Assembly (NCBI GenBank): GCA_048939245.1
Contig: JBHLPR010000027.1
Coordinates: 1-28,717 of the forward strand
Length of the DNA stretch: 28,717 nt
Reading direction: 5' to 3'
Source of the DNA: Promethearchaeota archaeon
Lineage (GTDB): Archaea; Asgardarchaeota; Hermodarchaeia; Hermodarchaeales; Hermodarchaeaceae
Shown: piece after piece, positions 1 through 28,717 of the stretch
Numbering within the stretch: position 1 is the first letter of the stretch
Layout of the letters: each line of letters begins with the position of its first letter
Translations under genes and position numbers: made by a program
Notes under the pieces: model-generated
Databases searched by the model: none
What the model was told of the DNA's origin: nothing
What the model saw: the letters and a program-made list of their open reading frames with translations, nothing else

Positions 1-1
1 A

Positions 2-298
2 CATCCCATTGTGCAGTTTTATGAACGTCCCACTCTTCGCAAATATAACTTCGTTTCCCAGTGGATGATTGACAGTGGGATGCGGAGCGGAATAAAATCT
101 AAAGAAATGCGGGCAAGAACTATCACTCTTTACATCGATAAAGCCGAATTTGATAAAGCCTTGGATATCCCAACTGAAGATACGATTCATCTTTTCTTAG
201 TCGATTGTGATGGCACCATCCTTTGGCGAGATACAGGAAATTTCTCAGAAGAGAAAGAAGCTACAGTGATGAAAGCTCTCTCTAAATTTAAGGGCTAA
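2..298 (+). CDS. ATP10-like thioredoxin-fold protein, 5'-truncated by the window edge
   Basis: Frame is open back to base 2. Motifs YERPTL..IDSGMRSGI..TITLYIDK..FLVDxDGxILW..G resemble prokaryotic ATP10-family proteins. Confidence 0.6.
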   Translation, partial: HPIVQFYERPTLRKYNFVSQWMIDSGMRSGIKSKEMRARTITLYIDKAEFDKALDIPTEDTIHLFLVDCDGTILWRDTGNFSEEKEATVMKALSKFKG

Positions 299-396
299 TT
301 CAATTTTTTATCAGGCTAAAATGGTTACCTTGATAGATTTTTGAATAAGTTGTTTCCCTATCCTTCTGTAATCCTCTTCAATAGGAGTAATTCAAG

Positions 397-1035
397 ATGG
401 CTGGAGAAGAATTGTTGGTCTTCTGGATCATGGCAGCAATATTTGGTATCGCAACTGTGATGTTTACCTTACTTTCCTTTCGTTCAGATTCAAATGAGTT
501 TTATGCCTTCGTCGATATTCTCGTTACCTTCATAACAACGATTTCATATGTACTCATGGCGCTGGGGTTCTTAGTGGTCACTTCTGGTATTGGTGAACCG
601 GTGTATTGGAGTCGATGGCTCTTTTACATGGGTAGCTGTAGTTTACTGACCGTTTCTGTTGTAGTTATCCTTAAACAAACTCAGGCAATTAATTTCGCAA
701 AAATTCCTATCTTAACGATGCTTGTAATGTTCTGTGGTTTTCTCGCGGCTTTTATTACAAGTATTGAGCGATGGTGGTTCTTTGTATTCAGTTCCATTGC
801 CTACATTGCCTTATTAATCACCTTGTTTAAAGGGGTGCCTCGAGAAGGAATGAATTCACAACTTATGTGGTTCATCGTCATCTTCTGGTCTCTATTTCCT
901 GGCGTATTTATCCTTGCACCAACCGGTTTCGGCTTGATACCCACATTATATGCAGCGATTCTCTATGCTGCACTGGACGTGATAACAAAAATCGTCTATG
1001 GGTTCATTATCCTGTTTCGAGTGAAAGATAAGTAA
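397..1035 (+). CDS. Microbial rhodopsin of schizorhodopsin type (short 7-TM opsin, retinal Lys present)
   Basis: 212 aa with about 7 hydrophobic segments. Helix C YWSRWLFYMGSCSLL has Phe at the BR D85 position followed by S-C, as in schizorhodopsins. Helix F FWSLFP; helix G LDVITK (D194, K198). AGGAG RBS upstream. Confidence 0.88.
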   Translation: MAGEELLVFWIMAAIFGIATVMFTLLSFRSDSNEFYAFVDILVTFITTISYVLMALGFLVVTSGIGEPVYWSRWLFYMGSCSLLTVSVVVILKQTQAINFAKIPILTMLVMFCGFLAAFITSIERWWFFVFSSIAYIALLITLFKGVPREGMNSQLMWFIVIFWSLFPGVFILAPTGFGLIPTLYAAILYAALDVITKIVYGFIILFRVKDK

Positions 1036-1168
1036 TCTAAATAACAGAATCACATGGTCAAAGTGAGTATTGAGTCATAGTATAATCAGTGGTTCAGAAT
1101 TTAACCTCTGCCTGAATGCATCTAGTCTATCAAACTGTGACCACTAGTAATTTTTTCCAACTATCTCC

Positions 1169-2563
1169 TTATCGATTTAACGAAGTGGTCGCAAAGAGTT
1201 CCTTTGAATATTGACTCTCCTCTTTGTGATTTACTATTGGTTTTGGGTAATTGATTTGCGAATCAAATGGTGTTGGTTTAAACCAACGATGAATAAGTTT
1301 TGGTTGTAGGTCTGATAATTCTGGAATCCATTTCTTGATATACTCACATTTTACGTCGTATTTCTCTTGTTGGCGCCAGGGATTAAAAATTCGGAAATAG
1401 GGTTGGGCATCGGCTCCTGTTGAGGCTGCCCATTGCCAGTTTCCATTATTCACGCATGGATCATAATCGGTGAGGTGTTGTGCAAAATAGCGTTCACCCC
1501 ATCGCCAGTCGATATGGAGATCCTTGGTCAGGAAAGATCCGACAATCATTCGAACCCGATTGTGCATCCAACCCGTTGTATTTAGTTCGCGCATACCAGC
1601 GTCAACGATTGGGAAGCCGGTGTTTCCCTGACACCACATCTCAAAAAGAGTTTGACTGTAGTTCCATTGAAGGGAATCATAGCGTGATTTGAAGGCATTT
1701 TTGAATACGTAAGGGAAATGGAAAGCAATGTGGGTGTAGAAGTCTCGCCAGTAGAGCTGGCGTATTAATGGATGATTGGTTCCAAGGTGTTTGGTGATGG
1801 CATGATAGACTTCGCGAATTGAACACAACCCAAATTTGATATATGTTGATAAGCGTGTGGTTCCATGTTGGTTTGGAAAATCCCTCGTTGTCTGATAATT
1901 CTTGTAACGGCTGAGATTGGAGAGGATGTCTAAGCATGCTGCTCTATTACCTTGAACAAGAAGTGACTCGTTGGGTTTAGTTCTTATCTGCTTGATTATG
2001 CCAATTTTAGGTTTTTGAGGTGCTTTGCTTGTTTTCAGATAATTGGTGTAGGTGTTCTCTTTTGGAGTAGAAATTGGGCGTGCTGATGCCTTTTTGAAAA
2101 AGGGAGTAAATATTTTGTAGGGTTTGGTTTTTCCGGTAAAGATCATTTCTGGTTCATTTAGTAAAGAATCGCCGAATGAATGAAATCCCACTTTATAGTC
2201 CTTACAAATCTGTTTAATCTGAGTGTCTCTTCTCCGACTAAAGGGGGAGTAATCTCGGTTTATATAGAGTCCATCAATTTCATATTCTGTTAACAGGGAT
2301 GGAATGATCTTTTCTGGAATGCCTAAAAGGTAAAGGAGCTGGCTCTTCTTCTTTTTTAGTTGGGCATCTAAATCGTCAAGTGCTTCCATCATGAATTGGA
2401 TCGCATTCAGGTGGGGTTGGGCCTGTTCTATTAGCCGGGGATCAAAGATGAAGCAGGGAAGGGTTTTGTCCGAATTTGCTAAGGCATGAATTAATGCAGT
2501 ATTATCAGCCAGTCGGAGATCACGACGAAAAATGAATAAAGGCTTAACATAGGATTTATTCAA
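1169..2563 (-). CDS. phrB: Deoxyribodipyrimidine (CPD) photolyase
   Basis: FRRDLRLADN N-terminus, WRDFY, TGFPIVDAGMREL, GWMHNRVRM, DYDPCVNNGNWQW and FRIFNP FAD-binding motifs. Likely TTG start at 2563; the ORF track extends to 2611. Confidence 0.95.
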   Translation of the reverse strand: MNKSYVKPLFIFRRDLRLADNTALIHALANSDKTLPCFIFDPRLIEQAQPHLNAIQFMMEALDDLDAQLKKKKSQLLYLLGIPEKIIPSLLTEYEIDGLYINRDYSPFSRRRDTQIKQICKDYKVGFHSFGDSLLNEPEMIFTGKTKPYKIFTPFFKKASARPISTPKENTYTNYLKTSKAPQKPKIGIIKQIRTKPNESLLVQGNRAACLDILSNLSRYKNYQTTRDFPNQHGTTRLSTYIKFGLCSIREVYHAITKHLGTNHPLIRQLYWRDFYTHIAFHFPYVFKNAFKSRYDSLQWNYSQTLFEMWCQGNTGFPIVDAGMRELNTTGWMHNRVRMIVGSFLTKDLHIDWRWGERYFAQHLTDYDPCVNNGNWQWAASTGADAQPYFRIFNPWRQQEKYDVKCEYIKKWIPELSDLQPKLIHRWFKPTPFDSQINYPKPIVNHKEESQYSKELFATTSLNR

Positions 2564-2639
2564 GTTGGTGCCCCTAGCAATATATCGATATCGAATATAT
2601 GTGAGAAGCAATTCCTCAAGTATGTATGGGGTGAACTAA

Positions 2640-3116
2640 GTGTCGATTGTTAAATTACCACAAATGGAGCATCAGATGGTTGAGGATTTACTAAATTCTC
2701 AAGTGATTTGCCGCATAGCCTTTCGGGGGGATGATTATCCATACATGGCACCTTTTCAGTATGCTTATGTTGATGGAAATCTCTATTTTCATTTTACTCG
2801 CTATGGAAAGAAAATGAAACTGCTTGAAGAGGATAATCGGGTTGCGGTGGAGATTGAAGCTTTTGAGCCAGCTCTTCATCAATATTGTTTTGTCGTGTTT
2901 CGAGGAGAACTTGTTTTAGTTCGTGATTCTATGGAAAGGGAGAAAGCGATAAACCATATGGCTAAGTTTGGATCCGAAAAACTGTCAACTAATTTTCTAG
3001 CAGCACATGGGTTGAAGAGATCTGATGGCTGGCAAGCGTTGACAGTTGAGAAACCATTGAATATTGTGAAGCTCACAAACATCGTCGAAACAATTGCTTT
3101 GGGTTCGCCTGATTAA
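2640..3116 (+). CDS. Pyridoxamine 5'-phosphate oxidase-like / NimA-type FMN-binding split-barrel protein
   Basis: RIAF..YPYMAP..LYFH..GKKM..NRVAVE pattern; divergent from the photolyase. Confidence 0.8.
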   Translation: MSIVKLPQMEHQMVEDLLNSQVICRIAFRGDDYPYMAPFQYAYVDGNLYFHFTRYGKKMKLLEEDNRVAVEIEAFEPALHQYCFVVFRGELVLVRDSMEREKAINHMAKFGSEKLSTNFLAAHGLKRSDGWQALTVEKPLNIVKLTNIVETIALGSPD

Positions 3117-3247
3117 TTCGAACTGGGCTCTCTTAAAATGATAAATGAATACGAACAGATTGTTGGTCCTCAGTCTTGGAAGCGAACCGGAGCGATGGTT
3201 TTGCACCGGATGCTCAGACTGCGATTTATGCTGTCCACGAATTGTTT

Positions 3248-3523
3248 TTAGCCTTTGCGGAAGGCTATGCCAAAAGTTCCGCGTGGATAATTCCATTGGA
3301 TGGCGTCTTTATTGCATATGATTTTGCATGTGCCACATTCGATGCAGTCTTCATATTGGAATTGGACTTGGCCCTCGATAAGTTGAAAGCAGTGTGCTGG
3401 ACAGGCAAGTCTGCAGGGTTTGGATTCACATTCTTTGCATTCTTCAAAATTGACTAAAATGTGGGCTTCTTTATCGATATTGTATCGGAGCGTGCTAAGT
3501 TTGGTTTCAATATTATCCCTCAT
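3248..3523 (-). CDS. fixX: Ferredoxin-like protein FixX
   Basis: AHI, CxxC, CPAxC, CIECGTC and WxYPRGxFGI motifs; ATGA overlap with the upstream fixC. Confidence 0.9.
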   Translation of the reverse strand: MRDNIETKLSTLRYNIDKEAHILVNFEECKECESKPCRLACPAHCFQLIEGQVQFQYEDCIECGTCKIICNKDAIQWNYPRGTFGIAFRKG

Positions 3524-4818
3524 AGGCCTCTCACCGCTTGTAATCCATCGATCATGAGGTGTGGAATCGATAATTCGTGAACGATATTTTTGAGGAGTAG
3601 GTTAAGGAGCTTGGGTCGGGGTGTTGCTTTTGACTGGTATAATTGTAGGACTAACTCGTTGATGAAATCTGGATACCGCTCCATTAGGCGGGGGTTGCTT
3701 ACTATGGCTGGTGCATGACGAAACGTTTTCAGGTTTTTGAAAACAAAACTTTGTTTCATTAGATATTGATAATATTTCATGGTCTTTTTAGTAAAATCGT
3801 TCCGTTGTTGGGCTCTAGCGATTGTCGTGGCAGCAGCAATACCTGATGCGATAGCAAAGTTCATCCCTTCAAGAGCATAGCCAATATTAAGGGCGAACCC
3901 TGCAGCATCGCCTGTGACGAGAAAGCCATTGGAATACAACTTAGAAAGCGCTTGATATCCACCTTCGGGAACAAGGTGTGCTGAATATTCAATGTGATTT
4001 CCATCCTTGATTAATCGTTGAACATAGGGGAATTGTTTCAGATAATCAATGAATTCAAAGGATTTCGTTTTTATATCATTCTTGAAGGTTGGAAGCTTGA
4101 CGACTATTCCCAAAGAGAGGCTTTCACGGTTGGTGTAAAGAAACCCTCCACCAGGAAATCCCTTAGTACAGCCCAAATAGGTATGAGCTGCCCCCTCATC
4201 ATCTTCGAGGTGAAACCGATTTTCGATTATTTCACGGGGGAGTTGAATGACTTCTTTAATACCAAGGCCGATATTCTTGGTTTTTAGATCTTTGCGTAAA
4301 CCTGCATGCTCAGTTAGCAGTGAATTGATTCCATCAGCTGCAACAACTACATTTGCCCGAATCTCATCATCACCAGCTTTGATTCCGATAACACGGTTGT
4401 TTTCCCAAAGTAGGTTATCAACTCGAATGCCGGTGGCAAGGAGTGCTCCAGCTTCTTCTGCGCGTTTGGCAAACCATTGATCAAAGTCATAGCGGATGAT
4501 GGAATAGCCGTTATGTGGGGGCTTTTCAAGTCGTTTACTAGAAAAATCAAACGAGAGTGAAGATTGACCGCTTAGGAAGACAAGGTTCCTGTTGGTAATC
4601 GTCCGTTCGAGTGGTGCATCTTCCCAGAAATTTGGTATCAAATCATGAAGCACAGATCCAAATAGTACGCCTCCTGAGACATTTTTTTCTCCGGGAGTTT
4701 TTGCTCGTTCGATTAAAAGCACTTCATGCCCTGATTTGGCAAGGCTATACGCGGTGGCTGAACCAGCGGGTCCTGCTCCAACTACGATTGTATCGACTTT
4801 TTCAACCATTTTTTTCAT
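3520..4818 (-). CDS. fixC: FixC-family FAD oxidoreductase (ETF:quinone oxidoreductase-like)
   Basis: VGAGPAG, GEKNVSGG, ADGINS, GGGFLYTN, EYSAHLVPEGG and GDAAGF..EGMNFAIASG motifs; coupled to fixX. Confidence 0.88.
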   Translation of the reverse strand: MKKMVEKVDTIVVGAGPAGSATAYSLAKSGHEVLLIERAKTPGEKNVSGGVLFGSVLHDLIPNFWEDAPLERTITNRNLVFLSGQSSLSFDFSSKRLEKPPHNGYSIIRYDFDQWFAKRAEEAGALLATGIRVDNLLWENNRVIGIKAGDDEIRANVVVAADGINSLLTEHAGLRKDLKTKNIGLGIKEVIQLPREIIENRFHLEDDEGAAHTYLGCTKGFPGGGFLYTNRESLSLGIVVKLPTFKNDIKTKSFEFIDYLKQFPYVQRLIKDGNHIEYSAHLVPEGGYQALSKLYSNGFLVTGDAAGFALNIGYALEGMNFAIASGIAAATTIARAQQRNDFTKKTMKYYQYLMKQSFVFKNLKTFRHAPAIVSNPRLMERYPDFINELVLQLYQSKATPRPKLLNLLLKNIVHELSIPHLMIDGLQAVRGL

Positions 4819-4821
4819 TCC

Positions 4822-6348
4822 CTATGTGCTTTTTGATTTTTCTTCTATTGGGATGCCGTAATCTTCAAAAATTAAATCTGTCGACACTTTTCCGCTAAGG
4901 AATGCACTTGGGACGCCTCCGCCTGGATGCGTTCCTGCTCCAACAATATAAAGTCCTTTGACATCCCGTGAACGGTTATGGGGCCTAAACCATCCGGATT
5001 GGGTCATGAGGGGTTGTAATTGGAAGGCGTTGCCTTTGTATGCATTGAATTCTTGTTCAAAATCTTGTGGGGTGAAGACTTCGCATACCTCGATGTTCTC
5101 CAAAAGGTCGGGGAGATAATTATCATTGAGAAATTGTAGTACCTTGTCTCGAAAGGGTTCCTTCATTTGATCCCAATCAATACCCGAATCTTGGTTGGTT
5201 ACAGGCACACAGGCATAGAAGGTTTCACATCCTTCTGGTGCTAACTCTGGATCCGTTCGTGTGGGGACATGCAGGTAGATGGCAAAATCGTCGGGTAAGA
5301 TATGACGATCGAAGATATCCTTGACCAATTCCTTATATCGTGGGCTGAAGATGATATTGTGGTGAGGCATTTCCGGATAGCGTTTCTTTGTACCAAAATA
5401 GATCATAAATAGGCTCATGCTATACTTTGCTTTCTTGTATCGACGATTACTATTTTTGCGACGGTATTTCTTGTCAATTAGGCTCATGTATGTCATTGCT
5501 ACATCTGCGTTGCTGATCACAATATCGGCGGGATAGAGTTCTTTGTTGTTAACAATGACTCCGGTGACTTTTCGGTCTTCATCATCGACTTCTATCATGG
5601 TAACCTCTGAGTTGAGTTTGATTGTGCCACCGAGTTCTTTGAATAATCGTTCTAGGGCTTCAACGAGTCGATGGGTACCCCCTCGGACCCAGAGCATGCC
5701 ATATTCACTTTCGAGGTATGCGATTAGTGAATAGACGCTAGTAGTGGTAAAGGGGTTTCCACCGATGAAAAGAGGGAGAAAGGAGAACGCCATGCGAAGA
5801 TGGGGGTGTTTCATGTTGCTTGCTACAAGGCCATAAACGCTCTTATACGATTTCAGTCGGATTGCTGAAGGAACAATTTTTGCCATGCTCCACAGACTTT
5901 CAAAGGAGATCATGGCAAATTTCTCAAATCCCAATTCATAAATGGGTTTCAATAGCTTGAGCCAGCGATGATATCCTTTGATGTCCTTGGGGCTGATTTT
6001 TTTGATCTGTTCAGTAATTTCGTCAATAGTTCCAATATCAAAGTGGGAACCATCGGCAAAATGAAGACGATAATGTGGATGGATTGGTACTAATTCAATA
6101 TACTTGGAGGGGTCTCGTCCCACATCGTGAAACACATCTTCTACCACAAACGGCGGTGTTACAATTGTAGGTCCGGTATCGAACCTGTATCCTTTTCTTT
6201 CAAAGACACCTGCTCGACCTCCAAGTTGGTGACGTTTCTCTAATAATACAACTTGGTATCCTGCAGCCTGCATCCTTACAGCTGCGGATAGACCACCAAA
6301 TCCTCCACCGATCACAATCACATTAGATGGGGTAGTCGTTTGATTCAT
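4822..6348 (-). CDS. crtI: Phytoene desaturase
   Basis: IGGGFGGL FAD motif, FDTGPTIVT, GGNPF, HHNIIF and the C-terminal FRPHN..GAGTHPGGGVP signature; directly downstream of crtB. Confidence 0.9.
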   Translation of the reverse strand: MNQTTTPSNVIVIGGGFGGLSAAVRMQAAGYQVVLLEKRHQLGGRAGVFERKGYRFDTGPTIVTPPFVVEDVFHDVGRDPSKYIELVPIHPHYRLHFADGSHFDIGTIDEITEQIKKISPKDIKGYHRWLKLLKPIYELGFEKFAMISFESLWSMAKIVPSAIRLKSYKSVYGLVASNMKHPHLRMAFSFLPLFIGGNPFTTTSVYSLIAYLESEYGMLWVRGGTHRLVEALERLFKELGGTIKLNSEVTMIEVDDEDRKVTGVIVNNKELYPADIVISNADVAMTYMSLIDKKYRRKNSNRRYKKAKYSMSLFMIYFGTKKRYPEMPHHNIIFSPRYKELVKDIFDRHILPDDFAIYLHVPTRTDPELAPEGCETFYACVPVTNQDSGIDWDQMKEPFRDKVLQFLNDNYLPDLLENIEVCEVFTPQDFEQEFNAYKGNAFQLQPLMTQSGWFRPHNRSRDVKGLYIVGAGTHPGGGVPSAFLSGKVSTDLIFEDYGIPIEEKSKST

Positions 6349-6393
6349 TCTCTTTTCACCATCAATAATTCGTATCCTACTAATTACTCAAAG

Positions 6394-7347
6394 TTAGGGG
6401 TGAATTACGAACTCTCTCAAATCGCGTAAATATTCTCGCCGACATTGAAGAGAAATCCAGAACTTCTTCCATTTGGGTACATACACCCGTTTTTTGAAGA
6501 CATCATAATTCACTTTCTCGATTTCATCGAGAATATTTGCGTAAACACGAGCCGCAACTTTCACAGAAAATGCTGCAGCTGGTGGAAGATCTTGAATGCC
6601 AATTTCTGCTGTTGCATAGTTTGCACGAGCATTGGCAATTTCGAATTTAATTAAATTCCTGAAATTTGGAGTGATTTTTCGAGCTTCAAAATCTTCTCTT
6701 CTAATCCTGAACTTCTTACGTACCTCAACTGGTATGTAGATTCGTCCTTTATCGAAGTCTTCTGCAATATCCCGCAAAATGTTTGTTTGTTGCATGGCGA
6801 TTCCAAGATCAGAGGCTCGTTGAAGCGTCTCTGGATGGATAGCTCGCCAGATGTGGCACATAGAGAGTCCCACCGTGGATGCTACACGAAAACAGTAGAG
6901 TTCTAGCTCTTGTTGGGTTTGGATTTCTTGGTGATGAACGTCCATGCGGACGCCTTCCAGTAACTCATATAGGTATTGGACTGGGATTTGATATTTTACC
7001 AAGGTGTCTCCAAAGGCGTGAAATACTGGGTGGTTAAAGGTTTCTCCGTTGCTTAACCGGCTTATAATCTCGGCTAGTCTATTTATTTCAGTATCAATTT
7101 GTTTTGGCTCGAGGTCTATTTCATCAACGAAGTCATCAGCTAACCGGCAAAATCCATAAAGTGCAGCGATGCTTCTACGTTGTTCTGGTTCAAGGTAACG
7201 TGAAGCAAAAGAAAATGATTTGGCATGTTTTCCGAATAGGTTCATACAATAGTCGTATGCGCGGTTGAGATCGGCAGATGTGAAGTTATCCTTGGTTTGG
7301 ATTTGGGTTGGTATGACTTCTAGATGGTAACGTTCTCCCCTAATCAT
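6394..7347 (-). CDS. crtB: Phytoene synthase
   Basis: AKSFSFAS, LYGFCRLADDFVD, YCFRVASTVG and LGIAMQQTNILRDIAED..GRIYIP squalene/phytoene synthase motifs. Confidence 0.93.
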   Translation of the reverse strand: MIRGERYHLEVIPTQIQTKDNFTSADLNRAYDYCMNLFGKHAKSFSFASRYLEPEQRRSIAALYGFCRLADDFVDEIDLEPKQIDTEINRLAEIISRLSNGETFNHPVFHAFGDTLVKYQIPVQYLYELLEGVRMDVHHQEIQTQQELELYCFRVASTVGLSMCHIWRAIHPETLQRASDLGIAMQQTNILRDIAEDFDKGRIYIPVEVRKKFRIRREDFEARKITPNFRNLIKFEIANARANYATAEIGIQDLPPAAAFSVKVAARVYANILDEIEKVNYDVFKKRVYVPKWKKFWISLQCRREYLRDLREFVIHP

Positions 7348-7551
7348 TGATTTAACGCTCCAATAGGCTAAACTTAACGGGGTTGATTTTGGGTTGGGGG
7401 GATATTTTTTGCTTATAAATAATTTCCTCTTACTATCGTCATAATCTAATACATATCACAATTTGTTTAAAGAACAATTAGACGTCACAATAATGCATAA
7501 TGATTAAATAAAGCAAGCTATGACAGCGCTTTATTCTGAGGGAACGCTACA
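7348..7551. promoter_or_regulatory. AT-rich divergent promoter region between crtB and crtD
   Basis: 204-bp non-coding gap between head-to-head operons, with TATA-like boxes (TTATAAAT, TTAAATA) and a short TTGTT-N5-AACAA inverted repeat. Confidence 0.55.
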
Positions 7552-9030
7552 ATGGCTATTCAGAACATATTGGTTATTGGTGCAGGCGTAGGCGGATTAT
7601 CTGCTGCTGCCTTACTAGCAAAAGAAGGCTATGATGTCACCATCATTGAAAGGAATGCAGAACCCGGAGGACGGGCGCGAGTTTGGAAAACCGAAGGATT
7701 TGTCTTTGATATGGGACCCTCTTGGTACCTGATGCCTGAAATCTTTGAGTATTTTTTTAATGAATTTGGGAAATCAGTTTCGGATTATTATGAATTAATA
7801 CGGTTGGATCCGAATTATCGCATTTTCTTTGGCACTGACGATATTGTCGAGATTACTGCTGATCTTGAACCAAATCTGCAAACTTTTGAAGGATTTGAAG
7901 CAGGTGGTTCGAAGAAACTCCAAGAATATTTGGACAAAGCCAAGGACACCTATGAGTATATGATGGAAGGCATCATGTACAAAGACCTAGACAGCTTTTG
8001 GTCAATGTTTAGTCCGTCATTAATGAAAGCAGGAATGAAATTGCACATCCTAAGTAACATTGATGAATACGTCCAAAAATTCTTCAGAAGTGACCGTGCT
8101 CGAAAAATTCTAGAATATCCAATTGTGTTTCTTGGTGGAAATCCGAAAAATACTCCTGCGCTCTACTCTATCATTTCACATATTGATTACAATCTGGGTG
8201 TCTGGTATCCGCGAGGTGGTATCGGGAAAATCCCTGAAAGTCTAATGAATTTGGCAAAGGAGCAAGGTGCTGATATCCAGTTTGGGGTTGAAGCAACTCA
8301 TATTGATGTAAAGAATCGCTTTGCCCATCGAGTCCAAACATCAGAAGGTGGCATTGATACAGACTTGGTGGTTGTCAATGCTGATTATCCCTGGAGTGAA
8401 ATCAATTTACTTGACTCATCATATGAGACTTATCCTGCAAAATATTGGGAGAAGAAGGTAATTGCTCCTTCCGCATTCGTTGTCTATCTAGGCGTTGATA
8501 GGAAACTGGACCAGCTCACTCACCATAATGTCTTTTTAGAATACGATTGGGTTCAACATTTCGACCAGATTTTCAAGAAACCTTCATGGCCTGATAAGCC
8601 TGCATACTATGTCTGTTGTCCATCAAGATACGATTCCTTGGTAGCTCCAAAGGGCAAAGAGAATATTTTCATTACCGTTCCCATTTCGCCTGGAATTGAA
8701 GATACACCAACAATTCGTAGCGCGTATCTTGACAAAATTATCGCTCATATGGAGAAACTTATTGGTGAACGATTCCGAGACGAAATAAGTGTTAAGCGGA
8801 TTTTCTCGTTGAATGATTTCTCTAAAGATTATAATGCATACCAAGGGACTGCCGTTGGTCTCACTCATACTTTTCGCCAATCTGCTTTCTTCCGTCCACG
8901 ACACCGAAGTAAGAAAGTGAAAAACCTTTACTACACAGGTCAGTACACGCATCCTGGAATCGGGGTGCCAATGGCCCTTGTTTCCTCAAAGATTGTCACT
9001 GACCAAATCAATAAACACTTTGAAGGCTGA
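7552..9030 (+). CDS. crtD: Second CrtI-family carotenoid desaturase, probably carotenoid 3,4-desaturase CrtD
   Basis: IGAGVGGL, FDMGPSWYLMP and HTFRQSAFFRP..TGQYTHPGIGVPM motifs. First gene of a desaturase-elongase-hydratase triplet as in haloarchaea. CrtD versus CrtI is inferred from context only. Confidence 0.72.
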   Translation: MAIQNILVIGAGVGGLSAAALLAKEGYDVTIIERNAEPGGRARVWKTEGFVFDMGPSWYLMPEIFEYFFNEFGKSVSDYYELIRLDPNYRIFFGTDDIVEITADLEPNLQTFEGFEAGGSKKLQEYLDKAKDTYEYMMEGIMYKDLDSFWSMFSPSLMKAGMKLHILSNIDEYVQKFFRSDRARKILEYPIVFLGGNPKNTPALYSIISHIDYNLGVWYPRGGIGKIPESLMNLAKEQGADIQFGVEATHIDVKNRFAHRVQTSEGGIDTDLVVVNADYPWSEINLLDSSYETYPAKYWEKKVIAPSAFVVYLGVDRKLDQLTHHNVFLEYDWVQHFDQIFKKPSWPDKPAYYVCCPSRYDSLVAPKGKENIFITVPISPGIEDTPTIRSAYLDKIIAHMEKLIGERFRDEISVKRIFSLNDFSKDYNAYQGTAVGLTHTFRQSAFFRPRHRSKKVKNLYYTGQYTHPGIGVPMALVSSKIVTDQINKHFEG

Positions 9031-9041
9031 GGTTCTAAGCA

Positions 9042-9902
9042 ATGAGTAGCATAGCACGCCTTGCATGGCGGATTTCACGACCACGATTTTGGCTCTACTT
9101 AGGAGGTACGTACCTCATTGGTTATTCCATCGGGGTAACCACGCTCATCCACTTCCTCAATCCCTTCTTCGCGCTTCAACTCTTTTTCTTCATGTTCCCT
9201 GCCAATGTCTTCCTATATGGAGTGAACGACTTCTATGACGAGGACACTGACATCTTTAATCCCAAAAAAGATGACAAGGAATATCGCGTCACTTCCAAGG
9301 ATCGACGAAATCTGCTTGCCCTTATTCTAGTTTCATTCATATTCGGAATAATCCTCATGCTACTTCAACCTGATATCATCGCAATGGCTCTTTTTGGAGT
9401 ATTTCTGTTGCTCTCCTTTCTATACAGCGCTAAACCTATTCGGTTTAAAGCCCATCCATTCATTGATTTCATGTCAAATTTCCTCTATGTTCTCCCCGCA
9501 ATCATTGCCTTCTATCAACTTCGCTTCTTCATTCCCCCGATCCTGCCTCTTTTCGCTGCATTCATGTGGACTTCAGCTATGCACCTTTTCTCAGCCGTTC
9601 CCGATATAGAGGCTGATAAACAGGCGAATATAACCACAACGGCCGTTCTTATCGGAGCTATCCCCTCTCTAATTCTTTGCTTCTCCTTTTGGTTCATTTT
9701 TGCCGTTATTCTGGTTTTTCTCGTTCCTTGGAATCCTCCCTGGAATGTGCTAATGTTTGTCTATCCTGCTATCCCCCTCTATCTTCTTCTGCGTCGAAAA
9801 GCGAACATTGAGAAAGTTTATTGGCTCTATCCTTATTGGAACGCTGTCTTCGGGTTACTCCTATTCTTCACCATTACTATTCCAAAAATCGTGATCCCTT
9901 AA
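9042..9902 (+). CDS. lyeJ: Lycopene elongase (UbiA-family prenyltransferase, LyeJ/CrtEb type)
   Basis: SRPRFWLYL, NVFLYGVNDFYDEDTDxFNPKK, YSAxPIRFK and MHLFSAVPDIEAD motifs; multiple TM segments; position between desaturase and CruF. Confidence 0.85.
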   Translation: MSSIARLAWRISRPRFWLYLGGTYLIGYSIGVTTLIHFLNPFFALQLFFFMFPANVFLYGVNDFYDEDTDIFNPKKDDKEYRVTSKDRRNLLALILVSFIFGIILMLLQPDIIAMALFGVFLLLSFLYSAKPIRFKAHPFIDFMSNFLYVLPAIIAFYQLRFFIPPILPLFAAFMWTSAMHLFSAVPDIEADKQANITTTAVLIGAIPSLILCFSFWFIFAVILVFLVPWNPPWNVLMFVYPAIPLYLLLRRKANIEKVYWLYPYWNAVFGLLLFFTITIPKIVIP

Positions 9903-10657
9903 TGAGTCTCAATCAGTTCAATCGTATTATTCCATTTCTATCTATTCTCATAGGCTCTTATGTCGCAAGCTACTTTTTCTTCTTCTTTCCTGTTGCGCTG
10001 CTCCAAGGTAGCCTTAGTATAGTTATCCTTCTTGTCGCATTACCCTGCTTGTTTTTTCTATATCACTGCGTTGGTTGGAAAAGCACACTCCTCATTGTAC
10101 TCACCCTAGGCGGTTTGGTTTTATTAATTGAAAGTATTGGGTTGTTGACAGGGTTTCCATATGGGGTCTTCTATTACACCGATTTAGTTGGATTCAAAGT
10201 CTTTGGGTTAGTGCCTTGGGCTGTTCCATTCGCGTTTTTACCGCTGCTCCTGGGGGCAATTACATTATCCATTCATTATATCGAAACCCCCTGGAAATTA
10301 ATTCTGGGAACTGCATTGCTTTTAGTAGTTATAGATTTGGTTATCGATCCGATTCTCGTGCACTTGGGGGTTTGGGTGTGGGTGCCGCCTGGAGCATATT
10401 ATGGCGTACCAATCTCTAATTTCGTTGGATGGTTCATAACAGGTCTAATAACCGTCTCGATTTTCTTTGTTCTCATCAAACACCGATTTAATCCAAAGCC
10501 CAGACTACCAATTTTCATTGCCCTAAGTCTTGTCCTTACATTGGCTTTCTGGTCTGGCTATGCTTTGTGGTCTATGCTTTATATCCCATTTGTACTCAGT
10601 CTCTGCTTACTTGGGCTATTCCTATTTACATTCGTTAAATACTGGCCTGTGAATTAG
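9902..10657 (+). CDS. cruF: Carotenoid 1,2-hydratase CruF (bisanhydrobacterioruberin hydratase-like)
   Basis: IESIGLLTGFPYG..Y..G..VP, DLVIDP and W.W...G.YYGVPISNFVGW motifs. ATG at 9902 overlaps the lyeJ stop (TAATG). Confidence 0.85.
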   Translation: MSLNQFNRIIPFLSILIGSYVASYFFFFFPVALLQGSLSIVILLVALPCLFFLYHCVGWKSTLLIVLTLGGLVLLIESIGLLTGFPYGVFYYTDLVGFKVFGLVPWAVPFAFLPLLLGAITLSIHYIETPWKLILGTALLLVVIDLVIDPILVHLGVWVWVPPGAYYGVPISNFVGWFITGLITVSIFFVLIKHRFNPKPRLPIFIALSLVLTLAFWSGYALWSMLYIPFVLSLCLLGLFLFTFVKYWPVN

Positions 10658-10684
10658 ATCCATGGCCTGATGGTGAGGTTATAA

Positions 10685-11554
10685 CTAAAAGAAGATGTAA
10701 TTCAGAAGAGTCGCGAAGACTAGCACAAGACAAATCGTAACAAGATATCTTGGTGCACGATAACGCATTTGAACCGCGTTAGGCGTTGTAGGGGTTTTTA
10801 CTAATTGCACACTCCGATAAATCAACCAGCAAGAGGACACCACCGCCACTATGAGGTAAAGAAACCCAAGTTGACCTATGACGCCAATTACAATACTCAT
10901 TATTGATGCTATTGAAAATAAAACTAGGATTAGTTGCGCAGCGCGTTTCGATGAAATCGCTGTAGAAAATGTAGTGACTTTGTTTACTTTATCAATATCG
11001 ACATCTTGAACTTCACTGATGAGAGTACGGCCCATTTCCCAGGACATCCCAAAGAACACAAAAAAAAGAACGAAAGTTGGGAAATACTGGCCTGTGATTG
11101 CGGCGCTACCCAAGAGAATGATAAAAAACACGGCTAGCATGGTGCACACAAAACTGTACGGAATTTCCTGCTTACGCATGTAATTGTATGCAAAAGGCAA
11201 GGGTATAGCAATGAACGCAAGAAGCACACACAACGGATTAAGGAAGAAAGTGAGCACTACTGCTACCACGCCATATGTCAAACCAAGAATTAAGGCTAAT
11301 CTCGGGGGAACTACTCCGCTAGGAATTACCCGGTTCGCGGTTCTCGGATTTTTTTTATCAGTTATCCAATCAAAGTAGTCATTCAATGTGTGAGCAGAAG
11401 CAATTGCTAACGCAACAGCAACATACCCAGTAAGAAAAGGAATGAAAAACGGAATCGTATTAGTACTCAGAAAAGTTGCAGCTATGTAAAAAGATGTGGT
11501 GGTTAGAAGTACGTAGGGTCGAGTTAGTGAAACAAGTCCCCTTAACTTATCCAT
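10685..11554 (-). CDS. UbiA-family prenyltransferase (DGGGP synthase-like paralog, substrate unknown)
   Basis: LTRP, LNDYFDxxxDxxNPRTANRxIPSG and a second acidic motif EVQDVDID; about 8-9 TM segments. ATG at 11554; ORF track starts at 11569. Confidence 0.8.
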   Translation of the reverse strand: MDKLRGLVSLTRPYVLLTTTSFYIAATFLSTNTIPFFIPFLTGYVAVALAIASAHTLNDYFDWITDKKNPRTANRVIPSGVVPPRLALILGLTYGVVAVVLTFFLNPLCVLLAFIAIPLPFAYNYMRKQEIPYSFVCTMLAVFFIILLGSAAITGQYFPTFVLFFVFFGMSWEMGRTLISEVQDVDIDKVNKVTTFSTAISSKRAAQLILVLFSIASIMSIVIGVIGQLGFLYLIVAVVSSCWLIYRSVQLVKTPTTPNAVQMRYRAPRYLVTICLVLVFATLLNYIFF

Positions 11555-11622
11555 ATCAATTACTTCCAAGATTCAATTAATTAGTATTTCAGTTAGGGCT
11601 AGTCCACTAAAGTAGTGGTACA

Positions 11623-12138
11623 CTAAGAGATTTTTTCGATGACATCTTGTGCGAATCGACGGGCTCGTTGAAGTGCTTCTTCATCTGGAAATCCTCTTGG
11701 CATATCTCTTGCATGTTTTACCCGTTCAACTAATTGTGGGTTCTCAGATTGGAGCATTCCTTCAATAAGTTGCTCACTCATATCACCCTGACAGTGGAAA
11801 AGGTCAACAATGTCTGCTCCCTTAGCAGCATCCCTGCATTTTTGTAACCACTCTTGAAGGGGCGGCGCTTGATCAGGAGAGCCATGAGTGATCACTAATG
11901 CGATTCGCCGGCCATTGACATTTTCTTCAAGCCAGTCCTTTGACTCAGGACCTGGCCCAAACATCTCGATCGGAAATCCGACGAAGGACAAATCGTAGCC
12001 TTCTAAGGATATAGTGTCGTCCCATGGTTTTTGTTCTTTTTAAATTTGAACGGCGTCAAACATTGCATCAATAACCTGTTTTGTGTTACCAGTTGCTGTT
12101 CGATATGTAAAGAGGACTTTCAGGATACCAACCTCCAT
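11623..12138 (-). pseudogene. Flavodoxin-family gene interrupted by an in-frame TAA at 12040-12042
   Basis: The same frame upstream of the listed ORF reads MEVGILKVLFTYRTATGNTKQVIDAMFDAVQI*KEQKPWDDTISLEGYDLSFVGFPI. It contains the flavodoxin Y-x-T-x-T-G-N-T loop, then THGS, CQG and PDEEALQRARRFA. Confidence 0.85.
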
Positions 12139-12283
12139 CGCAGTTCCACTCTGATAATTGATTATTACAGATTTCATTTTGTTTAGGTATCAAACGGAAA
12201 CACCAACTGGGAATGCAATCTGATTCTTCTATTTGGTGGTTGATTCCTGGGGTTTCAGGTTTCTATGGGTGAAGAAAAATTTA

Positions 12284-12324
12284 TATACTACTGAGTATAC
12301 TTATACTACTAATTATACTCAGTA
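12284..12324. promoter_or_regulatory. Palindromic operator upstream of the AbrB-like gene
   Basis: Perfect 11-bp inverted repeat TACTGAGTATA (12289-12299) / TATACTCAGTA (12314-12324), plus direct repeat TATACTACT at 12284 and 12302. Confidence 0.7.
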
Positions 12325-12352
12325 TAAAAAAAATAGAAGTGAAAACTAAACA

Positions 12353-12622
12353 ATGTTTAATGAAGATAAGCAAAGACGTCCTCCATCCCATATAGTACAT
12401 AAGAAAAGGACCAAACGTGTTCGAGTTATCGTCAAAGGGTATATGCGTCCTGATGGTTCCTCCTATCATGTTGTCATTCCAAAGCAAATTCGTCAAATGA
12501 TGGAACTGGAGGGTGGCGAATATTTTTTGATGTCCGCTAGTCCACGACGAGATGAAATTCGTCTACGACGGGTTGATTTCTTCAATGACGAAGATGAAGG
12601 GTCGAACTCTTCAACAAAATAG
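12353..12622 (+). CDS. AbrB/MazE/SpoVT-family DNA-binding protein
   Basis: GSSYHVVIPKQIRQMMELEGGE swapped-hairpin signature. Confidence 0.8.
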   Translation: MFNEDKQRRPPSHIVHKKRTKRVRVIVKGYMRPDGSSYHVVIPKQIRQMMELEGGEYFLMSASPRRDEIRLRRVDFFNDEDEGSNSSTK

Positions 12623-12743
12623 ACTAAGTTGATTGTTGACCTTTCCTTTATTTTATTTGAATATCAAGCGCTAGCTCCGACAGTTCTTTAATCCTATCGG
12701 CAAATAGGAATCTGATAGATCACGTTTTGCTGTTGGTGGCTAT

Positions 12744-14846
12744 GTGATTCAACTTATTGGTGTGCTTGCTGAAGACGGTGTGCCAGTTCGAATTCGGGCA
12801 TTTGTAGATGTAGAATCTGCATCAGTCCTTGGTGGGATTGTTGAGGTTTTGAAAGGATTATCCTCTGAACTGGAACTGGGACAGGTTCAGCGTTTACAAT
12901 TTCAGGAAAATACTCTGCTTGTTACCGAGGCTGAAAAAGGCTATTCAATTATCGCCTTGGCGGATAAAGCGGAAGATTATGTGGAAGGCTTGTTACGTGT
13001 TATCCGAATTGCTATCGATGACTCATCTTTGGTGAAAGCTAGCGAACCTGTCACCGAAAGGATGCGAGTACTTGTAGATGCCATTTTAGATTTTTTTCTA
13101 CAACCAACCTTGGATGTAGCCCTCGAAGAGATCATTGATCCAGTATGGGGCGCTATTCTCGATCGGTTAAACAAGAATAGAGAGTATGCACAGGCTATTG
13201 AGAAGATTGATGTTCTTATTCGTAATTCCAAAGAGCCTGATCAAATCTGGGAAAAACTTGAAGCAAAGGCGAAAGGATCACTTTTAGAGGCTTTGAATCT
13301 CGCGTTCGTTGGACAATTTGATCAAGCTTGTGCAATCGCATTACAACTTGATGAACCACTTGCACAACTTTTTGCTGTCAAAACAGGCCTTCTCGCGCTG
13401 TCGATGACTCATTTAGCCGCTCCGCCCCGTTATCGACTACGCCGAATCGCGGAAGGTCTTCCTCTAAAATATCAACCGTATTCGGAATTAGCGTATGCTA
13501 CGACATTGTATTACGACCGCCTAATGCCGTATGAGGACTATCTGAAAATTTATCAGAATGCGGCTTCAAGATTTACATTCTCAGAGGACGACGAGGGTGT
13601 AATTTTTGCTTTCCTCTTCATTGATACTCGAATTGTAACGCTTCCTGAATTTGCACGTAAATTAGCAGGTTATTTTGAAAAGAAATCACCCATTCTTCAG
13701 AATTACATCCTGGCTATGTCAGATCGACAGCAGTTGTTTACTAAGCTCTATTCAAGCACATCCTATTCGGAATTTAAAAATCAGGTTAGCAGTTGGAAAA
13801 CAAAAATTAGTTCGATTCTAGAAGATGTTAATCAATTCTTAAAACCCGGCTTTTTAGGGAAGTTATTACGTAGCAACCCTGAAGCGGGTCTTAGAGGCTC
13901 GCTTAACTTAGGTACGTATATTGCGTTATATACGGCCTTGGCTGAATCGCCTGTTTTGAATCTTCGGGAACGAAAAGAAGTGCTCGAAGAGGTGTTATGG
14001 GTCTATTCACAATATTTCCGTAAACTACTAGAAAGCAAACTTCCACTCTTTAATTACACAATTGATAGTGTATTTCAAAGTGTTAGCGTTGTGTTAGGCG
14101 AGTTATTCTACCTGCGTTCAGGAGAAGCCCAACACGAACATATCCCAGTGGTTAAGAAATATTTACAGGACGTTCTGGATACTATGACAGTTGATTGGCT
14201 CCGTAAGCATCCAGATACTTCCACCCTGTTTGTATTGTCGAATGCTACATTTCCTGTCCTTCTCTTGGCAAATGCCACAGATGTACTCGAGGTTCGGTTC
14301 CTCTATCTAGCAATGCGTTTGCTTAATACGATGGCATTAATGAAATCACAGAAAATCGATGTTCAAGATTTTACTACGGATTTGCTTAATATCCAAACCT
14401 CGCTAGCAACTTTCATTATACAATTTCTTCCTGATTCACTTGAAAACCAGTATCTAGAACGTTGTGTACGGGTTATACTGCAGGGACATAAGTTTTTCAT
14501 CAAGCACGGAGTCTTATGTCGGGACGATATCGCTTCAGCAACGCTCCTGACAAGATACCTAAGACCGGCCAATTTAACTGATGACTATCGGATTTATGTT
14601 GATTCAGCGATCACTTTGAACCGGGTTGCTGTTCCTGATGTTCAACGGCATGAATCGGATATCGCTATGTTGGCAACGAATTATTTGGGGTTACTGAAAA
14701 AAGCTAGCCAGACCTTTGATGATGAGAAGTACGTGAAACTTGCGAAGACTGCGTTTCAGCAGACCGTTGAAGTTTGGAATAAATATGGATTCGAATATAA
14801 AGCTCAGGAATTCCAGAAACAATATGGCCGGATATTTCAAGATTGA
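12744..14846 (+). CDS. Large protein with N-terminal longin-like domain and helical solenoid-like remainder
   Basis: First ~120 aa (LIGVLAEDGVPV..LGGIVEVLKGLSSEL..VQRLQF..LLV..YSIIALAD) fit the longin beta-beta-alpha-beta-beta-beta-alpha pattern. The rest is Leu/Ala-rich amphipathic helices. Confidence 0.55.
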   Translation: MIQLIGVLAEDGVPVRIRAFVDVESASVLGGIVEVLKGLSSELELGQVQRLQFQENTLLVTEAEKGYSIIALADKAEDYVEGLLRVIRIAIDDSSLVKASEPVTERMRVLVDAILDFFLQPTLDVALEEIIDPVWGAILDRLNKNREYAQAIEKIDVLIRNSKEPDQIWEKLEAKAKGSLLEALNLAFVGQFDQACAIALQLDEPLAQLFAVKTGLLALSMTHLAAPPRYRLRRIAEGLPLKYQPYSELAYATTLYYDRLMPYEDYLKIYQNAASRFTFSEDDEGVIFAFLFIDTRIVTLPEFARKLAGYFEKKSPILQNYILAMSDRQQLFTKLYSSTSYSEFKNQVSSWKTKISSILEDVNQFLKPGFLGKLLRSNPEAGLRGSLNLGTYIALYTALAESPVLNLRERKEVLEEVLWVYSQYFRKLLESKLPLFNYTIDSVFQSVSVVLGELFYLRSGEAQHEHIPVVKKYLQDVLDTMTVDWLRKHPDTSTLFVLSNATFPVLLLANATDVLEVRFLYLAMRLLNTMALMKSQKIDVQDFTTDLLNIQTSLATFIIQFLPDSLENQYLERCVRVILQGHKFFIKHGVLCRDDIASATLLTRYLRPANLTDDYRIYVDSAITLNRVAVPDVQRHESDIAMLATNYLGLLKKASQTFDDEKYVKLAKTAFQQTVEVWNKYGFEYKAQEFQKQYGRIFQD

Positions 14847-15475
14847 CCAAAGTTTTCATTAAATTTGTCAAGAAGATCTTGGTCGACTATTAATTCTTGG
14901 AAAATTACAGGGGCGATTTCTTTCACGAGACGCAGCATCTCATTTGCAACGGTCCTAATTTCGAGTTGGGCGGTTCGATGAATTCGTAGGGGAAAGAATG
15001 ATTCAAGAAGTGTCCGCGCATTAAATGTAGCAATGATTGCTGTCTCGGAACCCATTGGGGCTAGATAGCGTGCATCCTCCATTGGAACCCCACGACGATA
15101 ATATTCACGATAAAGAGTTTCCGCGGCTTGTTGAAGTTGCTCGGGGTTTTCTGCTGTTTCAAGCACTGTTGGAGGAAGAATTATTTTTTTGATTTTAGTA
15201 CGACGGAAGGATTTCTGCAGATAACTAGCAATCCGGTGGCGGACAAATTGGTGTGTAAATACCCGGGATACTTCCGTGATTTCAAATGTGAATACGGCAT
15301 GTTCAAGAACTGATGTATGCCCCATTTCGATGACCTTTCTGAGAAATTTGTCCCAACCCCCACTCGGGATTTTCCGGTCGATTTCGTCCCAGGTCTCTGA
15401 TACATTGGAATAACGACCAATTTTTGCACAGAGAAGATCTGGGTTCTCTGTATGCGAAAGAATTCTGACCTTCAT
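14837..15475 (-). CDS. thyX: FAD-dependent thymidylate synthase
   Basis: GHTSVLEH, SRVFTHQFVRHRIASYLQKSFR (RHRx7S motif), EDARYL, NARTL and AQLEIR. Likely start MKVRIL at 15475. Overlaps the 3' end of the convergent gene. Confidence 0.93.
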   Translation of the reverse strand: MKVRILSHTENPDLLCAKIGRYSNVSETWDEIDRKIPSGGWDKFLRKVIEMGHTSVLEHAVFTFEITEVSRVFTHQFVRHRIASYLQKSFRRTKIKKIILPPTVLETAENPEQLQQAAETLYREYYRRGVPMEDARYLAPMGSETAIIATFNARTLLESFFPLRIHRTAQLEIRTVANEMLRLVKEIAPVIFQELIVDQDLLDKFNENFGQS

Positions 15476-15636
15476 AACAAGATGCTCCTTTGATAGCTTT
15501 TTTGATTTGTCACTATTCGTCATTCATTGGATGTAATGCTTCTACGCGTGTTTTCACTGAAAAGTCCTTTGTTCTTAAATCCCACTCAAAATCTTAGCGC
15601 TGAGCCAATTATCAGGTTATAACACTCTTTCAGGCA

Positions 15637-16653
15637 TTATTTTATTCCAGGGACTTTTGGAAAGGGTGAACATTCCCAGATATGCGTTACTCCACAAACA
15701 TATCGGGTTAATCGCTCTAGCCCGATTCCAAATCCTGCTGAAGGCGGGATTCCTTCCTGTAACATCTCTAAATACCAACCATATTTTTTGGGGTCCTCAC
15801 CAGTCTGTTGCATTCGACGAGTTACCCCTTCCACGGTGTATTCCCTTTCTCCTCCGCTTGAGAGTTCTCCATACCCTTCAGGCAAAATCAAGTCCATGGA
15901 TCGTACCAATTTGGGATGGTCGACATCCCGTAGGTAATAGAACCCACGGGATGTAGCGGGATATTCTGTGACCCAGAACGGTGTGTCAAAATAAGTGGAA
16001 AGATAAACCTCAGCCTCCCAAGGCAATTCCTTAGCCGAATCTAGATCGAACCCTTCGGTAAGTAGGATTTCAAGGGCTTCGCCGTATGTGATGCGGGGTA
16101 ACTGGCGAGGAGGTAAGGGGAGGGTGCGCCTGAGTGCCGTGAGTTGCTCAGCGCACTCATGTTTGACGGTGTGGATGACCTCGAACAACAACGTGTCTCC
16201 AAGCGTCATCATCGTGTCACAGGTTCCATGTGCTACTTCGAGGTCGAGTTGATAAAACTCGGCTAGGTGTCGACCTGTTTTGCGGCTTACTGATGGTTCC
16301 AGCCGGATATTTGGAGAAAAAGCATATACACGGGGGAAACTCGCCATAGTCATCTGTTTATACAAGATCATGCTGGTCATCAGCACATAGGTCTTCCCGT
16401 AGAAGGGCACTTCTATGACGTCCGCTCCTCTGATTCCTGGATCTGTGACCGGACCAATGATGGGTGCTAATACTTCTAAAAATCCCAACTGGTCTAAGAT
16501 TTGTCGACAGGTCCGAGAAAGTTGATGTTGTACTCGGAGAATGGTCTGAGCTCGGGAGGAACGGATGGAACGGTAACGGAAGCGCACTCCGCGTTCCACG
16601 TCTGCGGCTACTTCGCTTGAGAGCTGACGATGCGGAACCGGTTCCATTACCAT
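15637..16653 (-). CDS. asnA: Archaeal-type asparagine synthetase A (AsnRS/AspRS-like catalytic domain, no anticodon domain)
   Basis: PIIGPVTDPG, TSMILYKQ, SPNIRLE..RHLAEFYQLDLE, GELSSGGEREY and SAGFGIGLERL class II aaRS-like motifs; no OB-fold N-terminus. Confidence 0.85.
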   Translation of the reverse strand: MVMEPVPHRQLSSEVAADVERGVRFRYRSIRSSRAQTILRVQHQLSRTCRQILDQLGFLEVLAPIIGPVTDPGIRGADVIEVPFYGKTYVLMTSMILYKQMTMASFPRVYAFSPNIRLEPSVSRKTGRHLAEFYQLDLEVAHGTCDTMMTLGDTLLFEVIHTVKHECAEQLTALRRTLPLPPRQLPRITYGEALEILLTEGFDLDSAKELPWEAEVYLSTYFDTPFWVTEYPATSRGFYYLRDVDHPKLVRSMDLILPEGYGELSSGGEREYTVEGVTRRMQQTGEDPKKYGWYLEMLQEGIPPSAGFGIGLERLTRYVCGVTHIWECSPFPKVPGIK

Positions 16654-16690
16654 ATTAACGCACCCACCTTCTTCAATATAGTTCAACGAT

Positions 16691-16768
16691 ATTAGCTTTT
16701 TGCTAATGGCATTAGCATTTTAACAAAATATCACAAATATTATATACAATAATTGGCTATTTGCTAAT
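16691..16768. promoter_or_regulatory. Lrp/AsnC-type operators and TATA box in the asnA/lrp divergent promoter
   Basis: ATTAGC-TTTTT-GCTAAT (16691-16707), overlapping TGCTAATG-G-CATTAGCA (16701-16717), and ATTGGC-TATTT-GCTAAT (16752-16768). TATTATATA lies about 25-30 nt before the ATG at 16770. Confidence 0.72.
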
Positions 16769-16769
16769 T

Positions 16770-17213
16770 ATGATTGATGCTAAAGATCAACTTATTCTTC
16801 GGGAATTACGACAAGATGCGAATCAATCCGTTCTGAAAATTGCCCGCAAACTTCGGTTACCCCGTTCGACAGTTCAACATAGAATTGATCGTATGAAAAC
16901 AAACAAGGTCATTAAGCGAATCGTGGCTATTCCTGATTATTCTCAGATTGGTCTTCCCGTCACTGCTTTTGTGCTTGTTACGTTTAATCCAGTAAACAAC
17001 GTATCTCAACAAGATGTAGCACGTGCCATTGCGAAAATGGAAAATGTGGTGGAGGTACACGTTGTTGCGGGTCAATGGGATATCATTCTGAAAGCACGAG
17101 GTGGGTCGCTACAAGAAATCGGTGAGCTGGTCGTGAATCATTTACGCCAAATTCCGGGTGTTGGACAAACGGTTACATCGGGGAGTTTCTTTGTAATAAA
17201 AGAAGAACCGTAA
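16770..17213 (+). CDS. Lrp/AsnC-family transcriptional regulator
   Basis: IDAKDQLILREL..IARKL.LPRSTVQHRIDRM HTH; VVEVHVVAGQWDII RAM domain. Confidence 0.93.
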   Translation: MIDAKDQLILRELRQDANQSVLKIARKLRLPRSTVQHRIDRMKTNKVIKRIVAIPDYSQIGLPVTAFVLVTFNPVNNVSQQDVARAIAKMENVVEVHVVAGQWDIILKARGGSLQEIGELVVNHLRQIPGVGQTVTSGSFFVIKEEP

Positions 17214-17221
17214 GAAATAGG

Positions 17222-17719
17222 TTAAGATTTGGTTTTGATACGTTTAAAGAGTGGTCGAAGCTTTGTATAGTTGTCATTGGTTTCAATATCATCAAAGAGA
17301 GTATCTTCCAGGGATTGTTCAAGGGCTTGCTGGAGTTGTTCTTCTGCTTGCTTTTCTTTGCCAAGTTCGATGAGCGCCCAAGCATGGTTGAGGAAAATCG
17401 TTGGGGTAGGATCGGGAAGATTAGCTGCTTTTGCATAGCAGCGTTCCCCTTCAGCCCAATTTTTTTCGAGTAAATAGAGATAACCTAGATTGTTCCAGTG
17501 TTGAGGATTTTTGGGCTCAAGTTCTGTGACTTTTTTGGCTGCTTGAATGGCAAGTTCATTCTGTTTCTTTTGGTGGTAGATATTTGCGAGCAGATTCCAA
17601 CCGTCAATGTTTTTCTGGTCTAGATCCAGGAGATCCTTTGTGAGCATTTCTGCCCGGTCAAAATCTTCATCACTAAATGCGATAACTGCTCGTTGAAATA
17701 GGTCACTTTCTTTTCCCAT
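17222..17719 (-). CDS. Tetratricopeptide repeat protein
   Basis: Repeats WNLLANIY..AI.A..K..EL.P, WNNLGYLY..CY.KA and FLNHAWAL. Likely start MGKESD at 17719. Confidence 0.85.
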   Translation of the reverse strand: MGKESDLFQRAVIAFSDEDFDRAEMLTKDLLDLDQKNIDGWNLLANIYHQKKQNELAIQAAKKVTELEPKNPQHWNNLGYLYLLEKNWAEGERCYAKAANLPDPTPTIFLNHAWALIELGKEKQAEEQLQQALEQSLEDTLFDDIETNDNYTKLRPLFKRIKTKS

Positions 17720-17829
17720 AAGCCTGCACCAATCCGTATTCCTTCTCGTGTTCCTTCCTCTTAAATGACTCTTAATAGAAATGCCGATGAGATTGTCAAA
17801 AAGGTTTGCAATTATTGTATTTTGAAAAA

Positions 17830-18228
17830 TCAATCTGTCTCTTTTTGTTTAGTTTCATCAATACCCATCATTTTACGATATCGGGCATATCGCTCTTGGT
17901 CCATTCGATCAAAGCGTTTTTTGAATTCCCGTTTTAAAAATGATTGCATAATGAAATAAGTCAAACCGACCGTAAAACCAATTCCGATACTAACGAAGAC
18001 AAAGATAAATGCAAACATCCATATCCCGAGGGCCATGGTATCTAGACCCAACAGACTAAAACCAAAACTAACCCCAAACAAGATTATACTCATGATAAAT
18101 AATCCAATGGCAAAAATAAGGAAATCACGCATGCGTGAACGCCGGGGTTGACTCTCACCTTCGCTTCTTGGCACCCGTCGAGGAGGACGATAATACTGGG
18201 TTGCTAGTGCAGTCACATGACTCACCAA
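17830..18228 (-). CDS. Hypothetical membrane protein (2 TM)
   Basis: Two long hydrophobic segments flanked by basic regions. Confidence 0.7.
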   Translation of the reverse strand: MVSHVTALATQYYRPPRRVPRSEGESQPRRSRMRDFLIFAIGLFIMSIILFGVSFGFSLLGLDTMALGIWMFAFIFVFVSIGIGFTVGLTYFIMQSFLKREFKKRFDRMDQERYARYRKMMGIDETKQKETD

Positions 18229-18396
18229 AATTTGGTGTGTTCACACGCACGGTGAACGGTTAAAATTATTTGGGTATCGGATTTATGAAATATTAGCTCC
18301 TAGCAAGGAAAAATCTCTGATTTTTCCAATACACGAAAGCCTTTTCTAAAGAAGTATGCTTAAAGGTGCTTACCTCTTTTCAGGAGGAATTTAATC

Positions 18397-18747
18397 ATGG
18401 CTTATGAACACTATGTTAAACTATTGAGCTTCTGGGGTTCAATCATCGCTATAATTATCGCTCTCATTTCGATTGCATATTATGCGGTTACTCTCGCTAT
18501 GTGGATCCCTCTTCTGGGGCCATTTTGGCTAATGGCTGCTGGAAGCTTTCTAGCAACAATCGTCTTTGATGTGATTGCTTTAATCTGTGCTTTCATCGTT
18601 TGGCGCAAGTATGTTCCAATGCTTGACGTAAACTATAATGCTACAGCGATTCCCTTAATCATCTTAGGAATCCTCTCATGGGCCGCAGTTGGAGGCTTTC
18701 TCATCTTCATTGCGGGTATCCTAGTGTTTCTGGACAAAGAAGGGTAA
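18397..18747 (+). CDS. Small multi-pass membrane protein (tandem paralog 1)
   Basis: 116 aa, about 4 TM, AGGAGG RBS, C-terminal GGFLIFIAGILVFLD. Confidence 0.78.
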   Translation: MAYEHYVKLLSFWGSIIAIIIALISIAYYAVTLAMWIPLLGPFWLMAAGSFLATIVFDVIALICAFIVWRKYVPMLDVNYNATAIPLIILGILSWAAVGGFLIFIAGILVFLDKEG

Positions 18748-18805
18748 GCATAATTCAGCGGGATCAAAAACCATCGAGGAACTCAGCCTTTGAAAAGCTA
18801 GTTCC

Positions 18806-18823
18806 TCTCTTCTTTTCTTTTTT
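18806..18823 (+). terminator. Probable archaeal oligo-T terminator
   Basis: Pyrimidine run CTCTTCTTTTCTTTTTT about 60 nt after the stop of 18397..18747. Confidence 0.4.
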
Positions 18824-18890
18824 AAATAACCTCAGAACCGGACAGTATAAGAAAAGTGTGAGGTCTAATTTATGGATAGAGGTTTGACTT

Positions 18891-19241
18891 ATGGATCTGA
18901 TTGAAGCGGCGAATCGTTTGTTAAAATTTGGTTCTATTTTGGGAATGGTATTAGGCCTGTTATCAACGCTGTTTTGGGTATATTTCATTATAATCGGATT
19001 AGGTCCGCCCTTCTTTGTGGTGAATCTTTATGAGGTTCTCCTAGCAATCTTTAGCGTTGCTGCTTTACTATTATCTTATTTCGTATTGACTCGTTTTCCA
19101 GGTAGAATCCGGTTAGATCCCTCTCGTTCAGCTCTTTACCTCGTTGGCATCGGTTTTATTATTGCTATTGGTTCATGGGGGATTGCAGGATTGCTCATTG
19201 TCATTGCAGCAATCTTAGTTCTTATTGATGAAACTAGTTAG
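18891..19241 (+). CDS. Small multi-pass membrane protein (tandem paralog 2)
   Basis: 116 aa, about 4 TM, GAGG RBS, C-terminal AGLLIVIAAILVLID similar to the preceding gene. Confidence 0.78.
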   Translation: MDLIEAANRLLKFGSILGMVLGLLSTLFWVYFIIIGLGPPFFVVNLYEVLLAIFSVAALLLSYFVLTRFPGRIRLDPSRSALYLVGIGFIIAIGSWGIAGLLIVIAAILVLIDETS

Positions 19242-19256
19242 ACTTGTTCCTAGTAC

Positions 19257-20345
19257 TTAGATTGTTAGTTTTTCATCCATAATGACAGCAGTGGGTCCAA
19301 TGCTCACAATCGCGTCGTTGAGAGAATGACTATATTGGAGGTTACTCCGACTTCGTCCTCCGATGACACTATTGTCTCCGAGACCTAGAGTTATAGTCCC
19401 TGGAATTAATTCGTCGAGTGCTTCTCCAAGAGGGGTTGAAGCATTGGGATTGATACCAAAGGTCAAGCGCGTTAAATGATCTTTTTCCCCTGCTCCAGCA
19501 CGGATTGCGTGGTCAAAAGTTGTTTCTCCTTTTAATGCCCGAAACTCGGTTACTTGTCCTTTAGTGAAATCGAGTCTTAAATTTTGGACGGTATCGCCAA
19601 GATAAGCACGAGGCCAATTGAAGACAACGGTTCCCTCGGCACTCGATGATTTTACTGGAACTGAAATGGATCCCGCCGGTAACTGGGCAAAGACGTTTTT
19701 GTTTTTCATATCGGTTTGGTCAATTATGCCGTCATCGATGCGCGGGGCTCCTTCGATTCGAAATCGAAGATCTGTTCCTTCACTTGAACTGAGATGAATG
19801 TCTCGATGTTTACGCAACAGAGCTTCAATTCGTTGACCTAAGTCAATCATTGCTGATTGATTTCCAGTCATACAACGATTATTCTCTTGCATAAGCTTTG
19901 AATGAACAATACCATAGGCTTTAGCAGCTTGCTCCGTAAAGCCTGTTGATCGCACATGGAGTGTGCGAACCTGATTCATAAACGCGGTACCCAATAATTG
20001 AGTGATTTGGCCTGTCAGATGAAGGACTTTTCCTTTATCTGCTGATTTGAATATCCCAGGGTCTCCTGGTCCTTCGAAAACAACCAATCCATCAGATTTC
20101 GCAACTCCTGCAAACCAATGACGCGGTGCCGTTATCACTGCTTCTTGAGGTCCTTTTTTTAGAACATGCGTTAAGAGATTTTCCGTCATAACGCTTACAA
20201 TGACACTAGCTCCATGGAGCTGTGCCTGTTGAGCGACCTCCTGTGCGAGGTCTAGCGTATGATCCCAAGTATGCACCCAAATACATTCACGATCTCGCAC
20301 ACGAAGTGCATCACGGATAATCTGTCGTGCAAATGACGTGGCCAT
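19257..20345 (-). CDS. Peptidase M29 (AmpS/AmpT thermophilic metalloprotease)-like protein with degenerate metal site
   Basis: L.VRDRE, GTDLRF, DDGII, LPAG..P...AEG.V, FGINP, LDE..PGT..LGLGDN..GG..S fold-level motifs; GAGGT RBS. Confidence 0.78.
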   Translation of the reverse strand: MATSFARQIIRDALRVRDRECIWVHTWDHTLDLAQEVAQQAQLHGASVIVSVMTENLLTHVLKKGPQEAVITAPRHWFAGVAKSDGLVVFEGPGDPGIFKSADKGKVLHLTGQITQLLGTAFMNQVRTLHVRSTGFTEQAAKAYGIVHSKLMQENNRCMTGNQSAMIDLGQRIEALLRKHRDIHLSSSEGTDLRFRIEGAPRIDDGIIDQTDMKNKNVFAQLPAGSISVPVKSSSAEGTVVFNWPRAYLGDTVQNLRLDFTKGQVTEFRALKGETTFDHAIRAGAGEKDHLTRLTFGINPNASTPLGEALDELIPGTITLGLGDNSVIGGRSRSNLQYSHSLNDAIVSIGPTAVIMDEKLTI

Positions 20346-20744
20346 TTATATCAACCTCATAAAATACTGCTACCTGTTCAATGAGAATCAGACTTTATAA
20401 TGTCTTGCTCAGCCATCAGAAACACACCGTAGTTAGCTGTTTCAGTTTACTCCCTCCCTCTCCTTCTATATATGAAATGAAGAATAGATACCACAGCGTG
20501 AAGAATCATGACTCGCACCCCTCCACTCAAATCTAAAACGCCCTATTTGAACCCACAAAAGTGGCGGATAACTTACTTACCTGATGATTCATCCGTTATC
20601 GACTTCGACAACGCATCCTAGTGATCGACCGCTATCTTGAAGCCCTTATTCACAAGGAGGAGCGGGGGAGCCAGGGGTACATCCTTCAGCACCGTAACAG
20701 TTAAAAACAAACTAAATTCCGCTGCAATTGCAGAAGTGACTCTA

Positions 20745-21428
20745 ATGCGAGAACCACAACTGCGACACGCGCTATTAGTGCTTTGTATTTTCATAATCGC
20801 GACAAGCACTTCTTCAGTACTTGCACAAAACGGTCAATGGGTATTAATCGGTGAAGACTATTTCACCTACATTGAACCATTATCCGGTCATTCCTCATGG
20901 ATTTTTAATATCACACATGGACCAAACGATCGGTGGGGCATCAATTGTACAATCAGCGGATTCGGCTTTCACCCAGCAACTGTAATCATCTGTGATGAAC
21001 CAGGTTATCATCAGTGGATTGAAACCGGAAATACCCACCAGTGCCATTTTGTTCAAGCCATCAACTATAGTTTGCACACCACTGTCGACCTTCCACATCC
21101 AAGTCAGTGGTACTTCATCCTCAATAACAGCTGTCCAGTGACTCTCTACTTCTCCTTACGCCTTACCCACTACCATTGGGCTACTGGACCCACAATGCCA
21201 CCACCAAATCCTTTTGAAGGAATCAGTAACCTCTTCGGATATCTAATAATCATTGGTCTCGTCGTCTTCATACTAATACCCTGTATTTGCCGAGTCAACT
21301 GTTTCAGTTTGTTCCGTTGGCGAAGAAATAAACATCCTCCCAAAAAAATGGAAAATCCCCAGACTATCATCGTGGTTATGACCCCTGAACAACTCGAACG
21401 GCACGCTGAAGACGACGATTACTATTAA
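20745..21428 (+). CDS. Hypothetical type I membrane protein (signal peptide, beta-rich extracellular domain, TM, Cys/basic tail)
   Basis: Hydrophobic N-terminus ending VLA-Q, beta-rich domain with P..SQWYFILNN, Pro linker, TM YLIIIGLVVFILIP, tail CICRVNC..RWRR. Likely ATG at 20745. Confidence 0.7.
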   Translation: MREPQLRHALLVLCIFIIATSTSSVLAQNGQWVLIGEDYFTYIEPLSGHSSWIFNITHGPNDRWGINCTISGFGFHPATVIICDEPGYHQWIETGNTHQCHFVQAINYSLHTTVDLPHPSQWYFILNNSCPVTLYFSLRLTHYHWATGPTMPPPNPFEGISNLFGYLIIIGLVVFILIPCICRVNCFSLFRWRRNKHPPKKMENPQTIIVVMTPEQLERHAEDDDYY

Positions 21429-21555
21429 TTTATGGCTTACTTGGCAAACCTTCGAAGCAAGGAAGTAAAACGCAACACCCACCAATCGAGTTAAAAGCCA
21501 ACATACAAAATAAATACTCAAGGACCTACTGACCCCATACTAGGAGAAACTGCCT

Positions 21556-22593
21556 ATGAGTAAACCCCAATTTATTTTCAAAGTCCCCGTAGCCGGAGAC
21601 GGTGCCGTCGGCAAGACCAGCCTCATCGTCCGGTACACCCAGGGAACTTTTACTGAGACGTACAAAATGACTATTGGCACCTCTTTTGCGGTGAAAACAG
21701 TTGATTTAGATCAGGTGATAGTGAAGCTGCAAATTTGGGATTTGGCGGGACAACCACATTTTGGAGGGGTGCGTCCGTTATTTTATCAGGGGTCAACGGG
21801 CGTCATTTACGTATTTAGTGTGACGGATCGAGCCTCGTTTGATCATTTGGCGGGTTGGCTTGAGGAGGCGCGGAAGAATTCAGGGAATATTCCGGGAATC
21901 CTGATTGGGAATAAGACTGACTTGATGGATCAACGAGTGGTGTCGCGTGAGGAAGCGGAGGCATTCGCGGCCCAAGCAAGCTTAAGGTATATTGAGACAA
22001 GCGCGAAGATGGATGAAAATGTAGGGGATGCCTTTCATTTAATGGCAGCGACGATTATGGAGACCAAACCGGAGTATGGCGTCACCTCTGAAGCTCCGGT
22101 TAAAGTTGCAGTTCCTGAACCAGAAGCGGAACCAGAGGTTAGTCAGCCAGAAGAGCCACAAGTGACGGCTTCTGAGGTTGAACCTGAACCGGAAGTTGAA
22201 CCGATTCCCCTTATCTTAGATGAGTCTGAGGTTCAGAGTCCACCAACACCTGTGCCTGAGCCAGTAGCCCCTGAACCTGAGGTTATTAAGCCGGTTGAGC
22301 CTCCACCGGTAAGTGAATCCGAACCAGTCTCCGTTTCTCCTCCAAGTGAACCCGAGGTGTCATCTGAAGATGTCGTTGTGGAAGTGAAATCCACATCTAA
22401 CCTTGTGGAATTCGTAGGGATTGACCCTCACAGTCTTTCAGAGGAGGATTTTGAGAAAAGATCGATTCATGCAATGCAACGGTTAGGCGTAAGTGAAGTA
22501 GGAGTGTTGGGGACGTTTCTTCGTAGTTTGATTCGTCAAGGGCAACGGGGTGTTGTGATTGAAAGTTTGGAGAGTCTCCAGAAAGATCGCTAG
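21556..22593 (+). CDS. Rab-like small GTPase with long Pro/Glu-rich C-terminal extension
   Basis: G1 GDGAVGKT, G2 YKMTIG, G3 WDLAGQ, G4 NKTD, G5 ETSAK; RabF2 KLQIW intact; AGGAG RBS. Confidence 0.93.
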   Translation: MSKPQFIFKVPVAGDGAVGKTSLIVRYTQGTFTETYKMTIGTSFAVKTVDLDQVIVKLQIWDLAGQPHFGGVRPLFYQGSTGVIYVFSVTDRASFDHLAGWLEEARKNSGNIPGILIGNKTDLMDQRVVSREEAEAFAAQASLRYIETSAKMDENVGDAFHLMAATIMETKPEYGVTSEAPVKVAVPEPEAEPEVSQPEEPQVTASEVEPEPEVEPIPLILDESEVQSPPTPVPEPVAPEPEVIKPVEPPPVSESEPVSVSPPSEPEVSSEDVVVEVKSTSNLVEFVGIDPHSLSEEDFEKRSIHAMQRLGVSEVGVLGTFLRSLIRQGQRGVVIESLESLQKDR

Positions 22594-22599
22594 TTTGTA

Positions 22600-23013
22600 T
22601 TAACGTCCTTGTTGCCGTGCAGCCATACATGCAATAAAGAGTAGTTGGGCTACGATAATCATTATCGGATATGTTATCGGATCCCAATATCCCGCATCTG
22701 CCGTGACAAGGATTAATCCGACCTCATCAACAGCCAATCCAAGGCCTAGTCCAAGGAAAAAGGCGCCAAATACCATTGCACCACGACTATCCCAGTAAAG
22801 TCCGATGAAACCTCCGAGTGTCATGAGAATGAGACCCCACAGGATATGATGATAGTGATAGATGCCTGTTTCGATTCCAATACCGGGAGCAACAACGACG
22901 GTAATAATACGGGAACCGATAATCGCTAAACAGTACCAAATGAGGACGACCCCCGTAATCTGGGCGATGGATGCCGTTTTGATTCGGTCGCTGACTTTTT
23001 TACTGCTGCTCAT
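22600..23013 (-). CDS. Hypothetical membrane protein with HxHH...DE motif
   Basis: About 4 TM; YHYHHILWG and GLGLAVDE; GGAGG RBS before ATG at 23013. Confidence 0.75.
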   Translation of the reverse strand: MSSSKKVSDRIKTASIAQITGVVLIWYCLAIIGSRIITVVVAPGIGIETGIYHYHHILWGLILMTLGGFIGLYWDSRGAMVFGAFFLGLGLGLAVDEVGLILVTADAGYWDPITYPIMIIVAQLLFIACMAARQQGR

Positions 23014-23175
23014 TATGTGGTCCTCCAATGATTAGGATTAGCCTTTGTGTAGTTTCTTTCTTTGATATAAGCTTAGCTTACCTATTCAGATAATGGCTCT
23101 GGCGTATCTAGGGCGAAGCTATTTAGGGAAGTGACAGGGTATTTTACGAAATTATTGATTTGGTTGGTTGTACTA

Positions 23176-23568
23176 ATGTTACTTACTCCGGCTGAATTGG
23201 ATGCGATTATCACCTTTATCATTAGCATGATTGTTGCCACGATTGCCTTCTATGCTGCAGGTCGCCTCCTATCAGGAGTTAATGCAAAATTCACTGATGC
23301 TATTTTTGTAGCCTTGCTGGGTTTGTTACTAAAGTTTGGAATCGATTGGACTCTAAGCTTTGTACTTGTACCAGGTCTTAATGAGATAGTGATATTTGCT
23401 TGGAGCGTTGTGAGTCTATTAGCTACCTTCATTGTGTGGATGCTCTTAGTTCAGCATTTCTTTGATACCATGTTCTTCCGTGGACTCACAATCGTCATCA
23501 TCGGCTTCATCTTGATTCTCATTATCGACTTTGCCATCAACTTTCTGTTTATCCTGTTCTTCCCGTAA
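23176..23568 (+). CDS. Hypothetical membrane protein (about 4 TM)
   Basis: Highly hydrophobic ORF. Start at ATG 23176 or GTG 23131. Confidence 0.72.
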   Translation: MLLTPAELDAIITFIISMIVATIAFYAAGRLLSGVNAKFTDAIFVALLGLLLKFGIDWTLSFVLVPGLNEIVIFAWSVVSLLATFIVWMLLVQHFFDTMFFRGLTIVIIGFILILIIDFAINFLFILFFP

Positions 23569-23585
23569 TGATTGACGGAATTAGA

Positions 23586-23801
23586 TTAGCGTTTGAATTT
23601 ATGGGCTTGGTTACTAGCATCTTCGCGTGTATACCTTCCAGAGCAGAAGGACGCTAGAATGAATATGAATAGTAAAATGGCGAATCCGATTGCGAATGGA
23701 AGAATAACTGGGTTGATTAGTATTAGAATCCAGGTGGCAATTAAGGCTAGGATTATCAAAAATAATGGACAAACAATATCGATCCAACGCATGGCAACCA
23801 T
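23586..23801 (-). CDS. Small hypothetical membrane protein (2 TM)
   Basis: Two hydrophobic helices and a polar tail; fills the gap between neighbours. Confidence 0.55.
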   Translation of the reverse strand: MVAMRWIDIVCPLFLIILALIATWILILINPVILPFAIGFAILLFIFILASFCSGRYTREDASNQAHKFKR

Positions 23802-23927
23802 TGATCATTAATTTCTTGATTCATTTAAGGCTTCAGCCTTTCGGGAATTCTTAGATAAAACAGTACATATAGTTAAAAAGTGAATCCTGTATAAAGAAAC
23901 CAATTCCCAACACTTTATCCACTTTGG

Positions 23928-24641
23928 ATGGATGTGGATTCAGTTATGACGAAACAGCTAACCATGCCGATTTATAAGCCCTGGTATCAAGGACCGTTGA
24001 AATATACTGATTCAGAAATGATTCAAATTATCTTCACACCCACGAAAGCCTGTTATGAACGAATTCTTCCTAAGCCCCTTAAACCGGGTCTTTTAGGTGG
24101 TGCATATCTTGCACAATTTCGTAATTCTCCTTATGGGGATATATGGGAATCTGCTATTGTTGTCCAGTGTACATATGAAGAGTACTTTGGGGTCTATTGC
24201 ATCACGATGCACACTGATAACATCAAATCAATGGTAGCCCATCGAGAAATCTGGGGTTTTCCTTCAAAACCAGCGAAATTCAAGTATTCACGTAAAGAAA
24301 ATCGGATCAAAGCCCAAGTAATCACAGGAAAAATTCCGCTCATGAAATTTGATATCAAACTTGAGGGACCAGGAGAATGGATTGACACTGGTGATACAAT
24401 CAATTTGAAACTAATTCCCGCAGTTGATGGTGAGTCCTATGATGTGCAACACATAACTGCATCAAAACTTGATTTCGTCATACATGAAGGAATGGCTGGC
24501 GAAGGGAAACTTGAACTGAACAACAGCGACGACGATCCGTTAGCCGATTTATTGGAATTCGAAAGTATCGTTGCAGGAACTTGGTTCAAAGTTGATTTGA
24601 CTACAAATCTCGGAAAAATCATAGCTGAAGCCAAACTATGA
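23928..24641 (+). CDS. Acetoacetate decarboxylase-family (ADC-like) protein
   Basis: LPKPLKP, GDIWESAIVVQC, REIWGFPxK and NLKLIPAVDG motifs. Confidence 0.8.
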   Translation: MDVDSVMTKQLTMPIYKPWYQGPLKYTDSEMIQIIFTPTKACYERILPKPLKPGLLGGAYLAQFRNSPYGDIWESAIVVQCTYEEYFGVYCITMHTDNIKSMVAHREIWGFPSKPAKFKYSRKENRIKAQVITGKIPLMKFDIKLEGPGEWIDTGDTINLKLIPAVDGESYDVQHITASKLDFVIHEGMAGEGKLELNNSDDDPLADLLEFESIVAGTWFKVDLTTNLGKIIAEAKL

Positions 24642-24861
24642 TTTGGGTTCCATTGATTGGTTATTGACGATTATACTCCCAGAAATTTATGGAGTTATAA
24701 GCACCTGTATTTAATAATCAGTAGTTCCGCCAGTTGTGTACATCAACTCGATGAAGAAGGCTAGAAATCGCCATTGCAGAACCTAAGGCATTTAAACAAA
24801 AACACAGCTTCGGAACGCCAATCTCAGGGGATAATCCTGTAGTAGCTGGAGGTGTTATTCA

Positions 24862-26892
24862 GTGAAAGTAGAAAAACGCGATGGGCGTATTGTCCAATGG
24901 GATTCAAGTAAAATCGAGATCGCTATACAGCATGCCTTCGAATCTCATAAAGCCGACAGCCAACCAGCAAAAGAACTAACCAACGAAGTTGTTAAGATCA
25001 TCAAATCACGCCAAGAAGATATTATCCATATCGAAGAGATTCAAGATGTCGTTGAAGAAGTGCTTATGGTCAATGGCTATACGGAGACAGCTAAGCGGTA
25101 CATCAAATATCGTGAAAAGCGGGCGGTTGCTCGACGCTTACTTCGGTCTGTTGGTGTGGTTGATGACTTAAAATTAGGGCCAAACGCTGCTACGATAGCA
25201 AAACGTTACATGCTCAAAGACGCAGAAGGCAAACCCATCGAAACCCCATCTCAACTCTTTCGTCGCGTTGCCAAAGCCATTGCAAAAGCGGAGAAACTGT
25301 ATGATCGAAGCTTTGACTATAAGACCTATGAAGAACTTTTCTACGACATGATTGCCAGCCTAGAATTCATGCCTAACAGTCCTACGTTATTCAATGCAGG
25401 AACTGAAATCGGACAATTAAGTGCCTGTTTCGTCTTACCTATCCGTGATGACATGGATTCCATCTTTACTTCACTGTGGCACATGGCACGAGTTCAAAAA
25501 TCTGGAGGTGGCACTGGCTTTTCATTTTCAAAGCTCCGCCCAAAGGGTACCAAGTTGGAATCCACAGGAGGAGTTGCAAGTGGGCCAGTCTCCTTTATGC
25601 GCATATATGACACAGCTACCGATGTCATAAAACAGGGTGGACGCAGACGCGGGGCCAATATGGCAATTCTGCGATGCGACCATCCAGATATTATGGAATT
25701 CATCTCCGCTAAATCCGATAAGAAATCGTTTAGAAATTTCAACATATCCGTAGCTATTACACGCCAATTCATGGATGCTTTGAAAAGCAATGGTGAAATT
25801 GACTTGGTGAACCCCAATACCGGTGAAGTCGAACAAACCATTAAAGCTAGCATGATCTTTGATTCAATTATCATTAATGCCTGGAACACAGGAGATCCTG
25901 GCCTTATCTTCATCGATCGTATCAATGACAAACATCCCCTCAAAGGCATGCAAATTGAATCCACCAATCCCTGTGGCGAAATGCCATTACTTTCCTATGA
26001 ATCCTGTGTATTGGGGAGTCTTAATCTAGCTCAGGTTGTTAAAGATGGAGAAGTGAATTGGAAACGATTGGGTGAAATAATACCGTTAGCTGTTCGGTTT
26101 TTAGATAATATCATTGATTTGAATAAGTATCCGGTTGAGGAAATAGAGATCCAAACCAAAGCCACTCGCAAAATTGGTTTGGGTATTATGGGTTGGGCAG
26201 AGATGCTTATTCAACTGGGAATTCCTTACGATTCACAGGCTGCTCTTGAATTAGCTGAAAAGGTAATGGAGTTCATTCGAAATCGTGCTGAACGAGCGAC
26301 ATCAGAATTAGCAAAAATTCGTGGAAATTTCGAACAAGTTGATCTATTGAAGCAACGACGGAAATGGAAACGGAACGCAACGCTCATAACTATAGCTCCC
26401 ACCGGAAGTATTAGTCTTATTGCAGGAACCAGTAGTGGGATTGAACCCTTATTTGCGATTGTGCACGATCGGATTCTCGCGGAAGGTGTTCGCCTCACTG
26501 AGACGAACAAATATTTTGTAGAGCTTGCTGAAGAACGGGGATACTGGGATGAAGAAGTAGAACAACAGGTGGCAACAAGCGGGTCAGTGCAAGACATCAA
26601 GGGAATTCCTGATGATGTTAAGCGCTTATTCAAAACTGCACACGAAATCGAACCTGAATGGCATGTTCGAATGCAAGCTGCATTCCAAAAGCACGCTGAC
26701 AATGCAGTAAGTAAAACTGTGAATGTGTCAAATGATTCCTCTACAGATGATATTCGGCGAATATTCCTTTTAGCTGATAAGTTGGCCTTGAAGGGGATTA
26801 CGGTCTTTCGTGATGGATGCTTAGAAGGGGTGCAGGTATTATATGCTGGATGTCCATCATGTGAAGATGTTCGGTTTACTGAGTCCCCCTGA
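24862..26892 (+). CDS. nrdJ: Adenosylcobalamin-dependent (class II) ribonucleotide reductase with N-terminal ATP cone
   Basis: VEKRDG..KI ATP cone, PNSPTLFNAG, SACFV, RRGANM, TNPCGE, IAPTGSIS, VSKTVN, KGITVFRDG and C-terminal CPSC; GGAGGTG RBS. Confidence 0.92.
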   Translation: MKVEKRDGRIVQWDSSKIEIAIQHAFESHKADSQPAKELTNEVVKIIKSRQEDIIHIEEIQDVVEEVLMVNGYTETAKRYIKYREKRAVARRLLRSVGVVDDLKLGPNAATIAKRYMLKDAEGKPIETPSQLFRRVAKAIAKAEKLYDRSFDYKTYEELFYDMIASLEFMPNSPTLFNAGTEIGQLSACFVLPIRDDMDSIFTSLWHMARVQKSGGGTGFSFSKLRPKGTKLESTGGVASGPVSFMRIYDTATDVIKQGGRRRGANMAILRCDHPDIMEFISAKSDKKSFRNFNISVAITRQFMDALKSNGEIDLVNPNTGEVEQTIKASMIFDSIIINAWNTGDPGLIFIDRINDKHPLKGMQIESTNPCGEMPLLSYESCVLGSLNLAQVVKDGEVNWKRLGEIIPLAVRFLDNIIDLNKYPVEEIEIQTKATRKIGLGIMGWAEMLIQLGIPYDSQAALELAEKVMEFIRNRAERATSELAKIRGNFEQVDLLKQRRKWKRNATLITIAPTGSISLIAGTSSGIEPLFAIVHDRILAEGVRLTETNKYFVELAEERGYWDEEVEQQVATSGSVQDIKGIPDDVKRLFKTAHEIEPEWHVRMQAAFQKHADNAVSKTVNVSNDSSTDDIRRIFLLADKLALKGITVFRDGCLEGVQVLYAGCPSCEDVRFTESP

Positions 26893-26936
26893 TTGAATAG
26901 AGCTTGAATTGCCACGTAGTTAACGTATTGTGAAGG

Positions 26937-28715
26937 TTAGTCAGGTCGTCTCCGTCGTGTTATGATTCCGATAGCCGCTGCGAGAGTTATGCCAATAGCG
27001 ATGGCAAGGGCGGGGAATCCAGGGATTGGTGGTGGCGGCGTTGTTGTACTAGGAATTTCAACATTTATGGTTTCTTGGTTACTCCATGGACTAGGATTAT
27101 CCTCGTTATCCAGAGCACGAACTCGGAAATAATACGTTCCATCGGTGAGTCCCGTTATTGCTTGGTTCGTCGAGGTGGTATTCCATTCCTGGAGTACGGT
27201 GGAAAAGTCATTGATGGTGGACATCTGTAATTGATAGTGTGAAATCGTGCCATCCACATCTGTGCTTGTACTCCAAGAAATGCTGAAATTGCCTGTTGTA
27301 CTTGACGCACCAGGATCTGATAGGATCGGCGCAGAGGGCGGATTGGCTTGAACTATGAGTTCAACAGGGAAGGTTGTCTTCCAGTTGTCCAGAAGGTCAT
27401 AGGACTTAATGTAATATGTAATGTTGCTTCCGAGGCCAAATTGGTTTGAAGGGATTTGTGCAGAATAGATTGTTCCAGCAACAGTCATGCCAAGTGATTG
27501 TTCTGACCCGGAATCGATTTGATAGTAAACCGTTGCATTGTTGACACCAGCTGGATCGGTAATGTTCGCTGAAATGCTAAGTGCTTCTCCCGTCTTTGGA
27601 GGATCCGGGGTACGTGTTACATCAGAAATAGTGGGGCCATAAATATCCAATTCAGTAAGTGAGGTGTTCAGTAACCATTCGCAGACATTTTCAATAAAAA
27701 TCTCATTATCTGGAACAGGATAATCAAAATCGCTAAAGAAAGTAGTTCCCGAAATCATAATGCGGGAATCCCCAATCTCCTCCACAGCCATTAGGGGGAT
27801 TCGGTCTCCACCACTTCCATCATCAGTATCGTCGTAGATAATAGTAACTGGTGGTAAGTAATCGTCTACTTGGTAGAAGTTTGGATTTCCAAAAGTGATG
27901 TTGGTTACGGCGCTAGGATCAGTGTAGTATAAGCTGGAAGTGGAGTACATTCGAATCGTACTGACGTTTTTCGTCATGTTATAGGTCTGAGTGGCTGGGA
28001 GAATCTGGGTAATGTCACAATACCAGAGTTGGTAGCCGTCTGGGTTGTAAATTTGGTCATCGTTGAACCGGAGGTGTGTTGTGCAATTTGCCATTAAGTA
28101 GTTCAAGGTTGCTCGTTTGAATCCGTATTGGTTTTGGAAGTCTGAATAGCCTGTAACGAGTAGGTTTGTTCGCGTTCCATTCACGAACCAATCAGCGATT
28201 GCATTCGTCTCTGCTAAAGTGAAATCAATATAGGGTGCTGTTATTACCAGCAAATCAACACCAAGTAAATCCGTAGCGGTTATTCCATCCTCATCAACTA
28301 AAACTGTGAGACCCCATTTTTCTAAGCTGCTTTTGAAATTCGTTAATTGAGAATCAACATAATAGTTGTCGTGTCCCCCGTCGATAAGTATTGTGTAGCT
28401 GACGGCTCCTGAAGGAATGTTTGGTGCTTCTAAACCTTGAATTGCTGAATACCATAGATCACGGATGCCGGTGATAGCCTGTTCAAGTTGGAGTTCAATG
28501 ATATCATGAAATGTTCCATTAGAGGTTAACGGACTGGGTGACGGCATATTCTCATCTGGGTAAAGGGCATGACAATCATCATAATACTCATGCGAAAGGA
28601 CTGCTGCATCTACAACAGCTTGTCGTGGATCTGTAATAATTTGTGGGACTGGAATTGACACACTGAATAGATCCAAATTATTATTGATGTCGGTTTCAAG
28701 GACTCCATGACCTGT
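26937..28715 (-). CDS. Cell-surface multidomain protein (GldG/DUF4350-like domain, Ig-like and FN3 domains, PGF-type C-terminal sorting signal), 5'-truncated
   Basis: Frame open to the window end. ILIDGGHDNY..DLLVITAP domain; FN3 ISWS..YQLQ..GLTDGTYYFRVRA; Thr/Pro linker, IPGF, TM and RRRR; many N-x-S/T sequons. Confidence 0.85.
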   Translation of the reverse strand, partial: TGHGVLETDINNNLDLFSVSIPVPQIITDPRQAVVDAAVLSHEYYDDCHALYPDENMPSPSPLTSNGTFHDIIELQLEQAITGIRDLWYSAIQGLEAPNIPSGAVSYTILIDGGHDNYYVDSQLTNFKSSLEKWGLTVLVDEDGITATDLLGVDLLVITAPYIDFTLAETNAIADWFVNGTRTNLLVTGYSDFQNQYGFKRATLNYLMANCTTHLRFNDDQIYNPDGYQLWYCDITQILPATQTYNMTKNVSTIRMYSTSSLYYTDPSAVTNITFGNPNFYQVDDYLPPVTIIYDDTDDGSGGDRIPLMAVEEIGDSRIMISGTTFFSDFDYPVPDNEIFIENVCEWLLNTSLTELDIYGPTISDVTRTPDPPKTGEALSISANITDPAGVNNATVYYQIDSGSEQSLGMTVAGTIYSAQIPSNQFGLGSNITYYIKSYDLLDNWKTTFPVELIVQANPPSAPILSDPGASSTTGNFSISWSTSTDVDGTISHYQLQMSTINDFSTVLQEWNTTSTNQAITGLTDGTYYFRVRALDNEDNPSPWSNQETINVEIPSTTTPPPPIPGFPALAIAIGITLAAAIGIITRRRRPD

Positions 28716-28717
28716 CC

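Follow-up and report, generated by a model that had tools for sequence, protein, structure and literature searches.

An opsin, photolyase and carotenoid gene cluster in the Asgard genus Hermodarchaeum and its probable role in photo-oxidative protection

Introduction

Why should a member of the Asgard archaea, kin to the ancestor of eukaryotes and usually taken as anaerobes of dark sediments, keep an opsin, a photolyase and a set of carotenoid genes side by side? The window analysed here, a stretch of 28,717 nucleotides considered at its full length, belongs by genome placement to the genus Hermodarchaeum (Asgardarchaeota, Hermodarchaeia), the same GTDB genus as Candidatus Hermodarchaeum yapensis (G014), and the Asgard host supposed in the first-pass annotation is thereby confirmed. 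That annotation had read the first 12 kb as a self-contained photoprotection and light-sensing system, of a combination not recognised as described. The genes that it named as rhodopsin, photolyase, FMN protein, crtB, crtI, second desaturase, lycopene elongase, CruF, FixC/FixX and UbiA are all found at the positions given. As to novelty, schizorhodopsin-bearing, light-exposed Asgards (10.1101/385732), the crtB, crtI, lyeJ and crtD genes of Kariarchaeum (PMC12137139) and a rhodopsin-crt-photolyase cluster of sediment Thermoprofundales (PMC9585477) have been published, as has light use by some Asgards, a picture left unaltered here; what stands is that our literature search found no published description of a physical opsin-carotenoid-photolyase cluster in an Asgard lineage.

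We propose, with a probability of about 0.7, that this is an ancestral photo-oxidative-protection cluster of Hermodarchaeum with two layers, in which an older block common to Hermodarchaeum and Thorarchaeia would have been joined by a light-specific part gained in Hermodarchaeum. Such a reading would mark a whole Asgard genus as adapted to intermittent light.

Carotenoid genes and FixCX

The pigment genes are arranged as two halves lying head-to-head, in the order fixX-fixC-crtI-crtB / crtD-lyeJ-cruF. The reverse strand carries crtI (phytoene desaturase, 4822–6348; TIGR02734 567 bits, cut-off 238) and crtB (phytoene synthase, 6394–7347), which is assigned by context, matches PF00494 with both Asp-rich motifs intact and exceeds the cut-off of no NCBIfam CrtB or HpnD model. 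The forward strand carries crtD (carotenoid 3,4-desaturase, 7552–9030; NF058655 675.6 bits, cut-off 640), a lyeJ-type lycopene elongase gene (9042–9902; PRK12875 290.6 bits, cut-off 205; Asp motifs intact) and a cruF-like hydratase gene (about 9902–10657), the start of which overlaps the lyeJ stop. The crtB, crtI, lyeJ and crtD genes of the C50 pathway are all present and intact. The cruF-like gene lies where expected and scores above the cut-off of PF04240 (142.8 bits) and below that of TIGR03460 (116 bits, cut-off 154.7); it is patchy in the genus, being found in 7 of 15 genomes and broken in one of them. CrtB and CrtI would produce lycopene, which LyeJ, CrtD and CruF would extend to a bacterioruberin-type acyclic C50 carotenoid, expected to stiffen the membrane and quench reactive oxygen. 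The predicted pigment could serve as a lipid signature of both Hermodarchaeia and Thorarchaeia.

The two strongest PF05834 matches, considered as lycopene cyclases, are geranylgeranyl reductases, and the extra UbiA-family prenyltransferase gene (UbiA2, 10685–11569, reverse strand) exceeds no NCBIfam cut-off and is accessory, not core; only two other genomes have it in this position.

The fixC gene (3520–4818, reverse strand) encodes a flavoprotein of the ETF:quinone oxidoreductase type, lies 4 bp after crtI and is the sole fixC in the genome. Its product matches FixC of PDB entry 7KOE at E 4e-79 and geranylgeranyl reductase at E 4e-15, by which the latter identity is ruled out. The ferredoxin gene fixX (3248–3523, reverse strand; PRK15449 E 3.6e-18) adjoins it; fixAB (etf) is not adjacent, and etfA and etfB are found elsewhere in this genome. 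Because of this, and because fixCX stands apart from crtI in six Hermodarchaeum genomes and in one genome of the sister genus that has no crt genes, FixCX may be a housekeeping ETF partner. Among Thorarchaeia, fixXC is attached to the pigment block in four loci, and all five genomes carrying this fixC also carry the crt block. Most likely FixCX, with its genes fused to the crtB-crtI transcript, accepts the electrons of desaturation in the absence of oxygen, and the pairing of crtI with fixCX may explain how desaturation proceeds under such conditions. No heme-copper oxidase was found in our search, in keeping with an anaerobe that meets light or oxygen only briefly. The type species comes from Yap seawater, and the other Asgard of that sample has been described as euphotic (10.1101/2020.10.19.343400); mangrove and marsh runs with a small share were set aside as evidence of habitat.

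Photolyase and the lost B12 protein

The gene phr (1169–2611, reverse strand, likely start near 2566) encodes a class I CPD photolyase with PF00875 and PF03441 matches, the best PDB matches being the Sulfolobus and Anacystis class I enzymes. Both domains, the Trp triad and the FAD-site Asn are kept, Gln stands where the E. coli enzyme has E274, and the scores lie below the NCBIfam equivalog cut-offs. The enzyme would repair UV dimers, and photolyase function strictly requires light. Together with the carotenoid genes, it upholds the photoprotective gene content first noticed. Divergent from phr is a gene for an FMN-binding split-barrel protein resembling pyridoxamine-phosphate oxidase (PNPOx-like, 2640–3116, forward strand; PF12900 E 6e-20), which adjoins phr in every relative where its place is assembled and belongs to the core of the cluster.

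Downstream lies a remnant (3155–3247, forward strand) of a deleted photocobilin-like B12-binding gene, of which about 70 nt match the last 20 or so codons, and the DNA, of a gene that relatives keep whole in this position; no intact copy was found in this genome. The gene is intact in three relatives and has been deleted at least three times. The relatives' proteins carry W-x9-EH and ExHxxG motifs, have photocobilins 8J2W/X/Y as best PDB matches, and yielded no HTH domain when one was looked for. This protein, apparently a domain-reversed photocobilin, is likely to be the light switch of the cluster in relatives, where it completes the set together with fasciclin, BCP and Staygreen. Of these, the B12 gene, fasciclin and Staygreen are gone from the present species. 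What had been taken for a flavodoxin gene is indeed located at 11623–12138 (reverse strand) but is a pseudogene, with an in-frame TAA at codon 33 that is also seen in a second assembly; it goes with the flanking backbone, and the copies of relatives are intact and adjoin an AbrB-like gene.

Distribution in Hermodarchaeum and other Asgards

Among 15 Hermodarchaeum genomes, the schizorhodopsin was found in 11 and photolyase, crtB and lyeJ in 13 each, compared with none of the four genomes of the sister genus. The opsin through crtB lie on a single contig in six genomes of the genus, so the clustering is not due to chance. The linkage is conserved in relatives, though not absolute: in G009 the opsin and the phr-crt genes are on different contigs, and in G010 and G013 the opsin was not found at the locus. 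In Thorarchaeia, lyeJ is present in 17 of 76 genomes, with identical gene order in all 11 fully read loci.

The carotenoid block could have been a light-independent adaptation to membrane or oxidative stress, with phr and the opsin merely its neighbours since the genus ancestor and not co-regulated with it. The Thorarchaeia block, with no opsin or photolyase linked to it and with pyruvate-dehydrogenase-like, lipoate-ligase-like and polyprenyl-synthase genes as neighbours, points this way, as do the separation of the parts in G009 and the repeated deletion of the candidate sensor. However, phr, the PNPOx-like gene, crtI and crtB stay together in about 10 genomes, including those with different flanks, relatives hold a CarH-type B12 domain within the cluster, and in Hodarchaeales an independent cluster unites crtB and crtI with phr, UvsE and a regulator of the HTH-B12 type. 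Moreover, four of five crt-bearing Thorarchaeia tested carry a photolyase that is not linked to the block and that proved to be of class II in both genomes examined for this, which corrects the apparent absence (0 of 76) given by a class I query. We therefore consider a light-independent block unlikely and retain photo-oxidative protection as the preferred reading.

The schizorhodopsin

The opsin gene (397–1035, forward strand; PF01036 E 2.7e-24) encodes a seven-helix type-1 fold with short helices, nearest to SzR4 (7E4G) both by sequence (E 6e-31) and by fold (TM 0.89/0.96, rmsd 1.3), and is 52% identical to MtSzR. It carries the schizorhodopsin signature F76 (bacteriorhodopsin, BR, D85), S80 (T89), C81 (T90), S82 (P91) and R73 (R82), with D194 as counterion, the retinal Lys198 in a DxxxK motif, and Asp40 on helix B at the N34 site of SzR4. 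The motif F76-S80-S87 is fixed in 38 of 38 close relatives; the cytoplasmic acid at BR D96 (SzR4 E81) is accordingly absent from all of them, being Ser87, and helix B carries Asp or Glu in its place. This acid is typical of schizorhodopsins but not universal (58 of 63; PMC7148096). In a quick, unrooted tree built on a top-hit sample, the MtSzR-like group has lost the helix-C acid in three separate lineages, each with Asp or Glu on helix B, while lineages with His or Asn at the helix-B site retain it. Pumping is lost in SzR1 and SzR4 E81Q and retained in SzR2 H82F and AntR E81Q (PMC7148096, PMC8040798). The protein is a natural schizorhodopsin without the residue held essential for pumping, for which the helix-B Asp may substitute.

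The locus is not a retinal-producing rhodopsin operon (crtBIY with blh/brp). Brp/Blh (PF15461) exceeded the cut-off in none of 19 genomes of the class, and neither a crtY-type cyclase (PF18916) nor RPE65 (PF03055) was found in this genome, which is 88% complete. Nor was a heliorhodopsin found in it by a search that gave a match in G052. With retinal synthesis not found, the B12 sensor deleted, the flavodoxin broken and UbiA2 in place in so few genomes, the cluster cannot be called self-contained. Most likely the opsin takes up scavenged retinal and acts as an inward proton pump; a sensor is possible, with clearly lower probability, and action without retinal improbable.

On the sensory reading the opsin is a photosensor that no longer pumps and that turns the cluster on, perhaps by way of the ATP10-like protein or by acting on LyeJ. 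Precedents are known, in that ASRT serves Anabaena sensory rhodopsin and a haloarchaeal apo-opsin acts on LyeJ. The window begins within the ATP10-like gene (3′ part at 2–298, forward strand), whose thioredoxin-fold product lacks CxxC, is 152 aa at full length, matches PF05176 weakly (E 1e-4 on a full-length copy) and scores 0.97 to ATP10-like clusters of the Atlas. It adjoins the opsin on the upstream side in most relatives, even in a 70%-identical one with no crt genes nearby. The invariant Ser at the helix-C acceptor site and the missing retinal synthesis genes also favour a sensor, and sensing has been proposed for the analogous heliorhodopsin of Thermoprofundales (PMC9585477). Against this, the remaining residues of inward pumping are kept (R73, F76, S80, C81, L84, D194, K198), helix B carries an acid in every case, and schizorhodopsins that lack E81, whether by nature or by mutation, pump. 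Also, the ATP10-like gene of G009 moved with phr and not with the opsin, and LyeJ operates without an opsin in Thorarchaeia. The UbiA gene adjoining a distant opsin is neither UbiA2 nor a clear LyeJ orthologue. We judge such a switch quite improbable, and the light-sensing role first proposed is conjectural, the opsin belonging to a family of inward proton pumps.

A broader and decidedly speculative extension of the protective reading is that oxygen-independent C50 synthesis with FixCX as electron drain is an old Asgard trait that Thorarchaeia and Hermodarchaeia inherited, and which in Hermodarchaeum came under light control via a new schizorhodopsin subtype and the domain-reversed photocobilin. 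If true, an anaerobic Asgard would for the first time be seen to regulate a pigment system by light.

Continuity of the contig

The source is a metagenome-assembled genome and the contig begins within a gene, but a chimeric contig or an island recently received from a non-Asgard donor has a negligible probability, given that a second assembly matches the whole window at 99.96%, that one read-level contig covers 9177–13827 with zero differences (depth 8–16 throughout), and that the cluster is joined to the same backbone in three other species, in one of them as far as the Rab-like gene, a synteny that refutes it. A recent island is likewise ruled out by genus-wide presence and host-like composition: among 12-kb chunks of the genome, the tetranucleotide distance of the cluster falls at the 75th percentile, and its GC3 is inside the genome range. 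Neither a tRNA site nor flanking repeats nor sigma-70-type signals exceeded chance around the cluster, and the closest CrtI relatives are Asgard-labelled wherever named (quick unrooted tree, top-hit sample). Of the two Asgard-type genes reported on the contig, the Rab-like one (21556–22593; Ras match E 4e-50) is sound. The longin-like one is a lead: the 700-aa gene at 12744–14846 has no Pfam match, and the likeness of its N-terminal 130 aa to Asgard longin clusters is one of features alone (0.89–0.91).

Comparison with known systems

A close parallel in arrangement is Thermoprofundales subgroup E, sediment archaea with a single cluster of rhodopsin, crtB, crtD and phrB that has been given a photoprotective reading, some genomes having the full bacterioruberin set including cruF (PMC9585477). 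They differ in having a heliorhodopsin instead of a schizorhodopsin, in UvsE, crtZ, cruA and crtU, in not being Asgards and in that no fixCX is reported. Candidatus Kariarchaeum pelagium shares the Asgard affiliation, crtB, crtI, lyeJ and crtD, rhodopsins, exclusively linear carotenoids and presumed scavenging of retinal; however, its rhodopsins are the outward-pumping HeimdallR and heliorhodopsins, rhodopsin and crt genes are given as separate loci, and neither cruF nor a linked photolyase is described (PMC12137139).

The order crtD-lyeJ-cruF is that of the haloarchaeal bacterioruberin triad, as in the Haloarcula japonica operon (PMC9258230), whereas the Hermodarchaeum block is joined head-to-head with crtB-crtI-fixCX, has a patchy cruF below the CruF cut-off, and is without crtY or brp/blh for retinal. 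The adjacency of a B12-binding domain to crt and phr genes in relatives recalls CarH/LitR regulons and photocobilins (PMC10979010), but the relatives' protein is without a DNA-binding domain and has its globin-like part N-terminal instead of C-terminal; unlike a CarH/LitR-type light regulon, the present cluster holds no B12-binding HTH repressor, only the remnant. Finally, the opsin shares with SzR4 (7E4G), MtSzR (10.1101/2025.10.20.683367) and SzR2 the fold, the F-S motif, Cys81, the Ser corresponding to BR P91, the lone counterion and the retinal Lys. Helix-B D40 is common to it and MtSzR (10.1101/2025.10.20.683367), while Ser87, in place of a carboxylate at the E81/D87 site, sets it apart from all three.

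Gene content and host

All twelve genes listed by the first-pass annotation were located within 2-12138 and named by family scans, namely an opsin (PF01036), a photolyase (PF00875 and PF03441), an FMN split-barrel protein (PF12900), fixX, fixC, crtI (TIGR02734, 567 bits, cut-off 238), crtB (PF00494), crtD (NF058655, 676, cut-off 640), lyeJ (PRK12875, 291, cut-off 205), cruF (PF04240), a second UbiA and a flavodoxin. The flavodoxin, intact in relatives, carries an in-frame TAA at codon 33, and a second assembly has the same stop.

The proposed Asgard host was borne out, and the taxonomic check placed it in the genus Hermodarchaeum. Ten MAGs, several bearing the Hermodarchaeota label, carry genes 78-84% identical to the opsin, and Ca. 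Hermodarchaeum yapensis (G014) belongs to the same GTDB genus as this genome. The physical joining of the island to Asgard-type genes also held. The whole window lies within one 99-kb contig of GCA_016550425.1 (99.96% identity), an assembly that breaks elsewhere, and a Logan contig covers 9177-13827 with zero differences at a depth of 8-16, from a run that may be the source sample. Among relatives, and independently of any single sample, lyeJ is linked to the 700-aa gene and thyX in G011 and to thyX-asnS2-lrp in G003, and a single G008 contig runs from the cluster as far as the Rab-like gene. Composition is host-like. Neither a chimeric contig nor a foreign island holds up.

The Rab-like gene (21556-22593) encodes a clear Ras-family GTPase by family scan, with a ~170-aa Pro/Glu-rich C-terminal extension. 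The 700-aa protein (12744-14846) has no Pfam match; its N-terminus is longin-like, a label based on Atlas features alone, and its gene is present in 4/15 Hermodarchaeum and 4/4 sister-genus genomes. A 25-nt inverted repeat (12279-12334; 80% complementary, 6-nt spacer) immediately upstream of the AbrB-like gene is a possible operator. At 26937-28715, a surface protein whose C-terminus ends in a sorting-like PPPPIPGF-TM-RRRR tail continues past the contig end (748 aa in the second assembly).

Distribution and ancestral order

The cluster is real, Asgard and genus-wide, and by gene content it is probably photoprotective. Across 15 Hermodarchaeum genomes (72-91% complete), the opsin was detected in 11, photolyase, crtB, lyeJ and fixC in 13 each, and cruF in seven; six genomes hold opsin through crtB on one contig, which confirms the linkage first noticed here. 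Searches of four sister-genus genomes (80-83% complete) were negative for opsin, phr, crtB, lyeJ and cruF alike.

The fuller ancestral order is ATP10-like (a thioredoxin-fold gene), opsin, fasciclin, BCP (a peroxiredoxin), Staygreen, phr, PNPOx-like (the FMN split barrel), B12 protein, fixX, fixC, crtI, crtB, crtD, lyeJ and cruF. The window genome has a shortened version of it: searches recovered neither fasciclin nor Staygreen, BCP sits on a separate contig, and the B12 gene is down to its final ~70 nt, at about 3155-3247. The extra UbiA, seen at this position in three genomes, and the flavodoxin, which moves together with the AbrB-like gene, are therefore not core.

In most relatives the opsin is followed by fasciclin, BCP and Staygreen (L003:10885-12324 and equivalents). 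Some fasciclins bind carotenoids; Staygreen takes Mg out of chlorophyll, which could disarm photosensitisers. In the type species H. yapensis, cruF is broken into three frames (L003:19604-20452) and the B12 gene is a remnant.

The B12 gene has been deleted at least three times. The relatives' protein (350 aa) shows the W-x9-EH and ExHxxG motifs of the CarH type; its best matches are photocobilins, whose domain order it reverses, with the globin-like part in front and B12-binding second. It lacks a DNA-binding domain and is the obvious candidate light switch. Stand-alone photocobilin-like proteins lie inside the cluster in three Hermodarchaeum relatives (L009:3732-4787, L005:4367-5416, L022:16335-17453).

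The opsin

The opsin is a schizorhodopsin, with SzR4 the top match by both sequence and fold, and is 52% identical to MtSzR, a characterised pump. It retains R73, F76, S80, C81, L84, D194 and K198, whereas the SzR4 acceptor E81 is replaced by Ser87 and N34 by Asp40. Ser87 and a helix-B acid (37 Asp, 1 Glu) occur in 38/38 sequences at ≥65% identity, which form a single clade (SH-aLRT 99). Pumping is abolished by E81Q in SzR1 and SzR4, and retained in SzR2 H82F and AntR E81Q. Because of the latter two, the water bridge between D40 and D87 in MtSzR, and the loss of the helix-C acid in three lineages of the MtSzR-like group, each with a helix-B acid, the opsin probably pumps inward through D40 (probability about 0.6), with a sensor as the less likely alternative. 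Two further schizorhodopsin lineages (F-S-N; F-S-Q/V; P0210, P0047, P0062, P0067, P0076) lack the helix-C acid and have Asp/Glu on helix B.

Searches turned up no brp/blh, crtY-type cyclase or RPE65, so retinal must be scavenged or come from some other route. With no retinal-synthesis gene and only a B12 remnant, the system is not self-contained, contrary to what had been suggested.

The pigment block and FixCX

A crtI-like gene occurs in 56/301 Asgard genomes. In family f6, read as Thorarchaeia from names on matching contigs, lyeJ is present in 17/76 genomes, and the crtI-crtB / crtD-lyeJ-cruF order is identical in 11/11 fully read loci, with fixX-fixC joined to it in four; all five f6 genomes with window-type fixC have the crt block. 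No opsin or photolyase lies within the f6 crt loci (an unlinked photolyase is present in 4/5 genomes tested, class II in 2/2 checked). The pigment block therefore predates the light genes, which were added to it in Hermodarchaeum. In a quick CrtI tree, sequences group by Asgard class, separate from the sampled bacterial ones, a lead that CrtI may be an old resident of Asgards.

Three Thorarchaeia loci (L037:7238-16983, L045, L046) read fixX-fixC-crtI-crtB / crtD-lyeJ-cruF, then polyprenyl synthase and another UbiA, and adjoin pyruvate-dehydrogenase-like and lipoate-ligase-like genes. Hodarchaeales-type genomes (family f21) have their own light/UV cluster (L083:5187-14056, L084:442-5644, L052:244-12727, L051:5661-14917), with varying subsets of crtI, crtB, a lycopene-cyclase-domain gene, photolyase, UvsE, TspO, Rieske oxygenase and PNPOx-like, and in some an HTH plus B12-binding (CarH-like) regulator.

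FixC belongs with the ETF:quinone oxidoreductases, its start lies 4 bp past crtI, the fixCX-crt linkage is kept in two classes, and no heme-copper oxidase was found. The simplest reading of the kept linkage is that FixCX would act as an electron outlet for carotenoid desaturation without oxygen. A housekeeping role is possible, as etfA/etfB are located elsewhere and more distant fixCX copies lie remote from crt in other genomes.

Comparison with known systems

The combination had been thought undescribed. This stands for the physical cluster, as a literature search with most subscription papers outside its scope returned no publication on it, on a cruF-containing C50 pathway in Hermod- or Thorarchaeia, or on the F-S-S opsin. 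It does not stand for the components: published work covers schizorhodopsins from Loki-, Thor- and Heimdallarchaeia together with a sediment niche exposed to light (10.1101/385732; PMC7495880), as well as lycopene synthesis in Heimdallarchaeia (PMC11193907), and sediment Thermoprofundales have an analogous rhodopsin-carotenoid-photorepair cluster (PMC9585477). Kariarchaeum, with crtB, crtI, lyeJ and crtD (PMC12137139), is reported to be in the same situation for retinal as the Hermodarchaeum genome studied here.

Follow-up and report, generated by a model that had tools for sequence, protein, structure and literature searches.

The opsin gene at positions 397–1035 of the window, the 28,717-nt stretch analysed here and the whole of contig C110 of a 2.52-Mb Asgard archaeal MAG (122 contigs, 88% complete), encodes a schizorhodopsin (SzR) in which Ser takes the place of the helix-C carboxylate of the F-S-E/F-S-D motif. 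This carboxylate has genuinely been lost; the loss is fixed in the clade to which the protein belongs and is maintained by purifying selection. Judging from the alignments, the cytoplasmic half-channel appears to retain a conserved carboxylate, Asp40, which sits on helix B instead of helix C and which the first-pass annotation of the region had missed. We tentatively favour, at slightly below even probability, an inward proton pump that would make use of D40 and a path of Ser, Tyr and water. The features on which the argument relies are the following.

2..298, plus strand: 3′ part of a gene for a 152-aa Cys-less thioredoxin-fold (ATP10-like) protein, cut by the contig end, the rest being on contig C56
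397..1035, plus strand: FSS-type schizorhodopsin-family opsin gene (212 aa, seven transmembrane helices)
514..516, plus strand: Asp40 codon GAT on helix B, the retained cytoplasmic carboxylate, corresponding to SzR4 N34 and MtSzR D40
613..648, plus strand: helix C core with R73, F76, Y77, S80, C81 and L84, invariant in 38/38 clade members
655..657, plus strand: Ser87 codon TCT, at the position of bacteriorhodopsin (BR) D96, SzR4 E81 and MtSzR D87 in a gap-free alignment
700..702, plus strand: Lys102 codon AAA, where most SzRs have a conserved Glu (SzR4 E95)
976..999, plus strand: helix G with counterion D194, retinal Lys K198 and the clade-specific Tyr201
1169..2611, minus strand: CPD photolyase/cryptochrome-family gene, convergent with the opsin gene (Pfam DNA_photolyase and FAD_binding_7, NCBIfam photolyase models)
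3520..11569: carotenoid cluster with a FixC-like flavoprotein, two CrtI/CrtD-type desaturases, phytoene synthase (CrtB), two LyeJ-like UbiA prenyltransferases and a CruF-type Caroten_synth protein

The opsin ORF starts with ATG, is preceded by GGAG ~10 nt upstream, and its product matches Pfam Bac_rhodopsin (2.7e-24). Among solved structures, phmmer placed SzR4 (7e4g, 6.1e-31) and AntR (9or2, 9.3e-29) ahead of sensory rhodopsin II and BR by 18–20 orders of magnitude. The AF2 model, for which a 59-sequence alignment served as input, has a pLDDT of 94.6 and seven helices (residues 4–29, 34–55, 72–91, 97–119, 125–144, 151–173 and 183–211), and its best Foldseek match is SzR4 7e4g (TM 0.89/0.96, rmsd 1.3 Å). 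With the protein also nested in the SzR clade of the tree described below, the earlier identification as an F-S-S opsin of the schizorhodopsin family holds. Family membership, fold, residue identity and conservation, and purifying selection are established, and the gene is best explained as encoding a functional, presumably retinal-binding, photoprotein of this family.

Helix C runs from R73 to S87 as first annotated, with TCT at 655–657. It aligns without gaps to SzR4 and AntR, S87 falling on E81 of both, which bears out the earlier assignment of this Ser to the BR D96 position. Helix C and the C–D loop are entirely free of Asp and Glu. Since the third position of the F-S-E/F-S-D motif lacks its carboxylate, we treat the protein as one of a variant schizorhodopsin lineage, distinct from the canonical FSE/FSD pumps. 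The retinal Lys (K198, AAA 988–990) and the single counterion (D194, GAC 976–978, at the BR D212 site), both of which had been read as retained, are invariant in 38/38 members of the clade, as is the Phe at the BR D85 site (F76, TTT 622–624). The same is true of the Ser-Cys pair and the Leu of helix C (S80, AGC 634–636; C81; L84) and of the residues matching the Y71/W154 retinal clamp (Y77, W164).

In SzR4, S74A, C75A/S/T and L78A abolish transport (PMC8040798), and the equivalents of all transport-essential SzR4 residues other than E81 (S80, C81, L84 and D194) are invariant in the clade, together with R73, P168 and the T187 equivalent. The hydrophobic gate positions stay hydrophobic (L/Y36, I/V91 and L84, SzR4 L30 and L85 being among their equivalents). 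Identity to SzR4 and SzR1 is only ~34%, and within it the equivalents of R67, F70, Y71, S74, C75, S76, L78, W154, P158, D184, T187 and K188 are kept. The differences from SzR4 are E81 to S87, N34 to D40, T195 to I205, E95 to K102, S101 to M108, W161 to F171 and F191 to Y201.

We identified 89 relatives of the opsin among 5.8 billion proteins. F-S-S is found in all of the 38 closest (70–100% identity), whereas relatives at ≤56% identity have mainly F-S-D, and also F-S-E, F-S-N, F-S-Q, F-S-V and, for MtSzR, Y-S-D. The closest homologues carry the database names Hermodarchaeia, Hermodarchaeota and Hodarchaeota. In a maximum-likelihood tree of 118 sequences rooted with DTD rhodopsins, the 37 of the 38 F-S-S relatives that were long enough to enter form one clade (SH-aLRT 99; here the FSS clade). 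It lies within an FSD-type subfamily of 77 sequences that includes MtSzR (SH-aLRT 98), and the SzR clade as a whole is separated from the DTD outgroup with SH-aLRT 100. The nearest sisters of the FSS clade are P0039 (F-S-D, D40) and P0040/P0042 (F-S-D, H40).

The Ser87 codon varies among 11 species between TCT, TCG, TCA and TCC, and the median pairwise dN/dS is ~0.06, with dS near saturation. A base-call error had been judged unlikely from the codon itself, and the presence of Ser in 38/38 homologues, in 11 species genomes and through four TCN codons supports that judgement. The GTDB order of the host comprises 19 species in one family and two genera. Exactly one Bac_rhodopsin match is present in 11 of the 15 species of the host genus, F-S-S in every case, and in none of the four species of the sister genus. 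With a single detected rhodopsin per species that is always F-S-S, the FSS protein replaces a canonical SzR and does not occur alongside one.

The correspondence of D40 to SzR4 N34 is given by the helix B motif V-x-F-x-T-x-x-S-Y, which is in register in the alignment to SzR4. Within the FSS clade, position 40 is Asp in 37 sequences and Glu in the remaining one. In the SzR4 crystal structure E81 is hydrogen-bonded to N34 and T195 (PMC8040798), and in the cryo-EM structure of MtSzR two waters bridge D40 to the acceptor D87 (bioRxiv 10.1101/2025.10.20.683367). By homology to these two structures, D40, S87 and Y201 would be in contact, and D40 can be equated by inference with BR T46, both being hydrogen-bonding partners of the helix-C carboxylate. 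The question raised by the first-pass annotation, whether another acidic residue occupies the E81 site, therefore has a divided answer: D40 comes nearly there in space, but not in sequence. Throughout the FSD-type subfamily D/E40 is found in 48/48 of the sequences whose residue 87 is not a carboxylate (S, N, Q or V) and in 13/29 of those where it is, the remainder having H or N at 40; the 48 sequences represent about four origins and hence 2–4 independent contrasts, too few for a correlation test.

Further changes specific to the clade were defined against the other 51 SzR matches. Position 102 is Lys in 38/38 clade members, Glu in 39/51 of the others and Glu or Gln in the nearest FSD sisters. 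One turn above D40, S/C44 has become Ala, the window protein itself having T44. G/S108M affects the site of SzR4 S101, which belongs to a polar cluster near E81 (bioRxiv 10.1101/2025.10.15.682728). At position 201 (SzR4 F191, BR F219), where Phe is found in 51/51 other SzR matches, the clade has Tyr, though not universally, as the P0028 group has gone back to F201. The earliest-branching member, P0037, already has S87, K102, A44 and Y201, but A108. The cytoplasmic third holds 10 of the 18 clade-specific conserved positions against an expected 34% (p ~0.05), a marginal signal that is biased by loop variability. On balance two acidic residues have disappeared from the cytoplasmic side, where a Lys and a Tyr hydroxyl are new, and helices B and D have become less polar. 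E102K, Ala44 and Met108 look more like remodelling than simple compensation.

The nearest characterised protein is MtSzR of Methanoculleus taiwanensis (P0044), which has 52% identity, belongs to the same FSD-type subfamily and has identical numbering. It shares D40, the hydrophobic gate residues, T107, I205, the G/K93-type loops, D194 and K198 with the window protein, and differs in having Y-S-D (D87), E102, G108, C44 and F201 in place of S87, K102, M108, T44 and Y201. T107 corresponds to the SzR3-type N100T state, so that a λmax of ~540–555 nm would be expected for the window protein. Inward pumping has been demonstrated for MtSzR, whereas for the window protein it is a prediction. The earlier statement that E81 is needed for transport is correct for SzR1 and SzR4, in which E81Q abolishes it (PMC7148096, PMC8040798). 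It does not extend to AntR, a member of the bacterial SzR subgroup (PDB 9or2/9ork), whose E81Q mutant pumps about like the wild type (as cited in PMC8040798), so that the helix-C carboxylate can be dispensable. AntR is of the same family (9e-29) and shares the F-S-x core of helix C, but it naturally has Glu at this position, and the AntR-like sequences are placed by the tree in the other subfamily, which has A, S or P and no acid at 40.

A BR D96 position without carboxylate is also seen in the xenorhodopsins (XeRs) NsXeR and PoXeR and in Anabaena sensory rhodopsin (ASR) (A, L or S; Ser86 in ASR). The XeRs pump inward by means of acceptors on other helices, D216 in PoXeR and H48/D220 in NsXeR (PMC8040798, PMC13739731), while ASR signals through a small soluble protein from its own operon (PMC3267196). 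These proteins come from a separate, unrelated type-1 rhodopsin branch (~18% identity to SzRs), in which the Asp at the D85 site is kept and D212 is lost, the reverse of the SzR counterion arrangement.

The opsin gene is set in a light/UV-stress island. In most clade genomes the ATP10-like gene lies ~100 bp upstream on the same strand; a full copy is P0090 from L002. Its product falls just below the cut-off of Pfam ATP-synt_10 (22.1 against 22.3 bits), and its AF2 model (pLDDT 94.3) has a thioredoxin fold of the TlpA/ResA/peroxiredoxin type with no CxxC motif. The photolyase gene is kept near the opsin gene in relatives. The same carotenoid cluster follows the opsin gene in L002, L004 and a JGI contig, and the neighbourhoods in relatives are either organised in this way or differ by carrying fasciclin, redoxin, Staygreen, PolX, Fpg and UDG genes. 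A gene for a Pyridox_ox_2 protein is also found downstream of the opsin, and the carotenoid set is reminiscent of C50 bacterioruberin synthesis. Two canonical FSD SzRs in other Asgard genomes have unrelated neighbours.

The ATP10-like gene is present in 10/11 opsin-positive and 0/8 opsin-negative genomes, and it is missing jointly with the opsin from an otherwise syntenic site in G010 and G013, where the neighbours remain. We did not accept this co-occurrence as independent evidence of a link, since adjacent genes are assembled and lost together. The link is moreover broken in G009, where the ATP10-like gene adjoins the photolyase on a contig separate from the opsin, and in one Thorarchaeota genome, where a homologue has a photolyase and an NmrA/DUF2867 gene as neighbours and the 5 kb read on either side hold no rhodopsin. 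In the 88%-complete genome, no match above cut-off was obtained for the retinal-supply proteins Blh/Brp (Pfam BCD, NCBIfam blh_monoox), RPE65 and Lycopene_cyc, nor was a heliorhodopsin found, the BCD and heliorhodopsin searches being without a positive control. The MCP signalling domain (PF00015) had no match in this genome either.

The pump that we favour would descend from an FSD-type inward proton pump with two cytoplasmic carboxylates, D40 and D87, like MtSzR. At the base of the clade D87 would have been replaced by Ser along with E102K, S/C44A and F201Y, and G108M would have followed after the earliest branch, with D40 kept throughout. After isomerisation of all-trans to 13-cis retinal, the proton of the K198 Schiff base would leave toward the cytoplasm, with D194 as the single counterion and F76 filling the D85 site. 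Its path would be a water chain lined by S80, C81, S82 and L84 and by the hydroxyls of S87 and Y201. D40 would supply the negative charge, replacing the role of E81 in SzR1 and SzR4, and the Schiff base would be reprotonated from outside. Without the charge of D87 to repel it, D40 may hydrogen-bond S87 directly, mirroring the N34–E81 pair of SzR4.

Both transport and its direction are inferred here. The retention of D40, the pumping of AntR E81Q, and the inward pumping of XeRs that have A, L or S there together make continued pumping plausible. The conservation of the essential residues and of D40, the low dN/dS, the status of the FSS protein as sole detected rhodopsin and the lack of an MCP transducer match in the genome argue in the same direction. 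Against a pump stand the dead E81Q mutants of both archaeal SzRs tested, the multi-site remodelling of the cytoplasmic side, the fact that Y201 is not universal, the few independent events behind the D/E40 association and the chromophore supply genes that were not found.

We consider it unlikely, though deserving of serious weight, that the protein is instead a photosensor or regulator, non-pumping or pumping only vestigially, in which the carboxylate loss, E102K and a drier cytoplasmic half ended net transport. It would perhaps report light, by way of a long-lived M-like state, to a partner controlling photoprotection genes. The transport-dead E81Q mutants of SzR1 and SzR4 (PMC7148096, PMC8040798) fit such a function, and sensory rhodopsins typically have no D96 carboxylate, as in ASR with its Ser86 and operon-encoded soluble partner (PMC3267196). 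The coordinated set D87S, E102K, S44A, G108M and F201Y would also fit, yet the enrichment of changes on the cytoplasmic side is marginal, and the pump-critical residues of helix C and D40 are kept, while AntR E81Q still pumps. The placement of the gene in an island with photolyase, carotenoid, redoxin and DNA repair genes, and the conserved 152-aa soluble gene upstream, lost together with the opsin in G010 and G013, again point to signalling; the ATP10-like gene, however, travels with the photolyase and not with the opsin in G009 and the Thorarchaeota genome. No dedicated transducer of the SRI/SRII-Htr or ASR-ASRT kind was identified in the genome, the soluble neighbour occurring beside an opsin-free photolyase as well, and the cytoplasmic loops are very short with no extra domain. 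The more specific proposal that the FSS clade represents the first sensory schizorhodopsin, and the first light sensor proposed for Asgard archaea, regulating the photoprotection island, is a shade more doubtful still. The signal might then be relayed by the neighbouring Cys-less protein of thioredoxin fold, or the opsin might contact the LyeJ-like prenyltransferase directly. Halobacterium bacterioopsin, which directly contacts such a prenyltransferase, offers a precedent for the second route.

The vicinity of the Schiff base is unaltered, and this makes a change of substrate or direction improbable, be it to outward pumping, to the pumping of anions or cations, or to a light-gated passive leak of protons. 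Motif changes do redefine specificity in other rhodopsin families (PMC11532467, PMC13739731), and D87S and E102K make the cytoplasmic face more positive. Against this, F76, S80, D194, R73 and all of the retinal pocket are as in SzRs that pump inward, and near the Schiff base we saw no additional polar or charged side chain to which an ion might bind. An outward pump in particular would lack an extracellular acceptor, given Phe at the D85 site, and F70D/E do not invert the pump in SzR1 (PMC7148096). That the gene is a decaying relic, or its Ser an assembly error, is hardly credible: the retinal-synthesis genes not found and the absence of the gene from some species of the genus would agree with decay, but the frame is intact in 11 species, with K198, D194 and the pocket invariant and dN/dS at ~0.06. 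We rejected the pseudogene or assembly-error explanation on the preservation of Ser87 through all four TCN codons in 11 species and on the low dN/dS.

The 'untrapped proton release' model of inward pumping by SzRs requires that helix C carry a negative charge at its cytoplasmic end. The model rests on E81Q mutants of two proteins and is contradicted by AntR. The FSS clade can be regarded as a natural experiment kept by selection throughout a genus, in which helix C has lost its charge and helix B still has a carboxylate at a distance of two waters. If the FSS proteins do pump inward, the required charge would be positional and not residue-specific, and D40 would be an engineering handle for inward-pump optogenetic tools. 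If they do not, there would be sensors among the schizorhodopsins and a light-signalling system in Asgard archaea. Either outcome would inform the purpose of inward pumps, the protein being the sole detected rhodopsin and lying within a UV/light-stress island. The variant lineage is of interest as a natural mechanistic test, and it is less surprising than was first judged.

The FSS protein is not a one-off variant. In the founding SzR paper 5/63 SzRs already had no E or D at the third position of the helix-C motif (PMC7148096). A numbering paper of November 2026 still sums up the SzRs as 'FSE' (PMC13739731). Our scan of 1.84 billion cluster representatives found E, D, N, S, T, V, H or Q at this position, with at least seven switches between the carboxylate and non-carboxylate states in the family, the non-carboxylate residues (S, N, T, Q, V and H) being spread over at least seven independent lineages. 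The helix-C position is thus more variable than the literature suggests. As in the FSS clade, the helix-C carboxylate has been lost and D/E40 kept in an FSN clade (P0047/P0055/P0062 and others), in P0067 (FSQ) and in P0076 (FSV). By contrast, one largely uncharacterised subfamily with FST, GSV, GST, GSS, CSS, FSH and two distant FSS sequences is also without an acid at 40: the FST/GSV/GST/FSH lineages and the distant FSS proteins P0218 and P0229 have A or P there, with no nearby carboxylate. All these lineages arose independently of the FSS clade. Our literature search returned no published description or characterisation of an F-S-S schizorhodopsin or of the FSS clade, nor a characterised member of the other non-carboxylate SzR lineages.

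Two structural details can be added. In helix E the sequence R-W126-W127-F-F was matched by eye to the W137–W138 pair of BR, which puts a bulky Trp at the BR W138 position, where carotenoid-antenna rhodopsins of the xanthorhodopsin/HeimdallR type have a small residue (Gly) that opens a fenestration. The cytoplasmic part of TM6, from the conserved Pro to the helix end, has 13 residues in SzR4 and ~21 in other type-1 rhodopsins. A length between these two, ~17 residues, is given by the AF2 model of the window protein, a prediction and not an experimental structure, in which TM6 spans residues 151–173 with P168.

Photolyase, opsin and CruF are unevenly distributed over the 19 species genomes of the host's GTDB order (G000–G018), which comprise one family with two genera. 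Photolyase was identified in 13 of the 15 species of the window's genus, the opsin in 11 and CruF in 7, while all three were absent from the four species of the sister genus. Since these genes are present in one genus and none of them in the other, a single family seems to be split by lifestyle, light-exposed on one side and dark on the other.

Within the window's genus the opsin is an accessory gene, because the syntenic sites of two species (L033 in G013:C18 and L034 in G010:C134) keep the flanking genes without it. The ATP10-like gene, the usual upstream neighbour of the opsin, is also missing, and no remnants of either gene could be detected at these two sites. The retained flanks include fasciclin, redoxin, Staygreen and photolyase genes at one locus, and crt genes and photolyase at the other.

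Features of the window
2–298: ATP10-like gene, partial (full copy in a relative, L002:9444–9902)
3520–11569: carotenoid cluster adjoining the opsin, with CrtB, two CrtI/CrtD-type desaturases, a LyeJ-like UbiA and CruF
12744–14846, + strand: 700-aa ORF without Pfam match
20637–21428, + strand: 263-aa ORF without Pfam match
21556–22593: Ras/Roc-family small GTPase, 345 aa, with a long C-terminal extension
26937–28676, − strand: 579-aa ORF without Pfam match

The ATP10-like gene, which in the window's assembly lies partly at the end of contig C56 and partly at that of contig C110, encodes a Cys-less protein of 152 aa with a thioredoxin fold (AF2 pLDDT 94.3) and a borderline match to Pfam ATP10. 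The protein is conserved in Asgard lineages and some bacteria, with photolyase and NmrA/DUF2867 genes as recurrent neighbours.

Among the schizorhodopsin (SzR)-family proteins, P0218–P0259 form a deep subfamily for which we found no published description of any member. Their motifs (FST, GSV, GST, GSS, CSS, VST, FSH and GSH) have non-acidic ends and helix B position 40 is Ala or Pro, so a cytoplasmic carboxylate is present at neither site. The subfamily is probably bacterial, since it includes the AntR-like members.

The enzymes of the carotenoid cluster resemble the haloarchaeal set for bacterioruberin (C50), and the cluster encloses another UbiA along with a FixC/FixX-like flavoprotein pair. 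Neither a lycopene cyclase nor Blh/Brp was found in the window's genome (88% complete). A CruF (Caroten_synth) match in a sister species (G014:C64:7156–7719) has three in-frame stop codons (two TAG, one TAA) and may be a pseudogene in that species' carotenoid cluster.

Follow-up and report, generated by a model that had tools for sequence, protein, structure and literature searches.

Electron disposal from carotenoid desaturation in strict and facultative anaerobes is poorly understood, and the textbook acceptors for this step are O2 or the respiratory quinone pool. The locus described here raises the question of where these electrons may go in an Asgard archaeon, in which fixC and fixX directly follow crtB and crtI. 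The original prediction was that FixCX had been recruited to drain electrons from CrtI and CrtD so that pigment could be made anoxically, with an action of FixC on the isoprenoid itself as the alternative. We assessed both ideas from the window (the whole 28,717-nt stretch of DNA analysed), the remainder of the genome, and related genomes.

A predicted carotenoid operon ending in fixC and fixX

The locus comprises the following features:

6394-7347, minus strand: crtB, phytoene synthase, 317 aa, first gene of the predicted operon; PF00494 (SQS_PSY), 244 bits
4822-6348, minus strand: crtI, CrtI-family phytoene desaturase, 508 aa; TIGR02734 (crtI_fam), 567 bits against a cut-off of 238
3520-4818, minus strand: fixC, EtfC/FixC-type FAD flavoprotein, 432 aa (429 aa if translation starts at the ATG at 4809)
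3248-3523, minus strand: fixX, ferredoxin-like EtfX/FixX, 91 aa, with motifs for two [4Fe-4S] clusters
7348-7551: AT-rich divergent spacer between crtB and crtD, read from the sequence
7552-9030, plus strand: crtD or "CrtID", second CrtI-family desaturase, 492 aa; NF058655, 676 bits against a cut-off of 640
9042-9902, plus strand: lyeJ-like UbiA prenyltransferase (lycopene elongase type), 286 aa; NF009516, 291 bits against a cut-off of 205
9821-10657, plus strand: cruF-like carotenoid hydratase; PF04240, 143 bits; TIGR03460, 116 bits, under the cut-off of 155

The tight packing of the four minus-strand ORFs, on which the original prediction was built, was confirmed from the sequence. The crtB stop lies 45 nt from the crtI ATG, the crtI/fixC junction reads TAG-GGA-ATG (a gap of 3 nt, or 12 nt if the second fixC ATG, the 429-aa start of public gene calls, is used), and the fixX start overlaps the fixC stop in a 4-nt ATGA. 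The four gene identities also held in profile matches. CrtI scored above the cut-off of its family model and adjoins a phytoene synthase gene, as expected for a CrtI-type phytoene desaturase. CrtB did not reach the CrtB and HpnD equivalog cut-offs, and we infer its role from its context (crtI, crtD, lyeJ, and cruF). Together, crtB-crtI-fixC-fixX form a predicted four-gene operon, divergent from crtD-lyeJ-cruF. The spacer between the two arms contains a TTTATAA element approximately 60 nt upstream of crtB and, judging from its sequence, is likely to be a shared promoter region.

The divergent arm has the gene order expected of a bacterioruberin-type C50 pathway, which is hence its predicted product type. 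The model matched by CrtD describes a bifunctional phytoene desaturase/3,4-desaturase, and lyeJ adjoins crtD in all related clusters. Because the TTG start listed for cruF gives an 82-nt overlap with lyeJ, translation probably begins farther downstream; relatives of this gene are called at 251-271 aa. As was also originally noted, fixA and fixB (ETF) are absent from the window: no ETF domain was detected among the scanned window ORFs, nor was etfAB.

FixC and FixX have the sequence features of ordinary EtfC/EtfX proteins

The best solved relatives of FixC and FixX are chains C and D of Thermotoga maritima EtfABCX (7KOE), matched at 270 bits over the full length of FixC (residues 7-424) and at 75 bits by FixX. 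No other FixC was found in the genome. Its FAD-binding motif (G14-x-G16-x-x-G19) is invariant, and its quinone-binding domain narrowly passed the PF21162 (ETFQO_UQ-bd) cut-off (29.0 versus 27.7 bits), with PF26311 (ETF-QO_FixC_C) recorded for close homologues. Scores stayed below the cut-offs of the YdiS model NF007450 (373 versus 466 bits) and the FixC model NF007542 (368 versus 610 bits), both of which are narrow, E. coli-centred subfamily models. Signature columns were defined as those conserved in at least 85% of 71 ETF-linked FixC and were scored in eight crt-adjacent FixC; 73 of the 81 positions were kept, and conserved positions specific to the clade numbered just five. FixX matched PF05187 (28 bits, cut-off 24) and did not reach NF011993 (66 bits, cut-off 166). 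All eight of its cluster cysteines are invariant across 10 relatives, and 24/28 positions conserved in ETF-linked FixX are retained.

By these measures, FixC and FixX belong to the ordinary EtfC/EtfX branch of ETF:quinone oxidoreductases, in which two [4Fe-4S] clusters pass electrons to FAD and then to a membrane quinone. Since the standard family residues are kept, quinone and FeS chemistry is expected.

Loss of the ETF neighbourhood

ETF was detected in 241/301 Asgard genomes, among which FixC is rare. Elsewhere, FixC and ETF genes are usually neighbours: etfA lies within 6 kb at 67 of 77 FixC loci outside the Asgard lineages considered here (crt genes at none of the 77), and etfBA-fixCX operons are present in other Asgard families. 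The nearest bacterial FixC relatives (47%-49% identical) are located in acyl-CoA dehydrogenase-fixCX-etfBA operons. Gene order thus indicates that the fixCX pair has here lost an otherwise near-universal adjacency to etfAB, and the dedicated EtfA/EtfB of a bifurcating FixABCX/EtfABCX complex were not found at the locus. Genome-wide, ETF domain matches were confined to two contigs, C83 and C118, across whose ends a single EtfBA is split. This ETF is an orthologue of the general Asgard ETF (59%-60% identity) and shares just 29% identity with the ETF that is linked to fixCX in family f4. Both families with crt-linked fixCX, including all five FixC-bearing genomes of the second, carry one ETF only, which is of the general Asgard type and not the FixAB type.

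Recurrence of the linkage and possible passive co-location

A linkage unique to this genome would have spoken against a functional connection, but the crtB-crtI-fixC-fixX order recurs in two Asgard families. Seven genomes of the same genus have it, as do four of the five FixC-bearing members of a second family and several metagenome contigs. Both families retain the seven-gene layout, including the divergent crtD-lyeJ-cruF, at 48%-50% FixC identity between them (CrtI orthologues are 76%-89% identical within the genus and 58%-62% identical to those of the second family). The two crt-linked groups are not sisters in the FixC tree, and a tree forced to contain one crt-linked clade was rejected (delta lnL 36, p-AU 0.006). 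Hence, the linkage was either gained twice or kept for a long time, and it changed state at least two times on the FixC tree. Within the second family, CrtI occurs in 5/5 FixC-bearing genomes compared with 17/76 overall.

The association is not obligatory in either direction. FixC was not found in 12 of the 17 sampled CrtI-bearing genomes of the second family, several of which are 94%-97% complete, and nothing equivalent follows crtI in those 12; FixCX is thus predicted to be dispensable. Likewise, one genome of the same genus (91% complete) has crtI with no FixC found. In five genomes, members of this FixCX clade form a two-gene unit of their own; one of these is G016, in whose genus no CrtI was found in four genomes. 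Recruitment of FixCX for CrtI and CrtD, as originally put forward, is favoured by the recurring order and weakened by CrtI genomes lacking detected FixCX and by the stand-alone units.

One alternative explanation is that FixCX is a housekeeping ETF:quinone oxidoreductase which simply happens to lie beside the crt genes. As in bacteria, it would feed the quinone pool with electrons from the single general EtfAB (e.g., those of acyl-CoA oxidation). Its position behind crtI would reflect a local rearrangement inside a light-response island, retained by inertia or because regulation is shared, and FixCX would play no mechanistic part in carotenoid synthesis. The sister subclade of the genus keeps these orthologues within the same flanking genes, but separated by 5-11 kb and encoded on opposite strands, so the crtI-fixC adjacency could have arisen by local rearrangement. 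Moreover, fixCX stands alone in relatives, with genes for a phosphodiesterase, TackOD1, Ras, and PALP to one side of it and DoxD to the other; these flanks are unchanged, and it is the crt genes whose positions around fixCX differ. The standard sequences of FixC and FixX, the operons of their nearest bacterial relatives, the presence of an ETF in the genome, and FixCX in G016 are likewise consistent with a housekeeping role. However, conservation of the exact seven-gene layout in two families at approximately 50% FixC identity, with repeated change of the linkage state, counts against it. ETF is nearly universal in Asgard archaea, whereas FixC is rare and nested among the CrtI carriers of the second family, and the ETF present differs from the FixAB type found with fixCX in other organisms. 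Moreover, if a quinone reductase were expressed together with CrtI, the two would compete for oxidised quinone. We consider passive co-location less likely than not, though almost as probable as the reading favoured below.

An isoprenoid reductase is disfavoured

A second alternative, anticipated in the original prediction, is that FixC acts on the isoprenoid itself, as a tailoring reductase that saturates a double bond of the carotenoid or a precursor with FixX as its electron donor. FixC and geranylgeranyl reductases (GGR) share a superfamily, and there are precedents in the GGR plus ferredoxin of Methanosarcina and in CruI, a BchP paralogue making 1,2-dihydrocarotenoids (PMC6166724, PMC10821996). 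A patchy, end-of-operon distribution is also typical of tailoring enzymes. Nonetheless, FixC was placed in the EtfC clade and not in the GGR/BchP clade, and its matches to TIGR02032 (122 bits, cut-off 159) and TIGR02023 (68 bits, cut-off 343) fell under the GGR-family and BchP cut-offs. Its match to the solved GGR 3OZ2 (59 bits) is far below that to EtfC. The genome already has four GGR-like paralogues, which share 28%-31% identity with FixC, and FixCX occurs in G016, where no carotenoid genes were found. The near-complete retention of ETF-linked FixC and FixX residues, with so few clade-specific positions, argues further against this alternative, which we regard as improbable.

A possible quinone-pool redox partner for desaturation

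Genes for haem-copper oxidase, cytochrome bd, and the futalosine pathway (MqnA/D) were not found in the genome, which is 88% complete, and haem-copper oxidase was not found in any of 18 sampled relatives of its own family or in any of 76 genomes of the second family. The genome encodes a MenA-like protein and NuoH-like proteins. A complete quinone biosynthesis pathway was not found at this completeness (MenB under its cut-off, no MqnA/D match). CRTI needs O2 or quinones for reoxidation, and naphthoquinones are poor direct acceptors; small acceptors reoxidise the enzyme at its own flavin site, and it reduces quinones directly (PMC3382138). In plant phytoene desaturase (PDS), one buried cavity is used successively by carotene and quinone (PMC5703498). 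Because CrtI itself reduces quinones and PDS uses a shared cavity, FixX is unlikely to drain electrons from CrtI by direct protein contact, and the two are more plausibly coupled via the quinone pool. The genomic setting is consistent with the oxygen-free outlet originally predicted; its mechanism would need revision.

Tentatively, and with less than even confidence, we propose that FixCX is a quinone-pool redox-balancing partner for O2-independent carotenoid desaturation in Asgard lineages without a detected terminal oxidase. In evolutionary terms, an ETF-uncoupled branch of ETF:quinone oxidoreductases may have been recruited to Asgard carotenoid operons, where it would keep the quinone used by CrtI and CrtD oxidised; we hold this with the same reserve. 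CrtI would introduce four double bonds and CrtD two, each bond delivering two electrons to a membrane quinone, probably of the menaquinone type. FixC and FixX, presumably co-transcribed with the crt genes, would link this small quinone pool to a soluble carrier, either the single general ETF or a ferredoxin, such that oxidised quinone is regenerated without O2. In this role FixCX would do anaerobically what the plastid terminal oxidase (PTOX) does for plant phytoene desaturase, and it would be a pathway-improving accessory rather than an obligatory part. The tight packing, recurrence in two families, absence of detected oxidases, and unlinked ETF count in favour of this proposal. Against it stand the CrtI genomes in which no FixCX was found, the stand-alone FixCX units, the chance that the adjacency is a local rearrangement, and the failure to find a complete quinone pathway; oxidation of quinone would also reverse the direction of the characterised EtfABCX reaction.

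A less likely variant, and the literal form of the original prediction, is a direct relay, in which reduced CrtI or CrtD takes the place of ETF in the canonical system by docking on FixX-FixC, with electrons passing via the FeS clusters and FAD to quinone. It draws on the same synteny and loss-of-ETF evidence as the redox-partner proposal, and poor naphthoquinone use by CRTI would give a motive for a menaquinone relay (cf. T. maritima EtfABCX, PMC10734219), but we judge it very improbable. Small acceptors can reoxidise CRTI directly at its flavin (PMC3382138), the cavity of PDS is buried and shared (PMC5703498), no ETF-like surface-exposed flavin (mobile FAD domain) is to be expected, and CrtI works without FixCX in most relatives.

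If the redox-partner proposal is correct, a dedicated FixCX would offer a testable answer to the fate of electrons from anaerobic desaturation, a practical part for anaerobic carotenoid production, and a new role for FixCX that extends the ETF-QO family past ETF-linked catabolism and nitrogen fixation. If the linkage is passive, it would be an ordinary gene-order curiosity. The locus also contributes to what is known of Asgard archaea exposed to light, which carry rhodopsin, photolyase, and a C50 pigment pathway.

Comparison with known systems

The locus shares its fixC-fixX pair and two-cluster cysteine motifs with the EtfABCX/FixABCX systems of T. maritima (PDB 7KOE), Azotobacter, Rhodopseudomonas, and Pyrobaculum. 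It differs in that crtB-crtI lie upstream, the pair has no etfAB neighbour, and the genome lacks an ETF of the FixAB type; hence, electron bifurcation cannot be assumed. Mitochondrial and bacterial ETF-QO (PDB 2GMH) resembles FixCX in fold and in cofactor arrangement (FeS, FAD, quinone pocket), but consists of one chain to which the FeS domain is fused; its donor is always ETF, and the match is distant (71 bits). Haloarchaeal bacterioruberin enzymes have been characterised in an aerobic organism. The Haloarcula japonica genes c0507-c0506-c0505 and d1086 show the same crtD-lyeJ-cruF order and two CrtI-family desaturases, both of which have both activities (PMC11946383).

Among same-superfamily flavoproteins, the GGR of Methanosarcina acetivorans is paired with a small FeS protein (an adjacent ferredoxin), and the Chlorobaculum carotenoid 1,2-reductase CruI/BchO acts on a carotenoid/isoprenoid C=C bond (PMC10821996, PMC6166724); the clade placement and scores of FixC set it apart from both. 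A literature search found no linkage of fixCX to phytoene desaturase. Plants offer an analogy of function only: PTOX is a separate enzyme that re-oxidises quinone so that pigment synthesis continues. There, as proposed here, the desaturase reduces a membrane quinone, namely plastoquinone (PMC4492965, PMC5703498). PTOX, however, is an O2-requiring di-iron oxidase with no sequence relationship to FixCX, which would have to pass its electrons to ETF or a ferredoxin instead.

Gene cluster and surrounding genes

The window (contig C110) derives from a 2.52-Mb Asgard MAG (88% complete) whose family, f1, is the sole family of its GTDB class (19 genomes in the class). It contains a predicted operon in which two carotenoid genes precede fixC and fixX, encoding the flavoprotein and iron-sulfur pair of ETF:quinone oxidoreductase (EtfC and EtfX):

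6394-7347, minus strand, crtB
4822-6348, minus strand, crtI
3520-4818, minus strand, fixC
3248-3523, minus strand, fixX

The original prediction of four same-strand genes, with gaps of 45 nt (crtB-crtI) and 3 nt (crtI-fixC) and an ATGA overlap (fixC-fixX), was borne out by ORF coordinates and sequence; the crtI-fixC gap becomes 12 nt if the second ATG is taken as the fixC start. A TATA-like TTTATAT approximately 130 nt upstream of fixC was considered as an internal promoter and rejected, because it coincides with crtI coding sequence for the conserved motif GLYIVGAG. An AT-rich spacer of 204 bp separates the operon from plus-strand crtD ('CrtID')-lyeJ-cruF, a bacterioruberin-type triad.

Genes for a 212-aa rhodopsin, a photolyase, and a pyridoxamine-oxidase-like (Pyridox_ox_2) protein occupy the opposite flank, and together with the C50 carotenoid genes make up a light-response island (397-3116 and 7552-10657). 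In a close relative (L012, 9667-15058), genes for a CarH-like B12-binding protein, Staygreen, a peroxiredoxin, and a fasciclin are inserted among those of the island, and in another f1 genome (G008) a B12-binding gene is convergent on crtI. With a TTG start, the longest cruF ORF shares 82 nt (9821-9902) with lyeJ; relatives' versions were called at 251-271 aa, and the true start is therefore probably near the lyeJ stop. Beside cruF lies a second UbiA-family prenyltransferase gene (10685-11569, minus strand; best model NF009523, 115 bits, under the cut-off), which is kept beside the cluster in f1 relatives but not in a second Asgard family (f6); its specificity is unassigned. A short Flavodoxin_3 protein (11623-11991, minus strand) is also encoded next to cruF. 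Further along, a 345-aa protein with an N-terminal Ras/Roc small-GTPase domain (21556-22593, plus strand; PF00071, 170 bits) represents an Asgard-type eukaryotic signature protein; relatives have a 183-aa Arf/Ras gene close to fixCX. Three ORFs had no Pfam or NCBIfam match (12744-14846, plus strand, 700 aa; 20637-21428, plus strand, 263 aa; 26937-28676, minus strand, 579 aa).

Recurrence of the linkage and FixC phylogeny

A search for recurrent crtI-fixC-fixX neighborhoods, the check suggested with the original prediction, recovered this order in 7 of the 13 FixC-bearing f1 genomes (the source genome G000, G001-G004, G009, and G011; FixC 71%-100% identical), in f6, and on metagenome contigs. 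The f6 arrangement, found in four of the five genomes with this FixC (G130, G235, G052, and G104), is fixX<-fixC<-crtI<-crtB / crtD->lyeJ->cruF, with 48%-50% (FixC), 59%-62% (CrtI), and 62%-64% (CrtD) identity to the window. All five f6 FixC carriers encode CrtI, versus 17 of 76 f6 genomes overall. A full-text literature search found no paper describing FixC and a phytoene desaturase in one operon. For Ca. Kariarchaeum, two genes of unknown function are reported in the operon with crtB and crtI (PMC12137139), and we considered these as possible fixCX. In f13 and f21, Asgard families that bear an oxidase, the genes after crtI are unknowns of ~270 aa rather than fixCX, and the remark therefore probably concerns something else.

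In a maximum-likelihood FixC tree, a single clade holds all ETF-adjacent sequences and excludes those of f1 and f6. The crt-linked groups of the two families are not sisters, as free-standing forms lie between them. A constraint tree uniting all crt-adjacent FixC, a group named only after a first tree had been inspected, was rejected (delta lnL 36.4, p-AU 0.006). Hence, the linkage was either gained more than once or long kept with losses, and either argues against pure chance.

ETF context and dispensability of FixCX

FixC was surveyed using one genome per prokaryotic species, yielding 80 loci, 77 of them outside these Asgard lineages. In 67 of the 77, etfA lay within 6 kb of FixC, and in none were crt genes nearby; the crtI-bearing loci (3/80) were all Asgard. 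For FixCX, a carotenoid-gene neighborhood is unusual. Elsewhere among the Asgard archaea, in f4, f19, f21, and f25, and at a distance of 5.5 kb in f13, fixCX forms the canonical cluster with etfBA, and FixC is 38%-43% identical to that of the window. One f4 locus (L031, G042:C1) has two fixC-fixX copies 4.9 kb apart (7701-9326 and 12557-14182) that score equally in blastp against the window; etfA-etfB comes after the second copy only.

The source genome has a single fixC and just one ETF, encoded by a lone etfB|etfA pair that is divided between the ends of two contigs. The etfB gene (G000:C83:41046-41861, plus strand) ends ~250 bp short of the contig end, and etfA (G000:C118:26045-27064, minus strand) starts 17 bp from its contig end; C83 and C118 probably join at etfB/etfA. 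Relatives' etfA frames are ~400 aa, so this copy is cut at its N-terminus. With 59%-60% identity to f6 and f4 copies, this ETF is an orthologue of the general Asgard ETF, and is only 29% identical to the FixAB-type copy accompanying fixCX in f4. Phyletic pattern was discarded as uninformative on a tie between FixCX and ETF: of the 301 Asgard genomes sampled, 241 carry ETF, some of them from families where FixC was not found, and its presence is therefore silent on the partner of FixC.

A reading almost as probable as the one favored below casts FixCX as an ETF:quinone oxidoreductase with a housekeeping role, linked passively to the carotenoid genes or co-regulated with them. The recurrent linkage speaks against mere passivity. 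There is also substantial counter-evidence to FixCX being necessary for carotenoid synthesis. G012 and G014, which belong to the sister subclade within the window's genus (FixC 57%-60%, CrtI 77%-79% identical to the window's), carry fixCX as a separate unit on the opposite strand, 5-11 kb from crtBI. It sits between the same flanking genes as the rearranged cluster of G009; therefore, local rearrangement can make or break adjacency. No CrtI was found in four of four genomes of the genus of G016, although G016 carries FixCX, and no FixC was found in G008 (91% complete), although CrtI is present, or in 12 of 17 CrtI-bearing f6 genomes, several of them 94%-97% complete. Thus, FixCX is dispensable for carotenoid synthesis and not confined to it. 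Downstream of crtI in the FixCX-less relatives, nothing comparable to FixCX was found; the position is taken by a restriction-modification pair, a radical-SAM protein, a PAS response regulator, or convergent genes. Free-standing fixCX loci had no consistent theme (HAD hydrolase, phosphatases, a Pyr_redox_2 protein, and unknowns).

Sequence features of FixC and FixX

The full-length match of FixC to EtfC from Thermotoga maritima (7KOE chain C) scored 270 bits, versus 71 bits for ETF-QO and 59 bits for geranylgeranyl reductase (GGR). FixX matched 7KOE chain D (75 bits) and keeps every cysteine for two [4Fe-4S] clusters. The closest bacterial relatives of this FixC (Aminicenantes and Acidobacteriota, 47%-49% identity) are encoded in the order acyl-CoA dehydrogenase-fixC-fixX-etfB-etfA. 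Crt-adjacent FixC retains 73 of 81 columns conserved at ≥85% in 71 ETF-linked FixC, and FixX retains 24 of 28 conserved columns (differences: F to Y, Y to F, L to I, and G to D). At the sequence level, FixCX is therefore a standard EtfCX, which favors FeS-FAD-quinone chemistry over a new substrate. A role for FixC as an isoprenoid or carotenoid reductase, one form of the alternative in the original prediction (FixC acting on the isoprenoid), appears unlikely on these grounds, although by analogy it would have counterparts in GGR with its ferredoxin and in CruI (PMC10821996, PMC6166724).

Quinone supply and a possible role in carotenoid desaturation

No haem-copper oxidase was found in the 18 f1 or 76 f6 genomes sampled; families f13, f21, f25, and f29 have one, and there fixCX is ETF-linked and not adjacent to crtI. 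The source genome (88% complete) gave no cytochrome bd or MqnA/D match and nothing above the cut-off for MenB. It does encode two NuoH-like genes, and a GGR-like flavoprotein gene followed by a MenA-like prenyltransferase gene (G000:C3:114-1106 and 2615-3451; MenA 128 bits versus a cut-off of 102) may be a pair that prenylates menaquinone and reduces its side chain. Hence, the organism may plausibly have a quinone pool of the menaquinone type.

The original prediction cast FixCX as an O2-independent drain for CrtI/CrtD electrons. The gene identities, the family membership of FixCX, and the conserved synteny stand, and the proposed function is plausible in a modified form: we tentatively favor coupling of FixCX to carotenoid desaturation via the quinone pool. 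We infer a direction of electron flow in which CrtI and CrtD would reduce a small quinone pool, and FixCX, presumably co-expressed with them, would join this pool to a soluble partner (the general ETF or ferredoxin), with the putative benefit that oxidized quinone would be regenerated without O2. A literal relay from CrtI to FixCX is improbable by comparison with plant PDS, discussed below. A co-fold of CrtI (8-500), FixC (7-428), and FixX (7-91) with 10-row alignments scored 0.00, a value with no bearing either way on binding. CRTI requires O2 or, in its absence, quinones, with naphthoquinones being poor acceptors (PMC3382138), and in plant PDS one buried cavity is occupied by carotene and quinone in turn (PMC5703498). 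Given that shared cavity, electrons are unlikely to pass straight from the desaturase flavin to FixX between the two proteins, and we therefore lean toward coupling through the quinone pool.

Follow-up and report, generated by a model that had tools for sequence, protein, structure and literature searches.

The bacterioruberin pathway has been demonstrated in Haloarcula japonica, both by Yang et al. 2015 (cited in PMC9258230 and PMC8305020) and in PMC11946383. The cluster of this organism has the order crtD (c0507), lyeJ (c0506) and cruF (c0505), according to Yang et al. 2015 as cited in PMC9258230. The bifunctional activity of CrtID, a 3,4-desaturase and phytoene desaturase, has been shown only for the Haloarcula proteins C0507 and D1086 (PMC11946383). 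Actinobacterial C50 pathways use CrtEb-type elongases, and bacterioruberin is found in Arthrobacter (PMC9122864). Within the Asgard archaea, Ca. Kariarchaeum pelagium (Heimdallarchaeia) was described with crtB, crtI and two unnamed genes of the same operon, putative lyeJ and crtD (PMC12137139; preprint 10.1101/2024.09.18.613612). Methanogens are listed as unstudied for carotenoids in a review (PMC9410494).

Here we describe a carotenoid gene cluster in the genome of an uncultured Asgard archaeon that has its GTDB genus in common with Ca. Hermodarchaeum yapensis. Judged by homology and gene context, the cluster probably directs the synthesis of a C45/C50 carotenoid that is acyclic and hydroxylated and belongs to the bacterioruberin series.

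Organization of the cluster

The window, that is, the whole 28,717-nt stretch of DNA analyzed, contains two divergent operons with the following features.

crtD, 7552..9030, plus strand: FAD desaturase of the CrtI family, CrtID type, 492 aa
lyeJ-like UbiA prenyltransferase gene, 9042..9902, plus strand: predicted lycopene C5-elongase/1,2-hydratase, 286 aa
cruF, 9902..10657, plus strand: predicted carotenoid hydratase, a membrane protein of the Caroten_synth family with 251 aa counted from the ATG
Divergent promoter region, 7348..7551, between crtB and crtD
crtB, 6394..7347, minus strand: phytoene/squalene synthase family, 317 aa, divergent from crtD
crtI, 4822..6348, minus strand: phytoene desaturase, 508 aa
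fixC-like gene, 3520-4818, minus strand: ETF-QO flavoprotein, tightly packed behind crtI
fixX-like gene, 3248-3523, minus strand: ferredoxin, a small ORF with two Cys clusters

An earlier note, made from the sequence alone, had proposed a crtD-lyeJ-cruF operon of haloarchaeal order in a probable Asgard host, encoding non-acidic proteins on DNA unlike that of haloarchaea and completing a route from GGPP to a C50 carotenoid. The GTDB placement agreed with an Asgard host, and the three ORFs were verified in the sequence on one strand. The crtD stop codon (9030) and the UbiA ATG (9042) are separated by an 11-nt gap, and the UbiA stop codon TAA (9900-9902) overlaps the cruF ATG (9902-9904) as TAATG. 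The ORF list offered a longer cruF with a TTG start at 9821. We placed the start at the ATG at 9902, because the Pfam match begins at about residue 40 and the homologue in locus L011 starts right after lyeJ. The GC content of the three genes was 0.41-0.44, against 0.57-0.71 in haloarchaeal loci with the sole exception of L103 (0.46). The pI values of CrtD, LyeJ and CruF (5.9, 9.3 and 9.0, respectively) marked all three proteins as non-acidic. Family matches and coordinates supported the gene identities and the haloarchaeal order. The gene set from GGPP to C50 was complete on paper, as crtB, crtI, crtD, lyeJ and cruF were joined by precursor enzymes encoded elsewhere in the genome, namely two polyprenyl synthases and IDI-2. 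The genome has no CrtI-family genes other than crtI and crtD, and no second cruF. The order crtI-crtB facing crtD-lyeJ-(cruF) was kept in about 20 independent Asgard contigs, with LyeJ identities of 55-88%, a recurrence far beyond chance.

The promoter region carries elements on both sides. A TATA-like ATTAAATA (7503-7510) and GAGGGA (7538-7543) lie on the crtD side, and TTATAAATA (7413-7421) and the near-palindrome TTAACGGGGTTGA (7374-7386) on the crtB side. The elements of both sides were conserved across ten aligned Hermod-type intergenic regions. The palindrome TTAAC-N3-GTTAA had 10 exact copies genome-wide, where about 10 were expected. In view of this lack of enrichment, the palindrome before crtB is regarded as a candidate operator only.

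Family membership of CrtD and LyeJ

CrtD scored 675.6 bits against the CrtID profile NF058655, above its curated cut-off of 640, whereas the neighboring CrtI reached only 354. The protein also scored 475 bits against TIGR02734, and its match to the Amino_oxidase/CrtI family had an E value of 5e-35. These similarities suggest that crtD encodes a carotenoid 3,4-desaturase, which possibly acts as a phytoene desaturase too.

The UbiA protein scored 290.6 bits against NF009516 (PRK12875), with a cut-off of 205, so it belongs with the LyeJ family on this profile; the earlier note had named a grouping outside the LyeJ/CrtEb clade as the result that would speak against its proposal. Both profiles were run on 14 named control genomes. 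The NF009516 cut-off was reached in only one of the 14 (Haloferax volcanii), and that of NF058655 likewise in only one. The general UbiA match (PF01040) was 76.9 bits, with an E value of 2e-21. Both Asp-rich UbiA motifs, N62-D63-x-x-D66-x-x-x-D70 and D188-x-x-x-D192, were intact and invariant in our alignment (A1). The protein was collinear from end to end with Halarchaeum LyeJ, with 38% identity over 276 aa. Across species of the host genus, crtD and lyeJ were 78-88% identical.

CruF, CrtB, CrtI and the FixCX pair

The assignment of CruF was less firm than the earlier note had taken it to be. Its membership in the Pfam family (PF04240, Caroten_synth) was clear, with 142.8 bits where the cut-off is 25 and an E value of 2e-41, and its position after lyeJ agreed with the proposed identity. 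However, the protein fell below both NCBI equivalogs (116.7 against 154.7 for TIGR03460, and 79.7 against 300 for NF041333). It shared 35% identity over 179 aa with Halarchaeum CruF. Of the congeners that carry LyeJ, about half lacked cruF or held a broken copy, and in Ca. H. yapensis the gene was a pseudogene; cruF is dispensable within the genus. In some Thor-type loci, the genes that separate lyeJ from cruF were an unrelated insertion of an aldehyde:ferredoxin oxidoreductase.

The uncertain grade of CruF bears on whether the product stays at C40. Through 1,2-hydration by CruF and 3,4-desaturation by CrtD, the cluster might give rhodopin- or didehydrorhodopin-like pigments, leaving the UbiA protein idle or with another substrate. 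The scores of CruF below the bisanhydrobacterioruberin-hydratase equivalogs fit this scheme, as do the distance of LyeJ from the characterized clade and the C-1',2' hydratase activity of bacterial CruF enzymes. Nevertheless, we consider it unlikely, since lyeJ was the best-conserved partner of crtD and always adjacent to it, while cruF was the gene often lost, and since the UbiA protein passed the LyeJ-family cut-off with its motifs intact.

The identity of crtB relied more on its context. The protein scored 244 bits against PF00494 (SQS_PSY) and missed every NCBIfam equivalog, the best being HpnD (216, cut-off 278.6) and cyanobacterial CrtB (203, cut-off 550). Its position beside crtI, which was kept in the Asgard loci, favors a phytoene synthase rather than a squalene-type enzyme. 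CrtI scored 567.2 bits against TIGR02734 (cut-off 238.1). Homologues with 50-96% identity were present in MAGs of Hod-, Thor-, Loki-, Odin- and Heimdallarchaeota, Sifarchaeia and Kariarchaeaceae. In one complete Asgard chromosome, labeled Thorarchaeota in its record, crtI appeared truncated.

This truncated-looking gene and the loss or breakage of cruF in several congeners might mark the cluster as a relic, silent or in decay and now functionless in its host. However, all five genes were intact in the Hermodarchaeum contig, and the conservation of crtD, lyeJ and the promoter elements across the genus makes decay very improbable.

The fixC-like ORF scored 373 and 368 bits against PRK10015 and FixC and contained an ETFQO_UQ-bd domain. 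The fixCX pair is the genome's only FixC/FixX. It held the same position in loci L015, L018, L019, L030, L032 and L139; in most of the others it did not. FixCX may possibly provide an electron outlet for the desaturases.

Proposed pathway

In the C45/C50 pathway that we favor, CrtB would join two GGPP to form phytoene, which CrtI, possibly together with the CrtID-type CrtD, would desaturate to lycopene. The LyeJ-like UbiA protein would then add a C5 unit from DMAPP onto C-2 at one end of lycopene or at both, with hydration of the 1,2 bond. CrtD would introduce the 3,4 double bonds, and CruF would hydrate the added C5 units. In congeners lacking cruF, the pathway would end at the bisanhydro stage.

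The genome, which is 88% complete, gave no match to the lycopene cyclase profile PF18916. The other cyclase profile, PF05834, produced only weak matches to GGR-like flavoproteins, and it also matched cyclase-free control genomes. Likewise, the Blh profile PF15461 had no match in the genome, but it matched no control genome either, so absence is not implied. With neither a lycopene cyclase nor Blh found, the pathway appears to stay acyclic.

The pigment would most likely be a membrane component that screens light, adds stiffness and acts as an antioxidant. This role fits the conserved neighborhood with a photolyase and a schizorhodopsin-like opsin. If the pathway operates as proposed, C50 'rivet' carotenoids would be an old archaeal and bacterial membrane module that extends beyond the haloarchaea and is used by Asgards. 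It would bear on the exposure of Asgards, the closest known relatives of eukaryotes, to light and oxidants, and on how their ether-lipid membranes are stiffened and protected.

Linkage to rhodopsin

The neighborhood holds the opsin, the photolyase, a PNPOx-like flavoprotein, crtB-crtI, FixCX and crtD-lyeJ. The schizorhodopsin-like opsin (F-S-S) is located 8 kb from lyeJ, and the two are likewise linked in three further species of the genus. Such proximity might suggest that the pathway feeds retinal to the opsin. The contents of the genome point elsewhere, as the searches, within the limits given above, revealed neither a cyclase nor a cleavage enzyme of the Blh/Brp type, and LyeJ draws lycopene away from β-carotene. 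Moreover, 17 of the 76 genomes of Asgard family f6 contained the LyeJ cluster and none of the 76 a rhodopsin. We therefore regard a supply of retinal as extremely improbable.

A link between the pigment cluster and rhodopsin beyond the genus was also considered but found no support. Besides the result for family f6, LyeJ was present in 31 and rhodopsin in 3 of 151 sampled Methanomicrobiales genomes; both occurred in 2, on different contigs.

Opsin controls LyeJ in Halobacterium. A broader, doubtful proposal is that the Hermodarchaeum neighborhood forms a conserved light-response island. FixCX would serve there as an O2-independent electron outlet for the desaturases, and the C50 pigment would be coupled to the opsin, either structurally, as its partner, or by way of the opsin's control over LyeJ. 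Under this proposal, strict anaerobes, cultured methanogens included, would also make bacterioruberin-type pigments.

Phylogeny and distribution

The earlier note had connected the cluster with the origin or transfer of the pathway and proposed phylogenies of its enzymes. Our trees of LyeJ and CrtD placed the Asgard genes outside the haloarchaeal clade and gave no sign of recent transfer. In the LyeJ tree, the Asgard sequences formed a clade (support 100/99) whose sister was a clade of anaerobic archaea (support for the join 96/86). A branch of 1.97 changes per site separated them from the haloarchaeal clade that holds the characterized enzymes. Among the rows used, no other characterized UbiA subfamily fell between the two. 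The CrtD tree likewise set the Asgard clade apart from haloarchaea across a long branch; there it adjoined the methanogen-type clade, and this join was weakly supported. The congruence of the two trees indicates that the module was inherited as a unit, and the distance of the Asgard clade from haloarchaea in both speaks against a recent transfer from that group. For the origin of the haloarchaeal pathway, the trees present the haloarchaeal genes as one branch of a wider family and as an unlikely source of the Asgard copies.

The module was present in 31 of the 301 sampled Asgard genomes (~10%). In Methanomicrobiales, the order of Methanoculleus nereidis, the LyeJ-bearing genomes amounted to ~20% of the sample. 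The occurrence outside Halobacteria, to which the earlier note had drawn attention, is thus widespread and has already been published for Ca. Kariarchaeum (PMC12137139).

The sister clade carries a four-gene cassette, cruF-crtID-crtB'-lyeJ, that occurs in numerous methanogens as well as in further anaerobic archaea and CPR bacteria. The methanogens belong to Methanobacteriaceae, Methanomicrobiales (Methanoculleus and Methanocalculus), Methanomassiliicoccales and Methanosarcinaceae, and the other carriers to Bathyarchaeia, Hadarchaeota, Woesearchaeota, Borrarchaeum and CPR bacteria. We found no paper on this cassette in the literature. The members of the sister clade are strict anaerobes, from which a carotenoid has never been reported. 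Our prediction extends to the cultured carriers Methanoculleus nereidis, M. sediminis, Methanocalculus chunghsingensis and Methanobacterium oryzae. A second UbiA gene beside the methanogen cassette bore no relation to the UbiA2 of the window.

A sister cassette in methanogens without a known pigment could mean that the three enzymes modify an isoprenoid other than a carotenoid, for instance a polyprenol or the side chain of an ether lipid, comparable to the Methanosarcina hydroxyarchaeol route. A CrtI-family protein of M. acetivorans, a phytoene-desaturase homologue, acts on archaeal lipid precursors to give hydroxyarchaeol (Mori et al. 2015, as cited in PMC9128505 and PMC10821996). In Hermodarchaeum, however, crtB and a bona fide crtI lie beside the trio, and CrtD scored above the CrtID cut-off; the methanogen cassette, too, has its own SQS_PSY gene. 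A non-carotenoid substrate is therefore quite improbable, and the C45/C50 carotenoid remains our preferred reading.

Comparison with known systems

The Arthrobacter plasmid locus (L129) resembles the Hermodarchaeum cluster in having a CrtI-family gene followed by a UbiA elongase-like gene. The identity was only 30% for UbiA and 36% for CrtD, with very long branches. The sister cassette was closer, with 43-51% identity for LyeJ and 50-57% for CrtD, and the Methanoculleus CrtD also passed the CrtID cut-off. It differs in gene order, has a short, divergent SQS_PSY gene between crtD and lyeJ, and is without a separate crtI.

The haloarchaeal cluster on the plasmid of Halarchaeum sp. CBA1220 (L128) matches the Hermodarchaeum trio in its gene families, their order and their shared strand, and likewise has a crtB in the vicinity. 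Haloarchaeal enzymes also define the NCBI cut-offs that the Asgard CrtD and LyeJ pass. In spite of this agreement, identities to the haloarchaeal proteins were only 42-45% for CrtD, 35-40% for LyeJ and about 35% for CruF. The Hermodarchaeum cluster has an additional classical crtI and the fixCX pair, and is without the bacterio-opsin activator gene. Its non-acidic proteins, its DNA of 41-44% GC and its separate clade set it further apart.

For Ca. Kariarchaeum pelagium, compared by its description (PMC12137139), no cruF is listed, while a putative glycosyltransferase is. Its rhodopsins are outward pumps with a carotenoid fenestration, and are not schizorhodopsin-like (PMC12137139). Within the Asgard archaea, the Hermodarchaeum cluster represents a well-conserved copy of a pathway already described there.

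Gene cluster and host

The window, which is the entire contig C110 of a 2.52-Mb genome (88% complete), carries a real, intact and well-conserved bacterioruberin-type carotenoid cluster of an Asgard archaeon.

Genes of the cluster and its surroundings
397-1035, + strand, schizorhodopsin-like opsin
1169-2611, photolyase
2640-3116, PNPOx-like flavoprotein
3248-3523, - strand, fixX-like ferredoxin gene
3520-4818, - strand, fixC-like flavoprotein gene
4822-6348, - strand, crtI
6394-7347, - strand, crtB (SQS_PSY protein)
7552-9030, + strand, CrtI-family gene, crtD (CrtID equivalog match)
9042-9902, + strand, UbiA gene, lyeJ-like (NF009516 match)
9902-10657, + strand, Caroten_synth gene, CruF (PF04240 match)
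10685-11569, - strand, UbiA2 prenyltransferase gene, convergent to cruF
11623-11991, - strand, Flavodoxin_3-like gene, after UbiA2

An 11-nt gap lies between crtD and the UbiA gene, which joins cruF in a TAATG overlap, and this close spacing supports co-transcription of crtD-lyeJ-cruF. GC of the genes was 0.41-0.44, with pI values of 5.9 (CrtD), 9.3 (UbiA protein) and 9.0 (CruF). Coordinates, GC and pI confirmed as written the order, strand, gap, overlap, AT-rich DNA and non-acidic proteins described in an earlier note. The same note was right in calling the host a probable Asgard, and the genus can now be named as that of Ca. Hermodarchaeum yapensis. This follows from the nearest homologues of LyeJ and CrtI (78-97% identity), found in MAGs labelled Hermodarchaeota or, under older labels, Thorarchaeota or Promethearchaeota, and from the genome collection, which places the yapensis genome (G296, locus L020) in the same genus.

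The divergent spacer of 204 nt separates the crtB side (- strand) from the crtD trio (+ strand). When ten Hermod-type crtB-crtD spacers were aligned, a conserved ATTAAATA box was seen at 7503-7510, about 49 nt upstream of the crtD ATG; GAGGGA lies at 7538-7543, 8 nt upstream of this ATG. The crtB side contains a T/A-rich box at 7413-7421 and a 13-bp palindrome, TTAAC-N3-GTTAA, at 7374-7386, with one mismatch in the window. Since its genomic frequency did not exceed that of shuffles, we regard the palindrome as a candidate operator only.

Protein families and predicted pathway

The gene identities proposed earlier were borne out by family scores, motifs and alignment with a Halarchaeum protein. 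CrtD scored 675.6 bits on NF058655 ("bifunctional phytoene desaturase/3,4-desaturase CrtID"), above the cut-off of 640, while the neighboring crtI product reached only 354 bits. This family mirrors the finding of both desaturase activities in Haloarcula C0507 and D1086 (PMC11946383). The UbiA protein scored 290.6 bits on NF009516 (cut-off 205), which Haloferax volcanii alone passes among 14 named control genomes, and both Asp-rich motifs were invariant in its alignment. Scores on this family were 376-470 bits in presumed haloarchaeal genomes, 331-375 in other Halobacteriota, known Methanoculleus included, and about 290 in Asgards. CruF is a clear member of PF04240 (Pfam, 142.8 bits) and falls under both NCBI equivalog cut-offs. 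CrtB is a clear SQS_PSY protein, of a kind that NCBIfam does not separate from HpnD-type enzymes.

The genome's two CrtI-family genes and single CruF gene all lie inside the cluster, and two polyprenyl synthases and a type-2 IPP isomerase are encoded elsewhere. On paper, the route from GGPP to an acyclic carotenoid is complete and would not lead to retinal. By analogy with the Haloarcula pathway, from which all catalytic steps are taken, GGPP would be converted to phytoene, lycopene and then a C5-elongated, 3,4-desaturated, hydrated acyclic carotenoid. The C50 product is a prediction that we cannot yet claim. No lycopene cyclase was found in the 88% complete genome (PF18916 gave none, PF05834 only weak GGR-like cross-hits). 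Blh had no match in the genome, which is a weak negative, since the control of this profile had none either.

Gene neighborhood

Four species of the genus share an island (window 397-11569; loci L139, L140 and L141) with the order opsin, photolyase, PNPOx-like gene, (fixX-fixC), crtI-crtB / crtD-lyeJ-(cruF)-ubiA2, in which the genes in brackets vary in presence or position. The best PDB match of the opsin was schizorhodopsin 4 (SzR4, 7e4g; E 6e-31). The retinal Lys is present, and helix C has F76-S80-S87 against F-S-E in SzR4, with Ser in place of Glu; S87 is invariant in the four Hermodarchaeum copies. The FixC/FixX pair (3248-4818, - strand), the only one in the genome, comes immediately after crtI, the junctions being a 3-nt gap and an overlap. 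Five Hermod-type loci (window, L015, L018, L019 and L139) have this placement, as do a further two Asgard contigs (L030 and L032), whose LyeJ groups with that of a Thorarchaeota-labelled MAG. The pair sits elsewhere in the island at L141, and most other loci compared do not have it behind crtI. The ETF genes are not adjoining and lie at the ends of contigs C83 and C118. The opsin/photolyase island suggests a role of the cluster in light/oxidant protection, and the FixCX placement a possible electron outlet for the desaturases. Pigment cluster and rhodopsins show no association outside the genus in the sampled Asgard and Methanomicrobiales-order genomes.

UbiA2, the second UbiA prenyltransferase of the window, could be assigned to no subfamily, its best NCBIfam score being far under every cut-off; six Hermod-type loci have its gene at the same place. 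Two Methanomassiliicoccales loci (L056 and L058) likewise carry flavodoxin-like genes close to lyeJ. Two typical Asgard "eukaryote-like" candidates are encoded further along: a 700-aa protein that matches no Pfam family (12744-14846, + strand) and a 345-aa GTPase of the Ras/Rab family that has a long C-terminal extension (21556-22593, + strand).

Variation within the genus

The conserved core of the genus is crtB-crtI plus crtD-lyeJ. Among congeners crtD and lyeJ share 78-88% identity, but cruF only 49-57%; of 14 congeners, 11 had LyeJ and 6 had CruF. Besides Ca. H. yapensis, six LyeJ-bearing congeners (G248, G257, G290, G301, G306 and G323) gave no CruF match, and at several loci the next gene follows lyeJ directly. 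In Ca. H. yapensis (L094, L141) cruF (C64:7156-7719) contains three stop codons beside intact crtD and lyeJ. The last hydration step is optional in the genus, and end products thus probably differ between species.

At L022, on a complete chromosome labelled Thorarchaeota (CP070761), the crtI frame (2202-3323) codes for no more than 373 aa, and the last, C-terminal third of the family profile is missing. A truncation of crtI is possible, in which case the only desaturase there would be the CrtID-type enzyme.

Distribution and evolution

A search with one genome per species gave 213 relative loci. Asgards made up 25 of the best 80; the rest were Methanobacteriaceae, Methanomicrobiales (among them cultured Methanoculleus and Methanocalculus), Methanobacterium oryzae, Methanomassiliicoccales, Methanosarcinaceae, Methanofastidiosa, Methanosuratincola, Thermococci, Hadarchaeota, Bathyarchaeia, Woesearchaeota, Borrarchaeum and a number of bacterial bins, CPR and others. 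The common Asgard layout is crtI-crtB / crtD-lyeJ-(cruF), and that of non-Asgard loci is a four-gene cassette, cruF-crtD-crtB'-lyeJ, seen at L036-L090 and widespread among methanogens and other anaerobic archaea, cultured strains included (e.g. L049, Methanoculleus nereidis, 2838-6834; L043, 1663-6858). The crtB' of this cassette, although divergent, is a genuine SQS_PSY gene, and the cassette's CrtD likewise exceeds the CrtID cut-off.

The LyeJ family was present in 31 of 301 sampled Asgard genomes, mostly in the window's genus (11/14) and the large family f6 (17/76), with none in three other large families of this sample. LyeJ or the cassette was likewise found in 31 of 151 genomes from the order of M. 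nereidis (Methanomicrobiales). Rarity outside Halobacteria had therefore been overstated, and such occurrence is common.

LyeJ-type genes with crtD and crtB' neighbors were also seen in bins of Patescibacteria, Gammaproteobacteria, Fimbriimonadales and Bacillota (L045, L061 and L088, CPR; L080, L081 and L072). The Bacillota-binned contig is nearly identical to Methanoculleus sequence and probably misbinned.

The earlier note had proposed LyeJ and CrtD phylogenies as a check. In the unrooted LyeJ tree (52 rows, LG+C20+F+G4), Asgard sequences formed a single clade (support 100/99), sister (96/86) to that of other anaerobic archaea (100/98). Beneath these clades, a grade was formed by a Woesearchaeon together with CPR and other bacterial bins, and haloarchaea were set apart by a branch 1.97 changes per site long (100/100). 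A quick CrtD tree had the same shape, so the carotenoid genes travel as a module. The separate Asgard clade and the long haloarchaeal branch in both trees reject a recent transfer of the Asgard copies from haloarchaea.

Comparison with known systems

Our literature search found no paper on Hermodarchaeia pigments, nor on the methanogen cassette or a pigment from it; methanogens were listed as unstudied for carotenoids in a 2022 review (PMC9410494). CruF was treated as Halobacteria-specific in a 2022 survey. Carotenoid genes lyeJ and crtD were already known in Asgard archaea, to which the window cluster adds another member: for Ca. Kariarchaeum, crtB, crtI, lyeJ and crtD were listed and only linear carotenoids considered makeable (2024 preprint, 10.1101/2024.09.18.613612; 2025 paper, PMC12137139), "of the bacterioruberin series" in the preprint's wording. 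Compared with the Halarchaeum sp. CBA1220 plasmid cluster (L128; bat-crtB-crtI/D-lyeJ-cruF), the window UbiA protein aligned end to end with LyeJ at 38% identity.
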